Source: Amphiscolops sp. MND2022
Taxonomy: Eukaryota
Assembly (NCBI GenBank): GCA_964187785.1
Contig: OZ076409.1
Location: 43,774,001-43,838,000, forward strand
Reading direction: 5' to 3'
Length of the DNA: 64,000 bases
Shown here: positions 1 through 64,000 of the stretch, in pieces
Layout of the letters: each line of letters opens with the position of its first letter
Position numbering within the stretch: position 1 is the stretch's first letter
Made by a program: the position numbers and the translations under genes
The notes under the pieces: model-generated
Told to the model about the DNA's origin: nothing
Seen by the model: only the letters and a program-made list of their open reading frames with translations
Database searches by the model: none

Positions 1-2643
1 CAGCACCGCAATGCCGATGGCTTGAGCAAACGAACCAATGAATATCGATGCCGAGAACAGCAGCTTGCGCAGCTGCCAGCTAGTGGAGAGCGTTGGAACT
101 TCCTCTCTGCCGAGGAATTCGATAACCTCCCCATAGCCCCATGGTTCGACCTGCAAGGTCGAATCATTCCAAATCACCCTGACCTACCACCGCATCTGCA
201 GAACTTGGAGCCTAAGGCTCCTGACCAGGCACTCCGTGTGCTTCGCCGTGTGCAACGTGCGAACAAACGAAAACGACAGGCGGAGGCGTTAGCCGCGCCT
301 TTACCGCCTCAGCCTCCACCCGTGTTGCAAAAGCACGAAGACTTCTACCCAGACTATCCTGAAGACTGGATAGATGTCACCACTGAGGCCAGCGAGGATT
401 ACCTACTACCAACACATGCAGTAAATGTCCCCTCGCGCACCATCTATTCTGTGACGGAAACGAGTAACGCTATGCTACAGAATTCTCCTGGTGGCGTGCG
501 CGAGTCGATCATGGCTCTCAAGGATATCGACACCGAGCTCCATGAACACACACACACCGTGCATGGGATCAAGGACTTGGTTTTAGCCCAAAACCGCGAT
601 GTCCATGTGCTAGCATTGAAAAAGCTCGTGCAGTGTGAGTCCGTGTTTCCCGACAACGTGCGCGAGTTCGCACGAAATTACTTCCGCCAGAAAAAGGATC
701 TCTTGTTCATAAACAAGAATCATGTCCTTTGCGTTCAATACTCCCCCACCCAACGCCCACTGCACGAACGTCCGTGCATGATTATAATGCCTCAATTGTA
801 CCAGCACGAGATTCTGTTCCGTGCACACGACGCAATGGGACACCAAGGCATCTCAAAGGTGGTAGCTCGAATTCAAGAGCGCCACACTTGGCCCGGCATA
901 AGGCGCAGCGTCGGTCGGTACGTCGGCCAATGCCTCACCTGCCAACAAGTACGTGACAAGCCTGGCGACGTACGATTCCAACTGAAAAACATTCAGAGTG
1001 GCTACTTCAACGAGTTGGTCCAATATGACCACTTAAAAATTTGCCCCTCTGATGACAACAACACCGGCATTTTGGTCATCATTGACCATTTCTCTAAATT
1101 TGCAGAGGCAGTCCCTTGTAGTCATCATGACTATGACGCAGTGACTACCTCACGATTGCTGCTGCAGAAACGGTTTGCCCGCCACGGCACCCCCACTCGC
1201 ATGCAATCCGACAATGCCCCCAACCTTACTGCTGAAGTCTCTAATGAGTTTCTAAAGGCAGCTCACGTCACTAAAGTGACCTCCACTGCCGGACATCCAC
1301 GAACTCAAGGCTTGGTGGAACGACAAAACCGTACCCTCTTAACCTTGTTGCGAGTCTTTTGCTCACGTCGCATGCGCGACTGGGACCAGTGCTTAGATGA
1401 AGTGATCGGTGCCTATAATTCCACCAGGCACGCCACTACAGGCTTCTCGCCCTACATGTTAACAAGGGGTGTTGAGAAAGCAATTCCCCTCACCTTTTTA
1501 TACCCTGAATTTGCAGCCAAGTCCTTCGATACGCATGAAGCATACGTGGATCATGTGTTGGCTCGCCAACAAGAAATTCACGACTTGGTTCGGCGCAACA
1601 CGCACCAAGCCCAATTGCGCCAAAAACTGAAATATGATCGTGCTATCCGCGCACGAGCTTACCAGCCGGGAGAGCTCGTCTGGGTTTTTTGCCGCTACGT
1701 GCCGCAAAAAGGCTCTCCAAAATTGATGCGCGCCTGGCGTGGCCCGCACAAAATAGTGCAAGTTTTTCAAGAAGAACGTGTCTATGTATTGGACACAGGC
1801 CAAAAGGTTCATTTTGAGCGCCTGAAACCTCATAATAGTGGGCCCCTTGAGCTCGCCACCGCGCAAGCGGACAGCGGCGAAATCGTGGTACTCATGGACC
1901 CTGATCCTGAACGTTCTATTGAAGCAGTTGACGACGACAAGTCCCAGCCTTCATATAAAACTGAACAACTACTTTCAGAAGCATCTGACGTATCCTTGCC
2001 TTCGCGCAAGCAACATTGGATGGATACCCGTCTGCGCACAAAGTTACGTGCTGGAGGTTCCCGCATGCACTACCAGCAATTTGACTACTCAACTTCGGGC
2101 ACTGACGACGAGTTGTCCGAAGTCATGCTACCGGTACTTCCTGATCCCGCTGATGCCGATCGCAGGGAGCCCGAACCCCAACTCCCTTCAGACCAGTCAA
2201 TATCACCTACCCATCACCTGCCTCAACTATTCTCCGACCATGAGCGCGCGCGCTCTCCGTCACCACGAATATCCTCTCCCGAAAGACAGCCCTCTTTACT
2301 GGGCACATCGGCCCCACTACTGACAAATCCATCACTGACAAGCTTCCTCGACAACTATCCCATTTGGCCGGCCTCCCCTTCCCTTCCTCTAAAATCTGCC
2401 ACTGAGGACGACGACGCTCAGTCCAATGTCCCTACTCTTCCCACAACATTGCCCGGAGCGGGGACCGCTCCTTCTTTTAAAAGGGGGAGGGGGAGACCAC
2501 CCAAAACGCGAAAAAGGCTGGTCAGAGCGAAGGCAAGAACGAGGAAGAAAGAAACTACAACAACGACAATGGGCCGGGGAGAGAGATTATCTACCCGGGA
2601 ATCCTGTATCCAGCCCCAACAGAACACCTCTCATATGATGTGA
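1..2643 (+). CDS. pol: Gypsy Pol C-terminal part (end of RNase H, integrase, AT-hook tail), 5'-partial
   Basis: Frame is open from base 1 (QHRNADGLSK, RNase H end motif). HHCC finger HDAMGH...CLTC; DDE core QYDHL / QSDNA / LVERQN; GPY/F-like WRGPHK; KRGRGRPPK AT-hook at 2479-2505. Confidence 0.93.
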   Translation, partial: QHRNADGLSKRTNEYRCREQQLAQLPASGERWNFLSAEEFDNLPIAPWFDLQGRIIPNHPDLPPHLQNLEPKAPDQALRVLRRVQRANKRKRQAEALAAPLPPQPPPVLQKHEDFYPDYPEDWIDVTTEASEDYLLPTHAVNVPSRTIYSVTETSNAMLQNSPGGVRESIMALKDIDTELHEHTHTVHGIKDLVLAQNRDVHVLALKKLVQCESVFPDNVREFARNYFRQKKDLLFINKNHVLCVQYSPTQRPLHERPCMIIMPQLYQHEILFRAHDAMGHQGISKVVARIQERHTWPGIRRSVGRYVGQCLTCQQVRDKPGDVRFQLKNIQSGYFNELVQYDHLKICPSDDNNTGILVIIDHFSKFAEAVPCSHHDYDAVTTSRLLLQKRFARHGTPTRMQSDNAPNLTAEVSNEFLKAAHVTKVTSTAGHPRTQGLVERQNRTLLTLLRVFCSRRMRDWDQCLDEVIGAYNSTRHATTGFSPYMLTRGVEKAIPLTFLYPEFAAKSFDTHEAYVDHVLARQQEIHDLVRRNTHQAQLRQKLKYDRAIRARAYQPGELVWVFCRYVPQKGSPKLMRAWRGPHKIVQVFQEERVYVLDTGQKVHFERLKPHNSGPLELATAQADSGEIVVLMDPDPERSIEAVDDDKSQPSYKTEQLLSEASDVSLPSRKQHWMDTRLRTKLRAGGSRMHYQQFDYSTSGTDDELSEVMLPVLPDPADADRREPEPQLPSDQSISPTHHLPQLFSDHERARSPSPRISSPERQPSLLGTSAPLLTNPSLTSFLDNYPIWPASPSLPLKSATEDDDAQSNVPTLPTTLPGAGTAPSFKRGRGRPPKTRKRLVRAKARTRKKETTTTTMGRGERLSTRESCIQPQQNTSHMM

Positions 2644-3086
2644 CTGATTTTCTTCAAGTAGAATGTGACATAGTGTTGGCGTGTCCCGCTGACCTAGAGA
2701 CGAACTCAGCTGCCCTACGGTACGTGCTACGAGAATGCGGCAAGGAGAATGTGTTCTCCTTACGTCCTAAGGTGGGGGAGATTCTCACCATTCCTCCCGA
2801 TGTCAACCCAAACCCCAATCAGAGTATTCACTTGCTAATAATCAGAGCAAACCAGCGTGCGCCGCTGCTCGCAGACGACTACCTACGTTGTATGACGCAC
2901 TTGATACAGCGTTTGATGGAGAAGGGATCCACGAGGGTCCACCTACCTATACTGGATCCAGAGCGACCCGCCCTCTCACTAGTAAACTTATATCATACCC
3001 TAACGAATTTGCTGGAGGGTACTGGTATTCACGTGGTGCTACATAACCGCGTGTATGTGTCCATTCTGAACATAGGGCTGGAGTAG
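2640..3086 (+). CDS. Macrodomain-like protein (TARG1/OARD1/Poa1p-type), probably catalytically degenerate
   Basis: By-eye colinearity with TARG1: LSYDVTDFL (in frame just upstream) / IVLACPAD / KVGEILTI / IHLLIIR / GSTRVHLPIL / LLEGTGIHVVLH. The frame is open upstream and overlaps the pol end. Confidence 0.65.
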   Translation: MTDFLQVECDIVLACPADLETNSAALRYVLRECGKENVFSLRPKVGEILTIPPDVNPNPNQSIHLLIIRANQRAPLLADDYLRCMTHLIQRLMEKGSTRVHLPILDPERPALSLVNLYHTLTNLLEGTGIHVVLHNRVYVSILNIGLE

Positions 3087-3363
3087 CCCACCCAAAACAT
3101 TTTTGTTGCCCCCTTATTCAATTTGCCCACCCGATAATCGTCATGCCTGGGAAGAAGTCTTAAACTATCCCATGAAATAATTATTTTGTAACGTAGCGTT
3201 AGATAACTTCTATCTTTGTGTTCTAATTAGTTAGTTGAACTACAATTTAAACTTGTTGCGGTTCCCCTATGGAACCATCTTTGCTGCTGAGTGATGAGCC
3301 TTAAGCTCTCCCTATAATGCACTTGGCAAGCCTAACGGTAATCCTTTTTAGACCTATGATATT

Positions 3364-6300
3364 ATGGCTTATTACCCCAACAACACGGTACCTATTGCCA
3401 CGACGGGACCTCACGCCAATAGGACCCAAGAATTGCCTGCGCGAGCGCAGAGGACTAACCAAGTCCAATACGTTGAAGAGAGATTGAGGAACGGCCTCTC
3501 ACCGTTAGCGGTAGCGGGCGTGGCCGCCCTACTTACCCAACTAGACTCAATGCAGACGCTGCCTGGTGTATCCGTGTCTCTGGTGACGGAAGTAGCCGGT
3601 TACCGTCGCACCCTAACCTGCCAAAACAATGCGTGGGATGGCCACGATCTGACGCACCAGTTCCTAGATGAACGGTCCACCACAATGCTCGGACCCAGCC
3701 AAGGTACGAGATTCGAGCAAGAAGCCTCACTGTGTATGGTGCCTGCCAGCGTAGCAACAATGCCTCCTCCTCCGATGGTCGCGTTGCCCCCACCGGCGCC
3801 AAATTCAGTACCAATGACGCCAACTTATTCCGGTTCGCCTGCCTTTGGGACCTCATATCGAGCGCCGCATATGGTATTACAAACCACTACTAATGCACCA
3901 GTCTCTGATCGGAAGCCCTCGGGGTCCCGGTTGCCACCCATACCCAACCCAGAGCTAATGGGAAGGAGTACCAGCGAACAGGCCGTAATTGTGGCTTTGC
4001 AAGCAGTGGCGAATTATCCCAACTCAACCGATTTTGTCCGTGCCGTGGAGCAGAGAATCCCTGGATTAGCCACGTATCTGCAAGCTTCTGCTCAGCCCGC
4101 GGGCTGTGACCCTCCTGCCCCCTTAGTTGAAACAGCCTCTATGGATATGGAAATTGTCGCTGGACCGAGTAACAGCGCAAGCGCTGCCTCTGGCATACGA
4201 GAAGAAGCGGGAAGAAAGCGGCTGACTGAGGAGACCGCCTCAGTTACCCCAGCTGGCTCGGTGACCGAGAGCCCGACTAGTCGTCCCCCTCCGGACAAGC
4301 GCGCTGATGTACCTCGCTCCCAGCTGAAGAGTGTGGTTATCCCTAGGCCCCCGTACCGAGTAGGCCATCTAGGCCGAAGCGCTCCTCAAATGTCTTTGGC
4401 AGACGCGATCGAACTATATGGAGATCCGGATGCAGGCTCGGAAGTGAGCTCTGTGCCCTCGGGCACCAATCCAACAGCCATGTCCCTGGAGATACCTGAG
4501 ACGGTGGAAGAAGCCCATCCTCCAGCCTTCCTCCCTCCATCTGACGACGTATCCGGCTCAGTAGTCACCAATGATAGCAAACGCATTTGGATGGCGACTG
4601 AGCATCTCTATCCCAGTCAATGTGCTATCAAGAAAAGGACTCCTCCAACTGAAACGGAGCAAAAGGAGATCAACCGGACCACGATACCGGCGCAAGTCAC
4701 ACGCTCGCTCCGCCCCCGTGACGCAGACATGTCGGAGCAGGCTTGGGAACAGCGTGCTCGAGAGCAGCTGCCTATGACAACCAACGACTACATGGCACCC
4801 TTGCAACACAATATCACTGAGCAGTTTCCCGCACGGTATGTGTTGCGAGAGGGTGAGACGTGGGAGGCGAATGCCCGTTACGCCCGCAACCTGAGATCCT
4901 TGAAACCCTTATTGAAAGCAGCTCTGCAGCGTGCGCGCTACTGCATCGCAGTTGATTCCACTTGCCGAAGTGACCTTCCCATTGATAATTTAATGCCTGA
5001 TGTGCTGGTGCTAACTATGCCCCTGTCTCGCTTCGCCGAGGTCGCTGAGATGGTCGGAGCCATATACGATCCAAACTTAAGAGGATCACAAAAGGAACCA
5101 CCCCCACAGCGAGTGATCTTCGCCAATCTCCTGGATCACATGGCTTGCGAAGGATTGCTGCATGACCTGGCCGCGATAATGTCCAATGTCCGACGACTGG
5201 AAGACATTGCTGCCCTGGTGAACGAGGTGGTTGGTGCAATGGAACGTGCCGCAGGGATCCTTCGGGGTCGTCTGGGAGCGCTCGCGCTCTTTGTATCCCC
5301 ACCGGGATTCATGTATTGGCCACGCAGTCTGCAGCAGTTCGTCTACATTCTGCTGGAGGTGTGCAAGGCGCGCAGAGTGGAATTCGCCATCTGTGCACCG
5401 AACTTGCGCGTGGATCGAGAGGACCTGCGCCCGGATACCATATCATATCCTGCCTTCTTTGCCGCTGTATCTAGAGCGCTGGTGGCTATAGAACGCTCGG
5501 GAAACGCCCAGCTCACCATTGACGATGCCATCCTCTATGACTATGGAATGCGGATGGGCAGACTGGCCTTTGACCTTGACGGCAACCGCACCGCCCGAGA
5601 ATCCAATGTAACTGAGCGAGAGGCTGTTCGCCGGTACAATTGGCTAGTGCGAAAGGATAAAGAAATCCCAGTGCGCGCAGAATTAGCCGATCTGACGAAG
5701 CAAATTGGTGCATGGCCTGCGGCGCGCACCGTCGAAAGAACGATTCCTCAGATCCGCTTCGCCTCGGGAATCGAGCCCGTGAAGCTGCCTGTAGGGCTGC
5801 GATGTATCATAGCAATAGAAGCAACAAATCTGAAAGCAGAAGTCGACGCCGCAGCTACAACTTATGCTCATTGGTACCAGACTAGGTTTACCACTAGAAC
5901 TCTGGCAGAAGTAGCTCGAGAGCTCGGTTGTCCATTGGAAGCCTTCTGTACCAGTCTCGGTCTAGGATGGAACCTAGAGGTGCTAACTTCTGAGTTCTCG
6001 CTGACCTCTACGCAAACGGACAAATTGTTAGAAACAATTGGGGAGGCAATCGTCGGAGAAATACCAGCGCTCGCGCTAGCGATGGGCCCAACCAAGTTCG
6101 TAGCCGGACCACTGGCTTTGTTAGTCGACATGGTAATTGCCTGCGACCTAACCATGTTCTACAGCTACTTGGTCCTGGCACAAGGACAACTACGCAGTCT
6201 GACCCGTTGGGGTCACTTGATGACTTCCAAAGACCAGCAGGACTATTCCGCACAACTGGAGCGCATGCGTGCGTCAATCCAGCACTGGCTATACTCCACC

Positions 6301-7671
6301 CTGGTGTTCGCCTCCGGCCTATTCGTGGGCGTAGACCAATCCCAACCACTCCATAATCCCAACCAGCAGATTTCCCGGGAAACGGCAGGATTCCCCATGC
6401 CGCAGCAGATTGCAGACCTCACCCTGGCAGAAGTAGAAGACTTTGTGGCGGCAATGGCTCCTGTCTTGGCCCCTATCTTTGGCGCAGTGGGCGTGTGCCG
6501 GTACCCAACAAAACCATTGGCAACGGCCGTCCAAGTGCACATGGTCTCCTTCAGCACTTATCTGCGAGGCCGTCCTTCACTGGCGTATCCAAGGGTGATA
6601 CATGCAGTGCTGAGTGGTGAGGTGCCGCATGGGTACACGACCATAAAATCCGAAAGAGAGTTGGAGGAGAACTTGATGGGCTTGCTGCGCGCGCGCACCA
6701 GGAAAGCATGTCCTCTACCCCGGGAGCATGGACCTGTGAACTGGTATTCCGCACCTCTCAGTTTGGAAGGGGTTCCCTTTAGGTTCCCCTGGAGTCAAGT
6801 GTTCGTGAGAAAGGTGATTCGCGCCAGCACTAGTGCTGGTCCACCCGTGGATCCTCTATACTGCTTCAAATGCATCGCCTTCCCAAATCGTTACTGGAAG
6901 GAGCCGTTAGGTTGGCCCAGGGCAAAACCCTTTGGACGCGCCCCAGAAGTGTTCAACCGCCAAATCCAACACTTGGAGTCAGCCCAGATCCCAGGATGGA
7001 TTGAAGGCGCTGCTCAGATTAGGCAGAGAAATCTCCAATCCCGCGTCATTCCATTCCCCAGGAAGTCGGCATGGAAGCCTACGGGAAAGATGACCATGTC
7101 TGGAGATATGTCCATCGTCCAGCATGATGAGATAAATTCCGTGTTGGGCTCAACAGAACGAGCGCGATGGGAAGAATACTGTCTAGAGTTGGAGATTGCA
7201 AGCTTCCCTAAATGGAAGAGAGCTTGCGAGCTCTGGAGCCAATCTGGATGGATCTCACGCCGTGTAGCACTAGCGGTCGAGGGTAGAGCAGAGATGGCGA
7301 GACAACAGGCGTTCGCGCCTACCATGCTCGCACCCACGATGGCGATGTCCTTGGATCGGCCCATCTCTCAACCGATCACCATTAATCTTCCAACCCATGA
7401 CTTGGAGCCAGACCCAGTTGGCCCGTCTTCGTCGCGAACGAGCCCTGAGTCCTCACAGCAGCAATCCGGAGAGCACACTGCCGAATTGACTCCCAATGCA
7501 GCACTAGTGCAGCCTATTGCCGAGTTGTCGCTCCCCGAAAGTCCGTCGGACTGTGAAACAGCTACAACCGGAGTCTCTCCCCGACGTCGAGCGTCAGTGT
7601 CGACCGACAACCCAGAACAGAACTCAGATGATGCCACTAAAGAGCGGACCCGACGCAGTTCAGCTCAATAA
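3364..7671 (+). CDS. 1435-aa accessory ORF3 of Gypsy A; low-complexity P/S/T termini, central SGNH-hydrolase-like segment
   Basis: Uninterrupted 4.3-kb ORF between pol and the 3' LTR. SGNH-like blocks IAVDS, VLTMP, VIFANLLDH, FVSPPG, EDLRP at about 4939-5480. Confidence 0.8.
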   Translation: MAYYPNNTVPIATTGPHANRTQELPARAQRTNQVQYVEERLRNGLSPLAVAGVAALLTQLDSMQTLPGVSVSLVTEVAGYRRTLTCQNNAWDGHDLTHQFLDERSTTMLGPSQGTRFEQEASLCMVPASVATMPPPPMVALPPPAPNSVPMTPTYSGSPAFGTSYRAPHMVLQTTTNAPVSDRKPSGSRLPPIPNPELMGRSTSEQAVIVALQAVANYPNSTDFVRAVEQRIPGLATYLQASAQPAGCDPPAPLVETASMDMEIVAGPSNSASAASGIREEAGRKRLTEETASVTPAGSVTESPTSRPPPDKRADVPRSQLKSVVIPRPPYRVGHLGRSAPQMSLADAIELYGDPDAGSEVSSVPSGTNPTAMSLEIPETVEEAHPPAFLPPSDDVSGSVVTNDSKRIWMATEHLYPSQCAIKKRTPPTETEQKEINRTTIPAQVTRSLRPRDADMSEQAWEQRAREQLPMTTNDYMAPLQHNITEQFPARYVLREGETWEANARYARNLRSLKPLLKAALQRARYCIAVDSTCRSDLPIDNLMPDVLVLTMPLSRFAEVAEMVGAIYDPNLRGSQKEPPPQRVIFANLLDHMACEGLLHDLAAIMSNVRRLEDIAALVNEVVGAMERAAGILRGRLGALALFVSPPGFMYWPRSLQQFVYILLEVCKARRVEFAICAPNLRVDREDLRPDTISYPAFFAAVSRALVAIERSGNAQLTIDDAILYDYGMRMGRLAFDLDGNRTARESNVTEREAVRRYNWLVRKDKEIPVRAELADLTKQIGAWPAARTVERTIPQIRFASGIEPVKLPVGLRCIIAIEATNLKAEVDAAATTYAHWYQTRFTTRTLAEVARELGCPLEAFCTSLGLGWNLEVLTSEFSLTSTQTDKLLETIGEAIVGEIPALALAMGPTKFVAGPLALLVDMVIACDLTMFYSYLVLAQGQLRSLTRWGHLMTSKDQQDYSAQLERMRASIQHWLYSTLVFASGLFVGVDQSQPLHNPNQQISRETAGFPMPQQIADLTLAEVEDFVAAMAPVLAPIFGAVGVCRYPTKPLATAVQVHMVSFSTYLRGRPSLAYPRVIHAVLSGEVPHGYTTIKSERELEENLMGLLRARTRKACPLPREHGPVNWYSAPLSLEGVPFRFPWSQVFVRKVIRASTSAGPPVDPLYCFKCIAFPNRYWKEPLGWPRAKPFGRAPEVFNRQIQHLESAQIPGWIEGAAQIRQRNLQSRVIPFPRKSAWKPTGKMTMSGDMSIVQHDEINSVLGSTERARWEEYCLELEIASFPKWKRACELWSQSGWISRRVALAVEGRAEMARQQAFAPTMLAPTMAMSLDRPISQPITINLPTHDLEPDPVGPSSSRTSPESSQQQSGEHTAELTPNAALVQPIAELSLPESPSDCETATTGVSPRRRASVSTDNPEQNSDDATKERTRRSSAQ

Positions 7672-8410
7672 ACCCAGCCGTTAATGGGAGCGTTCGCGCT
7701 CCCTATACCCTCCTAAACTGCCAACAAACAGTGCCTTAAAACTTCTCATCCAGAACGGTGCTAGAATACAAAGTGCAATTTTTGTTCTTAGTTATGGTTA
7801 TATAGTTAGTGTACCATTAGTGTTGCACTGGGTGTACGGCCAATAGAGTACGCCTGCCCCAGTGGCTTGAGTGACCAAGCAAAAAAAAGAAAACTATTGT
7901 TCAAAAAACAATCATTTTTGTTGTGCACCGTTCGCGGTGTTTTTGAGTTGTCACAATCAAAAGAAGTCTTACCCCTCTTGATTGCGTTTCTATCTAGTCT
8001 AGTGTCCTTCATCAATCTGATTGTTTACCGTAGGAGCCCCCCAAGCTCTAAAAAAAAGTTTTTAATCGCCTGAATGAAATGAAGACTTGTAATCTCAAAT
8101 GGTAAGGAAAAGAAATCTTAACTGACTTCGCTCGCAAAAAAGGTTTTTACACAAGTTGACTGCCCAAACGAGTTTTAAACCGGCTGAAAACTGTAGCTCT
8201 CGAGCTGGTGCTAAAACCTAGTTCATGTTTTGTACGAATAACTAGGCAGTAAGTTCTTTTTTTGTGTGAAAAAACTGCAAAGTCGACAAAAATTGTTGCC
8301 GAAAAACAAGGACTCGTCCTTGTTCTCCGACGTGTGGATGATGATTCCCAGCAGTCACTGTGATGCAGTTCCCAGACGATCCAGACGCCGCTTGCCAGGG
8401 ACGACAAGCC

Positions 8411-8427
8411 AGGAGCCTGGGGAGTGA
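8411..8427 (+). promoter_or_regulatory. Polypurine tract of Gypsy A
   Basis: aggagcctggggagtga lies immediately before the LTR start TGTAACG. Confidence 0.65.
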
Positions 8428-9159
8428 TGTAACGGCAAGCTCTGGTACAGCAACATCAACTTCGACATGTTCAGAAAATTTTGTCAAAAATTCGTTCAAA
8501 TTTGACGTGGCACTCAAACATGCTCAAGACGAAGTACCTGCCAGAAAAAGCACCCCAGAAAAGCAGAAATCGCCGCTCGCGACGAACAAGCACCGGAGAC
8601 GACTAAAAAGACGTCCCCAACGCATACAGAACACGGTATTGTGTCAATCTCTAGGAGATATCCATTACTACAGTAAAGGAAACCAGTGTTCCAGATGTTC
8701 GCCTGAGCATCCTTGCGGTATCCTGTGTGGCAACTAGCGCTAGCGCTGGGAACCTGAGGTCAATCTTCATCAAATGACTCTGAACTCTTGATTTCTTGTT
8801 GTATTTTTCGGTGTGGTAAATTAATATGCTCGAGAGCTGTTGTTTAACATCTGTTTATCCAATTTGGCGATTTTATCAGATTCTCCAATATTACGGTTCA
8901 ACCTTCATCGATTTTCAGCCCAATTTTTAAAGGCTAGTTGAGCAGTGGTCTTGAGTCTTGCAAGATGCCTGTTACTTTTAGCAGTTACAGACTAGGACCA
9001 GGCCAGAGAGCGTCCTACAAGACGGTTCCCCCACCTTGGGACTGGCTCTTTCGGAGGGAAAATGAGCTAGGGCCGCGGAGATCTAAGTCCCAGATTACAT
9101 TCGCTGTTCTAGTTCCTCCACTCTACGTTGCGGTTCAAGCGCCAGCGCTTATCGTTACA
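8428..9159 (+). repeat. 3' LTR of Gypsy A (732 bp)
   Basis: Perfect 7-bp terminal inverted repeat TGTAACG/CGTTACA; homologous along its length to the solo LTR at 15454-16303. Confidence 0.85.
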
Positions 9160-9502
9160 ATATCTAAAATTACGAAATAAGATCTAAAATTGTCAAAGTA
9201 GCCATAAACTTACAACAATGTACAGCAATCTCGTCCACAACAGCGATTTCGCAACATCCACATTCAGCTCGCAAGCTGGGGCACCACAGGCACAGATTTG
9301 TGAATTAGACGAAAAGACTCATTTTTACGGTTTTCACTACTTAAGGTAGCATACTGCTGAAGTCAAGGTTAGCACCTTCAAAAGAGTCTAATTTCAGAGG
9401 GTTTTGCAGTCTCTGGCGTCTGTTCGGGCGGCTGGCTTTATGTTTTTTCTCGATCTTCGCTCTTGTTGTCGAAGTACCTGCCAATTTCGTTGAAGGGGAC
9501 CA

Positions 9503-9617
9503 GGAACAGTATCTAAAGGAATAGTATCTAAAACGATATGATTGGTCAAAACAGCCTCATCCATGTCAGTTTGAGTTATCGGATTGGTTTAGATATTATT
9601 CCCTTAGATACTAATCC
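9503..9617. repeat. 35-bp imperfect inverted repeat (mini fold-back element)
   Basis: 9503-9537 ggaacagtatctaaaggaatagtatctaaaacgat pairs with 9583-9617; TTCGTTGAA direct repeats lie at 9486 and 9626. Confidence 0.7.
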
Positions 9618-9652
9618 TAACACTCTTCGTTGAAACACCGAAAAGAGCAATC

Positions 9653-9712
9653 ACATGCTCAGTGCCACGTCAAACATCGAATTAGAATTTTTCAAAAATT
9701 TTCTGAACATGT
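9653..9712 (-). repeat. Inverted fragment of an A-type LTR
   Basis: The reverse complement acatgttcagaaaatttt...tttgacgtggcact matches about 8466-8522. Confidence 0.6.
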
Positions 9713-9831
9713 TCAAATCCAAAATTCCAATATCGACTAATTTTGCTGTCTCAGAGGGTGCGGTTACATTCCTTGGAGAGGTTTTCAATGCCATAAAAAG
9801 GGCTAAAGAGTCCCCTTCGATAATAACACAA

Positions 9832-9962
9832 ACCATACCGGATTTAGCGCAAACCGGATATAACAAATTCCAGATATAATATATACCGGATATAAAGACA
9901 ACACATACCGGATTCAACGCAAACCGGATATAACGGATTCCGGATATCACGTACACCGGTTA
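9832..9962. repeat. Short degenerate tandem array with ACCGGAT core
   Basis: About 8 (A)CCGGAT(A)-like cores at roughly 16-21 bp spacing. Confidence 0.7.
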
Positions 9963-9979
9963 TAGCGTTTCTTGTTTTA

Positions 9980-10335
9980 AAGACCGGCGTTTTTTCGGAA
10001 CTATTCGAAGTGTCATTATTGGAGCCCCCCTTCAATTTTTACGAGAAACCAGGAATTTTGCGAGCAAAGAATGTTTTTTTTGGGTTTTCGGCACTATGCG
10101 ACAAACTGGATCAATTTTTTTTCTCAATTTTTCATTTTTTGGTTTCATGCTGCACCAGATGGGATTTTTGATGTTTCCAGTTGGGGAAAAATTCTCGAGC
10201 TTTTTGCATGTCCCTTCCGTTTATTGGCACTGCAAAATTGATGAAGTTTCAACAATGGTGTTCTTTGCAGATTTAAAAAACTTTTACTTTTTGAACCTTG
10301 AGTGGGACACCAACTTGGGCCGTTTCCGGCTTGTT
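9980..10335 (+). mobile_element. DINE-1/HINE-like non-autonomous element (diverged copy)
   Basis: Family 3' end caccaacttgggccgtttccggcttgtt; 5' boundary approximate. Confidence 0.5.
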
Positions 10336-11274
10336 TTTTGGTTGCCTGAAAAAAAATAAAATAGTTTCAGAATATGTCGAACTTATTTTCCTTCTCACAA
10401 CAAGAATTAAAACAATCTCTATACTAGATTTTCGGTGTGAGGGTCTCTGCTAGTGTGGTAAACAAGAAAAAATGAACCTTCATCTTGGGCTGCATGAAAC
10501 GCAAGCTAGGATTTTACATAATTTGATTTCGTTTTCTAAACATTAATTTAAGGTTATGAGAAGACAAATTGATTGTATTAGATGATGGACAAGTTTCCAT
10601 TAATTAGCAGATTGTGTTGCTTTCAGTTCTGACAAAAATTTGATAAATTACTACGATAATCGACTTTTCTTGCAAAAAAGCTGGATTCCATGTATTAAGA
10701 TAGGAAATTGAAAAGAAAAGTAGGAAACCAGATAATAAATAGACAATGCAAAATTTTTTGGAGCAAAGTTGAATGTCTTCAAGAGATAACGAAGTACCTG
10801 TCAAATAAACGCCTAAATCAATGTTGCAAAAGTCAATTCAATAGTAAATGCGATCAACAAAAATGAAGCGATCGCAAATATAAACTGTATAAAATTTGCT
10901 TTCGACACGGTTGGAAGGATACAAAAACCCCAAGTGGAATTTTTGTACTGTTAGACTATTGATTTGTGTTTTTTTTCTAAAAAAAGGTTCTTTTCTGAAT
11001 TTTTTTGTTTTCAGTTTAGCAAAAGTCGTAGTTCGGTTGATGCTCAAATTCTTTGCGTTTTGGTTTCTTAAACAGATGCCCACTTGAGCTGTTTCCGGCT
11101 CGTTTCAATTTGCTTTGGGTTATCGCCTGATCACTTGAACCCGACTGCGCGATCATGGACCCAGGAAATAGGTATGAAGCGGCAAGCTGCCACATCGCTG
11201 TTAATTGCGATCTTGGAGAAGCCTAAAGAGATGAGGCCTTATTGTACTTGGACTCATTTCGGCAGTATTCGTTG

Positions 11275-12248
11275 CCCAGGTTGTCTGTCATGGGTCGTTC
11301 ATGGAAAATCATCCATGATCATGGATTTTTCGACGCATTACTTCTACTTTCATGGAAGATCATGGATGGCCCATGGCAGGGCATGGCCCCATGGATCATC
11401 ATCCGAGATTTTGACCCATGACTCAAAGGGCCATGTTGAAAATTTCGTTCAAAGGCGAAAATTTTCTCCTACCGTGTCAGTTTTTGTCTTTTGTTCTTTC
11501 TCTTTATTCTGAGGGCTACCTTAATGACCCGATAGCATTAAGGACGCTTTTTGGCACCGCGTATCCTGAAGCCGCAAGATAGGTAAGATTTTAGAAAGCA
11601 TTAGGTGGGCTTTTCATGGTTTTCGACGGAATTGCGGAAAAACGAGTCTTTTCCGATCAATTTTAGAGAAAATGTAGAAATATTCTAGTTTGTATCTAGA
11701 TCAATGCCTCGACCGATTGCGACCTGAATTCTGCAATTATATTGTCTAATACCTGAGAATCGTACTGTAGTTTTGTTGAATTAATGTTTTCTTTCCGAAA
11801 AATCTTGTTACAAAACGCCTCTTTTCAGATCAGTTGAGATGTTAGTTTTTTGGGACTCTTCAGAGGCCACGTTCTCGTCGTGAGTCCTGTCACGTATGGT
11901 ATATCTATAAACTAACGCGCTAGCAGAGAGCCTCCAACCCAGAATAAGGACACTTTTCACTGACTGGATGCTTTGCTTTCAGTTGAACTGAATATCTGAC
12001 AGTAAGGTTCTAACTTCATTTTGTTTCAGCTTAAGTAAAGGAAAGTGGTCAAAAACAGGACCATATCCTTTTTTGAAGGCAGTTTTGGCTATCGGAACGG
12101 CTCGTTTTAATTTTTTTCAGCCATGGCACATGGAATTCCATCCATGATTCATAGATTTTCATACATTGCCCATGTCATGGGCCATGCCATGGCGAGCCAT
12201 GAATCATGGATGAATCATGGATGGCGTGCCATGGCGTGACAACCTGGG
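11275..12248. mobile_element. Non-autonomous DNA transposon (MITE, CMC/EnSpm-like termini)
   Basis: TIR CCCAGGTTGTC...GACAACCTGGG; dense CCATGG/CATGGA subterminal repeats at both ends; flanks TG and TA (possibly a mutated TA TSD). Confidence 0.75.
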
Positions 12249-13299
12249 TACATATGGCAGCATCTTGCCAAACTTTGGCAAAACAACAAAGCATTTCCCA
12301 CTTTACAATGGATGAGTCTGCCATATGAGCAACATCTTGTAATATTATAGCTTTCTATGCTTTTTTGTCCAGTTTCAAACTGTTTAGTGAGATGGAAAGT
12401 CCGTAAAAACTCCCAAGACGAAGAAGCCAGCTAGTAGGGTTGCTTTTTCACAGAGACTCAGGAATTTTAGGAAAGAATAAATGTCTCAAAGTTAGCCCTA
12501 GAAAACTGCTATGTGACTGAATTTTGCGATTTGCACATATTTTTGTGCAAAGTTTGATCAGTTTTCGAACATTTCAGCCGATTTGAACATCGAAAAGAAT
12601 TCCATACAAGAAACCAGCTAATCAAGACTTCCAATTTCAAGTTTTGTCACCCATTGCTTGTATTTTTGAACATTATTGCAGTTTTTGTTTCCAAAAAGTT
12701 TAAGACAATGGAAGCAGCTTTTCATGATGCTTTTTGAAGAAAAATCCGAAAACTTTTGTGGATGAAGTGTGTCAAAAATGACATTACATTAGTTGAAATT
12801 TTCCAAGTTTTTAGAATTGAAAATGTTGACAATTTTGGTGTAGTTTTGGATTTCTTCGTAAGTTGGAATGTTCAAAAAGTTTCATTGTGCAAAAACTATC
12901 TATCCAAGAGGTTTCAAAAAAGTAGAATTCCTTTGTTGAACAGGGGCCTCAAAATTAATCGCAAAATACATGGAATGTTTTACCGTTTTCCGGGGGAATT
13001 CAAAACATCCAAATTTTCAATTACGATGCCACGTGCTATCCCGAATACTTTTGTCGAGGGATACCTAAAAGTTATCTTGAAGAAATGTCTCAAAAAAAAC
13101 CACGAAAAAACGTGAAATTTTCACTCTTTTCAATGTTTCGGGCACGACTATTGCACAACTTTTGAAGTTTTTGAAACATTAAAGTTTCATGACAGTTCAA
13201 CAAAGAACCAGCTGGCTATCCCCGAGGCTGTTACGAAAATTATTGCGACGCTTTTTGGAAAAAAACATTAAATTGCTTGCTTTTTGACACTTCGATGCA

Positions 13300-14127
13300 A
13301 ATTTCTCTCCCATTTGAGTTTTTTTGTTGAAAATAAAAACTTTCCCAAAGGGTCCCCTTCAATTTTTTTTGGAGTTTTGCGACAGAATGGATGTTGAAAA
13401 ACTCCAAAGGGTCCCTTTCAGTTTTTTTTGGCATTGTGAGACTTTTCGCAATTTTTTTTCCACGAAAGAGTCCCCCTTTAATTTTTTTGATGATTCGAAA
13501 CAGAATGGATGAAAAATCTTAATGCGTCATCCCTGGTGCGCCAATTAGGTTCACCTTTTGGGTTTTTTCGAGTGCTGTAGAAGATAATATTTTGACGCTT
13601 TGACGTCCTTTTGCTATTTTTGAGTCTTAGATATGGCGCCAACTTGGGCCGGTCCCGACTCTTACAGTGGCTAGTTTTTTTTCTTTTTTTTTCGTCAGAC
13701 TACAATCTCACTCTGATTCGGCCACTTTTCTTACAATCGATACTACTAAAACTACTACCATAAGGCCAAGTCCGGTCAGCGGAAATTAGTGCAAAAGGGT
13801 CATTCTTTCATTTTTTACTTTTTTAACGTAACCTACAAAACCGGACGAGACTAAAGGGTCCCCCCTTTCGATTTTTTTTCGGCATTGTGCGACTTTTTTT
13901 CGAAAATTTTTCAATGTCTCAAAAGAGTCCCCCTTTCGAGTTTTTTGATATTTTGCAACAGAATATATGTTAATAAAGCCCAGAGGGTCCCCCCTTTTAC
14001 ATTTTTCGGCACTATGCGACATTTTCTGAAAGAAAAAAATCAAAAATTTCAATTTTTTTTAATAAAAAGACTTTTGCGCTTTTTGAGCCTTAGATATAGC
14101 GCCGACTTAAGACGTTCCCGTCTTGTT
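13300..14127 (+). mobile_element. Two fused DINE-1/HINE-like copies
   Basis: Internal AAAGGGTCCCC units. The first 3' end at 13635-13656 is joined through cccgact to the 5' part of a second copy that ends gcgccgact-taagacgttcccgtcttgtt. Confidence 0.65.
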
Positions 14128-15453
14128 CACACCCAAAACGCCTCAATCAAGAGCCAAATATACCCATTTTTGAAATTTCCATGCTTTTCTCGATAGTGTT
14201 CGCATATTTCTGTAGTGCGAATGTTCATGGAGTTCATCAAGGAAAAGTTTGCCTACTAAACATACTTTATTTGGAGAACATCATTTCAGTTTTTTTTCAA
14301 AGTGTTAGAAGTGTTCATGCTCGAGCTTTGAGACAATGTCGTACCTATTTATTTTGGGTTGGAAAGTATCCCGCTGCTCAGCGGGCGGCGACTTTTTTTA
14401 AAAAAAAACTATTTTTCGACGTATGAACTTTAAAAGTAATTATTGCTCCAACAGAAACTTTTTAAACCAATCACTGAATTATCTTCTGTCTAAACGTACA
14501 TGTTTTGCACACTTTTTTTACGTATTTGTAACTTTGTTGAACCAAAAAATTATACATGTAATGCGGATGTCCTTCAGATGTACCAGCTATAGTATTATGG
14601 TCTTCACTAATGATTGAGAAATAGCTGCGACTAATTGGTTCACAAAACAGCCAGTCCCTGTTGTGGGGAGTTTGTTCACGCATGGACCAGTAAACACTGA
14701 ATTTTTTGTCTGAACAACGTCACTGCATCATTCTTGCGAAAAAAGTAAGTCTGATTGAAAATTTGTGCAATTCAGCCATTGCAGTCATCAAGGTTATGTA
14801 ATTAAAAAGTTTTCAGTGCGTCAGCGACGAGACAGTAATCAGGTACAATGAAAAGATTGGTCTCTAATTCCCTTCTACCCTATTAGGCCAAGTCATAATA
14901 TAATCAGCAAGCAAGAAAAACAAGACATTAATCACCTCAAATTTCGGTTGCATTTCAAGTTGATATTTTGTGTGCCATTCAACGTAGCAGCCAAATTTAA
15001 GAACAGGATACCTTGATAATTCATTTGCCCTATGCTGTTTCCCGTTTCTCGTTAATTGACCGGTGGATCTACCGTACACAGAATTGGTACAGTTTAGATA
15101 AGGAAATTTGATAAAGTTACGTCATCAAGTCTGTTTAGTGAGAAAAAAAACAGGATATGCTTGAAGCTATTTTTATTCATGCTTGCGTCACCACTTACTT
15201 TCAATGTCATCGAAGAATGACTGGTTGACAAATCCCTTCCCTACTTTAACCTTGCAGTTACTATATTTATAATCCTAATTCGATAGATGCATATAGAAAA
15301 CATCGACAAATAATTGGAAGAATTCAAAAATCAGTGATTAGTTTGCTAATAATTAAAGATCAGTTAGCACATACATTTACATCTAATTTAGGGCCTTCGT
15401 TTTTAGAAATAGCGTTTGAATAAGTAGACTATTAAACACTTTTGTGAAAGAAA

Positions 15454-16303
15454 TTTAACGGCACCCTGTGATCAACAAAATTTTCGAAGTTTGACAATTT
15501 TCTGAAAAATTCGTTCAAAAGTGACGTGGCCCTCAAACATGAATTCACGAGGTACCAGTCCCGCAAAATCATAGACGGAGAGCGCAAGAACCGAAAAACC
15601 GTAGCCTTTGCGCTAATTCCCACGGTGCCCATCGCAGTTCGTACAAAAGCAGTATGTCCGAGTAATTGCAATATCCGAACCCAGGGTTGTGCCGAACCCG
15701 AGAACCAGTGCCATGCCACCTAGACCCAATTCGCCAAACTGGATTTTAACTCTTCTTTGATGTATTTATTGATTTGTTTGATGAATTCTTGATCCGAGAG
15801 CTACCTTCGTTAATGTTGATGTATGTCATTTACGATAGATTCCCATCTGGATCGTTCAATTTAGTTCTATGCAACTTGACCCCTTTTTTACAGGCTATTT
15901 ACGCAGTGGATACGAAGAAAAAGCGTATTTAATGTGACTAGTAGCAGTTACAGACCGGAACAGGTCAGAAAGCATCCCTAGAGACGGTTCTAGGTTCTAG
16001 ACGGTTCTATTTACGATAGATTCCCATCTGGATCGTTCAATTTAGTTCTATGCAACTTGACCCCTTTTTTACAGGCTATTTACGCAGTGGATACGAAGAA
16101 AAAGCGTATTTCATGTGACTAGTAGCAGTTACAGACCGGAACAGGTCAGAAAGCATCCCTAGAGACGGTTCTCCCTTCTCGGGACCGGCATTCCTTAGGA
16201 GGACAAAATGGACTGGAGTTGTGGTGATTAGTCCCGAATCTTGACCAATGCTTCGGTTCCTCCATCCCTTGTAGCGAATAAACGCTCAGCGCTTTTCATT
16301 ACA
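15454..16303 (+). repeat. Solo LTR related to the Gypsy A LTR, with an internal 164-bp duplication
   Basis: Starts tttaacggca (cf. tgtaacggca) and ends cattaca; shares aaaattcgttcaaa..tgacgtggc, agcagttacagac, agacggttc and gttcctcca blocks with 8428-9159. No clean TSD. Confidence 0.72.
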
Positions 16304-17322
16304 AAACTAGTGCCTTGACTTACTTTTTTCATTTTGGAAGTACATTTGAATATGTGAGGCGAGATCAAGACTTCAAACAACAATCTGGGACAAATGGCAA
16401 CAGCGAAAACTGAGAAGCCAGAACAACAGTAGCATTCCGAACCGTTAAGTTTGAACGTTAACGCAACCTTGAAGAAGGCTCACCATTCAAAACTAAAATG
16501 GTGAATCTGATCGATTTATTTCAAACATTCAAGTTTAACCACCGTCTGCTTGATAAAAGGAAACATTACGCATTTCTTATTCGGTTCTTTTTGGAACTTT
16601 CTAGTTTGAATCATCAAAACGTTCTTTGCAGGCGAATCGAGTTCCAAATCAAATGAAACTCTGACAAACTTTTGAAATTTCAAGATTGGCGGTGTGCACT
16701 GAAACTCTCAGAAAAAATTCTATCATATCCCTATAATTTTTTTCTTAATATCAACGTCCCTTAGTTTGAATTGCTGAAAATTCTAACCAATAGAGAATGA
16801 ATGAGCCCTTGGTAGGGGAATTAGGCTTATTTTTTGGATCCCATCTCCCACGCTGATACTGTATTTGCGGTTGATCATACCGCTCCACGGCTGGAAGTCG
16901 CTGTACTCGGATCCTTGAGATTCACTTCCACTTCCATTACTGCCAGTTTTGTTGCCGTTGCTTTTCCTCTGTGCCTTGCTTCGATTGCCTCTGTTTTCTT
17001 TTGCGCAAGTGTTTTGTTCAAACTTCTTGATTTGATCACCAATAGTCTGTTTTGATTCGTCAATTTCAGCCACGGAGACTGATTTTTGTTTCTCCAGTTT
17101 ACGTTTCGAGCCCCCAGATCCGAGAACAAGTTTTGGAACCGTTAGGGTCGAGCCGTATTTTTTCTAAACAAAAATTATTCGAACTACCTAAGTAACTCCA
17201 CACCATGAAAAATTGCTAACAATAGTTTTGAAATTATGAATCATATGTAGGGAGAAACAGGGAACGGCATAAGTCGGTGCAACGCTTAAGGCTCAAAAAG
17301 CGCAAACTATTTCAAAGCGTTA

Positions 17323-18265
17323 CCCGGGTCGACCCTCCATGAATATCTTAATAAGATCTTGGCAAGATCTTGCCAAGATCTTGGAAAAATCTTAGCTAAG
17401 ATCGTGACAAGATATTGCCAAGAATTGCAAGATGCCATGGTAAGATCTTATCAAGAGACCATGTTTCCAAGAAAACTTTTATTGTAAAATCCTATTTGGA
17501 AAGAAAAAATCTGAAAGGAAGTCAACAAAAATCAACATTTCTGCAGATTTATATTGTTAGACATTAAAACCTCTGTTAGCAATGTATAAAATTTGATTGA
17601 AGAGATATTTCTTTAGGAAGACGAGACGCTGGTTAAATTGTTCTTTCAATTGCAAAACTGTCGCCAACAACGGCGTCATAAAAGCCTCGAGCTGAATCAT
17701 TACCCAAATTAGTGCAATGACCGCTGTTTCTAGCAGTAATAAGGCTGCTGTTTAGGAGGAGGTTCTAAGAAAGCTGAAAATATGCATTTTACAAAAATTT
17801 CCGGATTTTAAGGTCTTTCCTTTGTAACTTTCCGATAGTGGGTCTGGAGTCCAGGAGTGATAAATTACAAGTTTTGAAAAGCCCTTGAAATGACCTTTCA
17901 TTTGGTACATTCGCATTTCTCATTCTTAAACAGGTGGGCAGTTATTAGGATTCTCGTCAAATTTTCGTAAGCCAGACTACGTTATCGTAATTTTTCACTC
18001 ATTTTTGCATGCAAAATTTTTTCAGCAGGTTTAAGCATTTTGATTATGAAAACGAGTAGAGATAGTCGTTGTTGGGTGAAATGACCCTTTAGATTGAGTC
18101 TCGGCTGCTTGTACCGAAGGTATAGTGTTTTTTTTATAATCTTAAAATTTTGTCCATCGTGATAAGATACGATCTTGGAATAAGTATTAGCTTAGTATGA
18201 TCTTAATAAGAATCTTGCCATGGGATCCATGGTAGCCAAGATGCTAGTAAGAGGGTCAACCCGGG
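17323..18265. mobile_element. Non-autonomous DNA transposon (MITE, CMC/EnSpm-like), nested in a - strand HINE-like copy
   Basis: TIR CCCGGGTCGACCCTC...GAGGGTCAACCCGGG flanked by TA/TA; AAGATCTT palindromic subterminal repeats. Confidence 0.8.
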
Positions 18266-18557
18266 TAAGGAACCGTTTCTGAAAAAATTGAAAAATTGTT
18301 ATTCCTACAGCGACAGCGTGAAGAAAACTAGGAACAAGCCTTTTGAGCGTGAAAACGCCGTATTTTAACTTTAAAAAAATCAAAAATGCGGTTTCAATGA
18401 AAGTTCGAAAGTCTCACAATGCCAAACAATAACTACCCTTTATGCTTTAAAATGCTTTTTCTGGCACCAAATGATGAAACTACTTTTTGTGAAATGAGAA
18501 AATCTTGTACAAAAAATACACAATCCACAAAAAGAGGACCCTTTGGGATTGAAAGGG

Positions 18558-18934
18558 TTTTTTAGTCGGCGTTTTCGAAGAAAATCCCGACTCTTACAGT
18601 GGCTAGTTTTTTTCGTCAGTTCAACGCGAACGTCCACTTTTTGTGCATTAAGGCAATTAATGCACATTTACAAATTTTTACCATATGTACTTAGTACTTC
18701 ATTTTCAACGTATCCGAAGCGTCTAACATGAGATGAAAAGCGTCCCCCCGTTTACATTTTTCGGGACTATGCGACTTACCGGAAACTTCAAAAAAAAATT
18801 CAAAAAAATCGGAAATTTTTTTCTCAATTTTTAGTTTTTTGAGAGCTTTTGTTGTCTCCAGTTGTAGAAAAAGTGGTGTTCGAGTCTTTTTGAGCCTTAG
18901 ATATGGCGCCGACTTGGGCCGTTCCCGCCTTGTT
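18558..18934 (+). mobile_element. DINE-1/HINE-like non-autonomous element
   Basis: 5' tttttt-AGTCGGCG with a nearby inverted ccgact; 3' GGCGCCGACT followed by gggccgttcccgccttgtt. Confidence 0.7.
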
Positions 18935-20379
18935 CTAGCTAAAAATGGGGTCGCTAAAAATTTCTAGTCGAAAAACCACATGGGGACCCTTTGGTGAAAT
19001 GAACAATTTATCTAGACAAAAGTCGTAAAGTGCCAAAAATGAAGCCACATTTGCTCATAAATGTCAATAAATATTTCCGAAAATGGAAAAGAAGTACCCG
19101 TTGATTCATTTTGGCATTTTGTGGAAATTCTGTGGTCTGTGGCCACCGGATTGACAAAAAAAAGCAGAAGATACCGACCGTTTCAAACAATTATCACTAA
19201 AAATTATCCCGGCATTGCCGAAAATGGCAAAAATACCGTTTTTGAAGAGCTTCCGATTTTAAGTTGTTTGAAAACGTTGCAGAAAGCGACAAACGTTGGA
19301 CCTAAGTGGACGACCCCAAAGTAAAATGGTCTTTTGTGTGTAGGGTACCGACACAATATACAAGGCCTTGATGCTGTTCCTTACAACCTTATGATATCAA
19401 AAAGGTAAACAGGACCAAAAATAGTTTTTTAAGATGATTGATGTCCATTTTCTGCACTGGAAAAAACGTTGAAAACAAACAATTTCACTTTTCTGTTTAC
19501 AAGTATGAGCGGGAGAAAATTTCATTTTTCGTTGTTTCATTGAAGACATTATGTGATAACCTTTAACCTTTTGGATAAGTTTTCAATCAAAGTTTAAGCT
19601 GAATATTTTTAGAAAAAAAGTATTTTCGAAAATATGACACCATTTAATTAATACTTTCAATTGGTTGACGCAAACCGGATTATTAGCAGTTATCATCCAC
19701 TTATCATTTTATGACAATCAAAAGGTCATTGCAATGAGTAATTTAACAGATTGTGATAGGAGAAATTCAATTAAAAGTGTTTTTTATCAATAGACGCCAT
19801 ATCAATGTACTACACTTTTTCGCCGGAATCATATCTCTAAATACCTAAAGTACAAATGAGTAAAGAAAACAATCATCAAGGACAATTTCTATACATATGA
19901 TGGATAAATTACAATGGGAAATATTTTCATTCTGAAGGACAAGTTTCTTCGTTCATTTCTCTATCAATGTAAAATAAGTGTTGGAAAAGGTATTTAAAAG
20001 CCATGGAAGAATCAGTGAATCAACAGCGGTCAGATTTTTATCCCAGTGTTTCAAATCATGCCAAACTCACATGATTTTCCAACATTCAATGTTTTCACAA
20101 GGTTACTACATTAACCGTTTTATTATTTTCCGCCCATATTTTTTATGGGAAAGGAAAATATTTGAATCAAACGGTTTTCTTACAAAATTTGCCAAGCACC
20201 AAATTTATATTTAACTTTAAGGGTTACCCATAGAATTCAACTCACACAAACTTAGCTTCGTGCGATTTGTATTTGTGGAGAATTCTGGACGTTTTCAGTT
20301 GACCCCAAGGACCCCAGAACGACCCAAAAATAGTAAAAACTGCAAAAATTTCCCGTTTCTTACATTTCATTGCAATTTT

Positions 20380-21470
20380 TGTCAATTTTTCGATAGATGT
20401 GGTGGATTTGAATGTTCAAAAGGTTCAACAAGGCAAGAATTTGTTGTCCAGTAGTCGTTTATGAAGAGATAAAAGCGATTTTTTGGAAAGAAAAAGACCC
20501 AAAAATGACAAAATACCAAAATCTTTTAACGTTTTTAAGCAATTTTTGTCAAATTTTCGATAAACTTCGTGAATTAGAATGTTGGAAATGACACTAATTT
20601 GTTGTCCAGTAGTCTTTTCTGATAAGATAATTGCTGTTTTGGATATGAAAAAATCTCAGAATTTCAAAATTTGACACGGTGAACGACAAAAATCCCGAAA
20701 TTTTTCCAATTTTCAAAGCGTTTATGCGTTTTTCCCAAAATTTCGACAGACATTGTAGGTTGGAACGTTGAAAAGGGTCAACAAAGAAAGAGTGTGTTGT
20801 CCAGTGGGCTTTTCCGAAGAGTTAATTGCAATTTTTTGGGTGAAAGTGTCTCAAATTAACACAGAAAATGGCAAAAAACTCATTTTTCAAAGTGTTTATG
20901 CATTTTTTATCCAAATCTTTGACGGACTTTGTAGATTGGAACGTTGGAAAGGGTCAACAAAGAAAAAATGCCTTGTCCAGTAGGATTTTCGGAAAAGTTT
21001 GTTGTACTTTTTTCAGTTAAAAAGTCTCAAATTGACACCAAAACTGACGAAAATCCAAAAGTTTTCCATTTTTCGAACATTTTATGCATTTTGTTCCAAA
21101 TTATCGACGAAATTCGTCAACTGGAACGTTGAAAAGAGCCCACGAGGAAAAAATATGTTGTCCAGAATGTTTAGAAAAGAGATAAATGCAGTTTTCAAAC
21201 GAAAAATGTCCAGAATTGACATCGAAAAAGACCAAATTTTGAAAACCTTTTTGATTTTCAATATTTTTGTTCGATTTTTGTCAAAAAAACGAAAGACTTC
21301 GTAGAATAGAATGTTAAAACGCCTAAAGCATGGACAAACTTGTTGTATCGGTGAGCTTTCGTCACGAGATAAGTTCAATTTGTGAAAAAAATGCCTCAAA
21401 CTGACCTTGACCTGTCAAAAAAATTGCAGTTTTTGTCGTTTTTCATGCAATATCTGTACATTTTCCGAGA
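20380..21470. repeat. Diverged tandem array, about 160-200-bp units, about 6 copies
   Basis: Recurring ttgtccagtag anchors near 20444, 20602, 20797, 20973, 21158 and 21343, each preceded by similar gga(a)cgttg(g)aaa.gg.caac blocks. Confidence 0.7.
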
Positions 21471-21548
21471 GATTTCACAAGTTCCAACACAAGCAACTCA
21501 AAAACGAAAGTACGAGCTTTGCATTACATTTTTTGAAGAAAATCTTGC

Positions 21549-23284
21549 TGTCGTAAGCATTAGAGTCTACTACGCCATCATTTTGGCGGTTACAATTAGG
21601 CTTACTAGTTGAACTGTCCTTAGGGTTACTATTTTGCAGTCCTTCGGAGTATACTTCCGGTCTCTCGGACGAAACGTTCCATCTACTCTGAGTCGAGAGT
21701 CCCGATCCGGCTCTTAAGGCGCACTGAATCTGAGGCAATATCTGATTGCTGATTGCATCACTAATCGCCCTTTGAATCTGGGAATTGACACTACACATCA
21801 TATCATCTAACTCCCTCGACAGTCTCGAGTTCAACTCGCTTGACATCTTGTTAATCTCAGCACTAGAATTACCTCCAGTTGAAATCTGGCCATAATCGGC
21901 ATTATTACCAGGACCTAAGTCTCTTGTGGCTGAGTTTCTATTTTCACCATTATTCTCTAATTCATCTGCAGAAGTACTACCCGGCCTTCTGCCAAAATTA
22001 CTGCTAACACTTTCATCTCTCTCATTTCTACCGAAATGGTTTTCCCCTAACATAATATCGAGGTTTTCTATGTCAGACAGCATTTCTATTCCTCTTGACT
22101 TCCTGGCCTTCTTTTGTCTTCTTGTAGTAGGCATTAAGAATTCGAGGTTGAATAATTTATTGGTGGTCTAGGTTTGCAATCTATAAAAGCGGAACAAACT
22201 AAGTTTGAGTATCATAAAGACAATTGTGTCCACCTCTCGGAACGGGTAGGTATATTTACTTCCGAGAGAATGGAATTTACATATTTTGATATAATACCCG
22301 CAATTTACAAATTCCTTAAGTCACGAGGTTAAGGCACAACACTGGTTAAAATGAGGCGGTTAGCACCTTATCAAAGAACTCTAGGAATTCATACTTGTTA
22401 GGGTCACGAAGTTATATCTTTCCATTTGAAAACATCAACGATATTACTATACGTCATCATAGTTGAGTAGCATCGGCAACAAACTTCAAAAAAATACATA
22501 ACACAACTATCTAAGGAATGTTCATTACGGAATGCTGCCACGCGCCTGCAAATGTCGGCCGTTGCAACAAACAAGTAGCTTTAGCGTAAATCACGAAACA
22601 AAGCACAACATGTCCTAAATCGGCCGTAGGACTTTAATTCATTCAGAGTGAATAGCCTAGTTAGTCCAAAGGACTGGTACTAAGAATTGGGTTGGTATGG
22701 GGGTACTAATTATTTCAAAGAACGTAAAAGCACTAATTATTAACTTCAGGTGTAAATAGAGAGCTTACATGACTATTGAGCACTACAACATTATTAATAC
22801 AATAAGCTACAACAATGACTAAAGCAAAGCCTAATCCGGCCATCTGCCTGGTATTCCAACTAATTAATGCACCATTAAGACAAACGGACATATCCGGCCA
22901 ATTGATTAGAACAGTATTACATCATGAAATACTCGAATATGATTGGTTGGTACATTAGGCTCAAGTGACGCTTTCGGACTGAAAGCTACGTACACTCGAA
23001 TTCGTTTCCTTTAAGCTGTTTAGTAGCTTGCGTTGAACTATAATTTACATTGAGCATTGTTATTTTACAACTTGCAACTTCACTTGTCTAATGTATTATT
23101 AACAGACTAATACACAGTGTATCATAATGAAAATGTAGTTGACCTAGGCAAACATAAATATTGAGAGTAAGTTTTAGAGTTTAACATAAACCTGTTTAAA
23201 ACGTGGGTAGGGTTCCGGGTATAATCTCCTGACTGCCAGCTGAGGTCGTTATTAGAGTGCCATCACAGGCGGCAGCCTGCGACA
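21549..23284 (-). repeat. 3' LTR of Gypsy B
   Basis: Near-identical to 42387-44122 (about 14 substitutions by eye, no indels seen). Confidence 0.96.
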
Positions 23285-23981
23285 CTGCGGGTGTTATGAA
23301 TAGAAAAGAGCCGGCATTTAATCCATTCTCATAGGCCTCTCTCCTGATTCTCGTTATGTAATCCGGCTCTCTTCGTGGTTTAGATCTCTCGACGTACCAG
23401 TCCACCTTTTCCTTTTTGATTGCCTCCACTGACCTGCCACAAACCATACAGCCAGAATACAGCCTCGTACTGACGTTTTCATAGGGTCTTGTATTCTGCA
23501 CGTGAAAAGAGGCGTGGAAACCTCCCATTGCTGGCTGCATAATAGGAGTGTCTGAGCTAGGCCCTCTCTCGTGATCAGGGGGTGACATTGGTGTGTCTGG
23601 GACTGGCAAGAAAGTTTTGCAGATTTCTATGCGCGATTTTCCTGCTTTTTTCGGCGGGGCGTAACACATTTCTTTGTCGAAATATCTGTGGTCCAACTTT
23701 GGGGTAATATCAGATTGTACTTGAGCCGAACTTGGAGCAGCTTCTAGTTCGTCTCCCGCGGGTTCGTCCATAGTCATGATCCTGCCCGCTATTAGCATGG
23801 GACTTGACGTGACTTCCCTTTCGATTCTTGCCACGAGCTGCTCTGTATCCGTGGAGCAGTCTGTTTCCCAGTCAGATGATTTATCTTCGTCACTAGATAT
23901 GTAGATGACGGATCTTTCGGAGTCATCAGAGTCCGATTCTTCTAAGCCAAACAGTTTCCTTGAGAGGTTAAACTTGCTCAT
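23196..23981 (-). CDS. Gypsy B 3' accessory protein (261 aa from ATG 23981): acidic, SIM-like VIYISSDED, CxxC; stop inside the 3' LTR
   Basis: Open frame 23196-24020. Its C-terminal VSQAAACDG is conserved as SQTSACDG in the diverged solo LTR ending at 48704. Confidence 0.65.
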   Translation of the reverse strand: MSKFNLSRKLFGLEESDSDDSERSVIYISSDEDKSSDWETDCSTDTEQLVARIEREVTSSPMLIAGRIMTMDEPAGDELEAAPSSAQVQSDITPKLDHRYFDKEMCYAPPKKAGKSRIEICKTFLPVPDTPMSPPDHERGPSSDTPIMQPAMGGFHASFHVQNTRPYENVSTRLYSGCMVCGRSVEAIKKEKVDWYVERSKPRREPDYITRIRREAYENGLNAGSFLFITPAVSQAAACDGTLITTSAGSQEIIPGTLPTF

Positions 23982-25028
23982 TATGATTTTCTTGGCAATT
24001 TTCGAAGCTAGCTGAGTCAACAGTTTGTCGGTGAAACATGATATAGAATGAATTTATCAATTTTAGGAGGCTAGCCGAGTTCGGCCTTTTCCCCGACAAT
24101 CCGTTTTGGCGGTAGAATTCCTCGGTTGATTCTCCCAATCCGACGTAAACATTTCTGAATGGAATTTCATAATTAGTCGGCTATCTTTGATGATTCAATG
24201 TTTACCCCTCATCAACAACACCGCTTGGAGAGGTGTGAATAACACTCAAGTTGTTAAAACCAACTTCATGATTTTCAAGTGGGTAATTAACAGGTCGCCT
24301 GAAGGTAATTAGCGGAGTGCGCCGTAACTTCTTCTTAACATGGCGTTAACCAATCAGATTCTTCCGTAGATAAATTGAAAAATTAATAAATAAAATGGCG
24401 GAAAATAATAACTCCGAATAATCCAAAATGGCGAGTTTCTAATTAAGGGTAATAAGGGCAACTGAACAAAACGGTAAAGTGAAACAATGCAAATGGCCAT
24501 AATCGGCCATTAACTAGATAGGCTGCAAATAATGAAGATCTTTGTACATTTCGCTGGCAGAGTCCATGTACAGAATGAATAAATATGTAAATAAACAAAT
24601 AGTATTAGTCTGGTAAATTTCTTCAGCCACGAACTCCAACTTCTAATTCTATTACCCCATTTTAATTCCAGTTCAATTCCGATTATTTTACTACTGTTTC
24701 TTTATCCGGAATTCTTCATCAAACAGCTTTCGCTACTCATCTTCAGCCTCTCCAACAACCTTCCTCCCTGAAGTATCCCCGGGACCCGTCCCTAATCCGG
24801 ATTTGGCCAAATTCTACATCTCTGGAGTCTGATTGGTTCGACATTGATAGGCGAAGCAGAGCAGAATGTCTTCAGTTGAAGGTTGGTTTGCTTTGGTTTT
24901 GAACTTAATTTAACTTGATCAAGGCTAAATTTGTTCACAAAATGCTTCCTGCTCCCATCTGTAAACACGTGAAAACACGATTTTATCAAATTTTCAAAGT
25001 ACTTCCGGAAGTTTTCTAATGCGGCAAA

Positions 25029-28000
25029 ATGGATTTCTTTCAAGGAAGCTCACCGCCAAATTTCATCTCCTTCTGTTTAGAACATCAGAATGTTGATGAA
25101 CCACAAGTCCAAAGCAACACTACAACTGGCAATCCCACTGGGCCTCTTCAACGTTCAGTGCCTATTTCAATGACCAGCAGTGTACCTTCTCCCCCTCCAT
25201 TTCCCCCAATTAGAGCTGTTCTCAGTCAAACGATGCCAATGGCTGTTGATTCTCCCTTCAGCAACATTGATGTCACCACTTATGCGGATGAGATGGGTCA
25301 TCGGATGGAAATTTCCCAAGGCCTCATCGGTGATGATCTTGCTCGCCACGATGAAGAAGGTCCATTTACGGCCCAAGTCCCAGCTGCACAGGCCACAATT
25401 CAGGATCCTGAGTTTGTACGCTCAAGCACTCCAAATCCATCTAACCAGCCTGGGGCTATAGTAGTCAGCCTTTCCCAGCTTGAATCATCCCTCTCAGTTG
25501 TGCCAAGGACACAAGCTGACCTCCCTGAATTACAAGTCAACCAGGACCAGACTCAAGAGGTGTCTGAAGCTTCATTCCTTCAATCTGAAGAGAATGCCTC
25601 ATCTTCAGTCATCGAACCGCCGCCACTTCCTGGGAGAAATGAGCAGACCAAAGTCTCAGGAGAACAAAGTGACACCAATCAAACGCTGGAAAGTGCAAGT
25701 CATTCCGAAATCCCTGCACTGTATGGAACAAACCCTTTCGACTCTGTCCCACTATCTGGAGGAAGTAGCGAATCTGGATCTGAGAATCATGACCCGGGCC
25801 TACCGGGCACGTCAAGGGCAGGCCTACCGGTACAAGGAGAAGTTCTACGAGATCTGTCAGGACTAGGTAGAGCAACCCTGAAACAGTATTTTGAGACTGA
25901 GGACCCATACACCTTCCCAGTCGGGCAAAGGGTCGTTGTCTTCACTGAGCCACAAGTCTACAATTTACTCCGAGTTTTGACTGATGAGGCTATAAACATG
26001 ACTTGTTCCACTATGGAAAAGATGGTAATTGGAGCTGTCAGTGGGTCACTTGCAACAGCCCCTTCACGGACTGGAAAATTTCGGTCAGTAACTCGCTCCT
26101 CTACTCCAGGTCCCAATCAGCGCGTTGGATCCAGCTCCGAAAAGGATTCAGACTGAATATGATTCAGGGTCAGGATCCCAAGCTGACACGAGTATGTTTC
26201 AGAATGTCAGCGATTTCTTCAATCCTGATGAGAGTGATGGTGCCACGGAGATGGCCCTAATTAACCAAGCCTTCGGCATAACCGCTTCTGGGAGTTCTCC
26301 TCCTATACCACAACCGAGACAGTCACAAGGCCCTTCCGAGGAAGGAACTGAGTCAGCTGAGAAGAGTAGCCTCGATGTCACATTATCTGAGGTCCGTAAC
26401 CGGTCTTGTGCCCAGAAGCCCCGTCAGGCAGTTGTGGCATTTAAATCCACCAGAGCCAAGAGGGGACCAAAGCGCGGAGTACCCATGAGGGAGGAGTTTT
26501 TCTCCAAGATAAAGTGGACGAGGTCTTTCATCTCAGGGCCAACTGATCCTCTCCACAACCCACACATGGTATGGTGCCACATGTGCAAGAAAAACTTCAG
26601 CATTAAAACCAAGGGCACCGTTGAGATCTTACGCCACCATAGAACAGAGAAGCACCTACGTCGTGATCAAAGGTGGAGATATGAGCACCTCAGAACACCT
26701 GATTCGGTGACCGGGAAAATACAACATCGGGTTCGTGGGAGGAATGTCAAAATCCTCAATAAGAGTGAACTAGCCCATGAACTGCCTAAATTCATCCACA
26801 CTGAGCTCATCGATGTAAGAGAGAGACACCCCTTTTATGAGGATTATCTCCATAGTGAAGGGCCATACTTCCGCACCTGTTACGCCTCAGTCGCGGTTGC
26901 AGACTCAGATTTGTCTTGTTGGAGACTTTGTTCAAACTTCGGGAGACCTGGCTCTACTTCGTAAACTGTGGGCGAGGGCTGGCAACTACACAGGGTACCA
27001 AGCAGCCTTCCAAGACTTCGATTGGAGTGAAGATCATATAAAGGTAAGTTTATTCAACTGTTCTTCATAGAGTCATGGTTAGCATAACAGGGGGTTGGAA
27101 AAGCAGCAGCACATAGTCTCCCAATTTTGTTCCATTTCAGGCCGTCTTCCAGCACATCTTCAATTGCATGATGGAAGACATATCCAATCAGGTTGCCGCA
27201 TCCCAACATTTTGGGATCGAATTTGAGAAGAGGGGGACCAATCGCTACATGTCCCTCCGATTCTGGAATGGTGCTCAGCTTTGTCGGGTCTTCATCTGCC
27301 GGAGTGGTCTTACCGGCACTGGGCTTAGTGAAGAACTGGGCTCTCTGTCACGGCTGTTGTCCGTCATTTCTACAACCCCCGATGTAGTCGCCATCTCAGG
27401 ATGTGCCGTCGACCTGATCAGGGCAGTGGACAAACATCCCACTTACCCTCGGGGTGTGCAGACCTGCTTCCGCTTCGAGTGCCTCGACCTCCAATCGCTG
27501 ATGCACAAGATGAATTACAGTGTGTTTGGCCACATTGACATGTTCTCGGTGCTTCAATGCCTGCTAGTCTCACTTGGAGGATGCCTCTCAGAAGACTGGG
27601 TCGTCGAATCAGCTGAACTCGTTCGAGTAAGTTCACTTTGTGAATTCAGTCTGTAAGGTACTAGTGTGCAAAGATAAACCACACCAATTGGCCTTTTGAT
27701 CCTAAGGGCTGTAATGTTCTAGGCGATTACAACTTCTACACTCGAAGTGAAAAGGATACCAGATTTGTGCCGGGACCTGCTGAAGAAGTGGAAGTCAATT
27801 CTGCGATACCTCTCAGTCCATTCCCGCAGACAGGAAAACCAAGGAGTCCACAATAAGGTTACACCTCTTTAATGGTACTTATTTCCTTTAGGAGGAGTTC
27901 ATGCTAATTGCCACCCTTTTGGGAATGTGGGCAGAGTTATTTGTCTCGTATTCCCCGTGTCTTTCACAGGTCCAGAGTTTTGAGTGGTCTCTCATCATGG

Positions 28001-29288
28001 ACAACTTCTTCACTGCCAAATTAGAGCTGTTCCAGCGCCTGGTCAGCGATTGTGAGTATTTCCTATTTCGTGGTAGTCACTTTGGTCAGTTGTCCTCTTA
28101 AGGGCTTTTATCTTTTGTATTTCAGACGTCACCAGTTTCGCTATCAATCTAGCTCAAAGACGGGACGCTTCCTTCTTCCTGTGCGGGGAGATATGCAGGT
28201 ACATTAATCGTCTCTGTTTTCGTGTTTTCCGACCCGACACCGTGCCATTAGAAAACGCCTGGTTTCTGTTAATGGACTTCCAGCTTGGTCAAGGCACAAT
28301 TATGGACGATGAAGACTTCCTAGTGCGTCTTAAGATAGCCAGCAGGGTTGTCACTGCCTGTAATCTGAAAGCAGCCGGACTCCACTTTAACAAGAAGTCC
28401 AGTACGGCAGCCATTGCCAAAACAGCTGAGGTGGCGAAGTCAGATTTTGTGTCCAGCGCCAAGGACTTTATCAAATTTCTGTTGGCAGGGGTCCTTCAAC
28501 ACACAGAGCTCACTTCTGACCTTATCAAGGGATTAGCCGCGTTCGACCCCTTTATTTTGTTCCAAAGACCTATGGAAGTTGCTATACGCCATTTCGATTA
28601 TTTGTATTAGACATTCCAGTTGCGTTCCTGGGTCTCTGCATCAAATGAGTCGGTTTGCCGAGATGAATATGTGGCCCTGTTGGCCTATCTCCGTGCTAAT
28701 CATTCTACTGAATTCGTTTCCACCAGTCATCCTCCTGATCTCATTGACTTTTTTATGGGCTTAGATTTCCTTCAAACTCACGACCACATTTGTTACTTGT
28801 TCAAGCTGAGCTGTTTGTGTATAACATCTGTTAGCCCCGAGTATCCCCCAGTGTCTTTTGGGAAGATTGACACGAAAGGACTTCAGTCTCGTTTGGCAGA
28901 CGTTATCTTGCCCTGCCAAAGTTACTTGACATCGGTGCCTGATTCCCTGCTTGCCTGTTGCACTGAGTCCCGCCTTGAGAAGTTTTGTCATTTGTCCACT
29001 TCGTTTGGACAATCAGGCTTTGCCGCCAATTATGACCCTTGGACCTTCGTAGACGGTTTCGGCCGTTCTGCTATTTACAAGACTCTTGTGGCTTCTTATC
29101 GTTCTGTTCTCGCTGGGTCGGACTTCCATTTTAGGAGTCCCATTCTTCCTGATGTTTCTTCTGTGCAAGACGCACCCGCTGTCAAACTGCCTAGTGAAAA
29201 CAAACGTAGACGAATGAGAAGGAGTTGTTCCCGTAGCAGATCCTCATCTGTCGTTGAAGAGTCCCCTGCTGGTGGCTCTAAAACCTAA
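25029..29288 (+). pseudogene. Antisense spliced gene inside Gypsy B: BED zinc finger plus degenerate hAT-transposase-like protein (about 1290 aa reconstructed)
   Basis: Exons 25029-27043, 27141-27626, 27723-27857, 27970-28051 and 28126-29288 are joined by four GT-AG introns that all preserve frame. Two +1 frameshifts (about 26150 and 26860) and a TAG at 28608-28610. Confidence 0.8.
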
Positions 29289-29533
29289 TTGTACATATGT
29301 ATTTATGTACTTACAGGCTGTACACTTTGCTGATTTTCTGTTTTTATTATTTGTTTCATCTTGTTCTCCTTGATTTCCTGATCCCGTATTTATTTTCCTT
29401 GCAAGGGATCATTCAAATGTTCCATTATTTATTCAGAAGATACTGCTGTATGAGACTGATTAAAAAGAAAAAAATAAAAGAGAAAAGAGCAGATCAGTTC
29501 AGGGCTAGTTTCCTGAACCTAATTTAATTTTCT

Positions 29534-32500
29534 CTAGTATCTGTAGCCTTCTGAGTAGTTTGGGTTGGGATTAGGCCTGAGATTATATTTCCCTCTTCTA
29601 GGACTCAGGCTTTCATTTCTAGCATCGTTTTCAGATATTTCGGGCATCAGAATAATATCATCCCCCTTGTTTGGAGAATTTTGTGTATCGTTTTCATTCG
29701 TCAATTTTCTTTTTGAAAAATTTTCATCGTTTTTCGGTCTATCTGCCGTATTCGGCAATGATTTTTCTTGGTTTTTTGGGGAAACGGCCGGATTCGGCCA
29801 ATTGGATTCTTCATTTTCTGTGACTGCAGTAAATTCATTTCCTTCAGTGACGTCATTATTTAAGTGGTCATTCCGGCTGTGCGCCGCATTGTCATTGATC
29901 GTTACTTCTCGCGTGATTACGTAATCCGCTTCATTCTCGGTTACGTCATTTGTACTCGTTTCTGCCGCATTCGGCCGTTCGCCATTCGGCATGTTGGTCG
30001 GAATAGGTTCGCTGTCTCGTGTAACTAGTTGCTCGCCAAAGTCGGTTTCCCACGTTATGACGTATAAATCATCTTGCGGAATGACAATTTCTTCATCTGG
30101 CTGCAACTGTTGTTCTCGGAAATTATCCTCAAGCGGTTGATTGGGGACAAACTTCTTAAGACGATTGCGATGCAAAATTTTAGTTTTGTTCGTATTGATC
30201 CGTCGTACTATATAGTTTTCATTTGGCAAAACTTTTTGGACTACAAATGGTCCAACCCAACGGTAATCGCGGAATGGTTTTTTTGATCCTTGATTATCCG
30301 CTTTATGCTGTAAGACAAAACAGTATTCGTTCTCCTTTAGTGGAGCGGCTTTTGCTTTGCGGTCGTAATATTCTTTGTACTTGATATACGACTGCATAAT
30401 GTTCTGTTTGGTTTTGTCAATTAGGATTTTTGTCCTATATTGGATTTCTTCAGCAAATTCGGTTGTAGGGTTGATTTTTTCGTTTGGATTATTTCCAAGC
30501 TTGTGATCCAGAATATTATAGGGAATTCTGCCATGGAATACCCTTGTTGGTTCACAACCGATGCTGGTATGATAACTAGTATTATGATTAAGTACTGCTA
30601 ATGGCAAGTATTTATGCCATTGTCGGCGGTATTCCCCGCATGCCATTTTGAGATTCGTCTTTAATGAGGCATGGGTCCGCTCTAATTTCCCAATTGTTTG
30701 TGGGTGTTTTGTCGTTGCACATTTGAGTGTGATACCCAAAATCTGCGTAACCTCCGCAATAATTGTAGAAGTAAATGCTGTACCTTTGTCAGTAATAAGA
30801 GTTGTTGGCAGATATGAATGTTTGGTCATGATGTCAATGATCGCTTTTGCTACATTGATCGCTGATGAGTCCGTAAGAGGATATGCGAACAAATATCTGG
30901 AAAATACGTCGATTGCTGTTAGGACATTCTCGTACCCTCCACTTGGGGGAAGATTCGGCAATAGGTCGATTTGCATGGCGTCTTCAGGTCCAAGGTCCCA
31001 TTCGGGCAAGTTGAGTAGCTCAGGTGTGATCGTTGCGTTAGGGACTCTCTTGTCTCTGACACATTGTTCGCACCCTTCTACCCACTTTTTGACGTGCTTA
31101 GCCATGCTAGGGTAATAATACCTCTGTCGAATTTCCTGCAGCATTTTTGAAATCCCAGGATGTTTATGTGCTGTCCCGTGAAAGGATTGTAGTAATTCCT
31201 GGAGTAAATGTTGCGGGAGCAGAATTTGATGGTATTTAACGTTCCCTGTTTCATCAAAATATTGCCTTACTAGGATTTCGTCCTTTAGTACAACCCGTTC
31301 CAGATTGTTTGCGTAATGTCTACATCGGGCATCCTGGTGCAGTAAATTTTCTGAATACTCTTCATGAAGCAGTTTTGCTTTCAATTGCTGTAGAACTGCA
31401 TCTTTTGATTGTTCGATAATGATCTGGTTGGTTTTCCTCAATCGGACTTGTATATCGGGGTGTTGCTTGACTAGATTTGTTGACAGAGTTTGTATAGTAA
31501 CAGTGGGCTCATCAGTTGTTGGATTTTTCCTGATTGCTTCTTTTCTTGCCCACAACTGCAAGATTTGTTCTTCTTGCGACACTCCTGCAGATTGGACATT
31601 GATTTCAATTGGTAGTGTTTGTACATCTTCGCGAATTTTCATCACCAATTTGTCCTTCGGGTCTGCTTCCAATCGGGACAAATATTCGGCAGCTGTATTT
31701 TGTGCCCCTGGGATGTGTGCTATGACAAAATTAAACTGAATGACATAATCACACGCGTTCCACAGGGCTGGGGGTATTATTTTTGTTTGGAAAAATCTCG
31801 TGACAGCTTTGTTGTCAGTAAGGATGATGACCGGTTTTGGCGCACCCTAGAAGATATGCCCGAATTCTTTGAATGCAAAATAAATTGCAAGGAATTCTTC
31901 GGCATAAATTGACATTTTAATCTGTGCTGGGGTGAAAGTTTTTGATCCATATGCAACTGGTGCATACGATTTTCTGAGTGACGTAAATTTCTGGTTTGGG
32001 TCGTCTTCGATTAGGACCGCGTACCCGGCTGCACCAAAACTTGCATCAGTCATTAGTGCTATTTGTTTGTTTGGAATGGGTTGCTGTAATGCCAAGTTGC
32101 AACACTTGTCGAGTGCTCTGTTGATTTCTTCGTATTGTTGGACTAATTCTTTCGATACTAGGACCTTTTCGTCATTTTTGAGCATCTTGTAGAATGAAGC
32201 AAGGCGTTCGGAGAGTCTTGGGACATAATTCCTGTAGTAGTTTAGGAATCCCAAATATCGTTGTAAAGCCTTTTTCGACTTCGGGAATTTGGTCTTTTCC
32301 AGAAAGTTTTGCACGTTCTGTTTCTGGGGTTTGACGCCTTGTGGGGTAATAGTTCGTCCGAGAAAATCAATTTCTTTTGCACCGAAGTGACATTTGTGCA
32401 TTGTTAACTTAAGGCCTGCTTCCTGAATGCATTTGAACGAAGCTCTCAGGTTCGTCATGAGGTGGTCTACATCATTGGCTGCGATGCCGATATCGTCCAC

Positions 32501-34023
32501 ATACTGGGCACACTGGTCCGCTTTAATGACTTTGTCAAGGTATTCTCTCATGAAACTCGAGAATGCGGATAGTGACCGACTAGGTCCTTGTGCCAAACGT
32601 CTGTAAGCGAATGTGCGACTGGCAAAATTGAAAGCCAACATTTCGATTGAGCGTTGGTCGGCCATTGGTAGGCAATGGTATGCCTGCGAACAGTCTAATT
32701 TACTGAACAGTTTTTTGCCTGCCAAGTGTTGGGCGGCATCAACTAGTGTACTGACGGGTTGATTGTTGTTGATATAATCATCCGAAATGAGGTTGTTGAT
32801 TTTTCTCAAGTCAACCAAGAGTCGGAGTTTCCCATTCGGCTTCTTTTGTGCAAATATTGGACTCGCGTATTTCGAAAATGGGAGTGTAGTTATTATGCCA
32901 TATTTGTGTAACATGGCTAATTCAACTAGGATGTCCTCTTTTAGATTGATAGGAGCTGGGAGGCTTTGACTATAGACTGGGGAATCGTCTTTAGGCGTTA
33001 GTTTCACCTTGAATTCCTCGTTCATGCCTATATCAAATCGGTGTCGTGCAAAGATGTCATGGAATTCTACTAACAGTTCCTCAATCTTCTCCTTCTCTTC
33101 AGGAGTAAGGGTGGAATCTTTCCAGTCAAAATTTTCTAAGAATTTTGCACGCGATTCTGCATCTGTAGTGGGGTCGAGTGTCTCCAGGTCCTGCAGGGCC
33201 TGCAACTCGCGTAGGATTCGTTTTTGTATAGGTGTGTGTTCCTCAGGATTTCCAGGATTCGCTGGAGTTGGGAATCAATAATTTTCGGAGTTTTGTGGAT
33301 TTCTATTGGTCTTGATGAGGCTGCTGATATAATGGGCTGCTTGCTCCTGGTCATTCTGCAAAAGGTGCCAGGTTGATGCCGGGTCTATCGGTTTGACGTA
33401 TTTCATTTGTTCTGGCGTCATTACTGAGAAATTGGCTATATGAAGTCCCTTTTTTAGTTTATAAGGGTGGTCCGTGAAATTATTCACAGGTATTGATATA
33501 CTGCCATTATTCAAGGTGACCAGGGCTGGGCAGAATGTGATGTCGCCTTCTTTATGTAGAAGGTCGCTCGGTTGCAAAATCCCAGTGACAGCATTTTCAG
33601 GATATAGTAAGGAATTAGTCCGAATTAGGACTCTGTCATTTGGCGGAATAGTTATTTCAGCAGGGTTGAGGATTGGTTCAAGTACGTTTGAGTACTTATG
33701 GTCAGCTGTTTTGAGCTGCATTGAAAAGAACGGGAAATTCAAAATTCCTTGTCTCATGTCCAGTACTGTATGATTTCGTTGAAGGAACATTAGTCCAATG
33801 ATCGGTCCCGTTAGATTCTCCATTATCATGAAGATTTCGTGGAACTCAATGTCACCAACCTCAAATTTGAGCTCTATGGTACTCTTAGAAGTTTCCAATT
33901 GGCCATTTGCGACCATTATTTGAATGTTCGGAGGCGGACCTTCTCGTATAACTGATTGTGGTGATAGGAGTCGGATTTTCCGGAGGTCCATTTCAGGGAT
34001 TGCACTGGAAAGTGCTCCAGTGT
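29534..34023 (-). pseudogene. pol: Gypsy B pol: protease (C-terminal part), RT, RNase H, integrase
   Basis: RT QYVDDI, LDCSQAYH; RH LMTDAS...TDNK; IN HGTAHKH..CEQC, QIDLL, ITDKG, KLERTH, WVGPF. In-frame stops at 33275 (TGA) and 31847 (TAG), both plausibly ex-Trp codons. Confidence 0.95.
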
Positions 34024-34947
34024 TGTAACGGCTGCTTGCCTTTATCCTGCGCTGAGGCTTGACAAGCCTTACGCCGCCCTGATCCGTTGCTTAGTGCTGT
34101 GGACCGTCACTAAACAATTCCTGGTTTTCTTGTTTTAAAGGACTGTATCTTTCAGCTTGATGGGTCCGATGTGACCCGTGGAATCTCCTGCGATCCCTCT
34201 TTTCACTGAATTGGATCCGATGTGATCCGTAACACACTTCCCTCACAGTATCTTCACGCGCTCCGGCTCTCCAACTATGAGAGTAGCTACTTAGTCGCTC
34301 TGACTCTAGCGAAAAGTTGTGAAGATTGAGAAGTTGATTAATTAGTCTCGCGGTCCTGAGACCCAACTTGACTATAGCTATTCAGTGGAGAAAATCTCTA
34401 TCTAATAATGGTATACATATGGTTTACAATTCTACAGTAAATATAAGCAAATATCAGTTGAAATATGTTGTATAAATAAATGACATTTAAGTGAATTATT
34501 AAAGTTATTGGCTATGTAAACAAAGAATGTGGTGGTTTTGGCATGTTGGTCAGGTGGGCTCAGAAGCATGTTTACACTATGTAAATATCATCAATTGCAA
34601 CAGAGCTGCATTCTAATGTGGTCAGAAGGGTAAATAGCAATGTTTACATTTTTGTCTCAATGACCTTGAATACTACACATGTGAGGGGTAATGGGGGTTA
34701 TAATGGGGGAATGACCTTGAAACTTAGCCGGTGTGTCCGTATTATGTACTTGCATATGTGTGCCAAGTTTCAAGTCTCTATGGTTAATAGTTGTAGAGAA
34801 AATCCCGACTGGGGGGGGGGTTTCGATTTAGCAAGGTGAGGTTTTCGTTCAAATTTTCATCTAAGTTTCGAAGAGTTTTAAGTTCTTGTTTCTCAACCAG
34901 CATGTTCTAAATCGACTTTCTCTGCTTTCTGATGACTGGCGCCAACA
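34024..34947 (-). repeat. BEL 3' LTR (924 bp)
   Basis: TG...CA termini; about 10 differences from 39646-40568 by eye. Confidence 0.95.
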
Positions 34948-37900
34948 TTGCCGGCCCTGTTTTTCTCCTGAAAAACACTTTCGTAGAACATGGGTGCCAG
35001 TTTCACTACTGGTCTTTTGAGTTTTCCATCTTCCGTTTTCACCAGCGCTGATCTCACTCGCCCATCGCTTCCATGATAGACTTCTAACACTCTGCCCATC
35101 GTGTAGTGTGCTCTTTTTACATTGTCATCTACTATCCAAACCAAATCATTGACTTCCAGTTGTCTAACTTCTTTAATCCATTTTCCAAAAAATTGAAGTT
35201 GCATCATCATTTCTTCCCATGATACAGCCGGCCCTATGAAAGGCCCACTTTCCGAACTTGTTGTTGTTTGTGCTTTTGAAGAGCCCAATCGCGTTTCCAT
35301 TAGCGATATTTCATCTGCAAATTCATCAATCACAATCTTTGCATATAGGATGCCAGTATTCAACTGAGCGCTTTCGTTCCTTCCATGTAATCGAATTGAG
35401 ATAGGTTCAAACTTCCAAGCTCGTTTCTCGATTAGCTTGCTCTGGCCAGTGCTCAGTTGAGTGTGCACGTTAGGGTTAGCTTGTGCCACTGCATCCATTC
35501 CCGAGTTTCCATTACCTAACCAGTTGTTACATTTCTCTCTGTCGTTTGGAATAATTTTGTCCAGTGGTTTTTCTTTCAGCTCAACATGTTTTCTCCAAAA
35601 TGACATCTTTACGGCTTTTGTTCGATCACTTGTGTTCTCTTCAGACGGTTGGTTGCGTTCCAACAAACCACTGAAAAGTCTTCGATATATCGCTTTGCCT
35701 CGTGGAACTTCATGAAGTTCAATTTGACACTCTTTTACGAATTTAACCACTTTGTTCATTTGAGAACACTTTTTTCCCTCGCCAAGTGTTAAGGTCTTGG
35801 CAGCGAACTTCACGGCTTGCATTTGAGTTGGTTGCTTTTCTTCGACATGCTGTCGTACAGAGGCGACATCTATATTCTCTTTCAGCAAATCAAGCTTCAC
35901 AGTAAAGTCTTCCAGGGTTCGGAGGTTTGATTTAATTGCAAAACTTTCATGTTCGTTCTTTTCTTCTACAATTGAGAAACCCATGCTTTTGTCTTGTTCG
36001 ACTATCGTATGGTCACTCACAGCTAGGTGCATTTCGTCTTGCCAGACTTGCTTGTTCTCCAAAAGGAGGGGTTTAGTACTGACTTCCTGCCAGTTTCTTT
36101 CTACAACGAATATGTCTGGTGAGTTCTCCGTATTTTCCTTGGACATTTCGGATACGCTGCAGTGGGAAGTATACACTTCCATGCTCGACCGAGTTTTCAT
36201 CTGATCCACCAATGGATCCACATCTGCAAAAACCAAACTTTCAGTGGCGAACTTCGCAGTTTCTTGTTGAGGCAAGGGTCCACTAAGCATCCACCCCAAT
36301 TTTGTCAATACGGCCCAAGGTTTTGACTTTCCACATTTTCTATACCCAATGGCTCTATGCAAGTGGTAACAATCTTGTCCCAAGATGACTTTTACATCTT
36401 TCAGGTTGATGGTAGAATCTTTCAGCACGGACAGGTGTGGATATTCTTCCTTCAATTTCTTGAGGTTGTACGTTCGATTTCCTGCATTTACGTCGGGATG
36501 ACTATAGGCCATGATATCTTCTTTGACTTTTCCGTCCTGATCTCCAATCCTGACCCTTAGTCGTTTACTACTAATATCTGACTTTCCATGAATTCCTGCA
36601 ACATTCAGCTCCACTTGCTGTCCCGTCAGATTTAGCGCTTTCATCAGACTCTCGTCCACAAATGACAGGCTTGCTCCAGAGTCACACAAAGCGAACGCTT
36701 TCAGAGTTTTGCTCCCACTTCCTATCGTTACTGGAACGACCGGAAGCACACCACTGCTTTTCATTGATGACAGGTTAGAAACCTCATCAACATTTTCAAC
36801 ATTTTGCTTCTGGTCCTCGTTCTTGTAAGGTCGGTGTAGCAATCGGTGATGAGGTTTTCCGCAACCATTGACGTCGCAGAGTCTACCAGAGCAATTTCTC
36901 ATCTGATGTGCGTCTGACAAGCATTTGAAGCACAGCTTCAGTTCTTTCGCCTTTTGTCCTCTTTCTTCGACGTTCATCTTCTTGAATTTCTCACATTTCC
37001 ATATCGGATGTTTGCCATCTTTCAACGCACACTCTCGCTGGTATTTTGAGTTGTCACTGGCTGTGTCTGGTGCTGATGTTGCAAACGTAGAACCTTCGGC
37101 CTTTTCCTTGTAGCTCGTCTTTGCGCGATCAGCATTTAGATTCGAATACAATAGCAATTCATCTTGAACATCTGCTATATCATTGAGCCACTCACTGAAC
37201 ACAGCGAGTCCCGGTTGATACAGGTTCATTTGCTTCACATAAGTGAGCCACTTCGTTTTCATGTCCAGTGTTAACTTCCTTGTGGCACTGCCCAGAACTC
37301 CTTCTGAGTTTAGGTCTCCCACGTAGTTGAATTGTGTCAAAACATTCACGCAACTCGACACTATTCTCGCAAACTTGATCAATGCGGCTCCATCATAAGG
37401 TTTCATCGGAGGGAACGAATAGATTCGCTTCAACTGGGCGTTCACAACCATTTGAGGTTTTCCAAAGTTTCGAACTAGAACGTTCCACGCCACATTGTAC
37501 ATCTCAGCAGTGTACCCAAGGCCAGCAATCGCCTCCTTGGCTTTGCCTGTGACCATAGTTTTCAGGTGATTCATCTTTACACTGTCGTCCATATTGGCTG
37601 CGTGGACGGTTGCTTGAAAGAGTTGGGACCACTCTGGCCACTCCAATGGGTCACCGGAAAACTCTGCCAGCTTCAGTTTTGGCAAGCTAGATCTGATGTA
37701 GTAGTCATCTCTCGCATTTGACACTATGTTTGGCCCTTGACTTGGCATATACTGCTTCTGTGTGTTCGCAAGCTGTGGTACTTGAAATGCACCACTCTGG
37801 ATGCCTCCAAACGTAGGCGGTAACCGATTCGGGTCTGCACTGAGAGTCATCGACGGCTTCGATGGGGCGAATTTCACTTCTTGTTGTGCTGTTGCACTTT

Positions 37901-39242
37901 GACTGACAGCATCTATGACAGTCTTTGTTCTGTGCTTTCCAATACCTCGACTAGCGGTTTCGGTGGATATAGTCGGTTTCACTGGAGGATTCAAGTCCCT
38001 CACTAGCGCGGAGCATTGTCCTTCATGCATCGATTGTACTGTTATTACTGGTGCTGAGACCGACGTTTGCTGGTATACAGATGGCACGTTAGTCGTCGAT
38101 GCCACGTTTTCAGCTTCTTCTGTCTTGTCCATCCAATCTGAGACTTTCGTCAGATTGTCGTCTGGAGTCTCGACTGGTGAGATACTCCGGAAGCTAGACC
38201 CACAACTACTCGGAACTTTCGCCATCTCTATTTCTTTTTCGGCTATTTTGGCTTTGCGGGCCAGCTTTTCTTGTAAGTCTGCTATTTCATTTTGTTCCGC
38301 ATTGCGTCTGAGTTTCTCCAGGCGACTTTGCAATTCTTCTTGCTCTTTCAAAGCGTTTAGTTCCAAATCGAGAACTCGTCTTGCACTTGATGTTTTTGAA
38401 ATCACAGACGTTTTGTTGCTTTTGGTTCTTTTACTTCGCGAGTGTATGCTCAATTCTTCTATTGGCAATGATCTAGCACATTTGTTTCGCTCTTGGCTGT
38501 CATCCGCGTTATGACCATTGTCTTCTTTCTGCTCCTCGTCTGATTCGGGCTCCTTTTGTGGTGAAGTGCCATTTCTACTTGATTTGTCTGCTGCTGAGTT
38601 TACCCGAGCGTCTGCCAGTCTTTGTTCAGCGTCTTCAAGACTTCGCCAAATGGCTCCTCCTTCTCCTGTCTTCAGCAGATCTTCAATCTTCGTTTTAATG
38701 TCAGACCGTTTCTGCAGCAATTCTTGACATGCTGCAGCATAATCTTCTTCGTCGACAACTTTGCCATTTGCGATTGAATCTTCCCGCAACTTTTTGTTGC
38801 TATCCATTAGTCTATCAATAGCACGTTTCTTTTCGTCAAGATCCAAGTAATTTAGTATCTGATTTTCGTCTTGCAATGCTGACATCAGCATTTGTACCTT
38901 TCCAACGCTAGAGATTTGCTGCTGCAACTCAGCCAATCGGCTCTGCATTTCTTTGTTCACTGTTGAGAATATTTCGGGTATCTGCGGTTGATACTTGACT
39001 TTGATCGCATTTTCGACTGCCTTAATGAGCCGATCCCTCCTGTTCATGGAATCTGTTCGTCTTAGTAGTAAATCTGCTATCTGCTTGTCGTCAACATTGC
39101 TAGTTAGGTTCTCATCAATTTCTTTAACAGTCTTACCGTGTTCGACAGCTGCATTCCAATAACTCAGCGTTTGGGCTTTGTCAGCAGAGTTCTTCAGAAA
39201 GTTTTCGATTTTGTTGATATCGAACCGTTTTGGTTCTGCCAT
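34893..39242 (-). CDS. BEL/Pao Gag-protease polyprotein lacking recognisable RT, RNase H and integrase cores (1449 aa)
   Basis: LPKLKLAEFSGDPLEW (DUF1759-type Gag); CFKC..H..C..C..C..HH..LH knuckles; ALCDSGASLSFV protease; C-terminal GRVLEVYHGSDGRVRSALVKT..RPVVKL (DUF5641-type). No YVDD or integrase DDE found. Confidence 0.88.
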   Translation of the reverse strand: MAEPKRFDINKIENFLKNSADKAQTLSYWNAAVEHGKTVKEIDENLTSNVDDKQIADLLLRRTDSMNRRDRLIKAVENAIKVKYQPQIPEIFSTVNKEMQSRLAELQQQISSVGKVQMLMSALQDENQILNYLDLDEKKRAIDRLMDSNKKLREDSIANGKVVDEEDYAAACQELLQKRSDIKTKIEDLLKTGEGGAIWRSLEDAEQRLADARVNSAADKSSRNGTSPQKEPESDEEQKEDNGHNADDSQERNKCARSLPIEELSIHSRSKRTKSNKTSVISKTSSARRVLDLELNALKEQEELQSRLEKLRRNAEQNEIADLQEKLARKAKIAEKEIEMAKVPSSCGSSFRSISPVETPDDNLTKVSDWMDKTEEAENVASTTNVPSVYQQTSVSAPVITVQSMHEGQCSALVRDLNPPVKPTISTETASRGIGKHRTKTVIDAVSQSATAQQEVKFAPSKPSMTLSADPNRLPPTFGGIQSGAFQVPQLANTQKQYMPSQGPNIVSNARDDYYIRSSLPKLKLAEFSGDPLEWPEWSQLFQATVHAANMDDSVKMNHLKTMVTGKAKEAIAGLGYTAEMYNVAWNVLVRNFGKPQMVVNAQLKRIYSFPPMKPYDGAALIKFARIVSSCVNVLTQFNYVGDLNSEGVLGSATRKLTLDMKTKWLTYVKQMNLYQPGLAVFSEWLNDIADVQDELLLYSNLNADRAKTSYKEKAEGSTFATSAPDTASDNSKYQRECALKDGKHPIWKCEKFKKMNVEERGQKAKELKLCFKCLSDAHQMRNCSGRLCDVNGCGKPHHRLLHRPYKNEDQKQNVENVDEVSNLSSMKSSGVLPVVPVTIGSGSKTLKAFALCDSGASLSFVDESLMKALNLTGQQVELNVAGIHGKSDISSKRLRVRIGDQDGKVKEDIMAYSHPDVNAGNRTYNLKKLKEEYPHLSVLKDSTINLKDVKVILGQDCYHLHRAIGYRKCGKSKPWAVLTKLGWMLSGPLPQQETAKFATESLVFADVDPLVDQMKTRSSMEVYTSHCSVSEMSKENTENSPDIFVVERNWQEVSTKPLLLENKQVWQDEMHLAVSDHTIVEQDKSMGFSIVEEKNEHESFAIKSNLRTLEDFTVKLDLLKENIDVASVRQHVEEKQPTQMQAVKFAAKTLTLGEGKKCSQMNKVVKFVKECQIELHEVPRGKAIYRRLFSGLLERNQPSEENTSDRTKAVKMSFWRKHVELKEKPLDKIIPNDREKCNNWLGNGNSGMDAVAQANPNVHTQLSTGQSKLIEKRAWKFEPISIRLHGRNESAQLNTGILYAKIVIDEFADEISLMETRLGSSKAQTTTSSESGPFIGPAVSWEEMMMQLQFFGKWIKEVRQLEVNDLVWIVDDNVKRAHYTMGRVLEVYHGSDGRVRSALVKTEDGKLKRPVVKLAPMFYESVFQEKNRAGNVGASHQKAEKVDLEHAG

Positions 39243-39276
39243 CTCTTCTCTTGTCGATTGAGTTTAGTTCCAAAGT

Positions 39277-39492
39277 CACAATAGCCCAAACTCCCAGAGA
39301 CACAATAGCCCAATCTCCCAGAGACACAAAAGCCCAATCTCCCAGAGACACAATAGCCCAATCTCCCAGAGACACAATAGCCCAATCTCCCAGAGACACA
39401 ATAGCCCAATCTCCCAGAGACACAGTAGCCCAATCTCCCAGAGACACAGTAGCCCAATCTCCCAGAAACACAGTAGCCCAATCTCCCAGAGT
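39277..39492. repeat. 24-bp tandem repeat x9 in the BEL 5' UTR
   Basis: Head-to-tail cacaatagcccaatctcccagaga units. Confidence 0.95.
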
Positions 39493-39626
39493 CACAAAAT
39501 CAGCAACTCCAAGATCCAGACACTTGTTCTTCTTGGGCAATCTTCTCAGTTGTCCACCAACGAGTCGTCTTCTTCTAGTCCGGGTCGTCCACCAAAGAGT
39601 TGTCCGGGTCGTCCACCAACTAGTGG

Positions 39627-39643
39627 TCCGGGTCGGCGGACCA
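39627..39643 (-). promoter_or_regulatory. BEL primer-binding site (tRNA-Tyr-like)
   Basis: TGGTCCGCCGACCCGGA, 2 nt after the 5' LTR; resembles the typical BEL PBS TGGTCCTTCGAGCCGGA. Confidence 0.7.
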
Positions 39644-39645
39644 AA

Positions 39646-40568
39646 TGTAACGGCTGCTTGCCTTTATCCTGCGCTGAGGCTTGACAAGCTTTACGCCGCC
39701 CTGATCCGTTGCTTAGTGCTGTGGACCGTCACTAAACAATTCCTGGTTTTCTTGTTTTAAAGGACTGTATCTTTTGGCTTGATGGGTCCGATGTGACCCG
39801 TGGAATCTCCTGCGATTCCTCTTTGCACTGAATTGGATCCGACGTGATCCGTAACACACTTCCCTCACAGTATCTTCACGCGCTCCGGCTCTCCAACTAT
39901 GAGAGTAGCTACTTAGTCGCTCTGACTCTAGCGAAAAGTTGTGAAGATTGAGAAGTTGATTAATTAGTCTCGCGGTCCTGAGACCCAACTTGACTATAGC
40001 TATTCAGTGGAGAAAATCTCTATCTAATAATGGTATACATATGGTTTACAATTCTACAGTAAATATAAGCAATTATCAGTTGAAATATGTTGTATAAATA
40101 AATGACATTTAAGTGAATTATTAAAGTTATTGGCTATGTAAACAAAGAATGTGGTGGTTTTGGCATGTTGGTCAGGTGGGCTCAGAAGCATGTTTACACT
40201 ATGTAAATATCATCAATTGCAACAGAGCTGCATTCTAATGTGGTCAGAAGGGTAAATAGCAATGTTTACATTTTTGTCTCAATGACCTTGAATACTACAC
40301 ATGTGAGGGGTAATGGGGGTTATAATGGGGGAATGACCTTGAAACTTAGCCGGTGTGTCCGTATTATGTACTTGCATATGTGTGCCAAGTTTCAAGTCTC
40401 TATGGTTAATAGTTGTAGAGAAAATCCCGACTGGGGGGGTTTTTCGATTTAGCAAGGTGAGGTTTTCGTTCAAATTTTCATCTAAGTTTCGAAGAGTTTT
40501 AAGTTCTTGTTTCTCAACCAGCATGTTCTAAATCGACTTTCTCTGCTTTCTGATGACTGGCGCCAACA
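39646..40568 (-). repeat. BEL 5' LTR (923 bp)
   Basis: Direct repeat of 34024-34947. Confidence 0.95.
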
Positions 40569-41266
40569 AGTGTCAATTTGGCCGTCAATGGTTAATTCCC
40601 CAAAGTCCATCGGAAAATACAACATTCGCTTTTTGCATTTAAGGTTGATACTGGTCGAAAGTGGTATACAGTCTGGTTCTCCCTCTTTGGTAATGAGGAT
40701 ATTTTGGAATTGTTTCTCGTCCAGTAGTGATTGTGGAATTGGTTCCGTACTGGCTTCGTTAGTTTCGGTTCCCAAGGGGTTCGGGAATACTGGATGGTTA
40801 GTACCATCATTCATTTGCCAGTTTTCGACTAGTGCTCTGGTTTTCTTGTTATGGGTTATCGGAGGGTTTTCGTGGACTGTGGTTTGGTAATGGGCTATAT
40901 CATCCAGGACGTATTGGAATTGTAGTAGGTCCTGGTTGTAGATCTCAATGTCCCAATAGGGATCTCTGCCGTAATCTGGGTCGATGTACGTTGGATTGTA
41001 ATCATCGATCAAGGGAATGGGCCTGAATCGGGTTGTAAAGGTGGTTGTGTAATCAGGATCCCAAGCAGGAATTGGTTTTTGGAACAGATGGGTATTATTA
41101 TAGGTAATAACGATGGCCTTCTCCATCTGTTGCTGCCAGACAACAGAGGGGTAACCCATCAATTGTTGTTGATATTCATGGAAAGTTTTTGTTGGAGATC
41201 CGACCTGATATATTGACGGACGGATATTATTTGGTTGTATTGGAGTCGTGGCGAAGTTAGTTTTTT
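40569..41266 (-). pseudogene. pol: Gypsy B pol N-terminus up to the protease Asp
   Basis: KKRMLYFPMDFGELTIDGQIDT, cut by the BEL insertion; slippery A-AAA-AAC at 41260-41266. Confidence 0.85.
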
Positions 41267-42972
41267 GACTCATCTTTGTTTGATGAGGATTGGGTATTGG
41301 AGGACATTGGTTTGCTATGGGCTTTAGGTGCCTTAGAGTCAGGGTCAGTGTCTGAAGATTCTTCAGGCCTGGTACGTTTGGGTTTCAAGTGAGCACCTGC
41401 TCCCTGCCAACATCTCTCCTCTGGATGGTTTTTCTTGCCACAAGTCCCGCACTTAGGGTACGTTTTCTTCTCTGTCGATTTGCCTTGTTGGGCATCTTTC
41501 TCTTTCTTCTTTTTGAGTTTTTCACAGTCTTTGACAATGTGGCCCTTTTCCTTGCAATAGTTGCAAGTTATGTCCGACATTTGCCCAGTGGAAAGAGGGG
41601 TTTTAGTCTTAGAAGATGAGGAAGTCATTTTTGCCATGGGTAGGTCGTCTGACTCCTCGAGGGCGTTAAGTTCTAATTCCCTCTCCAAATGAGCAACTAT
41701 TTCGTCGTATGAGCCATTTTCTAATCTGGCCATGTTGACTGATCGCTTGAGCTTTGGAGGCAGTTTTGCGTACAATAGACTGTCAATCATTTTTTGTACA
41801 TGGTCGCCAAATGCTTTTTCTGCCCCTTGATTGAGGTCCTCAAGGAAATCCGGTAACTTCATGGTATTGGGATCAAAGACCAAGCGATGCCATTTATGTT
41901 TGGCAGTCGCTTGTGACTCGGGTTTGACGTATTTCCGTCGAAAAATGACTAAGACGTCTTTAAGAGTCTGTCGGTTGGTCGAGTTAATGTTTCTGAACGT
42001 CTGAAGAGCATTTTTCCTCAGGAGCGAATAAAATTGATTAATTTTCATCTGTTCAGTCATTTCTGGCTGCATCTTGATCATGGTATGAAACAGATCTTCG
42101 AACAGCTCAAATTTCTCACTTTTGCCATCAAAGGTCATGGTATTTGAGTTGACCGCCGGGCGTATGGTGAGTTGTTGGGCTGCTGGTCGGTTCTGCATGT
42201 TCGTCAAGACATCTGCCAGTCTGGTAATTGGATCAGGTTCAACAACCGTGGCGGGTCTTTCTTGTGCTGGGATCGTCGTGTCTAGGTTGATGTCCTCGTA
42301 GGACTGATCAAGGTGGTTTCGTGATAGAATCCGTCCCGTGAGAAACTCAGGAATTTGGTTTGGAGATTCGTTGTCTCCTGTCACCATGTCGTAAGCATTA
42401 GAGTCTACTACGCCATCATTTTGGCGGTTACAATTAGGCTTACTAGTTGAACTGTCCTTAGGGTTACTATTTTGCAGTCCTTCGGAGTATACTTCCGGTC
42501 TCTCGGACGAAACGTTCCATCTACTCTGAGTCGAGTGTCCCGATCCGGCACTTAAGGCGGACTGAATCTGAGGCAATATCTGATTGCTGATTGCATCACT
42601 AATCGCCCTTTGAATCTGGGAATTGACACTACACATCATATCATCTAACTCCCTCGACAGTCTCGAGTTCAACTCGCTTGACAACTTGTTAATCTCAGCA
42701 CTAGAATTACCTCCAGTTGAAATCTGGCCATAATCGGCATTATTACCAGGACCTAAGTCTCTTGTGGCTGAGTTTCTATTTTCACCATTATTCTCTAATT
42801 CATCTGCAGAAGTACTACCCGGCCTTCTGCCAAAATTACTGCTAACACTTTCATCTCTCTCATTTCTACCGAAATGGTTTTTCCCTAACATAATATCGAG
42901 GTTTTCTATGTCAGACAGCATTTCTATTCCTCTTGACTTCCTGGCCTTCTTTTGTCTTCTTGTAGTAGGCAT
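41257..42972 (-). CDS. gag: Gypsy B Gag (571 aa), first 195 codons inside the 5' LTR
   Basis: TFDGKSEKFELFEDLF capsid-like motif; two CCHC knuckles CNYCKEKGHIVKDC and CGTCGKKNHPEERC. Confidence 0.92.
   Translation of the reverse strand: MPTTRRQKKARKSRGIEMLSDIENLDIMLGKNHFGRNERDESVSSNFGRRPGSTSADELENNGENRNSATRDLGPGNNADYGQISTGGNSSAEINKLSSELNSRLSRELDDMMCSVNSQIQRAISDAISNQILPQIQSALSAGSGHSTQSRWNVSSERPEVYSEGLQNSNPKDSSTSKPNCNRQNDGVVDSNAYDMVTGDNESPNQIPEFLTGRILSRNHLDQSYEDINLDTTIPAQERPATVVEPDPITRLADVLTNMQNRPAAQQLTIRPAVNSNTMTFDGKSEKFELFEDLFHTMIKMQPEMTEQMKINQFYSLLRKNALQTFRNINSTNRQTLKDVLVIFRRKYVKPESQATAKHKWHRLVFDPNTMKLPDFLEDLNQGAEKAFGDHVQKMIDSLLYAKLPPKLKRSVNMARLENGSYDEIVAHLERELELNALEESDDLPMAKMTSSSSKTKTPLSTGQMSDITCNYCKEKGHIVKDCEKLKKKKEKDAQQGKSTEKKTYPKCGTCGKKNHPEERCWQGAGAHLKPKRTRPEESSDTDPDSKAPKAHSKPMSSNTQSSSNKDESKN
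42375..42386 (-). promoter_or_regulatory. Gypsy B primer-binding site (tRNA-Leu-like)
   Basis: TGGTGACAGGAG directly after the LTR end CA; one mismatch to the vertebrate-type tRNA-Leu(CAG) complement TGGTGTCAGGAG. Confidence 0.7.
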
Positions 42973-44122
42973 TAAGAATTCGAGGTTGAATATTTTTTTG
43001 GTGGTCTAGGTTTGCAATCTATAAAAGCGGAACAAACTAAGTTTGAGTATCATAAAGACAATTGTGTCCACCTCTCGGAACGGGTAGGTATATATACTTC
43101 CGAGAGAATGGAATTTACATATTTTGATATAATACCCGCAATTTACAAATTCCTTAAGTCACGAGGTTAAGGCACAACACTGGTTAAAATGAGGCGGTTA
43201 GCACCTTATCAAAGAACTCTAGGAATTCATACTTGTTAGGGTCACGAAGTTATATCTTTCCATTTGAAAACATCAACGATATTACTATACGTCATCATAG
43301 TTGAGTAGCATCGGCAACAAACTTCAAAAAAATACATAACACAACTATCTAAGGAATGTTCATTACGGAATGCTGCCACGCGCCAGCAAATGTCGGCCGT
43401 TGCAACAAACAAGTAGCTTTAGCGTAAATCACGAAACAAAGCACAACATGTCCTAAATCGGCCGTTGGACTTTAATTCATTCAGAGTGAATAGCCTAGTT
43501 AGTCCAAAGGACTGGTACTAAGAATTGGGTTGGTATGGGGGTACTAATTATTTCAAAGAACGTAAAAGCACTAATTATTAACTTCAGGTGTAAATAGAGA
43601 GCTTACATGACTATTGAGCACTACAACATTATTAATACAATAAGCTACAACAATGACTAAAGCAAAGCCTAATCCGGCCATCTGCCTGGTATTCCAACTA
43701 ATTAATGCACCATTAAGACAAACGGCCATATCCGGCCAATTGATTAGAACAGTATTACATCATGAAATACTCGAATATGATTGGTTGGTACATTAGGCTC
43801 AAGTGACGCTTTCGGACTGAAAGCTACGTACACTCGAACTCGTTTCCTTTAAGCTGTTTAGTAGCTTGCGTTGAACTATAATTTACATTGAGCATTGTTA
43901 TTTTACAACTTGCAACTTCACTTGTCTAATGGATTATTAACAGACTAATACACAGTGTATCATAATGAAAATGTAGTTGACCTAGGCAAACATAAATATT
44001 GAGAGTAAGTTTTAGAGTTTAACATAAACCTGTTTAAAACGTGGGTAGGGTTCCGAGTATAATCTCCTGACTGCCAGCTGAGGTCGTTATTAGAGTGCCA
44101 TCACAGGCGGCAGCCTGCGACA
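42387..44122 (-). repeat. 5' LTR of Gypsy B
   Basis: Direct repeat of 21549-23284, adjacent to the PBS. Confidence 0.96.
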
Positions 44123-45640
44123 CTTGCAGAGTTCTGAGCTACTTCCTTGCATAAAGTGGTTTCAAAAACTCAACAACGACTAATCGGGGTATCTCCAGAA
44201 GGCAATTTTGAAAAGACAACTACATTTTTTGTTAGAATTGGCTTGAAAACACCCAAAAATCCATGAGACAACAAAAAAGCACGCTGTTTGACAAACTAGA
44301 CATAGTTTTTTTTAAAGCACGAACGTTTTCGAAGAGTAGAACTTCCAATGACCTGAGCGTTGAAACAATAGGGTATTTAAAACGCAATTGGGGAAAAAAG
44401 TGGCATGAAGTTCAACTAGTTTACAACAAAGGTGTCAAAGTTTCCGAACTTTCTTTATTTTCAACAACATAGTCCCAATTATGTAGTTTTCCGAAAATTT
44501 ACTTCAATCAGATATACCATAGGCTCATTATTGAAACGTTTAGCTACGTGTAGTGTTTGGAAAAAGTATCAGACAATTTATTTGCCCAACTTTCAAAAAC
44601 TTCACTTGAAAACGTAATTTTCGACCTCATTTACCCTGTATTTAATATTGAAAAACCTCCAAGCGAAATCATTAGATATGGAGGACACCTTCCAAAGGAA
44701 GATGTTTCTAGCTACTTGGTGGGTTAGGATGATGTAAACATTCAACAACAGCTAAACTCGGTGTCCAGTAAGCTTATTTTCGAAGAGACATCTTTAGATT
44801 CATGTTAGAAAAGTTCCTCAAATTGACCCCAAACTTGTTAAAACTAGTTCTAAATTTTGACACTTCTGGTGAAACTATGTGCAATAATATAACAAACAGG
44901 AATCGCTCAACTTTCCTAAATTTGCAAAGGACCTAGTTTCAAGATTTTACCATTTTTGAGTGCCAAAAATTACCTCAAGACATACGCTTGAGACTAGGAA
45001 ACCACTTTTTGTCCAACAAGAATCACAAAAAATCCAATTTTTTGATTTTCTTCCCGGTAAATTTCTATGATGGCGAAGCAAGTTTCATCTCGCAAAACTA
45101 TTTTTTTTCAAGCCGCAATCAGCTATCAAAGCCAGGGGGTACTCTCTGACCAAATGAATCAAAACTTTCCTTGCTTCGAACTTCTTTGCGATTTTATAGT
45201 GCATTGGCTATTCTTGAGCCTCAAGTTTATTTAATTGTAGAACAGTTTTGGGCGGAAAATATCTCGCTGCTCAGCGGGCGTCTTGTTCACTTTTCTAATG
45301 AAACAATAATTTAAAATCTATTTGCCCAACTAATGAAATCTCCTTCCGCTGAAATAGAAAAGGAATCGTGCGAAGCAAAACTATGGTAGTCGGCAACGCT
45401 AATGACGGCCAAGTGTTCATGGGGGGCAATATTATGGCTAAAGTTGTAGAGAAAGTTGTAGACGTCAATAAAGTTTTGTCTACAAGATTGGATTTTGTTG
45501 CAAACGTTGAAAAACAAATTTTGAAGTGACTATCATACTAGAGCATGCCGTACTGACAATGATGTGACCTCAAGGACTGCCGAGAATTACCAAGGACTGG
45601 TCAAGCGCTTGAGCTGTCTTTATTTATAAGTGTCATTTTT

Positions 45641-45723
45641 AGCCTTACAAGTCCCGAACCTTACAAGTCCTTACCCTTACAAGTCCTTAGCATTACAAGT
45701 CCTTTTAGCCTTACAAGTCCTTA
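45641..45723. repeat. TTACAAGTCC minisatellite x5 (16-18-bp period)
   Basis: Copies at 45645, 45661, 45677, 45693 and 45711. Confidence 0.85.
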
Positions 45724-47179
45724 ATAATCATTAGGAGTCTGAAGAATTCCGTACTAGTCTTGGGCAATCCTAGGGCTAGTCTGGTGAGTACTGGTACAGA
45801 ATTCAACCAATTACAGCTTGCGACCCGAACCGGTAGTATCCATTAGAAGCTAGAGTCAACATACATCTTAATGCTGGATTGCTTCCGAGATCCTTCAAAA
45901 CCCAGATCAGAACCTTGCAAAAATCAAGTTTTTGCCATCATGGCTGACCCACCGAGAAACAGTCCACTCTGACAGGGTTATCGCCATGTAGGTGCATGAA
46001 AAAGCTCTATATACAATGAAACAAAGAACGATGAAAACATTTTCGCAAAAAATTGAATGTCAGCGTGCTTCCGAGATACTTCAAAATCCAGATCATGACA
46101 TACCAGTCTGACATACCAGTTTCGCCAGTCAGTTTTTGGTCTTAGCTGAGCAACTGAAATACAGTCAACGCTGGTGGGGCCATCGTTGATCAGGTCCGTC
46201 GTATAGCCGCATATGCAATTGAACAAGTGTTGATAAAGCGAGTTTCACAATGAAAGAATGCATACGTGCTTCCTAGATCCTTCACAGTCCATATCAGGAT
46301 TGTTTTACCCGGAACCAATTATTTCAGGCCTAAATGCACCTTAGAGTTGGAGTACCAATTTTTTTTCAGAAAACAACGGAAAATATCAAAAATATAAAGG
46401 AAAACGCGTCGCTGGATATCAAAACTTGCTTTATCAAAAAATGGCATCAAACTTGCACATACGTTTCTGACCAACCACAACCATCACAAGTTTTTCAAAC
46501 ATTTTCTTATGAAAGCTACTTGTTGAGACATCACTGAGTCAACAGTCTCCAACCGAAGACGATATCGCTGAGCGAGGAGTGAAGAACTTGCTCAAGACCC
46601 AAAAATGTGCATTGAGATAGACCCAAACCTGACACCGCCCCAATACAGGTCGAACGTCCACTATATCATGCATCCCTATAATGTGACTTATGCATCCTCA
46701 GAATGGCACAGAGAAAAGAGAAGACATCGAATACAGAATGCAAAAATGTTTGAATTTACGGAAGACAGTTCGCGGCCTTTTTTTCAGCCCAAAAGGAATA
46801 TTTTAGCTTTGATAGACTATTGTTATCAAGACCTCTGTTGAACGTTACAAATGGAACACCATAACCAAAGAATTGAGAATTTTAGAGAACAAACTTCTCA
46901 GTTGAAACGTTTTCTGAGAAACCATTTCTGTGGTCTTGCAAAACTTGAAAAATTGAAAAAATTGACCTCGTCAAAAATTTACCACATTTTGCATGGGAAA
47001 CGGGAAAAAACATCATCTGGACATCTGGAGCGAAACTTAATTCTGGCAGAAACTGTTTGAAGAAACGACTCAGCTGAAACTAAAAAATCCATTTCTCCAA
47101 AACATAATGTTAAAAACCATGACTTTCACACTCAATCCTGTGAGATTAGGAAGTTGAGAGATCTATCACTTGGAAGAAA

Positions 47180-49231
47180 ACAAAACGGGCACGGCTCAAG
47201 TCAGCGCCACAGTCAAGATTTAAACAAACATGTTTCTTGAATGCACAAAGGGACACTATTCGGAAAGTACCTTTAGGACTCGAAACTCCAAGTGAAAACT
47301 CCGACTTTTCATCAACTGGAAACATCAAAAGCCATTATTTTTTTGACTTTTTTCGGAAAAAAACTTCAACACCGGAAAACTTCAAACTCGCAAAAGATTT
47401 AGTAAATCTTTTGCGAGTTCGGAGTTTTCCGGCATTGAGACTTTTTTCCGAAAGAAATCAAAAAATTTAATGGTTTTTGATGATCAAAAATTTCATTTGG
47501 TCAAAGGGAACCCCTTCATGCTCTTAAATGTTTTCGGCTTCGAACAGTATTTCAAGCCGAAAACAATTAAGAACGTGAAGGGGTCCCCATCGTGATCGAT
47601 TTCACTCCGTAGGGAGTCAATTGAGCAGTCTCTTCGGTCGTGATCCCATTCACGGGACTTAAAATCTATTTTAGAACGGTTTTTAGAGCGGTTCGATGTT
47701 TCTATCTTCAGAATTGCTTTCTAACTCACTTCGCGAGTACGATCACATCTTGTCTGCTTGCCTTGAGCGTCTTTTCTTCGCTCTTTGTTTTCTAGTTGAA
47801 GGCATCGAAAATGGTTGCTCGATCAATATTATATTGTTGAGCTTTCTAATATATCAATTGAGAGAAACATTCAACAGAAACTAATATACAATGGAATATC
47901 AGCAAAAATAGCAGTGGGGGCGTTTAAACTGACTTGAATGAAAGTTGTGACAATTGTGTCTCTTGGACTACAAGTCCCTCCTATTTATAGTAAGGAGAGC
48001 ATGACACGCACAAAAGTTAATGTCTTGTTACTAAAAACAGGCACAATTTGGGCAAAAGGCCCTTTGGCATGTCGTCATTATTGTGTCATGATGATCTCAA
48101 GTTAAAAATAGCATCATTCAAGTAATTAGCAGATAAAAATAGATAAAAGGGGACGTAAAAGCGGCACGCCTTTTAGGTCTAAATTTCATTAACAGCACTT
48201 TCAACTACATTTGTCTACATATTCGTCAGCTAAAGCAAGCACTCAATACATGTTGCGGACTGGTGGTCCGAGAGACTACATATAACTAAGCGGACTAGCA
48301 TAGGAATGGATGAGTAAGTTAATACTTAGCTCTGATTGGTCAGTTAATTAAAGGGACTAAGCGTCAACTTGACTAGCACAGCCGTTATATCGAACGCGTT
48401 TCCTTTCACAGCACTAGTTGATCACAATACATAATATAATTGTAAAATTTATCTAAAATCACTTTTCAACAAAACTGGTTTACATGTTATCTAACTACAA
48501 ATCAAACAATATTGAAAAGAATAAAACATAATGAAATTCCTGAACAAAATAAAGCATTATTAGCAGTGAGTAATTGTTTGTAGTTTATGGGACCACCGGT
48601 CCATTTGACCTACGGCGGCAAAACTCCTGGGGGAAGGGGCAGGCCACCGCAGTCGTCTGAAGCCACTTGATATCGGTTCCCATCGCAGGCGGAAGTCTGC
48701 GACAATTCCCTTTGGCCAAATGAATTTTTTTTCGAAGAAACGTTACACAGTGCCGCAGAAAACCGTAAATCTTTATCACAATTAACGAGAAAAGAGGTTA
48801 CCCCTAGGACTCGGAAAAGGGTGTTTCTTACAGAAAACCTCTGAAGATTGAAAATTTAAGGAAAATTCGAACAGTGAGATTTTTCCAGTAAGTCGCATTG
48901 TGCTGAACAAATCTAAGGCCCTCAATACTCGCAAAACGCATTCTAATAATAACTAAAGGAGGCATGTCGGTTTAAAAAAATCAGAAAAAAGTCTCATAGT
49001 GCCAACAAAACCCCAATTGGTCTCCCCTCTCCTTTTGCAATCTCCAAAAATTTTTGGTCTAGCGCGAGACTCGAACTCACACACTACTAATTTCAGATCT
49101 GAGAAAATCCGGGTTAATCTCTATACCAAGTGACAGTTAGAATTTAAAACTTATAGAAATGCTTTAGAAAACTGCCAGTTCTCTCGTCTTTAAAACATAT
49201 ACTGCTATAGTAGAAAAGCGCCGATCAAAAA
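47180..49231 (-). mobile_element. HINE-like copy interrupted by a solo LTR
   Basis: Reverse 3' end acaaaacgggcacggctcaagtcagcgcc at about 47180; reverse 5' end agcgccgatcaaaaa at about 49217-49231. Confidence 0.5.
47588..48704 (-). repeat. Diverged solo LTR of the Gypsy B lineage
   Basis: Ends ccatcgcaggcggaagtctgcgaca (cf. ccatcacaggcggcagcctgcgaca); contains ATG 47805 MPSTRKQRAKKRRSRQADKM, homologous to the B Gag start. Left boundary approximate. Confidence 0.75.
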
Positions 49232-49794
49232 TGAAGGTATGGAGTAATCATTTTTAGCGTTTTGACCTTATTTGTTACACGCAGTGGCCCGCCATTAGCT
49301 GAAAAGTCCAAAAGAAGCGTCTTCCTTTAAACAAAACCCACAAAAAGTTTAATTTTTCCAACTTTCCACCTAAATACTCATATCGATTGCTTTCATCAGT
49401 TTGCATTTATCAGAACAGAAATACCCAAGAAAAAACCTCCATCTCCATCAGCTGAGTTTCGTGGAAAATGTAAATCGAAATATTTTTGAATTTTTTTGGT
49501 AACGATCAAAGTTACACCAAAATGACGCCGAAAAAAGCCTAAAAATTCCTGTTCATGACATTTTAATGCATCTTTTGTAGAATTGTTAAACATTTATTCA
49601 AAAAGTTTTCCGAAAAGCAAGTTGAAGGTTGTTTATACAAACTTGTCTCCGAATACAAAATGACACTGAATAGGAAAACCACCCTTAAATTTCATTAAAT
49701 TCATCGCATTTTTCGTACTTTTTCAGAAACTGTTGTTAATTAGATGATCCATAAAGTTCAGCAACGAAAGTGTTGGCGCCTCGAAAAAAGAATG

Positions 49795-50443
49795 AACAAG
49801 TCAGTCGCCGCTATATCAAAGGCTCAAAAAGCGCAAAGTTTTCAAGATTGTAAAATGGGGGACCCTTTGGGCTTCTTGAGTATCCAGTTTGTTGAAAATC
49901 TTTTTTATAAAAATTGAAGGGGGATCCTTTGGAGACATTAAAAAATTTTCGAAAAACAAAAAATTAGAGTTTGAAACATTCTCGTAGTGCCTCGTATGTT
50001 ACAAAATATTTAAAAAAATGAAGGGGGACCCTTTCGAGACAATAAAAAATATATTCGAGAAAAAAACGAAAAATCGAAAAACAAGAATTTTGAGCCAGTC
50101 TCATAGTGCCGAAAAACTTGAAACGGGAGACCCTTTGGGCTTTTTGAAACTTCAGTTTGCTCTAAATATCAAACAACCTGAAGAGGGACCCTTTGGAGAC
50201 AAAAATCGAAAAAATGTCGCACAGTCCCGAAAAAATTCAAAGTAAGACCCTACTGTCTCGTCCGGTTTTGTATATTACGTTAAAAATGTTGTAAATGAAA
50301 GGGGACCTGCGTTTCCGGTTGCCGGTCTAGTAGCTTAGTAGTTTTGTAAAAAGTGCCCACTACGCATAGATTCTGTTGTCGGACGAAAAAAAGTCACTGT
50401 AATTGTCGGGCTTTTTTCCTTTTAAAAAAGGCGCCGACTAAAA
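49795..50443 (-). mobile_element. DINE-1/HINE-like element
   Basis: Reverse 3' end aacaagtc..cgctatatc.aaggctcaaaaagc; GGGGACCCTTT internal units; reverse 5' end ggcgccgactaaaa. Confidence 0.7.
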
Positions 50444-53400
50444 GTAACATTTTGAAAAGTACCCTAAAATAGTTCCTAATTGATGGCTGTAAAATATTGG
50501 GTTTTGAGAAGCTACATCTAGGATGGTCGGTTACCGACATATTTTTGACCAATTTAACCATCTAAGTCAAAAAACAAAAATCGAAGGCAAAATTTGTTTC
50601 CTGGGGCAAAACCAGACTTTTCATCTTATATAGTACAAATTTGGTACTTGTTTGTTCTGCTCGTGTATTTAACCTTTCAAGTATGACATTTGGTTATATC
50701 TAATCCAGGCGGAATTCGATAGAGCTTTTGTGACCTTATAGAAGCTTTCAGAGCAAAAAATAAATATAATTATGAACCACAAAATCATGTGATTGTATGC
50801 TTAAGATGTTGATATACAAACATTTTTAGGTATTCTATCGGCCTAAAGTTGAGCGGTTTCTAAAAGTTCTTTATAGTGCCTGTATATTTGATTGTACACA
50901 TGGCAGTTTATGTGAATTCCTTTAGTATAAAACCACCCAAGTTAACCAACTCCCTTTTGCAAAAGAGACTCAAAAAGTGAGATTGAAACGGTTGATATAC
51001 CTTATTGAAGCAACTGTAACTGTTTGAAACTTTATGGTTTGGGTAATCAACTTAACTCGGGCTTTTCTAGAGCTGTTCCGAAGTTTATCTTGTTTCTTCT
51101 ATACTGGGTTCGAGACTTCAACAATAATATATCATTATTGCATTTCTGTCAATTTTTCGTTTGAAAGGTTTTCGATATTTGGGTAAAGGTATTCATCTTT
51201 ATTTTCTTACACCCCAACTCCATAGACGATTCAACAGTCTAGGGAATTTTATGGAAAAACTCTTCATGTCAGAAATTTGTATTATTTCTAAACAAGTCCA
51301 AAAGTGGTCAAAGATGCTGTAATTGCTTCATTGACCTCGGAAGCTTGTTCCAAGTCACGCTAGCTGTTATCATGGTTGGAAAAATATGCGATATCATTTA
51401 TTCGAAGTTCCAAAGATCAGAAACTTGTTAATTTCTGATAGTCAAGGAAAAGGGTTATTTTAGCCTACTTAACTATTTTCTTCACTGCCTGGACCTAAAG
51501 TGGAACACGTCCCAAGAAAGATCTTTATGATATCAATGTCCTTTTCATAGGATGTAACAACCTTTTTACTGTAATGTCAGAAGAATTAGTTCAACAGACA
51601 TCTGATCTTGCAAATATTTTGTTAAATAAGTCCGAAACGGTTTTCGTACTTGGTAAACCTTTACGCAACTCTCAACTTCTTCGGGCAAAAGAAGTAAATT
51701 TTTTATTGGCATCACGTCAAGAAGATTGGAGATGTAGAGGAATTTCCAGGCAAGTGTTTAGTAATTAGCACCTAAAGAAAGATAACATTCGTGTGAATTC
51801 AAACGCATTGAGTGGAATCATCTATATTCTGAAAAGCAAGATACTTTACAACAGAAATTGTCCGGAGATTGAAAAAGAAGGCATCTTAAAGTTATTGAAT
51901 GTAATGGATTTTGAAAGTGCCTCTCCTGGACACATCAGTTTCAAAAGTGTCCGCAAGTTGTCAACCTGGCTGTCGCAAAGCTTGGTAACATCGTTTGTCA
52001 ATATACCGTGCAGACGTAGAATAAGGAATTAAATATCCAGTTCGTCCTTCTAAAAGAAATCAGAAAGTTTGTCCAGGAAAAAAACCAAAGTTTACAAAAA
52101 AGTGTCTTTGAATGATACGGTTTTAAGCCTTTTTTCGTTCACGTTTCTGATTTTTCTGAAAGGTTTGATTATTCTTGGCCTCCATGTCTTTTTGAGCGTT
52201 TCAGACTCTCTTGTACAATCTTTGCATGCTTTTGTGGGTATAAATACCGAAAGAGTTTAATGTAGAAAAACTTGGCTATTGAGCTTTTCCTTGGAGAAGC
52301 AAAATGTTTTCTTCTCAAAGAAAGTAATGAAATGCACGTAAAAATGCTGATATTTCCACGAAGTTACCTTTTTATGGAATTTTCGCTCCAGTTTACGATG
52401 TTCACGGGTATGCGATGATCCATAGATATCAACAAATGAACATTCAGCGGTTCAGCATACTTTTTCACAGAACTGAACATTTTCCTGAGACAATCGCCTC
52501 AATGAACGGAAAATCGTTTTCGGAAACCAGCAGTTTTTACACCTTATCAAAAGTTTCGGTTGAGATCAAAATGCAGAAATGTGAAAAAGAACAATCGACC
52601 ACGAACAATCAGCATACTCTTGTGCGATATTTGTTTTGTAAAAGAAACAAAAGTTTTTTCAGTTTTTGGGATCATTAGGCAGTTTTTATTGCAGTAGACT
52701 TGAGTTGGTGCCCAATCGATGTTGGAACTTCTGTCAACCAACGCAGTTTCGTTTTGACCAAAATTGTCGTTCCTAATTTAGTGGTATGGTTATTAGAAGA
52801 AATACATTCTGAGAAAAAAAACGAAAATGAATAGAGCAACAGTGAGCATTCACACTTTAGTGAACCAAAGCAAGTCAGAGCCCATAGCCGACAATCGCTT
52901 GATCATTTGGTTGCAAATATGGTGTCGTAGCTTACTTTGGGGAGATCTGGAAGTATCTGGAATTGGCGCCGGTACTGGAAAAGCAGATCTGCTCATATAG
53001 CCAATATGAAGCGAAATTGAGACATTGAACTTCTGAATGTTTTATGCGATTGATTTACACTTTTTCGATGTGTTTGTGAGTTTCCATAGAAACCATTAGC
53101 TAGACAGCTAGCTACTTAGCATACTGTTGTAAAGACAGAAAAGATGTTTGTCATGAATAGGTGTAAAATGAACTAAAAAGTTCAAAGTTTCCAACTTTCA
53201 AAATTTTTTGTTGGTTCCCACTTTGTTAGCTAGGCTCGAGCCTTGAGAAAATTTCGCAGCTGAAACTTCGGGGCCAAAATATCCCGCTGCTTACTGGGCT
53301 TATCACCCTTATAACTTTTAGCATTTTCGGTATTTTGAGGCTTCCAAAATGAAGAGACAAGGACTATTGAGCAATGATGATTGTTGAGATTATTGAGGCT

Positions 53401-56400
53401 AGAGGTCATACAACGAAAACTTTGTTGTCCTGAAAGTTTTAACATTATCATTTTCCAGTAATTATCAAAAATTTAGGAAACTCTATCATGAACAGGACAG
53501 GAAACTCTCAAAGATAACAAAGAAATGTTAGACGAATAAAGGGAATTAATCAAAAACTGGAAAGATCAAAAATGAGATGAAATGATAAAAACCCAAGAGA
53601 GGACATAGCAAGGAAGCGGTAGCCTATCAGATGAACCTCACTGAACTCGATAGCTCACTTGTACAGGTTGCAGAAAAGTATGTTCGTAGTAGAATTTTTT
53701 GAACACCACCGCGCGAATTAAACTGTATTTCAAGTGGAAGCAGAGTAAATATCATCAATTAGCAATGAAAAACCATTCAAAAACATTTTTTGGAAAAAAA
53801 AACATTTATATCGATGAAACTTTCATTGCTTTTTTGTTGCGATGAAAACAAACCTGAATTTTGTTTTTTTTTTAACACTAGGGTTAAGAAAAACAGGAAT
53901 TACTAAAAATTCGTATCTATTCTCGAACAACCCTACTATAACAAAACTATTGTATTAAATAAACAAACAATACAAATTCAGTTTATTCAAGTTTGTTTGT
54001 CAACAAATTGCAAGTAAGCTAGACCGGAACACGGAAGAGGTCACGACTGATGAACCGTAAAACACTTCCCCCTCTCTCGCTGGGTTCTCTCAAAAGTGAA
54101 TGCTGAAGTGACGGGTGTCAACATATCTCCAAGTACACAGAGTGCCGGCTTTTGGATCACTTCGGGTGGCGGCGTTTCCTTCGATCTGTTCGACATTGGT
54201 GCTGTAATAGACATAATATACTAACAATCGTTTTATTTCATACCCTCAAGGGTCCCATTTGAGGTATGCTAACGTATCTGTTACGTCTATTTGTATTTCG
54301 ACATGATCGCCGTTTCTAATCTCGGGGGTTTCAGCGTGTGGTATTCCGACAACAGTGTGTACTTGTATGACATCCTCTTCCAGGTTTGTCAGGATTGGCA
54401 CATATTGTCCGTCTCGTTCGGAGATGTCATTCACTTGCCCTCCGGTTTCATCCGGCATCTCTTACTGGCCATCATCTTCTTCGTCTTCGAAGTGAGTGTC
54501 TGTTTCGCAAAGGCTGCATGATCGGTTTCCCAACAATCTGTTTTTCGGTCTTGGTCCGATTTTTCTATTCTCTGTATCGATTCTTCTTTCACCGTAATTT
54601 TTGTCGAAATCAATGAAATCAATTCCGGTACTTTATCATTTTTGTTCCTTTGTCCTTGGGAGTTCGGTTTGATCAACTCGATGGGCGTCTTAATCTCTAA
54701 GGTTTTCAATATTTCTGCTTTAGCAGGAATATTATTGTAACCTCAAACTTTCTACTTTTTTTCAGAACAATTTTTGTCGTGATACTGAATAGTTCAGATA
54801 TTTTGTTCGGCAGTGACTGTAAGCGTGGGAAAGCTGCCGACAACAATTCAATTCTAGTGCGATGGAACGAGCGAGTGGTAATTATCCATTCGTATGCTGA
54901 CGTCATTGAGATGAAGCGAGCGAATGTTCGTTATTGGGTTTTCGTTGCCCCGAGTTATTGAGATGAAGCCAATTAGTGTTAGTTATTTGTTCGTTGAGAG
55001 CTTCGCCTGTATTCAAACGCGAATGCGAAACTTCGTCTACGCTTAGTAGTTTTATTTTCTTTGGTCCGAGAAGAATTAAAAGCGGTGTAAACTTGTACAG
55101 TGATTACATGTAATTGTGCGCTAAATAATGACTGAACAAGAGTGTATTGGTATTCGAGATATGATTCTTTTATTAATGATTTTTTTTGTTTCAAAAAAAA
55201 AGATTAAAGCAGAAATAGTACTGAGCCCCGGAGGGGCCTATTTTTTTCAACACGTTTTTTAGCTTCGAGTGCTGCAATTAATTTTGATGTCTAGAGTTCT
55301 TTTGCTGAGATTGTGTTGGATTACATATTTTTATCTAATTCGATCAACTGTATCCAAAAGTCTACCGTTGATTCGTCTTTTGCTGGTTTCGCCCGAAAGA
55401 AATCTCCCCTGTGGTGGTACGCATTTCGTTTGGGTAAGTAGTATTCTGTTACCAACCGGATTGTGTTTTAAGTTTGATGTTGTCCTGTTCAGTTTCATAT
55501 TCCTTTCTCGTTATTCGAAAGAGTGCTTCGGCTCCCTCTCCTCAAATAAAAATTTCTTGTATTTTTTTTCAGAGTTATCCGTTTTGGCTATATCTTTTCC
55601 TTCAGAAAGTTGAGTTATGGCAATTTTATGTTACCGATTTGTGAATCGCCGAATCTTTTAAACCCCTTTCTCGGTGTGAATATGGATTTCCGTCCAAAGC
55701 ATTTGCTTCAAGGTTCAATACGGTAGTTTTCTGCTATATTCAGCATTCGCTTTCTCCGGACAAAATGTCTGATCTGTTGAATATTGGTTGTCTGTGCTGT
55801 GCCAGGTTTTTTTCTTACGCTAGTGTTGAGAAAAACAAGAACTTCTGATAATAAGTTTCTATTTACGAACAACCGTTTTTTTAACGAAACTGTTATACTG
55901 AACAAACACAATAGAACTTAAGTTCATTCAAAAATGTTCGGCAACAACTTGCATGAAGGCTAGAGAGACACTTTCTTGAGGTCACGAAAGATGAACCATA
56001 TAACAAGCTCGCTTCTCATTTGGACAGTTGTTCCAATTTGAAATTTTATTTTAGTAGAAACTGAAAAGTAACTAATTGAATGGCTACTGAAACTGAAGTA
56101 AATCTTTGAAGCAGAGTACATGAATAATAAATGAAACTTCAGTAATGAAATCTTCTTGCGTTTTGCAATGGAATTGAAATCTTAGTGATTAGGAATAAAT
56201 TGATCAGGAAAACTATTAACACCAAAATGTTTAAACTTATCCAGAAGCTCTGAAAAGACTACAAAAAATTTAAAAAACGAAAACTTTACAAAGAGCTCAA
56301 ATTTCATTTAGCAGTATAACAAACTTCGTTTTGTGTCGCGATACCGTACAATGTCACATACAGTAGCCCTTGGTGTCTTGAGCTACGAACGTGCTTGTTG

Positions 56401-56440
56401 TTTGCTGGCCATACAGTCCTGTGATGAACGAATGGTGCCA

Positions 56441-56903
56441 TTTTTTGGTCGGCGCTTCTCTAGAGAAAAGAGTCGACTATAGTCATGGCTTTTCGTCAGT
56501 GTTTTTTAAAAAACTGTTTTCATTTTTTTTTGATACAACTGAAGTGACAAAAATAGTTCTACTAAAAGTTATGCAAAGTTTTATATTGCCCTGTGGGGCT
56601 AGGGAACTGAACCAAAAAAGTTTTCCCCGTAACACAATACCCTTTTAGTTTTTTCGGCATTGCGAGACTTAATTTCGGAAAACATTTCCCCAAAGGGTCC
56701 CCCTTCGGATTTTTCGGGATTTGGCGACAGAATGGATGTTGAAAAATTCCGAAGGGTCCCCTCTTTCAATTTTTTTTTCGGCACAGTGAGGCTTTTCAAA
56801 AAATTTTTTGGGTGCTGTAGAAGAGAATACTTGACACTTTCAAGTCCCTTTGCTTTTTTTGAGCCTTAGATCTGGCGCCGACTTCGGCCGGTCCCGGCTT
56901 GTT
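56441..56903 (+). mobile_element. DINE-1/HINE-like element
   Basis: 5' ttttttggtcggcgc; internal aaagggtcccc units; 3' ggcgccgacttcggccggtcccggcttgtt. Confidence 0.72.
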
Positions 56904-58959
56904 TTAGTTGGGTTTGGAACAATAAATAAAAATAACTTTTGAAAAATAAGATAGAATATAAAATTTCGTGCTTTCTGTCTAGTTTACAGTCCTCTAATTT
57001 TGGGAGTCTTGAAGCTAGTATGATACAAGCTTGCAAATAGAAAATTTTACATTTAAAAAATGAAAAATACAGTTGCAGAGTATACATTAAGAGCAGAAGC
57101 TGGTCATTGTTATTTACTTTTCATTGTTTTTCAAGGTTCCCATCATTCAATAATTACATTCGAAAATTTTTAACTCCTCAAAATTGACATGTAAAAAGAT
57201 AATCACCAATCCATAGTCCTAAATTTATGCCCAATCTTAATACATATAATATAATTCAGTGGAGATTGACGATTTTCTACGAACATATAACTAGTAGATG
57301 CCTCAACGTTTGACAGTATGGAGAGCAAGGAATCGAAAGAAAAATAAAACTAATCAAAATTGTTTCAGAATCAGGCAAAAAATCCAAAAAAAATCAAACC
57401 AAATGTTACATAGAGGAGTGTTGACAGCAATAATTGTCATTCAAGTTTCAAAGAAACACAATGGAAACTAGATCACATATTGGATCATTTTATTGAAAGT
57501 AACGAGAAATTTGGTCACGAGCTGCTTCCAAACTAAAGTACTAATGCTTCAAAAATGTACTCTTTTCATTAGACCTAGTAGCAATACTAACATCATTACT
57601 TCAAAATACTAATACTAACTAAGAACAAAAAATTATGCAGTTTCTTGTTGAACATTTGAGGAGGAATCAGTTTGAAAAAAAATCTTCTAATTTAACATTT
57701 TCTTCAGAGCTAAATCAACAATGAGGAACTAAAAACAAAAACATATTGTCTATATGTCTTTTTCAAACCATATTAAGCTGAACCAGTCATTGAAATATTT
57801 TATTATAGTGCAATTGAATCAATGAAAACTTTGATGAGATCCGGAGTAGAACCCGTGACCATGGAGTCTAAACTACCCTGGTTGAAACCCCTTGAACTTT
57901 TCACAAGTTTTTGTAGGTTACCAAGATAATTTTCCTTAATTCAATAAAATTCTCAAGGAAACTTCTTTGAATTGAAGTTTCACTGATTCTATTTAGTTCC
58001 ATCAAGCGGCCTAACGGATGCATCCTAAGTTTGGCCGAAAATTTGGCGGAAGCAGTTCTAATTTTGAAAACAGCTGAGACCCCATCAACTTCACCGTGAT
58101 TTCATTGCAATTAAACGTCACATTTTAGGTTTCAAAGTAGCGTCGTGCTATTTGACTAACGGTGATTACATAAGGTACTTACTTACTTGAAGTAAGTAAG
58201 TACCTTATGTAATAATGAAGAAGTGGAAATGTTTTCAGTTTTCATTGAAAAAATGGAAGCTTCAGTGTAGTCATACAAAATGTTTCCATGTATGCTCCCT
58301 GAACTTTCTATTTTTCTGCAAAAAATCAGCCTGCATATTTCCATGAAGCATGTAAAAAGGTGAAACAATCTCGAGTAGGATATTAGACAGTTTAGACACA
58401 TCTCAACAAGATTACTAGAATTAGTAGATTACTAGACTACTAGATTACTAGTAGTACATCAAGAATCTCAATTAGAATCTATTTAACGTCACATACAAAA
58501 CCGGATGAGACTAAAGGTTTCCCCTTTCGATTTTCGTCCGTATTGTGAAACTTTTTTTGAAAGTTTTTATTGTCTCCAAAGATTCCAGTAGTGTATATAA
58601 TCGTATTTGACACCAGCGCGAAGGCGCAAGCGTGGCTCGGCCTCATCGCTCACAGCCTCGCTTCGCTCAGCTGCTCACTCTTCAACCTCCCCCACTTGCT
58701 TCACCATTCGCTTCGCTTCGCTCCACTCATGGTGACCTTCGCGCTAATGTCAAATACGATTATATACACTACTCCGCTCCGCTTCGCCCCATCACTCAAT
58801 TACTCACCCTTCAAGTTAATATCAAATCCCCCTTTCTATACTACTAGGTATTACTCCGAACTCAAGGACACTCACCATCACAACATTCTCACACTAACGT
58901 TAAATCGCCTAAAAAATTTTCTTTAAATGATTTTAATTGAATAAAACAAAGTTAAGTAA

Positions 58960-59748
58960 ATGAGTAATTACATTAGAGATTTAATGACCTATGATTTAGT
59001 TAAAATCTGTTCCAAATGTGGAATCATACAACTAAAAATGAACTTTTTCAAAGACAAGAGCAGAAAAGATGGATTATATGTATCCTGTAAATCTTGTCAT
59101 AGAATGTATTATAATACAACACGAGAACAAAGATGTGAATATAATAAAAGATATTATCAAGAAAATTGTGATAACAAGAAAAGATATTATCAAGAAAATC
59201 GTGATCAAAAACTTGAATATTATAAAAAATATAATTATGAAAATCGTGATAATAAGAAAAGATATTATCAAGAAAATCGTGAACAAATACTTGAAATTAA
59301 GAAAAGATATCGAAAAGAATCTCGTGATAAAATATGTGAATATGAAAATAATAGAAGGCAAACAGATCCAATGTACAAATTCACAACTAATTTAAGAACA
59401 AGAACAAGACAAGCATTCAAAGCTCAGAATATGAGAAAGAACAACAAAACATTAGAACTTTTAGGATGTTCCCAACAATTCTTTAAACGTTGGATCGAAT
59501 TCCAACTTTATGGTGATATGAAACTAGAAAACTATGGTAAAGTTTGGCACATCGACCATTGTCTTCCAATATCTTCATTCAACTTATTCAATCAAGATGA
59601 GATAATAAAATGCTTTAATTGGAAGAACCTAAGGCCAATGTATTCTAAAGATAATATACAGAAAGGTGATAAAGTTAATATAAGACTTTATTTGTTACAG
59701 GAGATTAAAGCATATTATTTTTTAAAGGTGTGGAATTATTCTATTTAA
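58960..59748 (+). CDS. HNH-type endonuclease with N-terminal zinc finger and KRYYQENR repeats
   Basis: CSKC...KDGL..SCKSC; LLGCS...WHIDHCLP...CFNWKNLRPM...DNIQK. Confidence 0.82.
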   Translation: MSNYIRDLMTYDLVKICSKCGIIQLKMNFFKDKSRKDGLYVSCKSCHRMYYNTTREQRCEYNKRYYQENCDNKKRYYQENRDQKLEYYKKYNYENRDNKKRYYQENREQILEIKKRYRKESRDKICEYENNRRQTDPMYKFTTNLRTRTRQAFKAQNMRKNNKTLELLGCSQQFFKRWIEFQLYGDMKLENYGKVWHIDHCLPISSFNLFNQDEIIKCFNWKNLRPMYSKDNIQKGDKVNIRLYLLQEIKAYYFLKVWNYSI

Positions 59749-62700
59749 TTCCATGGAATGCTTACAATATTATTCAAATAACATCGCTTTTCATCGAATG
59801 CAGATAAAGAATTCTTTGTAACCTTTTGAAGAAACATATCATGATCTATAGATCTAATTACAAAATTTTCACATTCTCTTTGATAATCACCCCCAAATAA
59901 ACAGTTGTAATACTCTTCAAACTTTATATTCTTACTCTGAGATTTTGAGATACCTTTTAGTTTGTTAGAACTTTCACTACCACATTTATATGAATATGCT
60001 TTACTTCTCAAACAAACAAATTCATCAATCCAAATACTCCCAGGTGTTTCAATTTTAAATTTACCAACTACTTTCTTATTTTCTTCACTAAACAACTTAT
60101 GCTCTCTGTTTAAATTACTGAAATCAAACAAATCTTTGAGGTTATATAAGTCTTCAACAATATCTCTTGTCTTTATACTCAACACCATTGAGTCGCAGTC
60201 GGTATAGTGATGTTGAATATTTTCTTCCCCAAAATATGGTTGAAATTTATCATAGTAGGTCTCATACATCAACAGCTTACTCAACTCCAACACAGAGAAT
60301 CCAAGATATATTGGCTTATCCATCAGAACCTCATTCATCTTAAACGTGAAACTATCATATTTCTCATAACACTTATGGATCCCATTAAACGTCAACTTAG
60401 ATTGCCACTTCACCATCTTCTCTTCTTCATCTTTTTTAATGAACTCGATCTTAGTTCTATTTCGCACATTCTCCATTGTCTTTCCATAGAACGCATTGTT
60501 TAATAGTTTGTAAAAATCTTTCTCAAAATCATTTTTCGTCCTATTTCTTTTCTGAGTATTGAAATCAATGTACTTCTCCAACCACTTACTCTGCTTAAAA
60601 GAAATCACTTCATGAACTTTCTCAACAATCATACCATGTCTCACATAAAACTTCAACATTCGATAATGTATCAAATACCTTTTCTTATCAGTCCAATCAC
60701 ATATTAACTTTTTACATTTAACATAACTATCCTGCTTCATTTTTTTCATATACTCAGTACAGTTATCTTGAGGTGAAAACTTAGTATCTGGACAGAATGG
60801 GAAGTTCACAGTCTTCTCTCTTATCCCCTCAGGATATTTCAAGTCAACTTCAACAAAATACCCAACCTCACTATCATCAGGTGTATCTAATATATCTTCC
60901 AACTTAACATTACCATCAAATTTTATATCATCATATGGCAAATACTGACTCATTGCCCACCCATATAGATTATTAGCATCAATATATAAAATCTTTTTGT
61001 TTTCATCTGATTTAACATATCTATCCCCCATAACAGATGAAATCCCACCTCTAATATTATTCTCTAACATTAAGATCATATCTTTATCTTGAAGTGTTTG
61101 CAAATTAATCCCAGTATATTTCAATCCACATTCCCAAGTATATCCAGGAAGACTAACACAATATAACGGATTGATTTTAAATTCGTTTAATGATACCTTT
61201 ATGAACTTCTCAAACACATCTGCTAACAAAACAACATCAGTTTTCAAATACAACTCAGTCAACTCCTTTCCAGTTTTAATCTTAAAAGTTTCAATGATTT
61301 CATTTGTTCTCTGAATCTCACTATCTTGAGGATATCCATTTTTCAATCTACTGAAGTAATCCTCTTTTACAAGATCTTTAACTGACAACTGATAATCATC
61401 AAGAGATTTAAAATATTCATATGGGTACGCCAACTTCTTACTCAACAGCTCCCAATTATCAGGAAACTCTCTCTTCAGAATTGTCAACTCATCAACTGTT
61501 TTAACCAACCCATCTAAACTACTTGATAAAAATCTATATGAATCTATAAATCTAATACAACCATATGAAATTGATATATATTCCTCATTTGTCTTGGGTA
61601 TGACATGAAGGGGAACATTATCTGATTTTTTATCAATCAATGTTTTAAAGAACAAGTGACAGTCGTAGTTACTGAAGTTGTGAAACACGAATGGTATGAA
61701 ATTACTCTGTTTCTGTTTCACATTTATATTACACTTTTCATGTGCAGCCCCTCGATACCTACCAGTCAGATGACAATGATCTCTGACAGCTCTCCCATCT
61801 AAGGGAAGTTCACAGAACCAACAATGAGTACTATTCTTAAAATCTTCCTCATCTTCTTGAGTCATCATAATCTCTTTCTTTGTATTCTTAAAATAGAAAT
61901 TCATCTTATTCTCAATCTTTATGACTTCATTAACAAACCATTCAACATTATCCTCTCCAAAGGGCGAGAGATTCCATCCAGACTGTAGAACATTATCCAT
62001 CTCAGGTACTATGTAAAATCCATTACACATTGGATTTTGTCTGAAAATGTTTGTGGTTTTATTACCTATGTTAGAATATTCTCTTTTATTATTACATTCG
62101 AAATCACCATAGATCCTGAAATATAGTGGGATCTTATGAAAGTGCTTCTTCCACATTAAATGACTATCCTTGCTAACTCTGATAGCTGTGATATCTTGTT
62201 GCTTACATCTTTCAGTATGTTTCACCAAAACGTTTTCATTTGTAAAGCAACTTAGACATCGACGACAAACAAATTTTGAATCCCTTTTTCCTAAGAATAT
62301 ATGAAGTTTTTTAATGAGGGCATAGTGATTTTTATATATCACCAAATCAATCACTGTTTCTGAATTGTTCTCACTAACCTCAATAGGAATCAATTTATGT
62401 TTCCACTTTTCCCCCTCTTGATAGAACTGTAACTCAAATATATTAATAGCTAGATTATTCATCTTTTCAAATTTAGAAACATCTGATGTTTTAAAAGGGA
62501 ATTCCAATCCATCTGTTTTCAATTCTCTAAAATATTCTCGATAGTTTGAAACTCTATTAGGGTGAGAATTCTCACAAGGATGAAGGTGAGCTAAGATGCT
62601 CCATAGAAAACAGTACTTATCATTATTTTCAATGTTTAAAATAGCAGCGCTTCTAAGAGGTATTTTAACATAACTGCTACCATTCAGTTCAACAGTTTTA

Positions 62701-63320
62701 TAAAAGTATATAGTCATCGATGCAATTTTACAGAATCTCCAACCACTATCTTTCATCTCCAGATTTTCAATCAATGCATTTGTTTTTCCTTCTAGATCAT
62801 ACTTTTCAATATCATTCCAAGTTAAACTCTGATTGACCTCCAAACTAACATACTGTTCTAACTCATCTCGAGTCTCCTTATCGAAAATAACTGAGAAGAC
62901 AACTTGATATTTGAATTTATATTGCTCAATTAACCTAGCATATATTGCTGACATTTCTTTGAAGATATTATTCAGATCGAGCAATTCAATAGGGAGATCA
63001 TATTTAGGTTTGACAGTTATCTTACTATTTAAGTGTTTGGGGTGGTGTTGATCAAGATTAACATCATATTGAGGTTCATATCTTTTAGAGAAGTAGTATG
63101 GATTTATCATATGTTTTGCCAACTCTTTTTCTGAGAGATTGACTTTAGCTCTCGCTAATTGTTTTAGTGTTGGGACCGATCGCGCCCTTCGTTGTATAGG
63201 GTCTCCCGGTACAACGCCAATATTGTGTAAATGAATTTTAGATTTCTCATGTCTCGAGAAAGATGCTGTGTGAATGTGTTTATCACACACTTCACAATAT
63301 TTGGTATTCGTTGTGTTCAT
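59745..63320 (-). CDS. polB: Protein-primed family B DNA polymerase (adintovirus/Polinton type), 1191 aa
   Basis: ExoI YGDFEC; DHCHLTGRYRGAAH..CN; ExoII HNFSNYD; YPYEY; ExoIII YLKTDV; IRGG; motif A YIDANNLYG; motif B KLLNNAFYGK; motif C YTDCDS. Confidence 0.95.
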   Translation of the reverse strand: MNTTNTKYCEVCDKHIHTASFSRHEKSKIHLHNIGVVPGDPIQRRARSVPTLKQLARAKVNLSEKELAKHMINPYYFSKRYEPQYDVNLDQHHPKHLNSKITVKPKYDLPIELLDLNNIFKEMSAIYARLIEQYKFKYQVVFSVIFDKETRDELEQYVSLEVNQSLTWNDIEKYDLEGKTNALIENLEMKDSGWRFCKIASMTIYFYKTVELNGSSYVKIPLRSAAILNIENNDKYCFLWSILAHLHPCENSHPNRVSNYREYFRELKTDGLEFPFKTSDVSKFEKMNNLAINIFELQFYQEGEKWKHKLIPIEVSENNSETVIDLVIYKNHYALIKKLHIFLGKRDSKFVCRRCLSCFTNENVLVKHTERCKQQDITAIRVSKDSHLMWKKHFHKIPLYFRIYGDFECNNKREYSNIGNKTTNIFRQNPMCNGFYIVPEMDNVLQSGWNLSPFGEDNVEWFVNEVIKIENKMNFYFKNTKKEIMMTQEDEEDFKNSTHCWFCELPLDGRAVRDHCHLTGRYRGAAHEKCNINVKQKQSNFIPFVFHNFSNYDCHLFFKTLIDKKSDNVPLHVIPKTNEEYISISYGCIRFIDSYRFLSSSLDGLVKTVDELTILKREFPDNWELLSKKLAYPYEYFKSLDDYQLSVKDLVKEDYFSRLKNGYPQDSEIQRTNEIIETFKIKTGKELTELYLKTDVVLLADVFEKFIKVSLNEFKINPLYCVSLPGYTWECGLKYTGINLQTLQDKDMILMLENNIRGGISSVMGDRYVKSDENKKILYIDANNLYGWAMSQYLPYDDIKFDGNVKLEDILDTPDDSEVGYFVEVDLKYPEGIREKTVNFPFCPDTKFSPQDNCTEYMKKMKQDSYVKCKKLICDWTDKKRYLIHYRMLKFYVRHGMIVEKVHEVISFKQSKWLEKYIDFNTQKRNRTKNDFEKDFYKLLNNAFYGKTMENVRNRTKIEFIKKDEEEKMVKWQSKLTFNGIHKCYEKYDSFTFKMNEVLMDKPIYLGFSVLELSKLLMYETYYDKFQPYFGEENIQHHYTDCDSMVLSIKTRDIVEDLYNLKDLFDFSNLNREHKLFSEENKKVVGKFKIETPGSIWIDEFVCLRSKAYSYKCGSESSNKLKGISKSQSKNIKFEEYYNCLFGGDYQRECENFVIRSIDHDMFLQKVTKNSLSAFDEKRCYLNNIVSIPWN

Positions 63321-63352
63321 TTACTATATAAATTTTTATTCAATTGTTTTTT

Positions 63353-63658
63353 CTATTTTTCTATTTTTATAATAATTTCTATATTTCTCCGATTCCGTTT
63401 TGGGGGGATAGGTCGAGCTCGAGGTTGTTGTTGTTCTTCCACTACTGGTAGAACTCTAGGTTCTTGTTGTTCTTCCACTGCTGGTAGAACTCTAGGTTCT
63501 TGTTGTTCTTCCACTGCTAGTAGAACTCTGGGTTTTTGTGGGATTACACCTACATTTTTCTGTAAATGAATTTTAGACTTCAGATGCTTTGCAAACGATG
63601 ATGTGTGAACTTGTTTATCACAAGCTTCACAATATTTCCTATGATATGTTTCATCCAT
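63353..63658 (-). CDS. Small C2H2 zinc-finger protein, duplicate of the pPolB N-terminus, with 33-bp repeats
   Basis: KYCEACDKQVHTSSFAKHLKSKIH vs pPolB KYCEVCDKHIHTASFSRHEKSKIH; PRVLxxVEEQQ x3. Confidence 0.65.
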   Translation of the reverse strand: MDETYHRKYCEACDKQVHTSSFAKHLKSKIHLQKNVGVIPQKPRVLLAVEEQQEPRVLPAVEEQQEPRVLPVVEEQQQPRARPIPPKRNRRNIEIIIKIEK

Positions 63659-63689
63659 TTACTATAAAAATTTTTATTCAATTGTTTTT

Positions 63690-63863
63690 TCATTTTTCTA
63701 TTTTTATAATAATTTCTATATTTCTCCGCTTCCGTTTTGGGGGGATATAGTCTTCATCTTCGCTCTCCGAATCATCGATAAAGTCTTCATCTGAACTATG
63801 TAGAGATTCATCCTCAGAAACCTCACTTTCAGGATAAATTGTTTCACCTTCACTATCGCTCAT
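63690..63863 (-). CDS. 57-aa acidic protein with NLS-like tail (absent from the ORF track)
   Basis: Own translation: MSDSEGETIYPESEVSEDESLHSSDEDFIDDSESEDEDYIPPKRKRRNIEIIIKIEK; TAAATG start context. Confidence 0.55.
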   Translation of the reverse strand: MSDSEGETIYPESEVSEDESLHSSDEDFIDDSESEDEDYIPPKRKRRNIEIIIKIEK

Positions 63864-64000
63864 TTATAAACAAGAAAACTTCTTTCCTCACAAAGAGCTG
63901 TTCCCCCTTCATATATCTTAAAGTAGTTGCTATCAAGTCATAATAGTTAATGTTTTCATAATACCTAGCCGAGACCAACCACTTCATCATCCTAAGTGCA

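What the first reader, a model, noticed from the sequence alone, without database searches (positions are those of the whole stretch)
2622..3086. TARG1-like macrodomain appended to a Gypsy integrase with an AT-hook
Seen: an ORF overlapping the pol stop aligns by eye along its length with TARG1/OARD1. Its frame is open well upstream, so it may be a Pol C-terminal domain separated by a frameshift or deletion near 2550-2640. TARG1 ITK is IIR here and the GCGLD loop is DPERP. Established: viruses use macrodomains against ADP-ribosylation defences, and C-terminal reader domains (chromodomains) steer Gypsy integration. Inference: a catalytically dead ADP-ribose reader that, with the AT-hook at 2479-2505, could target integration or counter PARP signalling.
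Basis: partly seen in the sequence, partly recalled or inferred. Interest (0 to 1): 0.72.

Follow-up and report, generated by a model that had tools for sequence, protein, structure and literature searches.

The report
Twin pseudo-enzyme tail on retrotransposon integrase
This stretch is the last piece of a jumping gene's main protein, cut off here by a deletion; intact sister copies end in a DNA-gripping hook and two predicted copies of an ADP-ribose-removing enzyme fold that lack the usual catalytic residues yet stay conserved, so they likely work as a binding tether, in a family that also leaves unusually short 3-base footprints where it inserts.

Summary
Observation confirmed and extended. 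The ORF is the C-terminal domain of a 3128-aa Gag-Pol of an 18.9-kb Gypsy-type LTR retrotransposon. It is out of frame only in this copy, through a ~898-bp deletion at ~2564 that none of 28 measurable sisters share. AlphaFold plus Foldseek/VIA give TARG1 as top match (E 3e-9; Z 15.7). The deleted DNA encodes a Cys motif and a second TARG1-like domain (E 1.6e-5; Z 11.8), so intact integrase ends AT-hook, Cys4 motif, macro, macro. Both lack the catalytic Lys/Asp and the glycine diphosphate loop, yet are under purifying selection (pN/pS 0.06 and 0.12) and persist in relatives at 37-51% identity. Canonical ADP-ribose reading is doubtful; a non-catalytic, arginine-lined binding tether (SARS SUD analogy) fits better. 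No targeting to AT-rich or repeat DNA was seen. Unexpectedly, 22 of 25 insertions have 3-bp target duplications with TG..CA ends, unlike Gypsy (4-6 bp) and Troyka (CG..CG). Other Gypsy lineages in this genome carry catalytically intact TARG1 at four positions. The scan noted TARG1-on-Pol before, here and in other genomes. New variant of a known kind.

The parts
1..2643 (+). 3' part of gag-pol in this copy: end of RNase H, integrase (H2C2 zinc finger 790-954, core 1009-1299), GPH form of the GPY/F motif, Ser/Pro-rich linker; runs into a premature stop after the deletion
   Evidence: full domain order CCHC-PR-RT-RH-IN in a sister copy
2479..2505 (+). AT-hook-like motif KRGRGRPPK followed by a basic stretch
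   Evidence: Pfam AT_hook only 6.9 bits against cut-off 17.4; RGRP present, 1-3 times, in 5 of 5 long homologs examined
2560..2568 (+). junction of a ~898-bp deletion private to this copy; the missing DNA encodes a C-x2-C-x4-C-x-C motif, a beta-rich segment and macrodomain 1
   Evidence: folds
2622..3086 (+). macrodomain 2 (TARG1/ALC1-like fold, about 2613-3050) and the true Pol C-terminus and stop; out of frame with pol in this copy
3352..7671 (+). second ORF, 1439 aa, in the env position; intact in this copy and in 2 of 3 sisters read; no family assigned here
8416..8427 (+). purine-rich tract before the 3' LTR
8428..9159 (+). 3' LTR, 732 bp, TGTA..TACA; differs from the 5' LTR (upstream of the window) at 1 base
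9160..9162 (+). 3-bp target site duplication (ATA), matched before the 5' LTR

Best explanation
The ORF is the last domain of the Gag-Pol of a high-copy Gypsy-type retrotransposon, whose integrase carries an AT-hook, a four-cysteine motif and two predicted TARG1-fold macrodomains that have lost TARG1's catalytic pair and likely serve as a non-catalytic binding tether for nucleic acid or an acidic partner rather than as an ADP-ribose eraser. Shown: fusion in sister copies, the private deletion, residue losses, purifying selection, conservation of the whole tail in deeply diverged relatives. Predicted: both folds. Inferred: an ancestor captured an active TARG1 (as other Gypsy lineages of this genome still carry), the domain was duplicated and its diphosphate loop turned into D-x-x-R in both copies; the tail stays on integrase after protease cleavage; AT-hook and basic patch grip DNA, the cysteines bind zinc, and macrodomain 2 uses its remodelled, arginine-lined cleft to hold the integration complex on DNA, RNA or chromatin, as the tandem SUD macrodomains of SARS coronavirus do with G-rich nucleic acid. 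In the window's own copy the tail is broken and cannot be made.
For: Fusion. Folds: macro 2; macro 1; macro1-macro2 profile match E 2.7e-5, prob 75%; macro 2 against intact retroelement TARG1 profile E 3.6e-11, macro 1 E 4.9e-6. Catalytic loss: Lys at the K84 site in 1 of 34 macro-2 rows and 0 of 43 macro-1 rows; G-x-G in none; D125 aligns to Pro in macro 2. Selection: between two intact copies macro 1 has 13.5 silent and 2.5 replacement differences (pN/pS 0.06), macro 2 17 and 6 (0.12), against integrase 0.05, RT 0.11, linker 0.29. The tail is whole in P0152, P0153, P0154 at 51, 39, 37% identity. Cleft-mapped positions of macro 2 are more conserved than the rest (0.68 vs 0.50, p 2e-4), and 4 of its 7 best-conserved polar residues are Arg, two at the cleft (40 of 47, 35 of 37). 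Precedent for tandem glycine-less macrodomains that bind nucleic acid and not ADP-ribose: PMC2674928 (passages).
Against: No binding or activity data. Both macrodomains are net acidic (pI 5.7 and 5.9), unlike a general nucleic-acid binder. Macro 2 keeps the Asp of the first loop (36 of 50 rows), recalled as the adenine contact, which suits an ADP-ribose-like ligand. Cleft conservation is partly structural, and weak for macro 1 (p 0.05). Insertion sites show no targeting signal: flank AT 0.62-0.64 at all distances, no shared repeat in most, copies on all 13 large contigs. An ALC1-like hydrolase lacking both TARG1 residues exists (SCO6735; PMC7050489, passage). The macro tree cannot order duplication and decay (no outgroup, long branches).
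Confidence: 0.42

Rival explanations
1. Catalytically dead reader of ADP-ribose or poly(ADP-ribose): conserved arginines replace the glycine backbone contacts, and the tandem pair binds PAR at damaged or PARP-marked chromatin or shields ADP-ribosylated element proteins.
For: First-loop Asp kept in macro 2 (36 of 50); cleft conserved; two near-invariant Arg at the cleft; tandem macro readers exist (PARP14 macro 1-2 among fold hits); binding without hydrolysis matters for a viral macrodomain (PMC12632316, abstract).
Against: Asp and Pro in place of G-C-G, Ala for the Gly of the second loop (42 of 52), and an 18-residue deletion after strand 2 of macro 1 should crowd the diphosphate site; glycine loss abolished binding in SUD and IBV domains (PMC2674928, passages).
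Confidence: 0.3
2. Active ADP-ribosyl hydrolase with a non-canonical mechanism that removes host ADP-ribose marks from the element's RNA, cDNA or proteins.
For: DarG keeps only the Lys and SCO6735 neither residue, yet both are hydrolases (PMC7050489, passage); intact TARG1 is common on other Gypsy Pols of this genome.
Against: Catalytic pair and glycine loop are lost together, in both copies; no conserved acidic or His residue stands out in the macro-2 cleft besides the loop Asp.
Confidence: 0.13
3. Protein-interaction or particle-assembly module unrelated to integration, for example a partner of the 1439-aa ORF2 product or of a host silencing or translation factor.
For: Acidic surfaces; no targeting signal; ORF2 is conserved in the same lineage; a SARS macrodomain II structure in complex with Paip1 is among the fold hits.
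Against: Position directly behind an AT-hook and a Cys motif on integrase points to DNA or chromatin; no interaction evidence.
Confidence: 0.13
4. Neutral decayed remnant of a captured gene.
For: The window's copy itself is broken; sequence identity to TARG1 is 12-16%.
Against: pN/pS 0.06-0.12; open frame and motifs kept at 37-51% identity.
Confidence: 0.02

Closest known systems
Human TARG1/OARD1/C6orf130 (PDB 4j5s, 4j5r, 2lgr), ALC1-like macrodomain class with DarG and Poa1p
   Same: Top fold match of both domains; minimal macro fold; top profile hit
   Different: 12-16% identity; K84 is Arg or Ala/Ser, D125 is Pro or Gly, G-C-G loop is D-x-x; two copies in tandem; fused to integrase
Gypsy Pol proteins with intact TARG1-like domain in the same genome (L082-L100)
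   Same: Macrodomain on Pol, mostly at the integrase C-terminus; L049 domain matches TARG1 at E 1.2e-27
   Different: Single domain; 18 of 20 loci read keep T-K and a G-x-G-x-D-like loop; no AT-hook near it; RT-RH only 21-34% identical to this family
SARS-unique domain (SUD-N, SUD-M) of coronavirus nsp3 (PMC2674928)
   Same: Two tandem macrodomains without the glycine motif inside a viral polyprotein; proposed to work alike
   Different: Different macro class and origin (VIA Z about 7, far below TARG1); SUD has basic surfaces; analogy only
Chromoviruses (Gypsy with C-terminal chromodomain; bioRxiv 10.1101/2021.11.30.470311, passages)
   Same: Accessory domain behind the integrase GPY/F region
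   Different: No chromodomain here; no targeting shown
Troyka LTR retrotransposons (PMC12440569)
   Same: 3-bp target site duplication
   Different: Ends TG..CA, not CG..CG; CX2CX4HX4C knuckle; GPY/F-like motif present; 732-bp LTR and 17-kb interior, beyond Troyka's ranges
Macro domain ORFs of fish epsilon-like endogenous retroviruses (PMC4977317, one passage citing Basta 2009)
   Same: A macro domain carried by an LTR retroelement
   Different: Retroviral lineage, described as additional ORFs; class and activity not stated in the passage

Membership tests
TARG1/ALC1-like macrodomain | Minimal macrodomain fold closest to TARG1/DarG | tested here: met
   Macro 2: Foldseek E 3.0e-9, VIA Z 15.7, rmsd 2.7, 138 aligned. 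Macro 1: E 1.6e-5, Z 11.8, rmsd 2.8, 116 aligned (2afc and DarG tie within 1 Z)
TARG1 hydrolase | Catalytic Lys84 | tested here: not met
   Arg in 40 of 47 macro-2 rows, Ala/Ser in 51 of 57 macro-1 rows
TARG1 hydrolase | Acidic partner at position 125 | tested here: not met
   Pro in 22 of 31 macro-2 rows; Gly in 41 of 48 macro-1 rows by the macro1-macro2 alignment (register less sure)
ADP-ribose-binding macrodomain | Glycine-rich diphosphate loop | tested here: not met
   G-x-G in 0 of 34 and 0 of 43 rows
ADP-ribose-binding macrodomain | Asp of the first loop (adenine contact; role recalled) | tested here: inconclusive
   Asp in 36 of 50 macro-2 rows; Asn 28, Asp 5 of 44 in macro 1
ADP-ribose-binding macrodomain | Measured binding or hydrolysis | not testable with these tools
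   needs bench assay
Gypsy/Metaviridae | Order PR-RT-RH-IN, CX2CX4HX4C knuckle, TG..CA LTRs | tested here: met
Gypsy/Metaviridae | GPY/F motif after the integrase core | tested here: inconclusive
   W-R-G-P-H-K at the expected place, read by eye; no Pfam hit there
Gypsy/Metaviridae | 4-6-bp target site duplication (typical, per PMC12440569) | tested here: not met
   3 bp in 22 of 25 sites; only one poly-A site also fits 4 bp
Gypsy/Metaviridae | RT phylogeny within reference Gypsy clades | not tested
   no named references in hand; the tree holds only unnamed families
Troyka | 3-bp target site duplication | tested here: met
Troyka | CG..CG termini and CX2CX8-10HX4C knuckle | tested here: not met
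   TGTA..TACA ends; CX2CX4HX4C
AT-hook | R-G-R-P core with basic flanks | tested here: inconclusive
   Core present and conserved, Pfam score under cut-off; AT-rich DNA binding untested

The most novel reading that the evidence does not exclude
A distinct LTR-retrotransposon lineage whose integrase cuts with a 3-bp stagger despite TG..CA ends (a second such group besides Troyka) and has turned a captured ADP-ribose eraser into a duplicated pseudo-enzyme that, with AT-hooks and a zinc motif, forms a new kind of integrase tether. The same genome then holds the whole series from active TARG1 to dead tandem reader, a natural test of whether animals use ADP-ribosylation against LTR retrotransposons.
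Probability: 0.3. Interest if true: 0.75.

Novelty: new variant of a known kind. Interest (0 to 1): 0.52.

Why it matters
Integrase C-terminal appendages decide where LTR elements land and how they evade silencing; chromodomains are the textbook case. A conserved tandem pseudo-TARG1 would add a new class of appendage and a new example of macrodomains re-purposed away from ADP-ribose. With at least five RT-distant Gypsy lineages in one genome carrying the domain at four positions, mostly with catalytic residues intact, the question whether ADP-ribosylation restricts LTR retrotransposons becomes testable with isolated domains. The 3-bp duplication with TG..CA ends also matters for annotation tools that assume 4-6 bp.

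Tried and rejected
Single-sequence Pfam and PDB searches missed the domain; weak cadherin and PARP1 zinc-finger hits (E 0.4-2.6) are chance. ESM Atlas gave only a lead (Macro cluster at 0.90, rank 5). The profile comparison was void because both alignments shared full-length members; redone on trimmed columns. Profile A3 found nothing in PDB by sequence. Stand-alone gene: rejected (no early ATG; fused in sisters). Programmed frameshift: rejected (deletion private to this copy). Shared non-autonomous deletion subfamily: rejected (1 match). Troyka: rejected on ends and knuckle. My first mapping of D125 to Arg (note 2) was wrong and was corrected. Expression and a read check of the deletion: no run was listed, so an assembly error at the junction is not excluded. 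Packing of macro 1 on macro 2 was not assessed (whole-tail pTM 0.54). The beta-rich segment around macro 1 was not matched by any listed fold; barely tested. TSDs of the other macro-bearing families could not be read, as both LTR ends were not inside the fetched stretches. Literature: 0 papers for macrodomain + LTR retrotransposon + gypsy, for macro domain + retrotransposon + integrase + Ty3 and for epsilon-like retroviruses + macro domain; listings showed no title on Gypsy macrodomains; one search listed one unrelated maize paper for 3-bp TSD. Repbase and subscription journals are outside the library; supplements were not opened and may bear on novelty. The TARG1 structure paper (PMC3642678) is not held.
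Full report
1. The observation. Frame 2481-3086 is open for 201 aa and overlaps the stop of the pol frame 1-2643. The pol frame holds the integrase zinc finger and core and KRGRGRPPK at 2479-2505. The candidate ORF has no Pfam family and no macrodomain hit as a single sequence.

2. The element. A search of the own genome gave 3448 first-look candidates, of which 150 were scored, all 94-100% identical and spread over the 13 large contigs and a few small ones. Three have open frames of 3128-3132 aa that end in this domain; 25 of 150 are open for at least 1060 aa and 78 of 150 for at least 500 aa. Two such frames were read: PNMA-like capsid, CCHC knuckle, protease, RT, RNase H, integrase, then a long tail. 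The element is 18.9 kb with 732-bp LTRs and a second ORF of 1439 aa. LTR pairs differ at 1-11 bases in the 16 pairs of equal length: a recent burst. The window's copy lacks DNA at ~2564: 28 of 29 sister loci had both anchors, all 28 carry 792-901 extra bases, 19 exactly 898. The junction occurs once in the genome. This copy also has a frame break upstream of the window. So the 'overlapping ORF' is an accident of one dead copy; an assembly error there is not excluded.

3. The tail. A search of the last 468 aa found 320 relatives at E 0.001 or better, 150 listed; 113 of them went into alignment A1. Its profile hits TARG1 first in PDB (E 0.0038). AlphaFold (mean pLDDT 81) gives two domains. The window's domain matches TARG1 at Foldseek E 3.0e-9 and VIA Z 15.7, ahead of DarG and Poa1p. 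The upstream domain, folded alone (pLDDT 89.5), also has TARG1 first (E 1.6e-5; Z 11.8, with 2afc and DarG tied). The two trimmed profiles match each other (E 2.7e-5, probability 75%). Before them lies C-x2-C-x4-C-x-C, predicted with low confidence and read as a likely zinc site. RGRP and the Cys motif occur in 5 of 5 long homologs examined, and both macrodomains in 4 of those 5 (P0159 ends early); macro identities fall to 40-47% where integrase is 67%. All these homologs are unnamed ENA proteins, so the taxonomic range is unknown.

4. Selection. Between two intact copies pN/pS is 0.06 for macro 1, 0.12 for macro 2, 0.05 for integrase, 0.11 for RT and 0.29 for the linker (uncorrected counts). 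Eight more diverged loci give 0.07 for both domains, not independent of each other. The tail works for the element.

5. The cleft. TARG1 uses Lys84 and an acidic residue 125 (PMC7050489, passages, which writes Glu125; the solved chain shows Asp there). In macro 1 the Lys site is Ala/Ser, the loop is D-x-Y-R-G and about 18 residues after strand 2 are missing. No row of either domain keeps G-x-G (0 of 34, 0 of 43). Both share D-x-x-R, which suggests duplication after remodelling; the tree separates both from intact domains (99/97) but has no outgroup and flags long branches. Macro 2 keeps the first-loop Asp (36 of 50), and cleft positions are more conserved than the rest (p 2e-4; macro 1 p 0.05). 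The cleft thus seems re-purposed, not abandoned. In SARS SUD, tandem macrodomains without the glycines fail to bind ADP-ribose and bind G-quadruplexes (PMC2674928, passages). Against certainty: SCO6735 lacks both residues yet is a hydrolase (PMC7050489), binding alone can matter for viruses (PMC12632316, abstract), and both domains here are net acidic.

6. Insertion sites. Of 27 sites attempted, 2 pairs lacked one LTR; of the 25 read (19 pairs, 6 lone LTRs) 22 have an exact 3-bp duplication, against about 2% by chance per site; 3 have none. Two further copies agree. Ends are TGTA..TACA. PMC12440569 (parts 1-3 of 5 read) states that LTR elements other than Troyka make 4-6 bp; Troyka has CG..CG ends and another knuckle, so this is not Troyka. 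Flanks are 62-64% AT at all distances from 10 to 300 bp, within the range of the window's other DNA (no genome-wide background measured); only 4 of 25 flanks share any repeat. No targeting is evident beyond an A-N-N-[3]-N-N-T bias. A link between the tail and the 3-bp stagger is untested.

7. Context in the genome. Pfam Macro found three long retroelement frames; their domain matches TARG1 at E 1.2e-27 with T-K and G-C-G-L-D intact. It retrieves 150 scored of 1556 candidates. I read 20 of these loci, chosen for long frames: the domain sits at four positions in Pol or Gag-PR, 18 keep the T-K and a G-x-G-x-D-like loop, 2 (L081, L089) have decayed separately. Their RT-RH is 21-34% identical to this family's. 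The family studied here is the far end of a series.

8. Known and new. Macro domains on LTR retroelements are mentioned for fish epsilon-like ERVs (PMC4977317, one passage); chromatin readers on Gypsy integrases are well known (bioRxiv 10.1101/2021.11.30.470311, passages); ADP-ribosylation by SIRT6 silences L1 (PMC4695847, passages). PMC9503650 and PMC6338049 (term look-ups; part 1 of 4 for the latter) did not mention retrotransposon macrodomains. My searches listed no paper on TARG1-like domains in Gypsy Pol, on a tandem dead form, or on TG..CA elements with 3-bp TSD; I recall database annotations of Poa1p-like macrodomains on retrotransposon polyproteins, so the single fusion is probably not new. 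Earlier notes of this scan report TARG1-on-Pol in two other genomes and twice in this one; the lines shown do not mention a tandem or the 3-bp TSD. ORF2 as esterase (PMC5408684, outline and section 3.3, gives the precedent) stays unconfirmed.

9. Verdict. Real, conserved and functional in the family; dead in this copy. New variant of a known kind. Most likely a non-catalytic binding tether on integrase (0.42), then dead ADP-ribose reader (0.30), odd hydrolase (0.13), protein-interaction module (0.13). Interest 0.52.

Noticed in passing
   Followed up: partly
L051-L080, L101-L120 (LTR junctions): 3-bp TSD in 22 of 25 sites with a palindromic bias: A three bases before the TSD in 18 of 25 (p 3e-5 at 31% A), T three bases after it in 13 of 25 (p 0.02).
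   Followed up: yes
L081-L100: TARG1-like domain on other Gypsy-type elements at the Pol C-terminus, between RNase H and integrase (L095), before RT (L094) and after the protease in an 834-aa ORF (L097, L100); 1556 first-look candidates, 150 scored.
   Followed up: partly
L081:1318-7161, L089:2758-8547: A second lineage whose single C-terminal macrodomain has also lost the T-K and G-C-G-L-D motifs, nested by RT among intact-type families: a separate decay.
   Followed up: partly
G000:C1:43765924-43768600 (upstream of the window) and sister copies: About 2.7 kb without a long ORF between the 5' LTR and gag, and a TGG-type primer-site-like motif that starts about 15 bases after the LTR instead of next to it.
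   Followed up: no
window 29534-34090 (-): Another, frameshifted Gypsy-type pol (integrase Pfam hits).
   Followed up: no
window 34893-39263 (-): 1456-aa ORF with DUF1759 and DUF5641, BEL/Pao-type.
   Followed up: no
window 59745-63320 (-): 1191-aa ORF with a protein-primed type B DNA polymerase domain, likely Polinton-like.
   Followed up: no
window 21475-22167 (-) and 41257-43005 (-): Two copies of a further repeated ORF with near-identical starts.
   Followed up: no
L045, L046, L047: Host-like canonical Macro genes; L047 has an H2A-like exon upstream and looks like macroH2A (by eye), which points to an animal host.
   Followed up: no

Follow-up and report, generated by a model that had tools for sequence, protein, structure and literature searches.

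Several retroelements are known to carry SGNH esterase domains in proteins other than Env. The Vesta1 LTR retrotransposons of bdelloid rotifers are described as encoding a GDSL/SGNH ORF3, whose evolution, by the same account, did not depart significantly from neutrality within the genome (PMC5408684), and catalytically dead GDSL derivatives are described there from the Athena-L Penelope-like Terminons (PMC5408684). Thus, according to these descriptions, GDSL-type ORF3 proteins in LTR elements and dead GDSLs in retroelements are both already published, the former a precedent that the initial annotation did not mention. Among non-LTR elements of the CR1/L2/RTEX groups, the ORF1p esterase of ZfL2-1 is reported to bind acidic phospholipids (PMC3905857), and lipid targeting has been proposed to explain the presence of SGNH esterases in retroelements (PMC3905857, PMC5408684). 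Non-Env accessory proteins with real roles are also described from Ty3/Gypsy elements, namely CERV of Caenorhabditis elegans Cer1, with a role in RNA export (PMC10309623), and sORF2 of the Drosophila MDG1-group elements, which acts in cell-to-cell transfer (10.1101/2025.03.14.642691). In contrast to the protein reported here, their descriptions mention no SGNH fold, and the comparison is one of description and not of sequence. Among openly available papers, a literature search listed none that describes an LTR-retrotransposon ORF with a catalytically dead SGNH domain.

The protein analysed here is encoded by a 1435-aa accessory ORF at 3364..7671 on the forward strand of the window, the 64-kb stretch of DNA under study. 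Like the Vesta1 protein, it is a separate non-Env ORF with a predicted SGNH fold downstream of pol and has a proposed auxiliary or membrane role. In contrast to Vesta, whose catalytic residues are described as intact and whose GDSL ORFs are described as lacking transmembrane segments, the domain here has lost the triad and the oxyanion hole, lies within a protein of 1435 aa with further unassigned domains and is accompanied by a conserved hydrophobic segment; the likeness is again by description rather than sequence. Athena-L shares an SGNH domain without catalytic residues but belongs to another retroelement class and was likewise compared by description, not sequence. ZfL2-1 ORF1p shares an SGNH domain within a multi-domain accessory protein, but it is an active enzyme, occupies the ORF1 position and belongs to a non-LTR element; it was absent among the best 50 structural matches to our model.

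By domain order, the host element is a Ty3/Gypsy-type LTR retrotransposon, in agreement with the initial annotation. The 3' part of its pol (1..2643, forward strand) comprises the RNase H end, an H2C2 zinc finger (Pfam Integrase_H2C2, E 8e-16), an integrase core (rve, E 3e-8) and a disordered tail, and the accessory ORF lies 3' of these domains. The full Ty3/Gypsy order of PNMA-like Gag, protease, RT, RNase H, H2C2 and rve is found in a relative, P0251, which is 91% identical to the integrase region of the window and matches window positions 1-2535 with its aa 1769-2618 at 84%. Comparison with this relative indicates that the pol of the window copy is broken near its end: it lacks the equivalent of about 320 aa of P0251, and the macro-like domain (2481..3086, forward strand; 84% to P0251 aa 2940-3113) lies in another frame than pol. 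This domain is matched by 55 of 70 long pol relatives and by a profile of the ends of P0318, P0314 and P0313 (E 7e-17), and P0318 itself matches Pfam Macro (E 6e-5). Intact relatives have a single gag-pol ORF of about 3000-3100 aa with the macro-like domain at its end, so the accessory ORF is the second ORF of the element; its earlier designation as ORF3 was right as to its position after pol and wrong as to its number. Two purine runs, at 7881 and 8104, are no more than candidates for the polypurine tract, and the 5' half of the element lies beyond the window. A BEL/Pao element is also present in the window and makes an animal host likely.

The accessory ORF is intact, as had been claimed, with no internal stop codon, while 30-73 stops interrupt each of the other five frames of the same interval; an open frame of this length has a chance probability of about 1e-24 at the local composition. 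A splice-acceptor-like motif (branch-point-like CTAAC, pyrimidine run and AG; 3332..3351, forward strand) ends 12 nt upstream of its ATG, which suggests a spliced subgenomic mRNA; the pattern was defined post hoc from this site and has 15 matches on the forward and 12 on the reverse strand of the 64 kb. The ORF matched no family in Pfam, NCBIfam or PDB sequence searches, the ESM Atlas gave no usable match for aa 500-760 or aa 760-1310, and related DNA loci were not found in the viral and metagenome contigs searched.

Relatives of the ORF form a family of hundreds of copies, whose subfamilies diverge to about 26% identity with a folded core that is kept and arms that vary. Identity to P0010 is 82% in the core and 64% in the arms (Fisher p 4e-12), and identity to P0022 is 45% in the SGNH domain and 28% in the arms (p 6e-5); the contrast was not significant relative to P0001 (p 0.30). 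Long open ORFs persist among relatives at 36-37% identity, and a domain-alignment search for longer relatives returned four matches, all close. Judged by protein conservation across copies, the accessory ORF appears to be under selection, and its conservation, stronger in the core (P0010) or the SGNH domain (P0022) than in the arms, supports the non-neutral evolution implied by the initial annotation.

The central region, aa 498-712 (4855..5499, forward strand), is predicted to adopt a three-layer alpha/beta SGNH hydrolase-like fold with blocks I, II, III and V in order. In the AlphaFold2 model used (model 2; mean pLDDT 73), pLDDT ranges from 74 to 98 across this domain, and in a structure search against 48,161 chains the best 50 rows all aligned to it (144-199 residues, Z 7.2-9.9, rmsd 3.2-4.6). 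Eleven of these 50 titles name GDSL or SGNH; the remainder (PAF-AH, OatA, PatB, CE2/CE3, AOAH, OSK and others) we take to be SGNH-fold proteins as well. The TesA chain aligned over its whole length (1-178) with model residues 43-230 (Z up to 9.9-10.3 across comparisons), and this superposition, if ungapped at its ends, would bring S532 to the position of the nucleophile and R689 to that of the catalytic His. When the domain was compared by hhalign, without guidance, with 15 bacterial SGNH domains, DLRP was independently but weakly paired with DGIHP (P 0.008); against TesA singly hhalign was blank (E 0.49). Foldseek gave no match at E <= 0.001 in the PDB or viral libraries, the structural Z values are moderate, and SGNH Pfam families were matched by 0 of 20 and then 0 of 101 family members. 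An earlier model built from 18 sequences (model 1; pLDDT 42.6) matched a mixture of SGNH, enolase and STAS structures at Z <8 and was replaced. The top structural matches of model 2 are SGNH hydrolases, and the predicted fold accords with the initial annotation.

The five motifs in SGNH order previously noted in 4939-5480 are all in place, with YCIAVDS beginning at 4939, Ser532 at 4957-4959, Asp591 at 5134-5136 and Arg689 at 5428-5430. Counting residues aligned at a posterior of at least 0.8, in copies that are not independent of one another, the block I Asx-Ser nucleophile is kept (D531 in 86/92, S532 in 85/92). The position of the base His, in a block V register taken from the TesA superposition and the hhalign pairing, is held by Arg689 in 97 of 106 copies, in line with the His-to-Arg change first noted, and by His in one, a 205-aa fragment; the block V acid Asp is kept in 11/108 only. 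The oxyanion residues, in a register inferred from motifs and the chimeric relative described below and not from coordinates, are likewise gone, with the block II Gly in 3/100 and the block III Asn in 1/100. The proposed reading of VIFANLLDH as GxND therefore fails, since its Gly position is Asn and its Asn position is Leu, Phe or Ile. Nearby, H592 (94/100) and C595 (94/105) are conserved, H592 being replaced by Tyr or Asp in the deep subfamilies P0211 and P0232. Because the base His has become Arg and the oxyanion Gly and Asn are gone, we call aa 498-712 a predicted pseudo-esterase.

The origin of this domain is suggested by a chimeric relative, P0314, whose aa 855-1022 are matched by the family profile (E 7.6e-6 at Z=1e6; BLAST 26%, E 7e-7) and carry GIND at block III. 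This degenerate domain lies in frame downstream of an intact GDSL domain (PF13472, 33.6 bits against a cut-off of 32.9) in which GDS, GG, GTND and DGIH are all present. P0314 is known from one gene call, a chimera fused to pol at aa 1021, and its Arg sits on the pol junction, so either side may be its source. The accessory domain probably began as a GDSL esterase that was captured and then ceased to be catalytic. A resemblance of the P0314 N-terminus to the family N-domain, seen by eye, was rejected, as 45 of 401 decoys scored as high.

Outside the SGNH domain, conserved and variable regions alternate. A small N-terminal domain without known family (aa 26-105; 3439..3678, forward strand, as are all features below) is conserved, with identities of 81% (P0010) and 43-45% (P0022 and P0075), the latter versus 29-31% in the arm that follows. 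This arm (aa 106-400; 3679..4563), rich in Pro, Ser and Thr, and the C-terminal arm (aa 1301-1435; 7264..7668) are probably disordered by composition and low conservation, as had been proposed. Directly after the SGNH domain lies a highly conserved L-T-x-D-D-A-x-x-x-D-x-G motif (aa 717-728; 5512..5547; D721 in 103/108, A722 in 105/107, D726 in 104/107 and G728 in 105/108). An all-helical domain (aa about 800-983; 5761..6312) is confidently modelled (pLDDT 78-96 in blocks across aa 801-970) and, in the search with the whole model as query, had no match among the best 50 structural rows (Z at least 7.2). Farther on, a hydrophobic segment that includes P-I-F-G (aa 1027-1045; 6442..6498) is conserved and uncharged. 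In 87 of 94 copies its hydropathy is at least 1.6, above the maxima of four soluble gag-pol controls (1.29-1.44), and in 79 of 94 it contains no charged residue. This segment may be a membrane-inserting or a buried helix, the latter suggested by its two Pro and two Gly and by the low confidence of the model there (pLDDT 45-51). Finally, a conserved basic and aromatic-rich region (aa 1086-1250; 6619..7113; 25 K+R versus 13 D+E, 18 W/F/Y), poorly modelled with pLDDT mostly <50, is a candidate contact for nucleic acid or acidic lipid.

We tentatively favour a role for the accessory protein in tethering or trafficking the RNP or particle of the element, as a scaffold that binds lipids or membranes, with a lipid-binding mechanism modelled on the binding of acidic phospholipids by ZfL2-1 ORF1p. 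The gene would be expressed from the putative spliced subgenomic RNA, an acyl or anionic head group would be bound in a pocket lined by the kept Asp-Ser and the new Arg, aa 1027-1045 would anchor the protein in a membrane, entering from the cytosolic side, and the disordered arms and basic region would contact Gag or RNA.

An RNA-binding scaffold resembling the OSK domain of Drosophila Oskar, in which the dead domain would bind element RNA and the arms would drive germ-granule-like condensates, is unlikely. OSK is also a non-catalytic SGNH fold adjoining disordered regions, it is reported to bind mRNA in vitro (10.1101/2025.05.02.651258), and the basic, aromatic region would suit such a role. 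However, OSK (PDB 5a4a; Z 7.4, rmsd 4.5, 157 aligned) ranked 48 among the best 50 structural matches, behind ordinary esterases. A surface that is for the most part positive or hydrophobic is reported for OSK (10.1101/2025.05.02.651258), whereas the domain here is net neutral (26 K+R versus 24 D+E; a difference of -2 to +6 in 7/7 representatives). OSK is also described as having Asp instead of the nucleophile Ser (PMC10792757), whereas the accessory family keeps Ser and has Arg for His, and a Pfam search of the ORF recovered neither LOTUS nor RRM nor any further RNA-binding domain. The special likeness to OSK initially suggested is therefore not upheld, and the two domains likely lost catalysis independently.

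We regard as quite unlikely a nuclear regulator like CERV, made from a spliced RNA and exporting unspliced genomic RNA or shielding the element from silencing. The acceptor-like motif upstream of the ATG, the Ser/Thr/Pro-rich arms and the published precedent (PMC10309623) are consistent with such a protein, but the conserved hydrophobic segment suits a nuclear protein less and the likeness is by description, not sequence. A rewired active enzyme, an acyltransferase or slow hydrolase using Ser532 with His592 or Arg689, would account for the conservation of S532, H592 and C595, and a main-chain oxygen is described as substituting for the acid in some SGNH enzymes (PMC10792757). It is nevertheless very improbable from the alignment, given the loss of both oxyanion residues and of H592 in two deep subfamilies; in addition, D-S is described as doubling as a structural Asx motif. 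Just as doubtful is an Env-independent transmission factor, membrane-anchored and aiding particle passage between cells, for which the Env position, the hydrophobic segment and the sORF2 precedent (10.1101/2025.03.14.642691) speak, but sORF2 is described as short and transmembrane, whereas the window copy encodes 1435 aa with no signal peptide.

The Env of Ty3/Gypsy elements is described as an ectodomain preceded by a signal peptide and followed, at the C-terminus, by a transmembrane anchor (PMC13524379). In the accessory ORF, the best 12-residue hydropathy within the first 40 aa is 0.06, which indicates no signal peptide (a spliced leader is conceivable), and hydropathy gave no C-terminal anchor, the top segment lying 390 aa from the C-terminus. 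These values agree with the initial non-Env assignment and the C-terminal anchor it did not see, with the qualification that an internal, conserved hydrophobic segment lies at aa 1027-1045. A diverged Env, or neutral debris, is already largely refuted and scarcely credible: the Env position, the hydrophobic extensions of 35-65 aa ahead of the shared start in gene calls of two subfamilies, and the location of aa 1-399 outside the folded part and of aa 985-1309 in a part modelled at low confidence only leave room for it, but the absent signal peptide and anchor, a sole R-x-K/R-R site at aa 1428, the absence of an F-type or gB-type fusion protein among the structural matches listed for aa 481-1160 (lists that one domain fills), the strong region-specific conservation and the long open ORFs at 36-37% identity all argue against it.

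A more far-reaching proposal, which we consider distinctly improbable, is that the protein represents a new class of large Env-replacing proteins, in which the active half of a tandem active-plus-dead esterase pair was lost and which, with its unclassified helical domain and membrane segment, conveys the particles of Gypsy elements to membranes or through them. If true, a very high-copy family could pass from cell to cell although it has no envelope gene. Of further interest in the protein are the helical domain, modelled with confidence, and the C-terminal half, which has no assigned family. Unrelated retroelements repeatedly capture SGNH esterases, and catalysis and binding are not known to have been separated as the reason. 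A long-kept family in which the catalytic machinery is gone and the SGNH fold is the best-conserved domain provides, together with P0314 and its intact GDSL domain beside a degenerate one, a natural test of whether the element needs binding rather than hydrolysis.

The accessory ORF (window 3364–7671, plus strand), which lies 3′ of the RNase H end and integrase of pol, is real, comprising 1435 codons with zero stops compared to 30–73 stops in the five other frames; the chance of this frame being open is about 1e-24. A motif resembling a splice acceptor terminates at 3351, which is 12 nt 5′ of the ATG. Because 27 such motifs occur across both strands of the 64 kb and the pattern was defined post hoc, production of the accessory gene from a spliced mRNA is only suggested. 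Gene calls in two subfamilies (relatives P0058, P0061, P0066, P0023, P0071, P0072, P0076, P0078 and P0081) carry a hydrophobic, Cys-containing extension of 35–65 aa before the shared start, which may be a genuine leader or may arise where the gene calls read through the acceptor region; in the window's copy a stop codon interrupts the frame at this location.

A first structural model from 18 sequences was poor. The model of aa 481–1160 from 101 sequences reached a mean pLDDT of 73, with 74–98 in the alpha/beta domain and 78–96 in a helical domain (aa 801–970). A structural search of 48,161 chains revealed that the best 50 matches all cover the alpha/beta domain (Z 7.2–9.9, 144–199 residues, rmsd 3.2–4.6); GDSL or SGNH appears in the titles of 11 of them, and we take the remaining titles to denote the SGNH fold too. 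A second structural comparison concurred (PAF-AH, Z 10.1; TesA, Z 9.2). Foldseek alone gave no match at E ≤ 0.001 in either library searched; SGNH proteins were frequent among its weak matches in both, and no fusion proteins were among the matches listed. Since OSK ranked only 48th of the best 50 structural matches (Z 7.4), the domain is predicted to be SGNH-like rather than specially OSK-like. Of the initial annotation, the SGNH fold is supported and the sequence motifs it named are all present; the special likeness to OSK is not supported.

The residues of the active site argue that the classical SGNH enzyme is dead in this family. In the structural alignment TesA 1–178 covers model residues 43–230, and the register of the ends puts Ser532 on the nucleophile position and Arg689 on the base position. 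Unguided hhalign against 15 bacterial SGNH domains also aligned DLRP to DGIHP, weakly (P 0.008), compared to P 0.11–0.13 for two control regions. Among aligned copies, which are not independent, block I retains D531 (86/92) and S532 (85/92), while the oxyanion positions rarely hold Gly in block II (3/100) or Asn in block III (1/100). In block V the acid Asp is found in 11/108, His in 1/106 and Arg in 97/106, in agreement with the dead domain and His-to-Arg replacement claimed initially.

Sequence evidence linking this family to SGNH proteins came from P0314, a relative returned by the pol search and a single chimeric gene call. It contains an intact GDSL domain (aa ~405–570; PF13472 above cut-off, all four motifs) and, in frame ~300 aa past it, a homologue of the dead domain (aa 855–1020; E 7.6e-6; 26% identity, E 7e-7), which ties the accessory family to SGNH proteins by sequence and hints at a sister family with an active-plus-dead esterase pair. 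This homologue retains GIND at block III; its Arg sits on the junction at aa 1021, where P0314 continues into integrase-macro sequence shared with the P0315/P0317 pol family (93–97% identity). The P0314 N-terminus did not match that of the accessory family.

The family is large, with four clusters at 90% identity holding 491, 581, 657 and 173 members, fragments counted, and no named protein among the 40 members read per cluster. When 1.84 billion representatives were searched with a profile, 639 matched at E ≤ 0.001, with identity falling to 26–34% among the 150 listed. The source records looked up were all from ENA but for one NCBI fragment, P0198, which is annotated as hypothetical in a Bacteroidota MAG; its contig is 816 nt long and probably represents eukaryotic contamination of the bacterial bin. 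Of 248 family proteins fetched, 18 were at least 1400 aa, including the window's own, and these include open ORFs at 36–37% identity. Conservation tracks structure: identity to P0010 is 82% in the core versus 64% in the arms (p 4e-12), identity to P0022 is 45% in the SGNH domain versus 28% in the arms (p 6e-5), and at the greatest family distance the SGNH domain is best kept (32% versus 23%, p 0.01), a pattern that argues for purifying selection. Against the near-identical P0001 the contrast was not significant.

Element context was drawn from proteins, using the window's integrase region as query, which recovered 70 long relatives. The closest full-length pol relative, P0251 (3113 aa, 91% identity), encodes a PNMA-like Gag, protease, RT, RNase H, H2C2 and integrase in a single frame and in Ty3/Gypsy order, indicating that the accessory gene is the element's second ORF, in the env position. 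A macro-like domain closes the polyproteins of this group; the window's copy (2481–3086, plus strand) was matched by 55 of the 70 and detected by a profile from three distant polyprotein ends (E 7e-17), and the relative P0318 has a Pfam Macro match (E 6e-5). Macro ORFs have been described in fish epsilon-like endogenous retroviruses (PMC4977317). Compared to P0251, the window's pol lacks ~320 aa and has its macro part in another frame, indicating that pol of this copy is broken and the accessory ORF whole. In another pol relative, P0254, PNMA-like Gag stretches and zinc knuckles both occur twice, which suggests that gag was duplicated.

Several other features occupy the window. Exon-like ORFs at 25020–29288 (plus strand), antisense to a minus-strand Gypsy pol (29534–34090), gave no Pfam match at E ≤ 0.01 in four pieces and one weak zinc-ribbon match (E 0.014). 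A BEL/Pao-type ORF (34893–39263, minus strand; region 34024–40568) has DUF1759, protease and DUF5641 and no RT match; it is flanked by direct repeats, 98–99% identical and 5.6 kb apart, adjoins a 24-nt tandem array, and its element seems to separate gag from pol in the minus-strand Gypsy. Downstream of that Gypsy, a 285-aa ORF without a Pfam match (23196–24053, minus strand) is possibly another accessory ORF. The start of the gag of this minus-strand Gypsy is covered by a 99% identical repeat (21549–21848 and 42387–42686), which would be either an LTR or part of a second, incomplete copy. The region 58960–63320 holds a Polinton-like or related DNA element, in which an ORF for a protein-primed-type DNA polymerase B (DNA_pol_B_2, E 5e-14) faces a 262-aa ORF with short repeats.

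We tentatively favor a cytosolic, membrane-associated scaffold aiding particle assembly or transport. The dead pocket, with its Ser and Arg, would bind lipid or an anionic head group, a hydrophobic segment (aa 1027–1045) could serve as anchor, and the arms and the basic region (aa 1086–1250) might contact Gag or RNA, thereby helping particles to assemble or move. The segment, absent from the initial annotation, is the hydrophobicity peak of the window's protein and of 6 of 8 other family proteins scanned; in the proteins that carry N-terminal extensions it ranks second or first. Among 94 copies, 87 have hydropathy of at least 1.6, 79 are uncharged and P-I-F-G is near-invariant, whereas four soluble gag-pol proteins had maxima of 1.29–1.44. 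It may insert into membrane or form a buried helix, the model being weak there. The ZfL2-1 esterase offers a precedent for the scaffold, as it binds acidic phospholipids but does not bind oligo-(A) RNA (PMC3905857). An OSK-like RNA scaffold is unlikely: OSK has Asp in place of Ser (PMC10792757) and its surface is mostly positive or hydrophobic (10.1101/2025.05.02.651258), whereas the accessory family retains Ser532 and its domain is net neutral. A CERV-like nuclear regulator is somewhat less likely again, and we regard both a rewired enzyme and an Env-independent transfer factor as improbable. Env or debris is very improbable; as first annotated, neither signal peptide nor C-terminal anchor was detected, and the single R-x-K/R-R site is at aa 1428.

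PMC5408684 reports GDSL ORF3s in LTR elements (Vesta1, with intact catalytic residues) and, separately, dead GDSL derivatives in Athena-L; both are also reviewed in PMC6431247. The words "esterase" and "SGNH" are absent from the main text of PMC13524379 and PMC6338049, and no paper listed by our literature search, outside subscription papers, Repbase and supplements, described an LTR element with a dead SGNH ORF. For this family, the present analysis adds the full-length architecture in intact form, P0314 as a bridge to true esterases, the hydrophobic segment and the acceptor-like motif.
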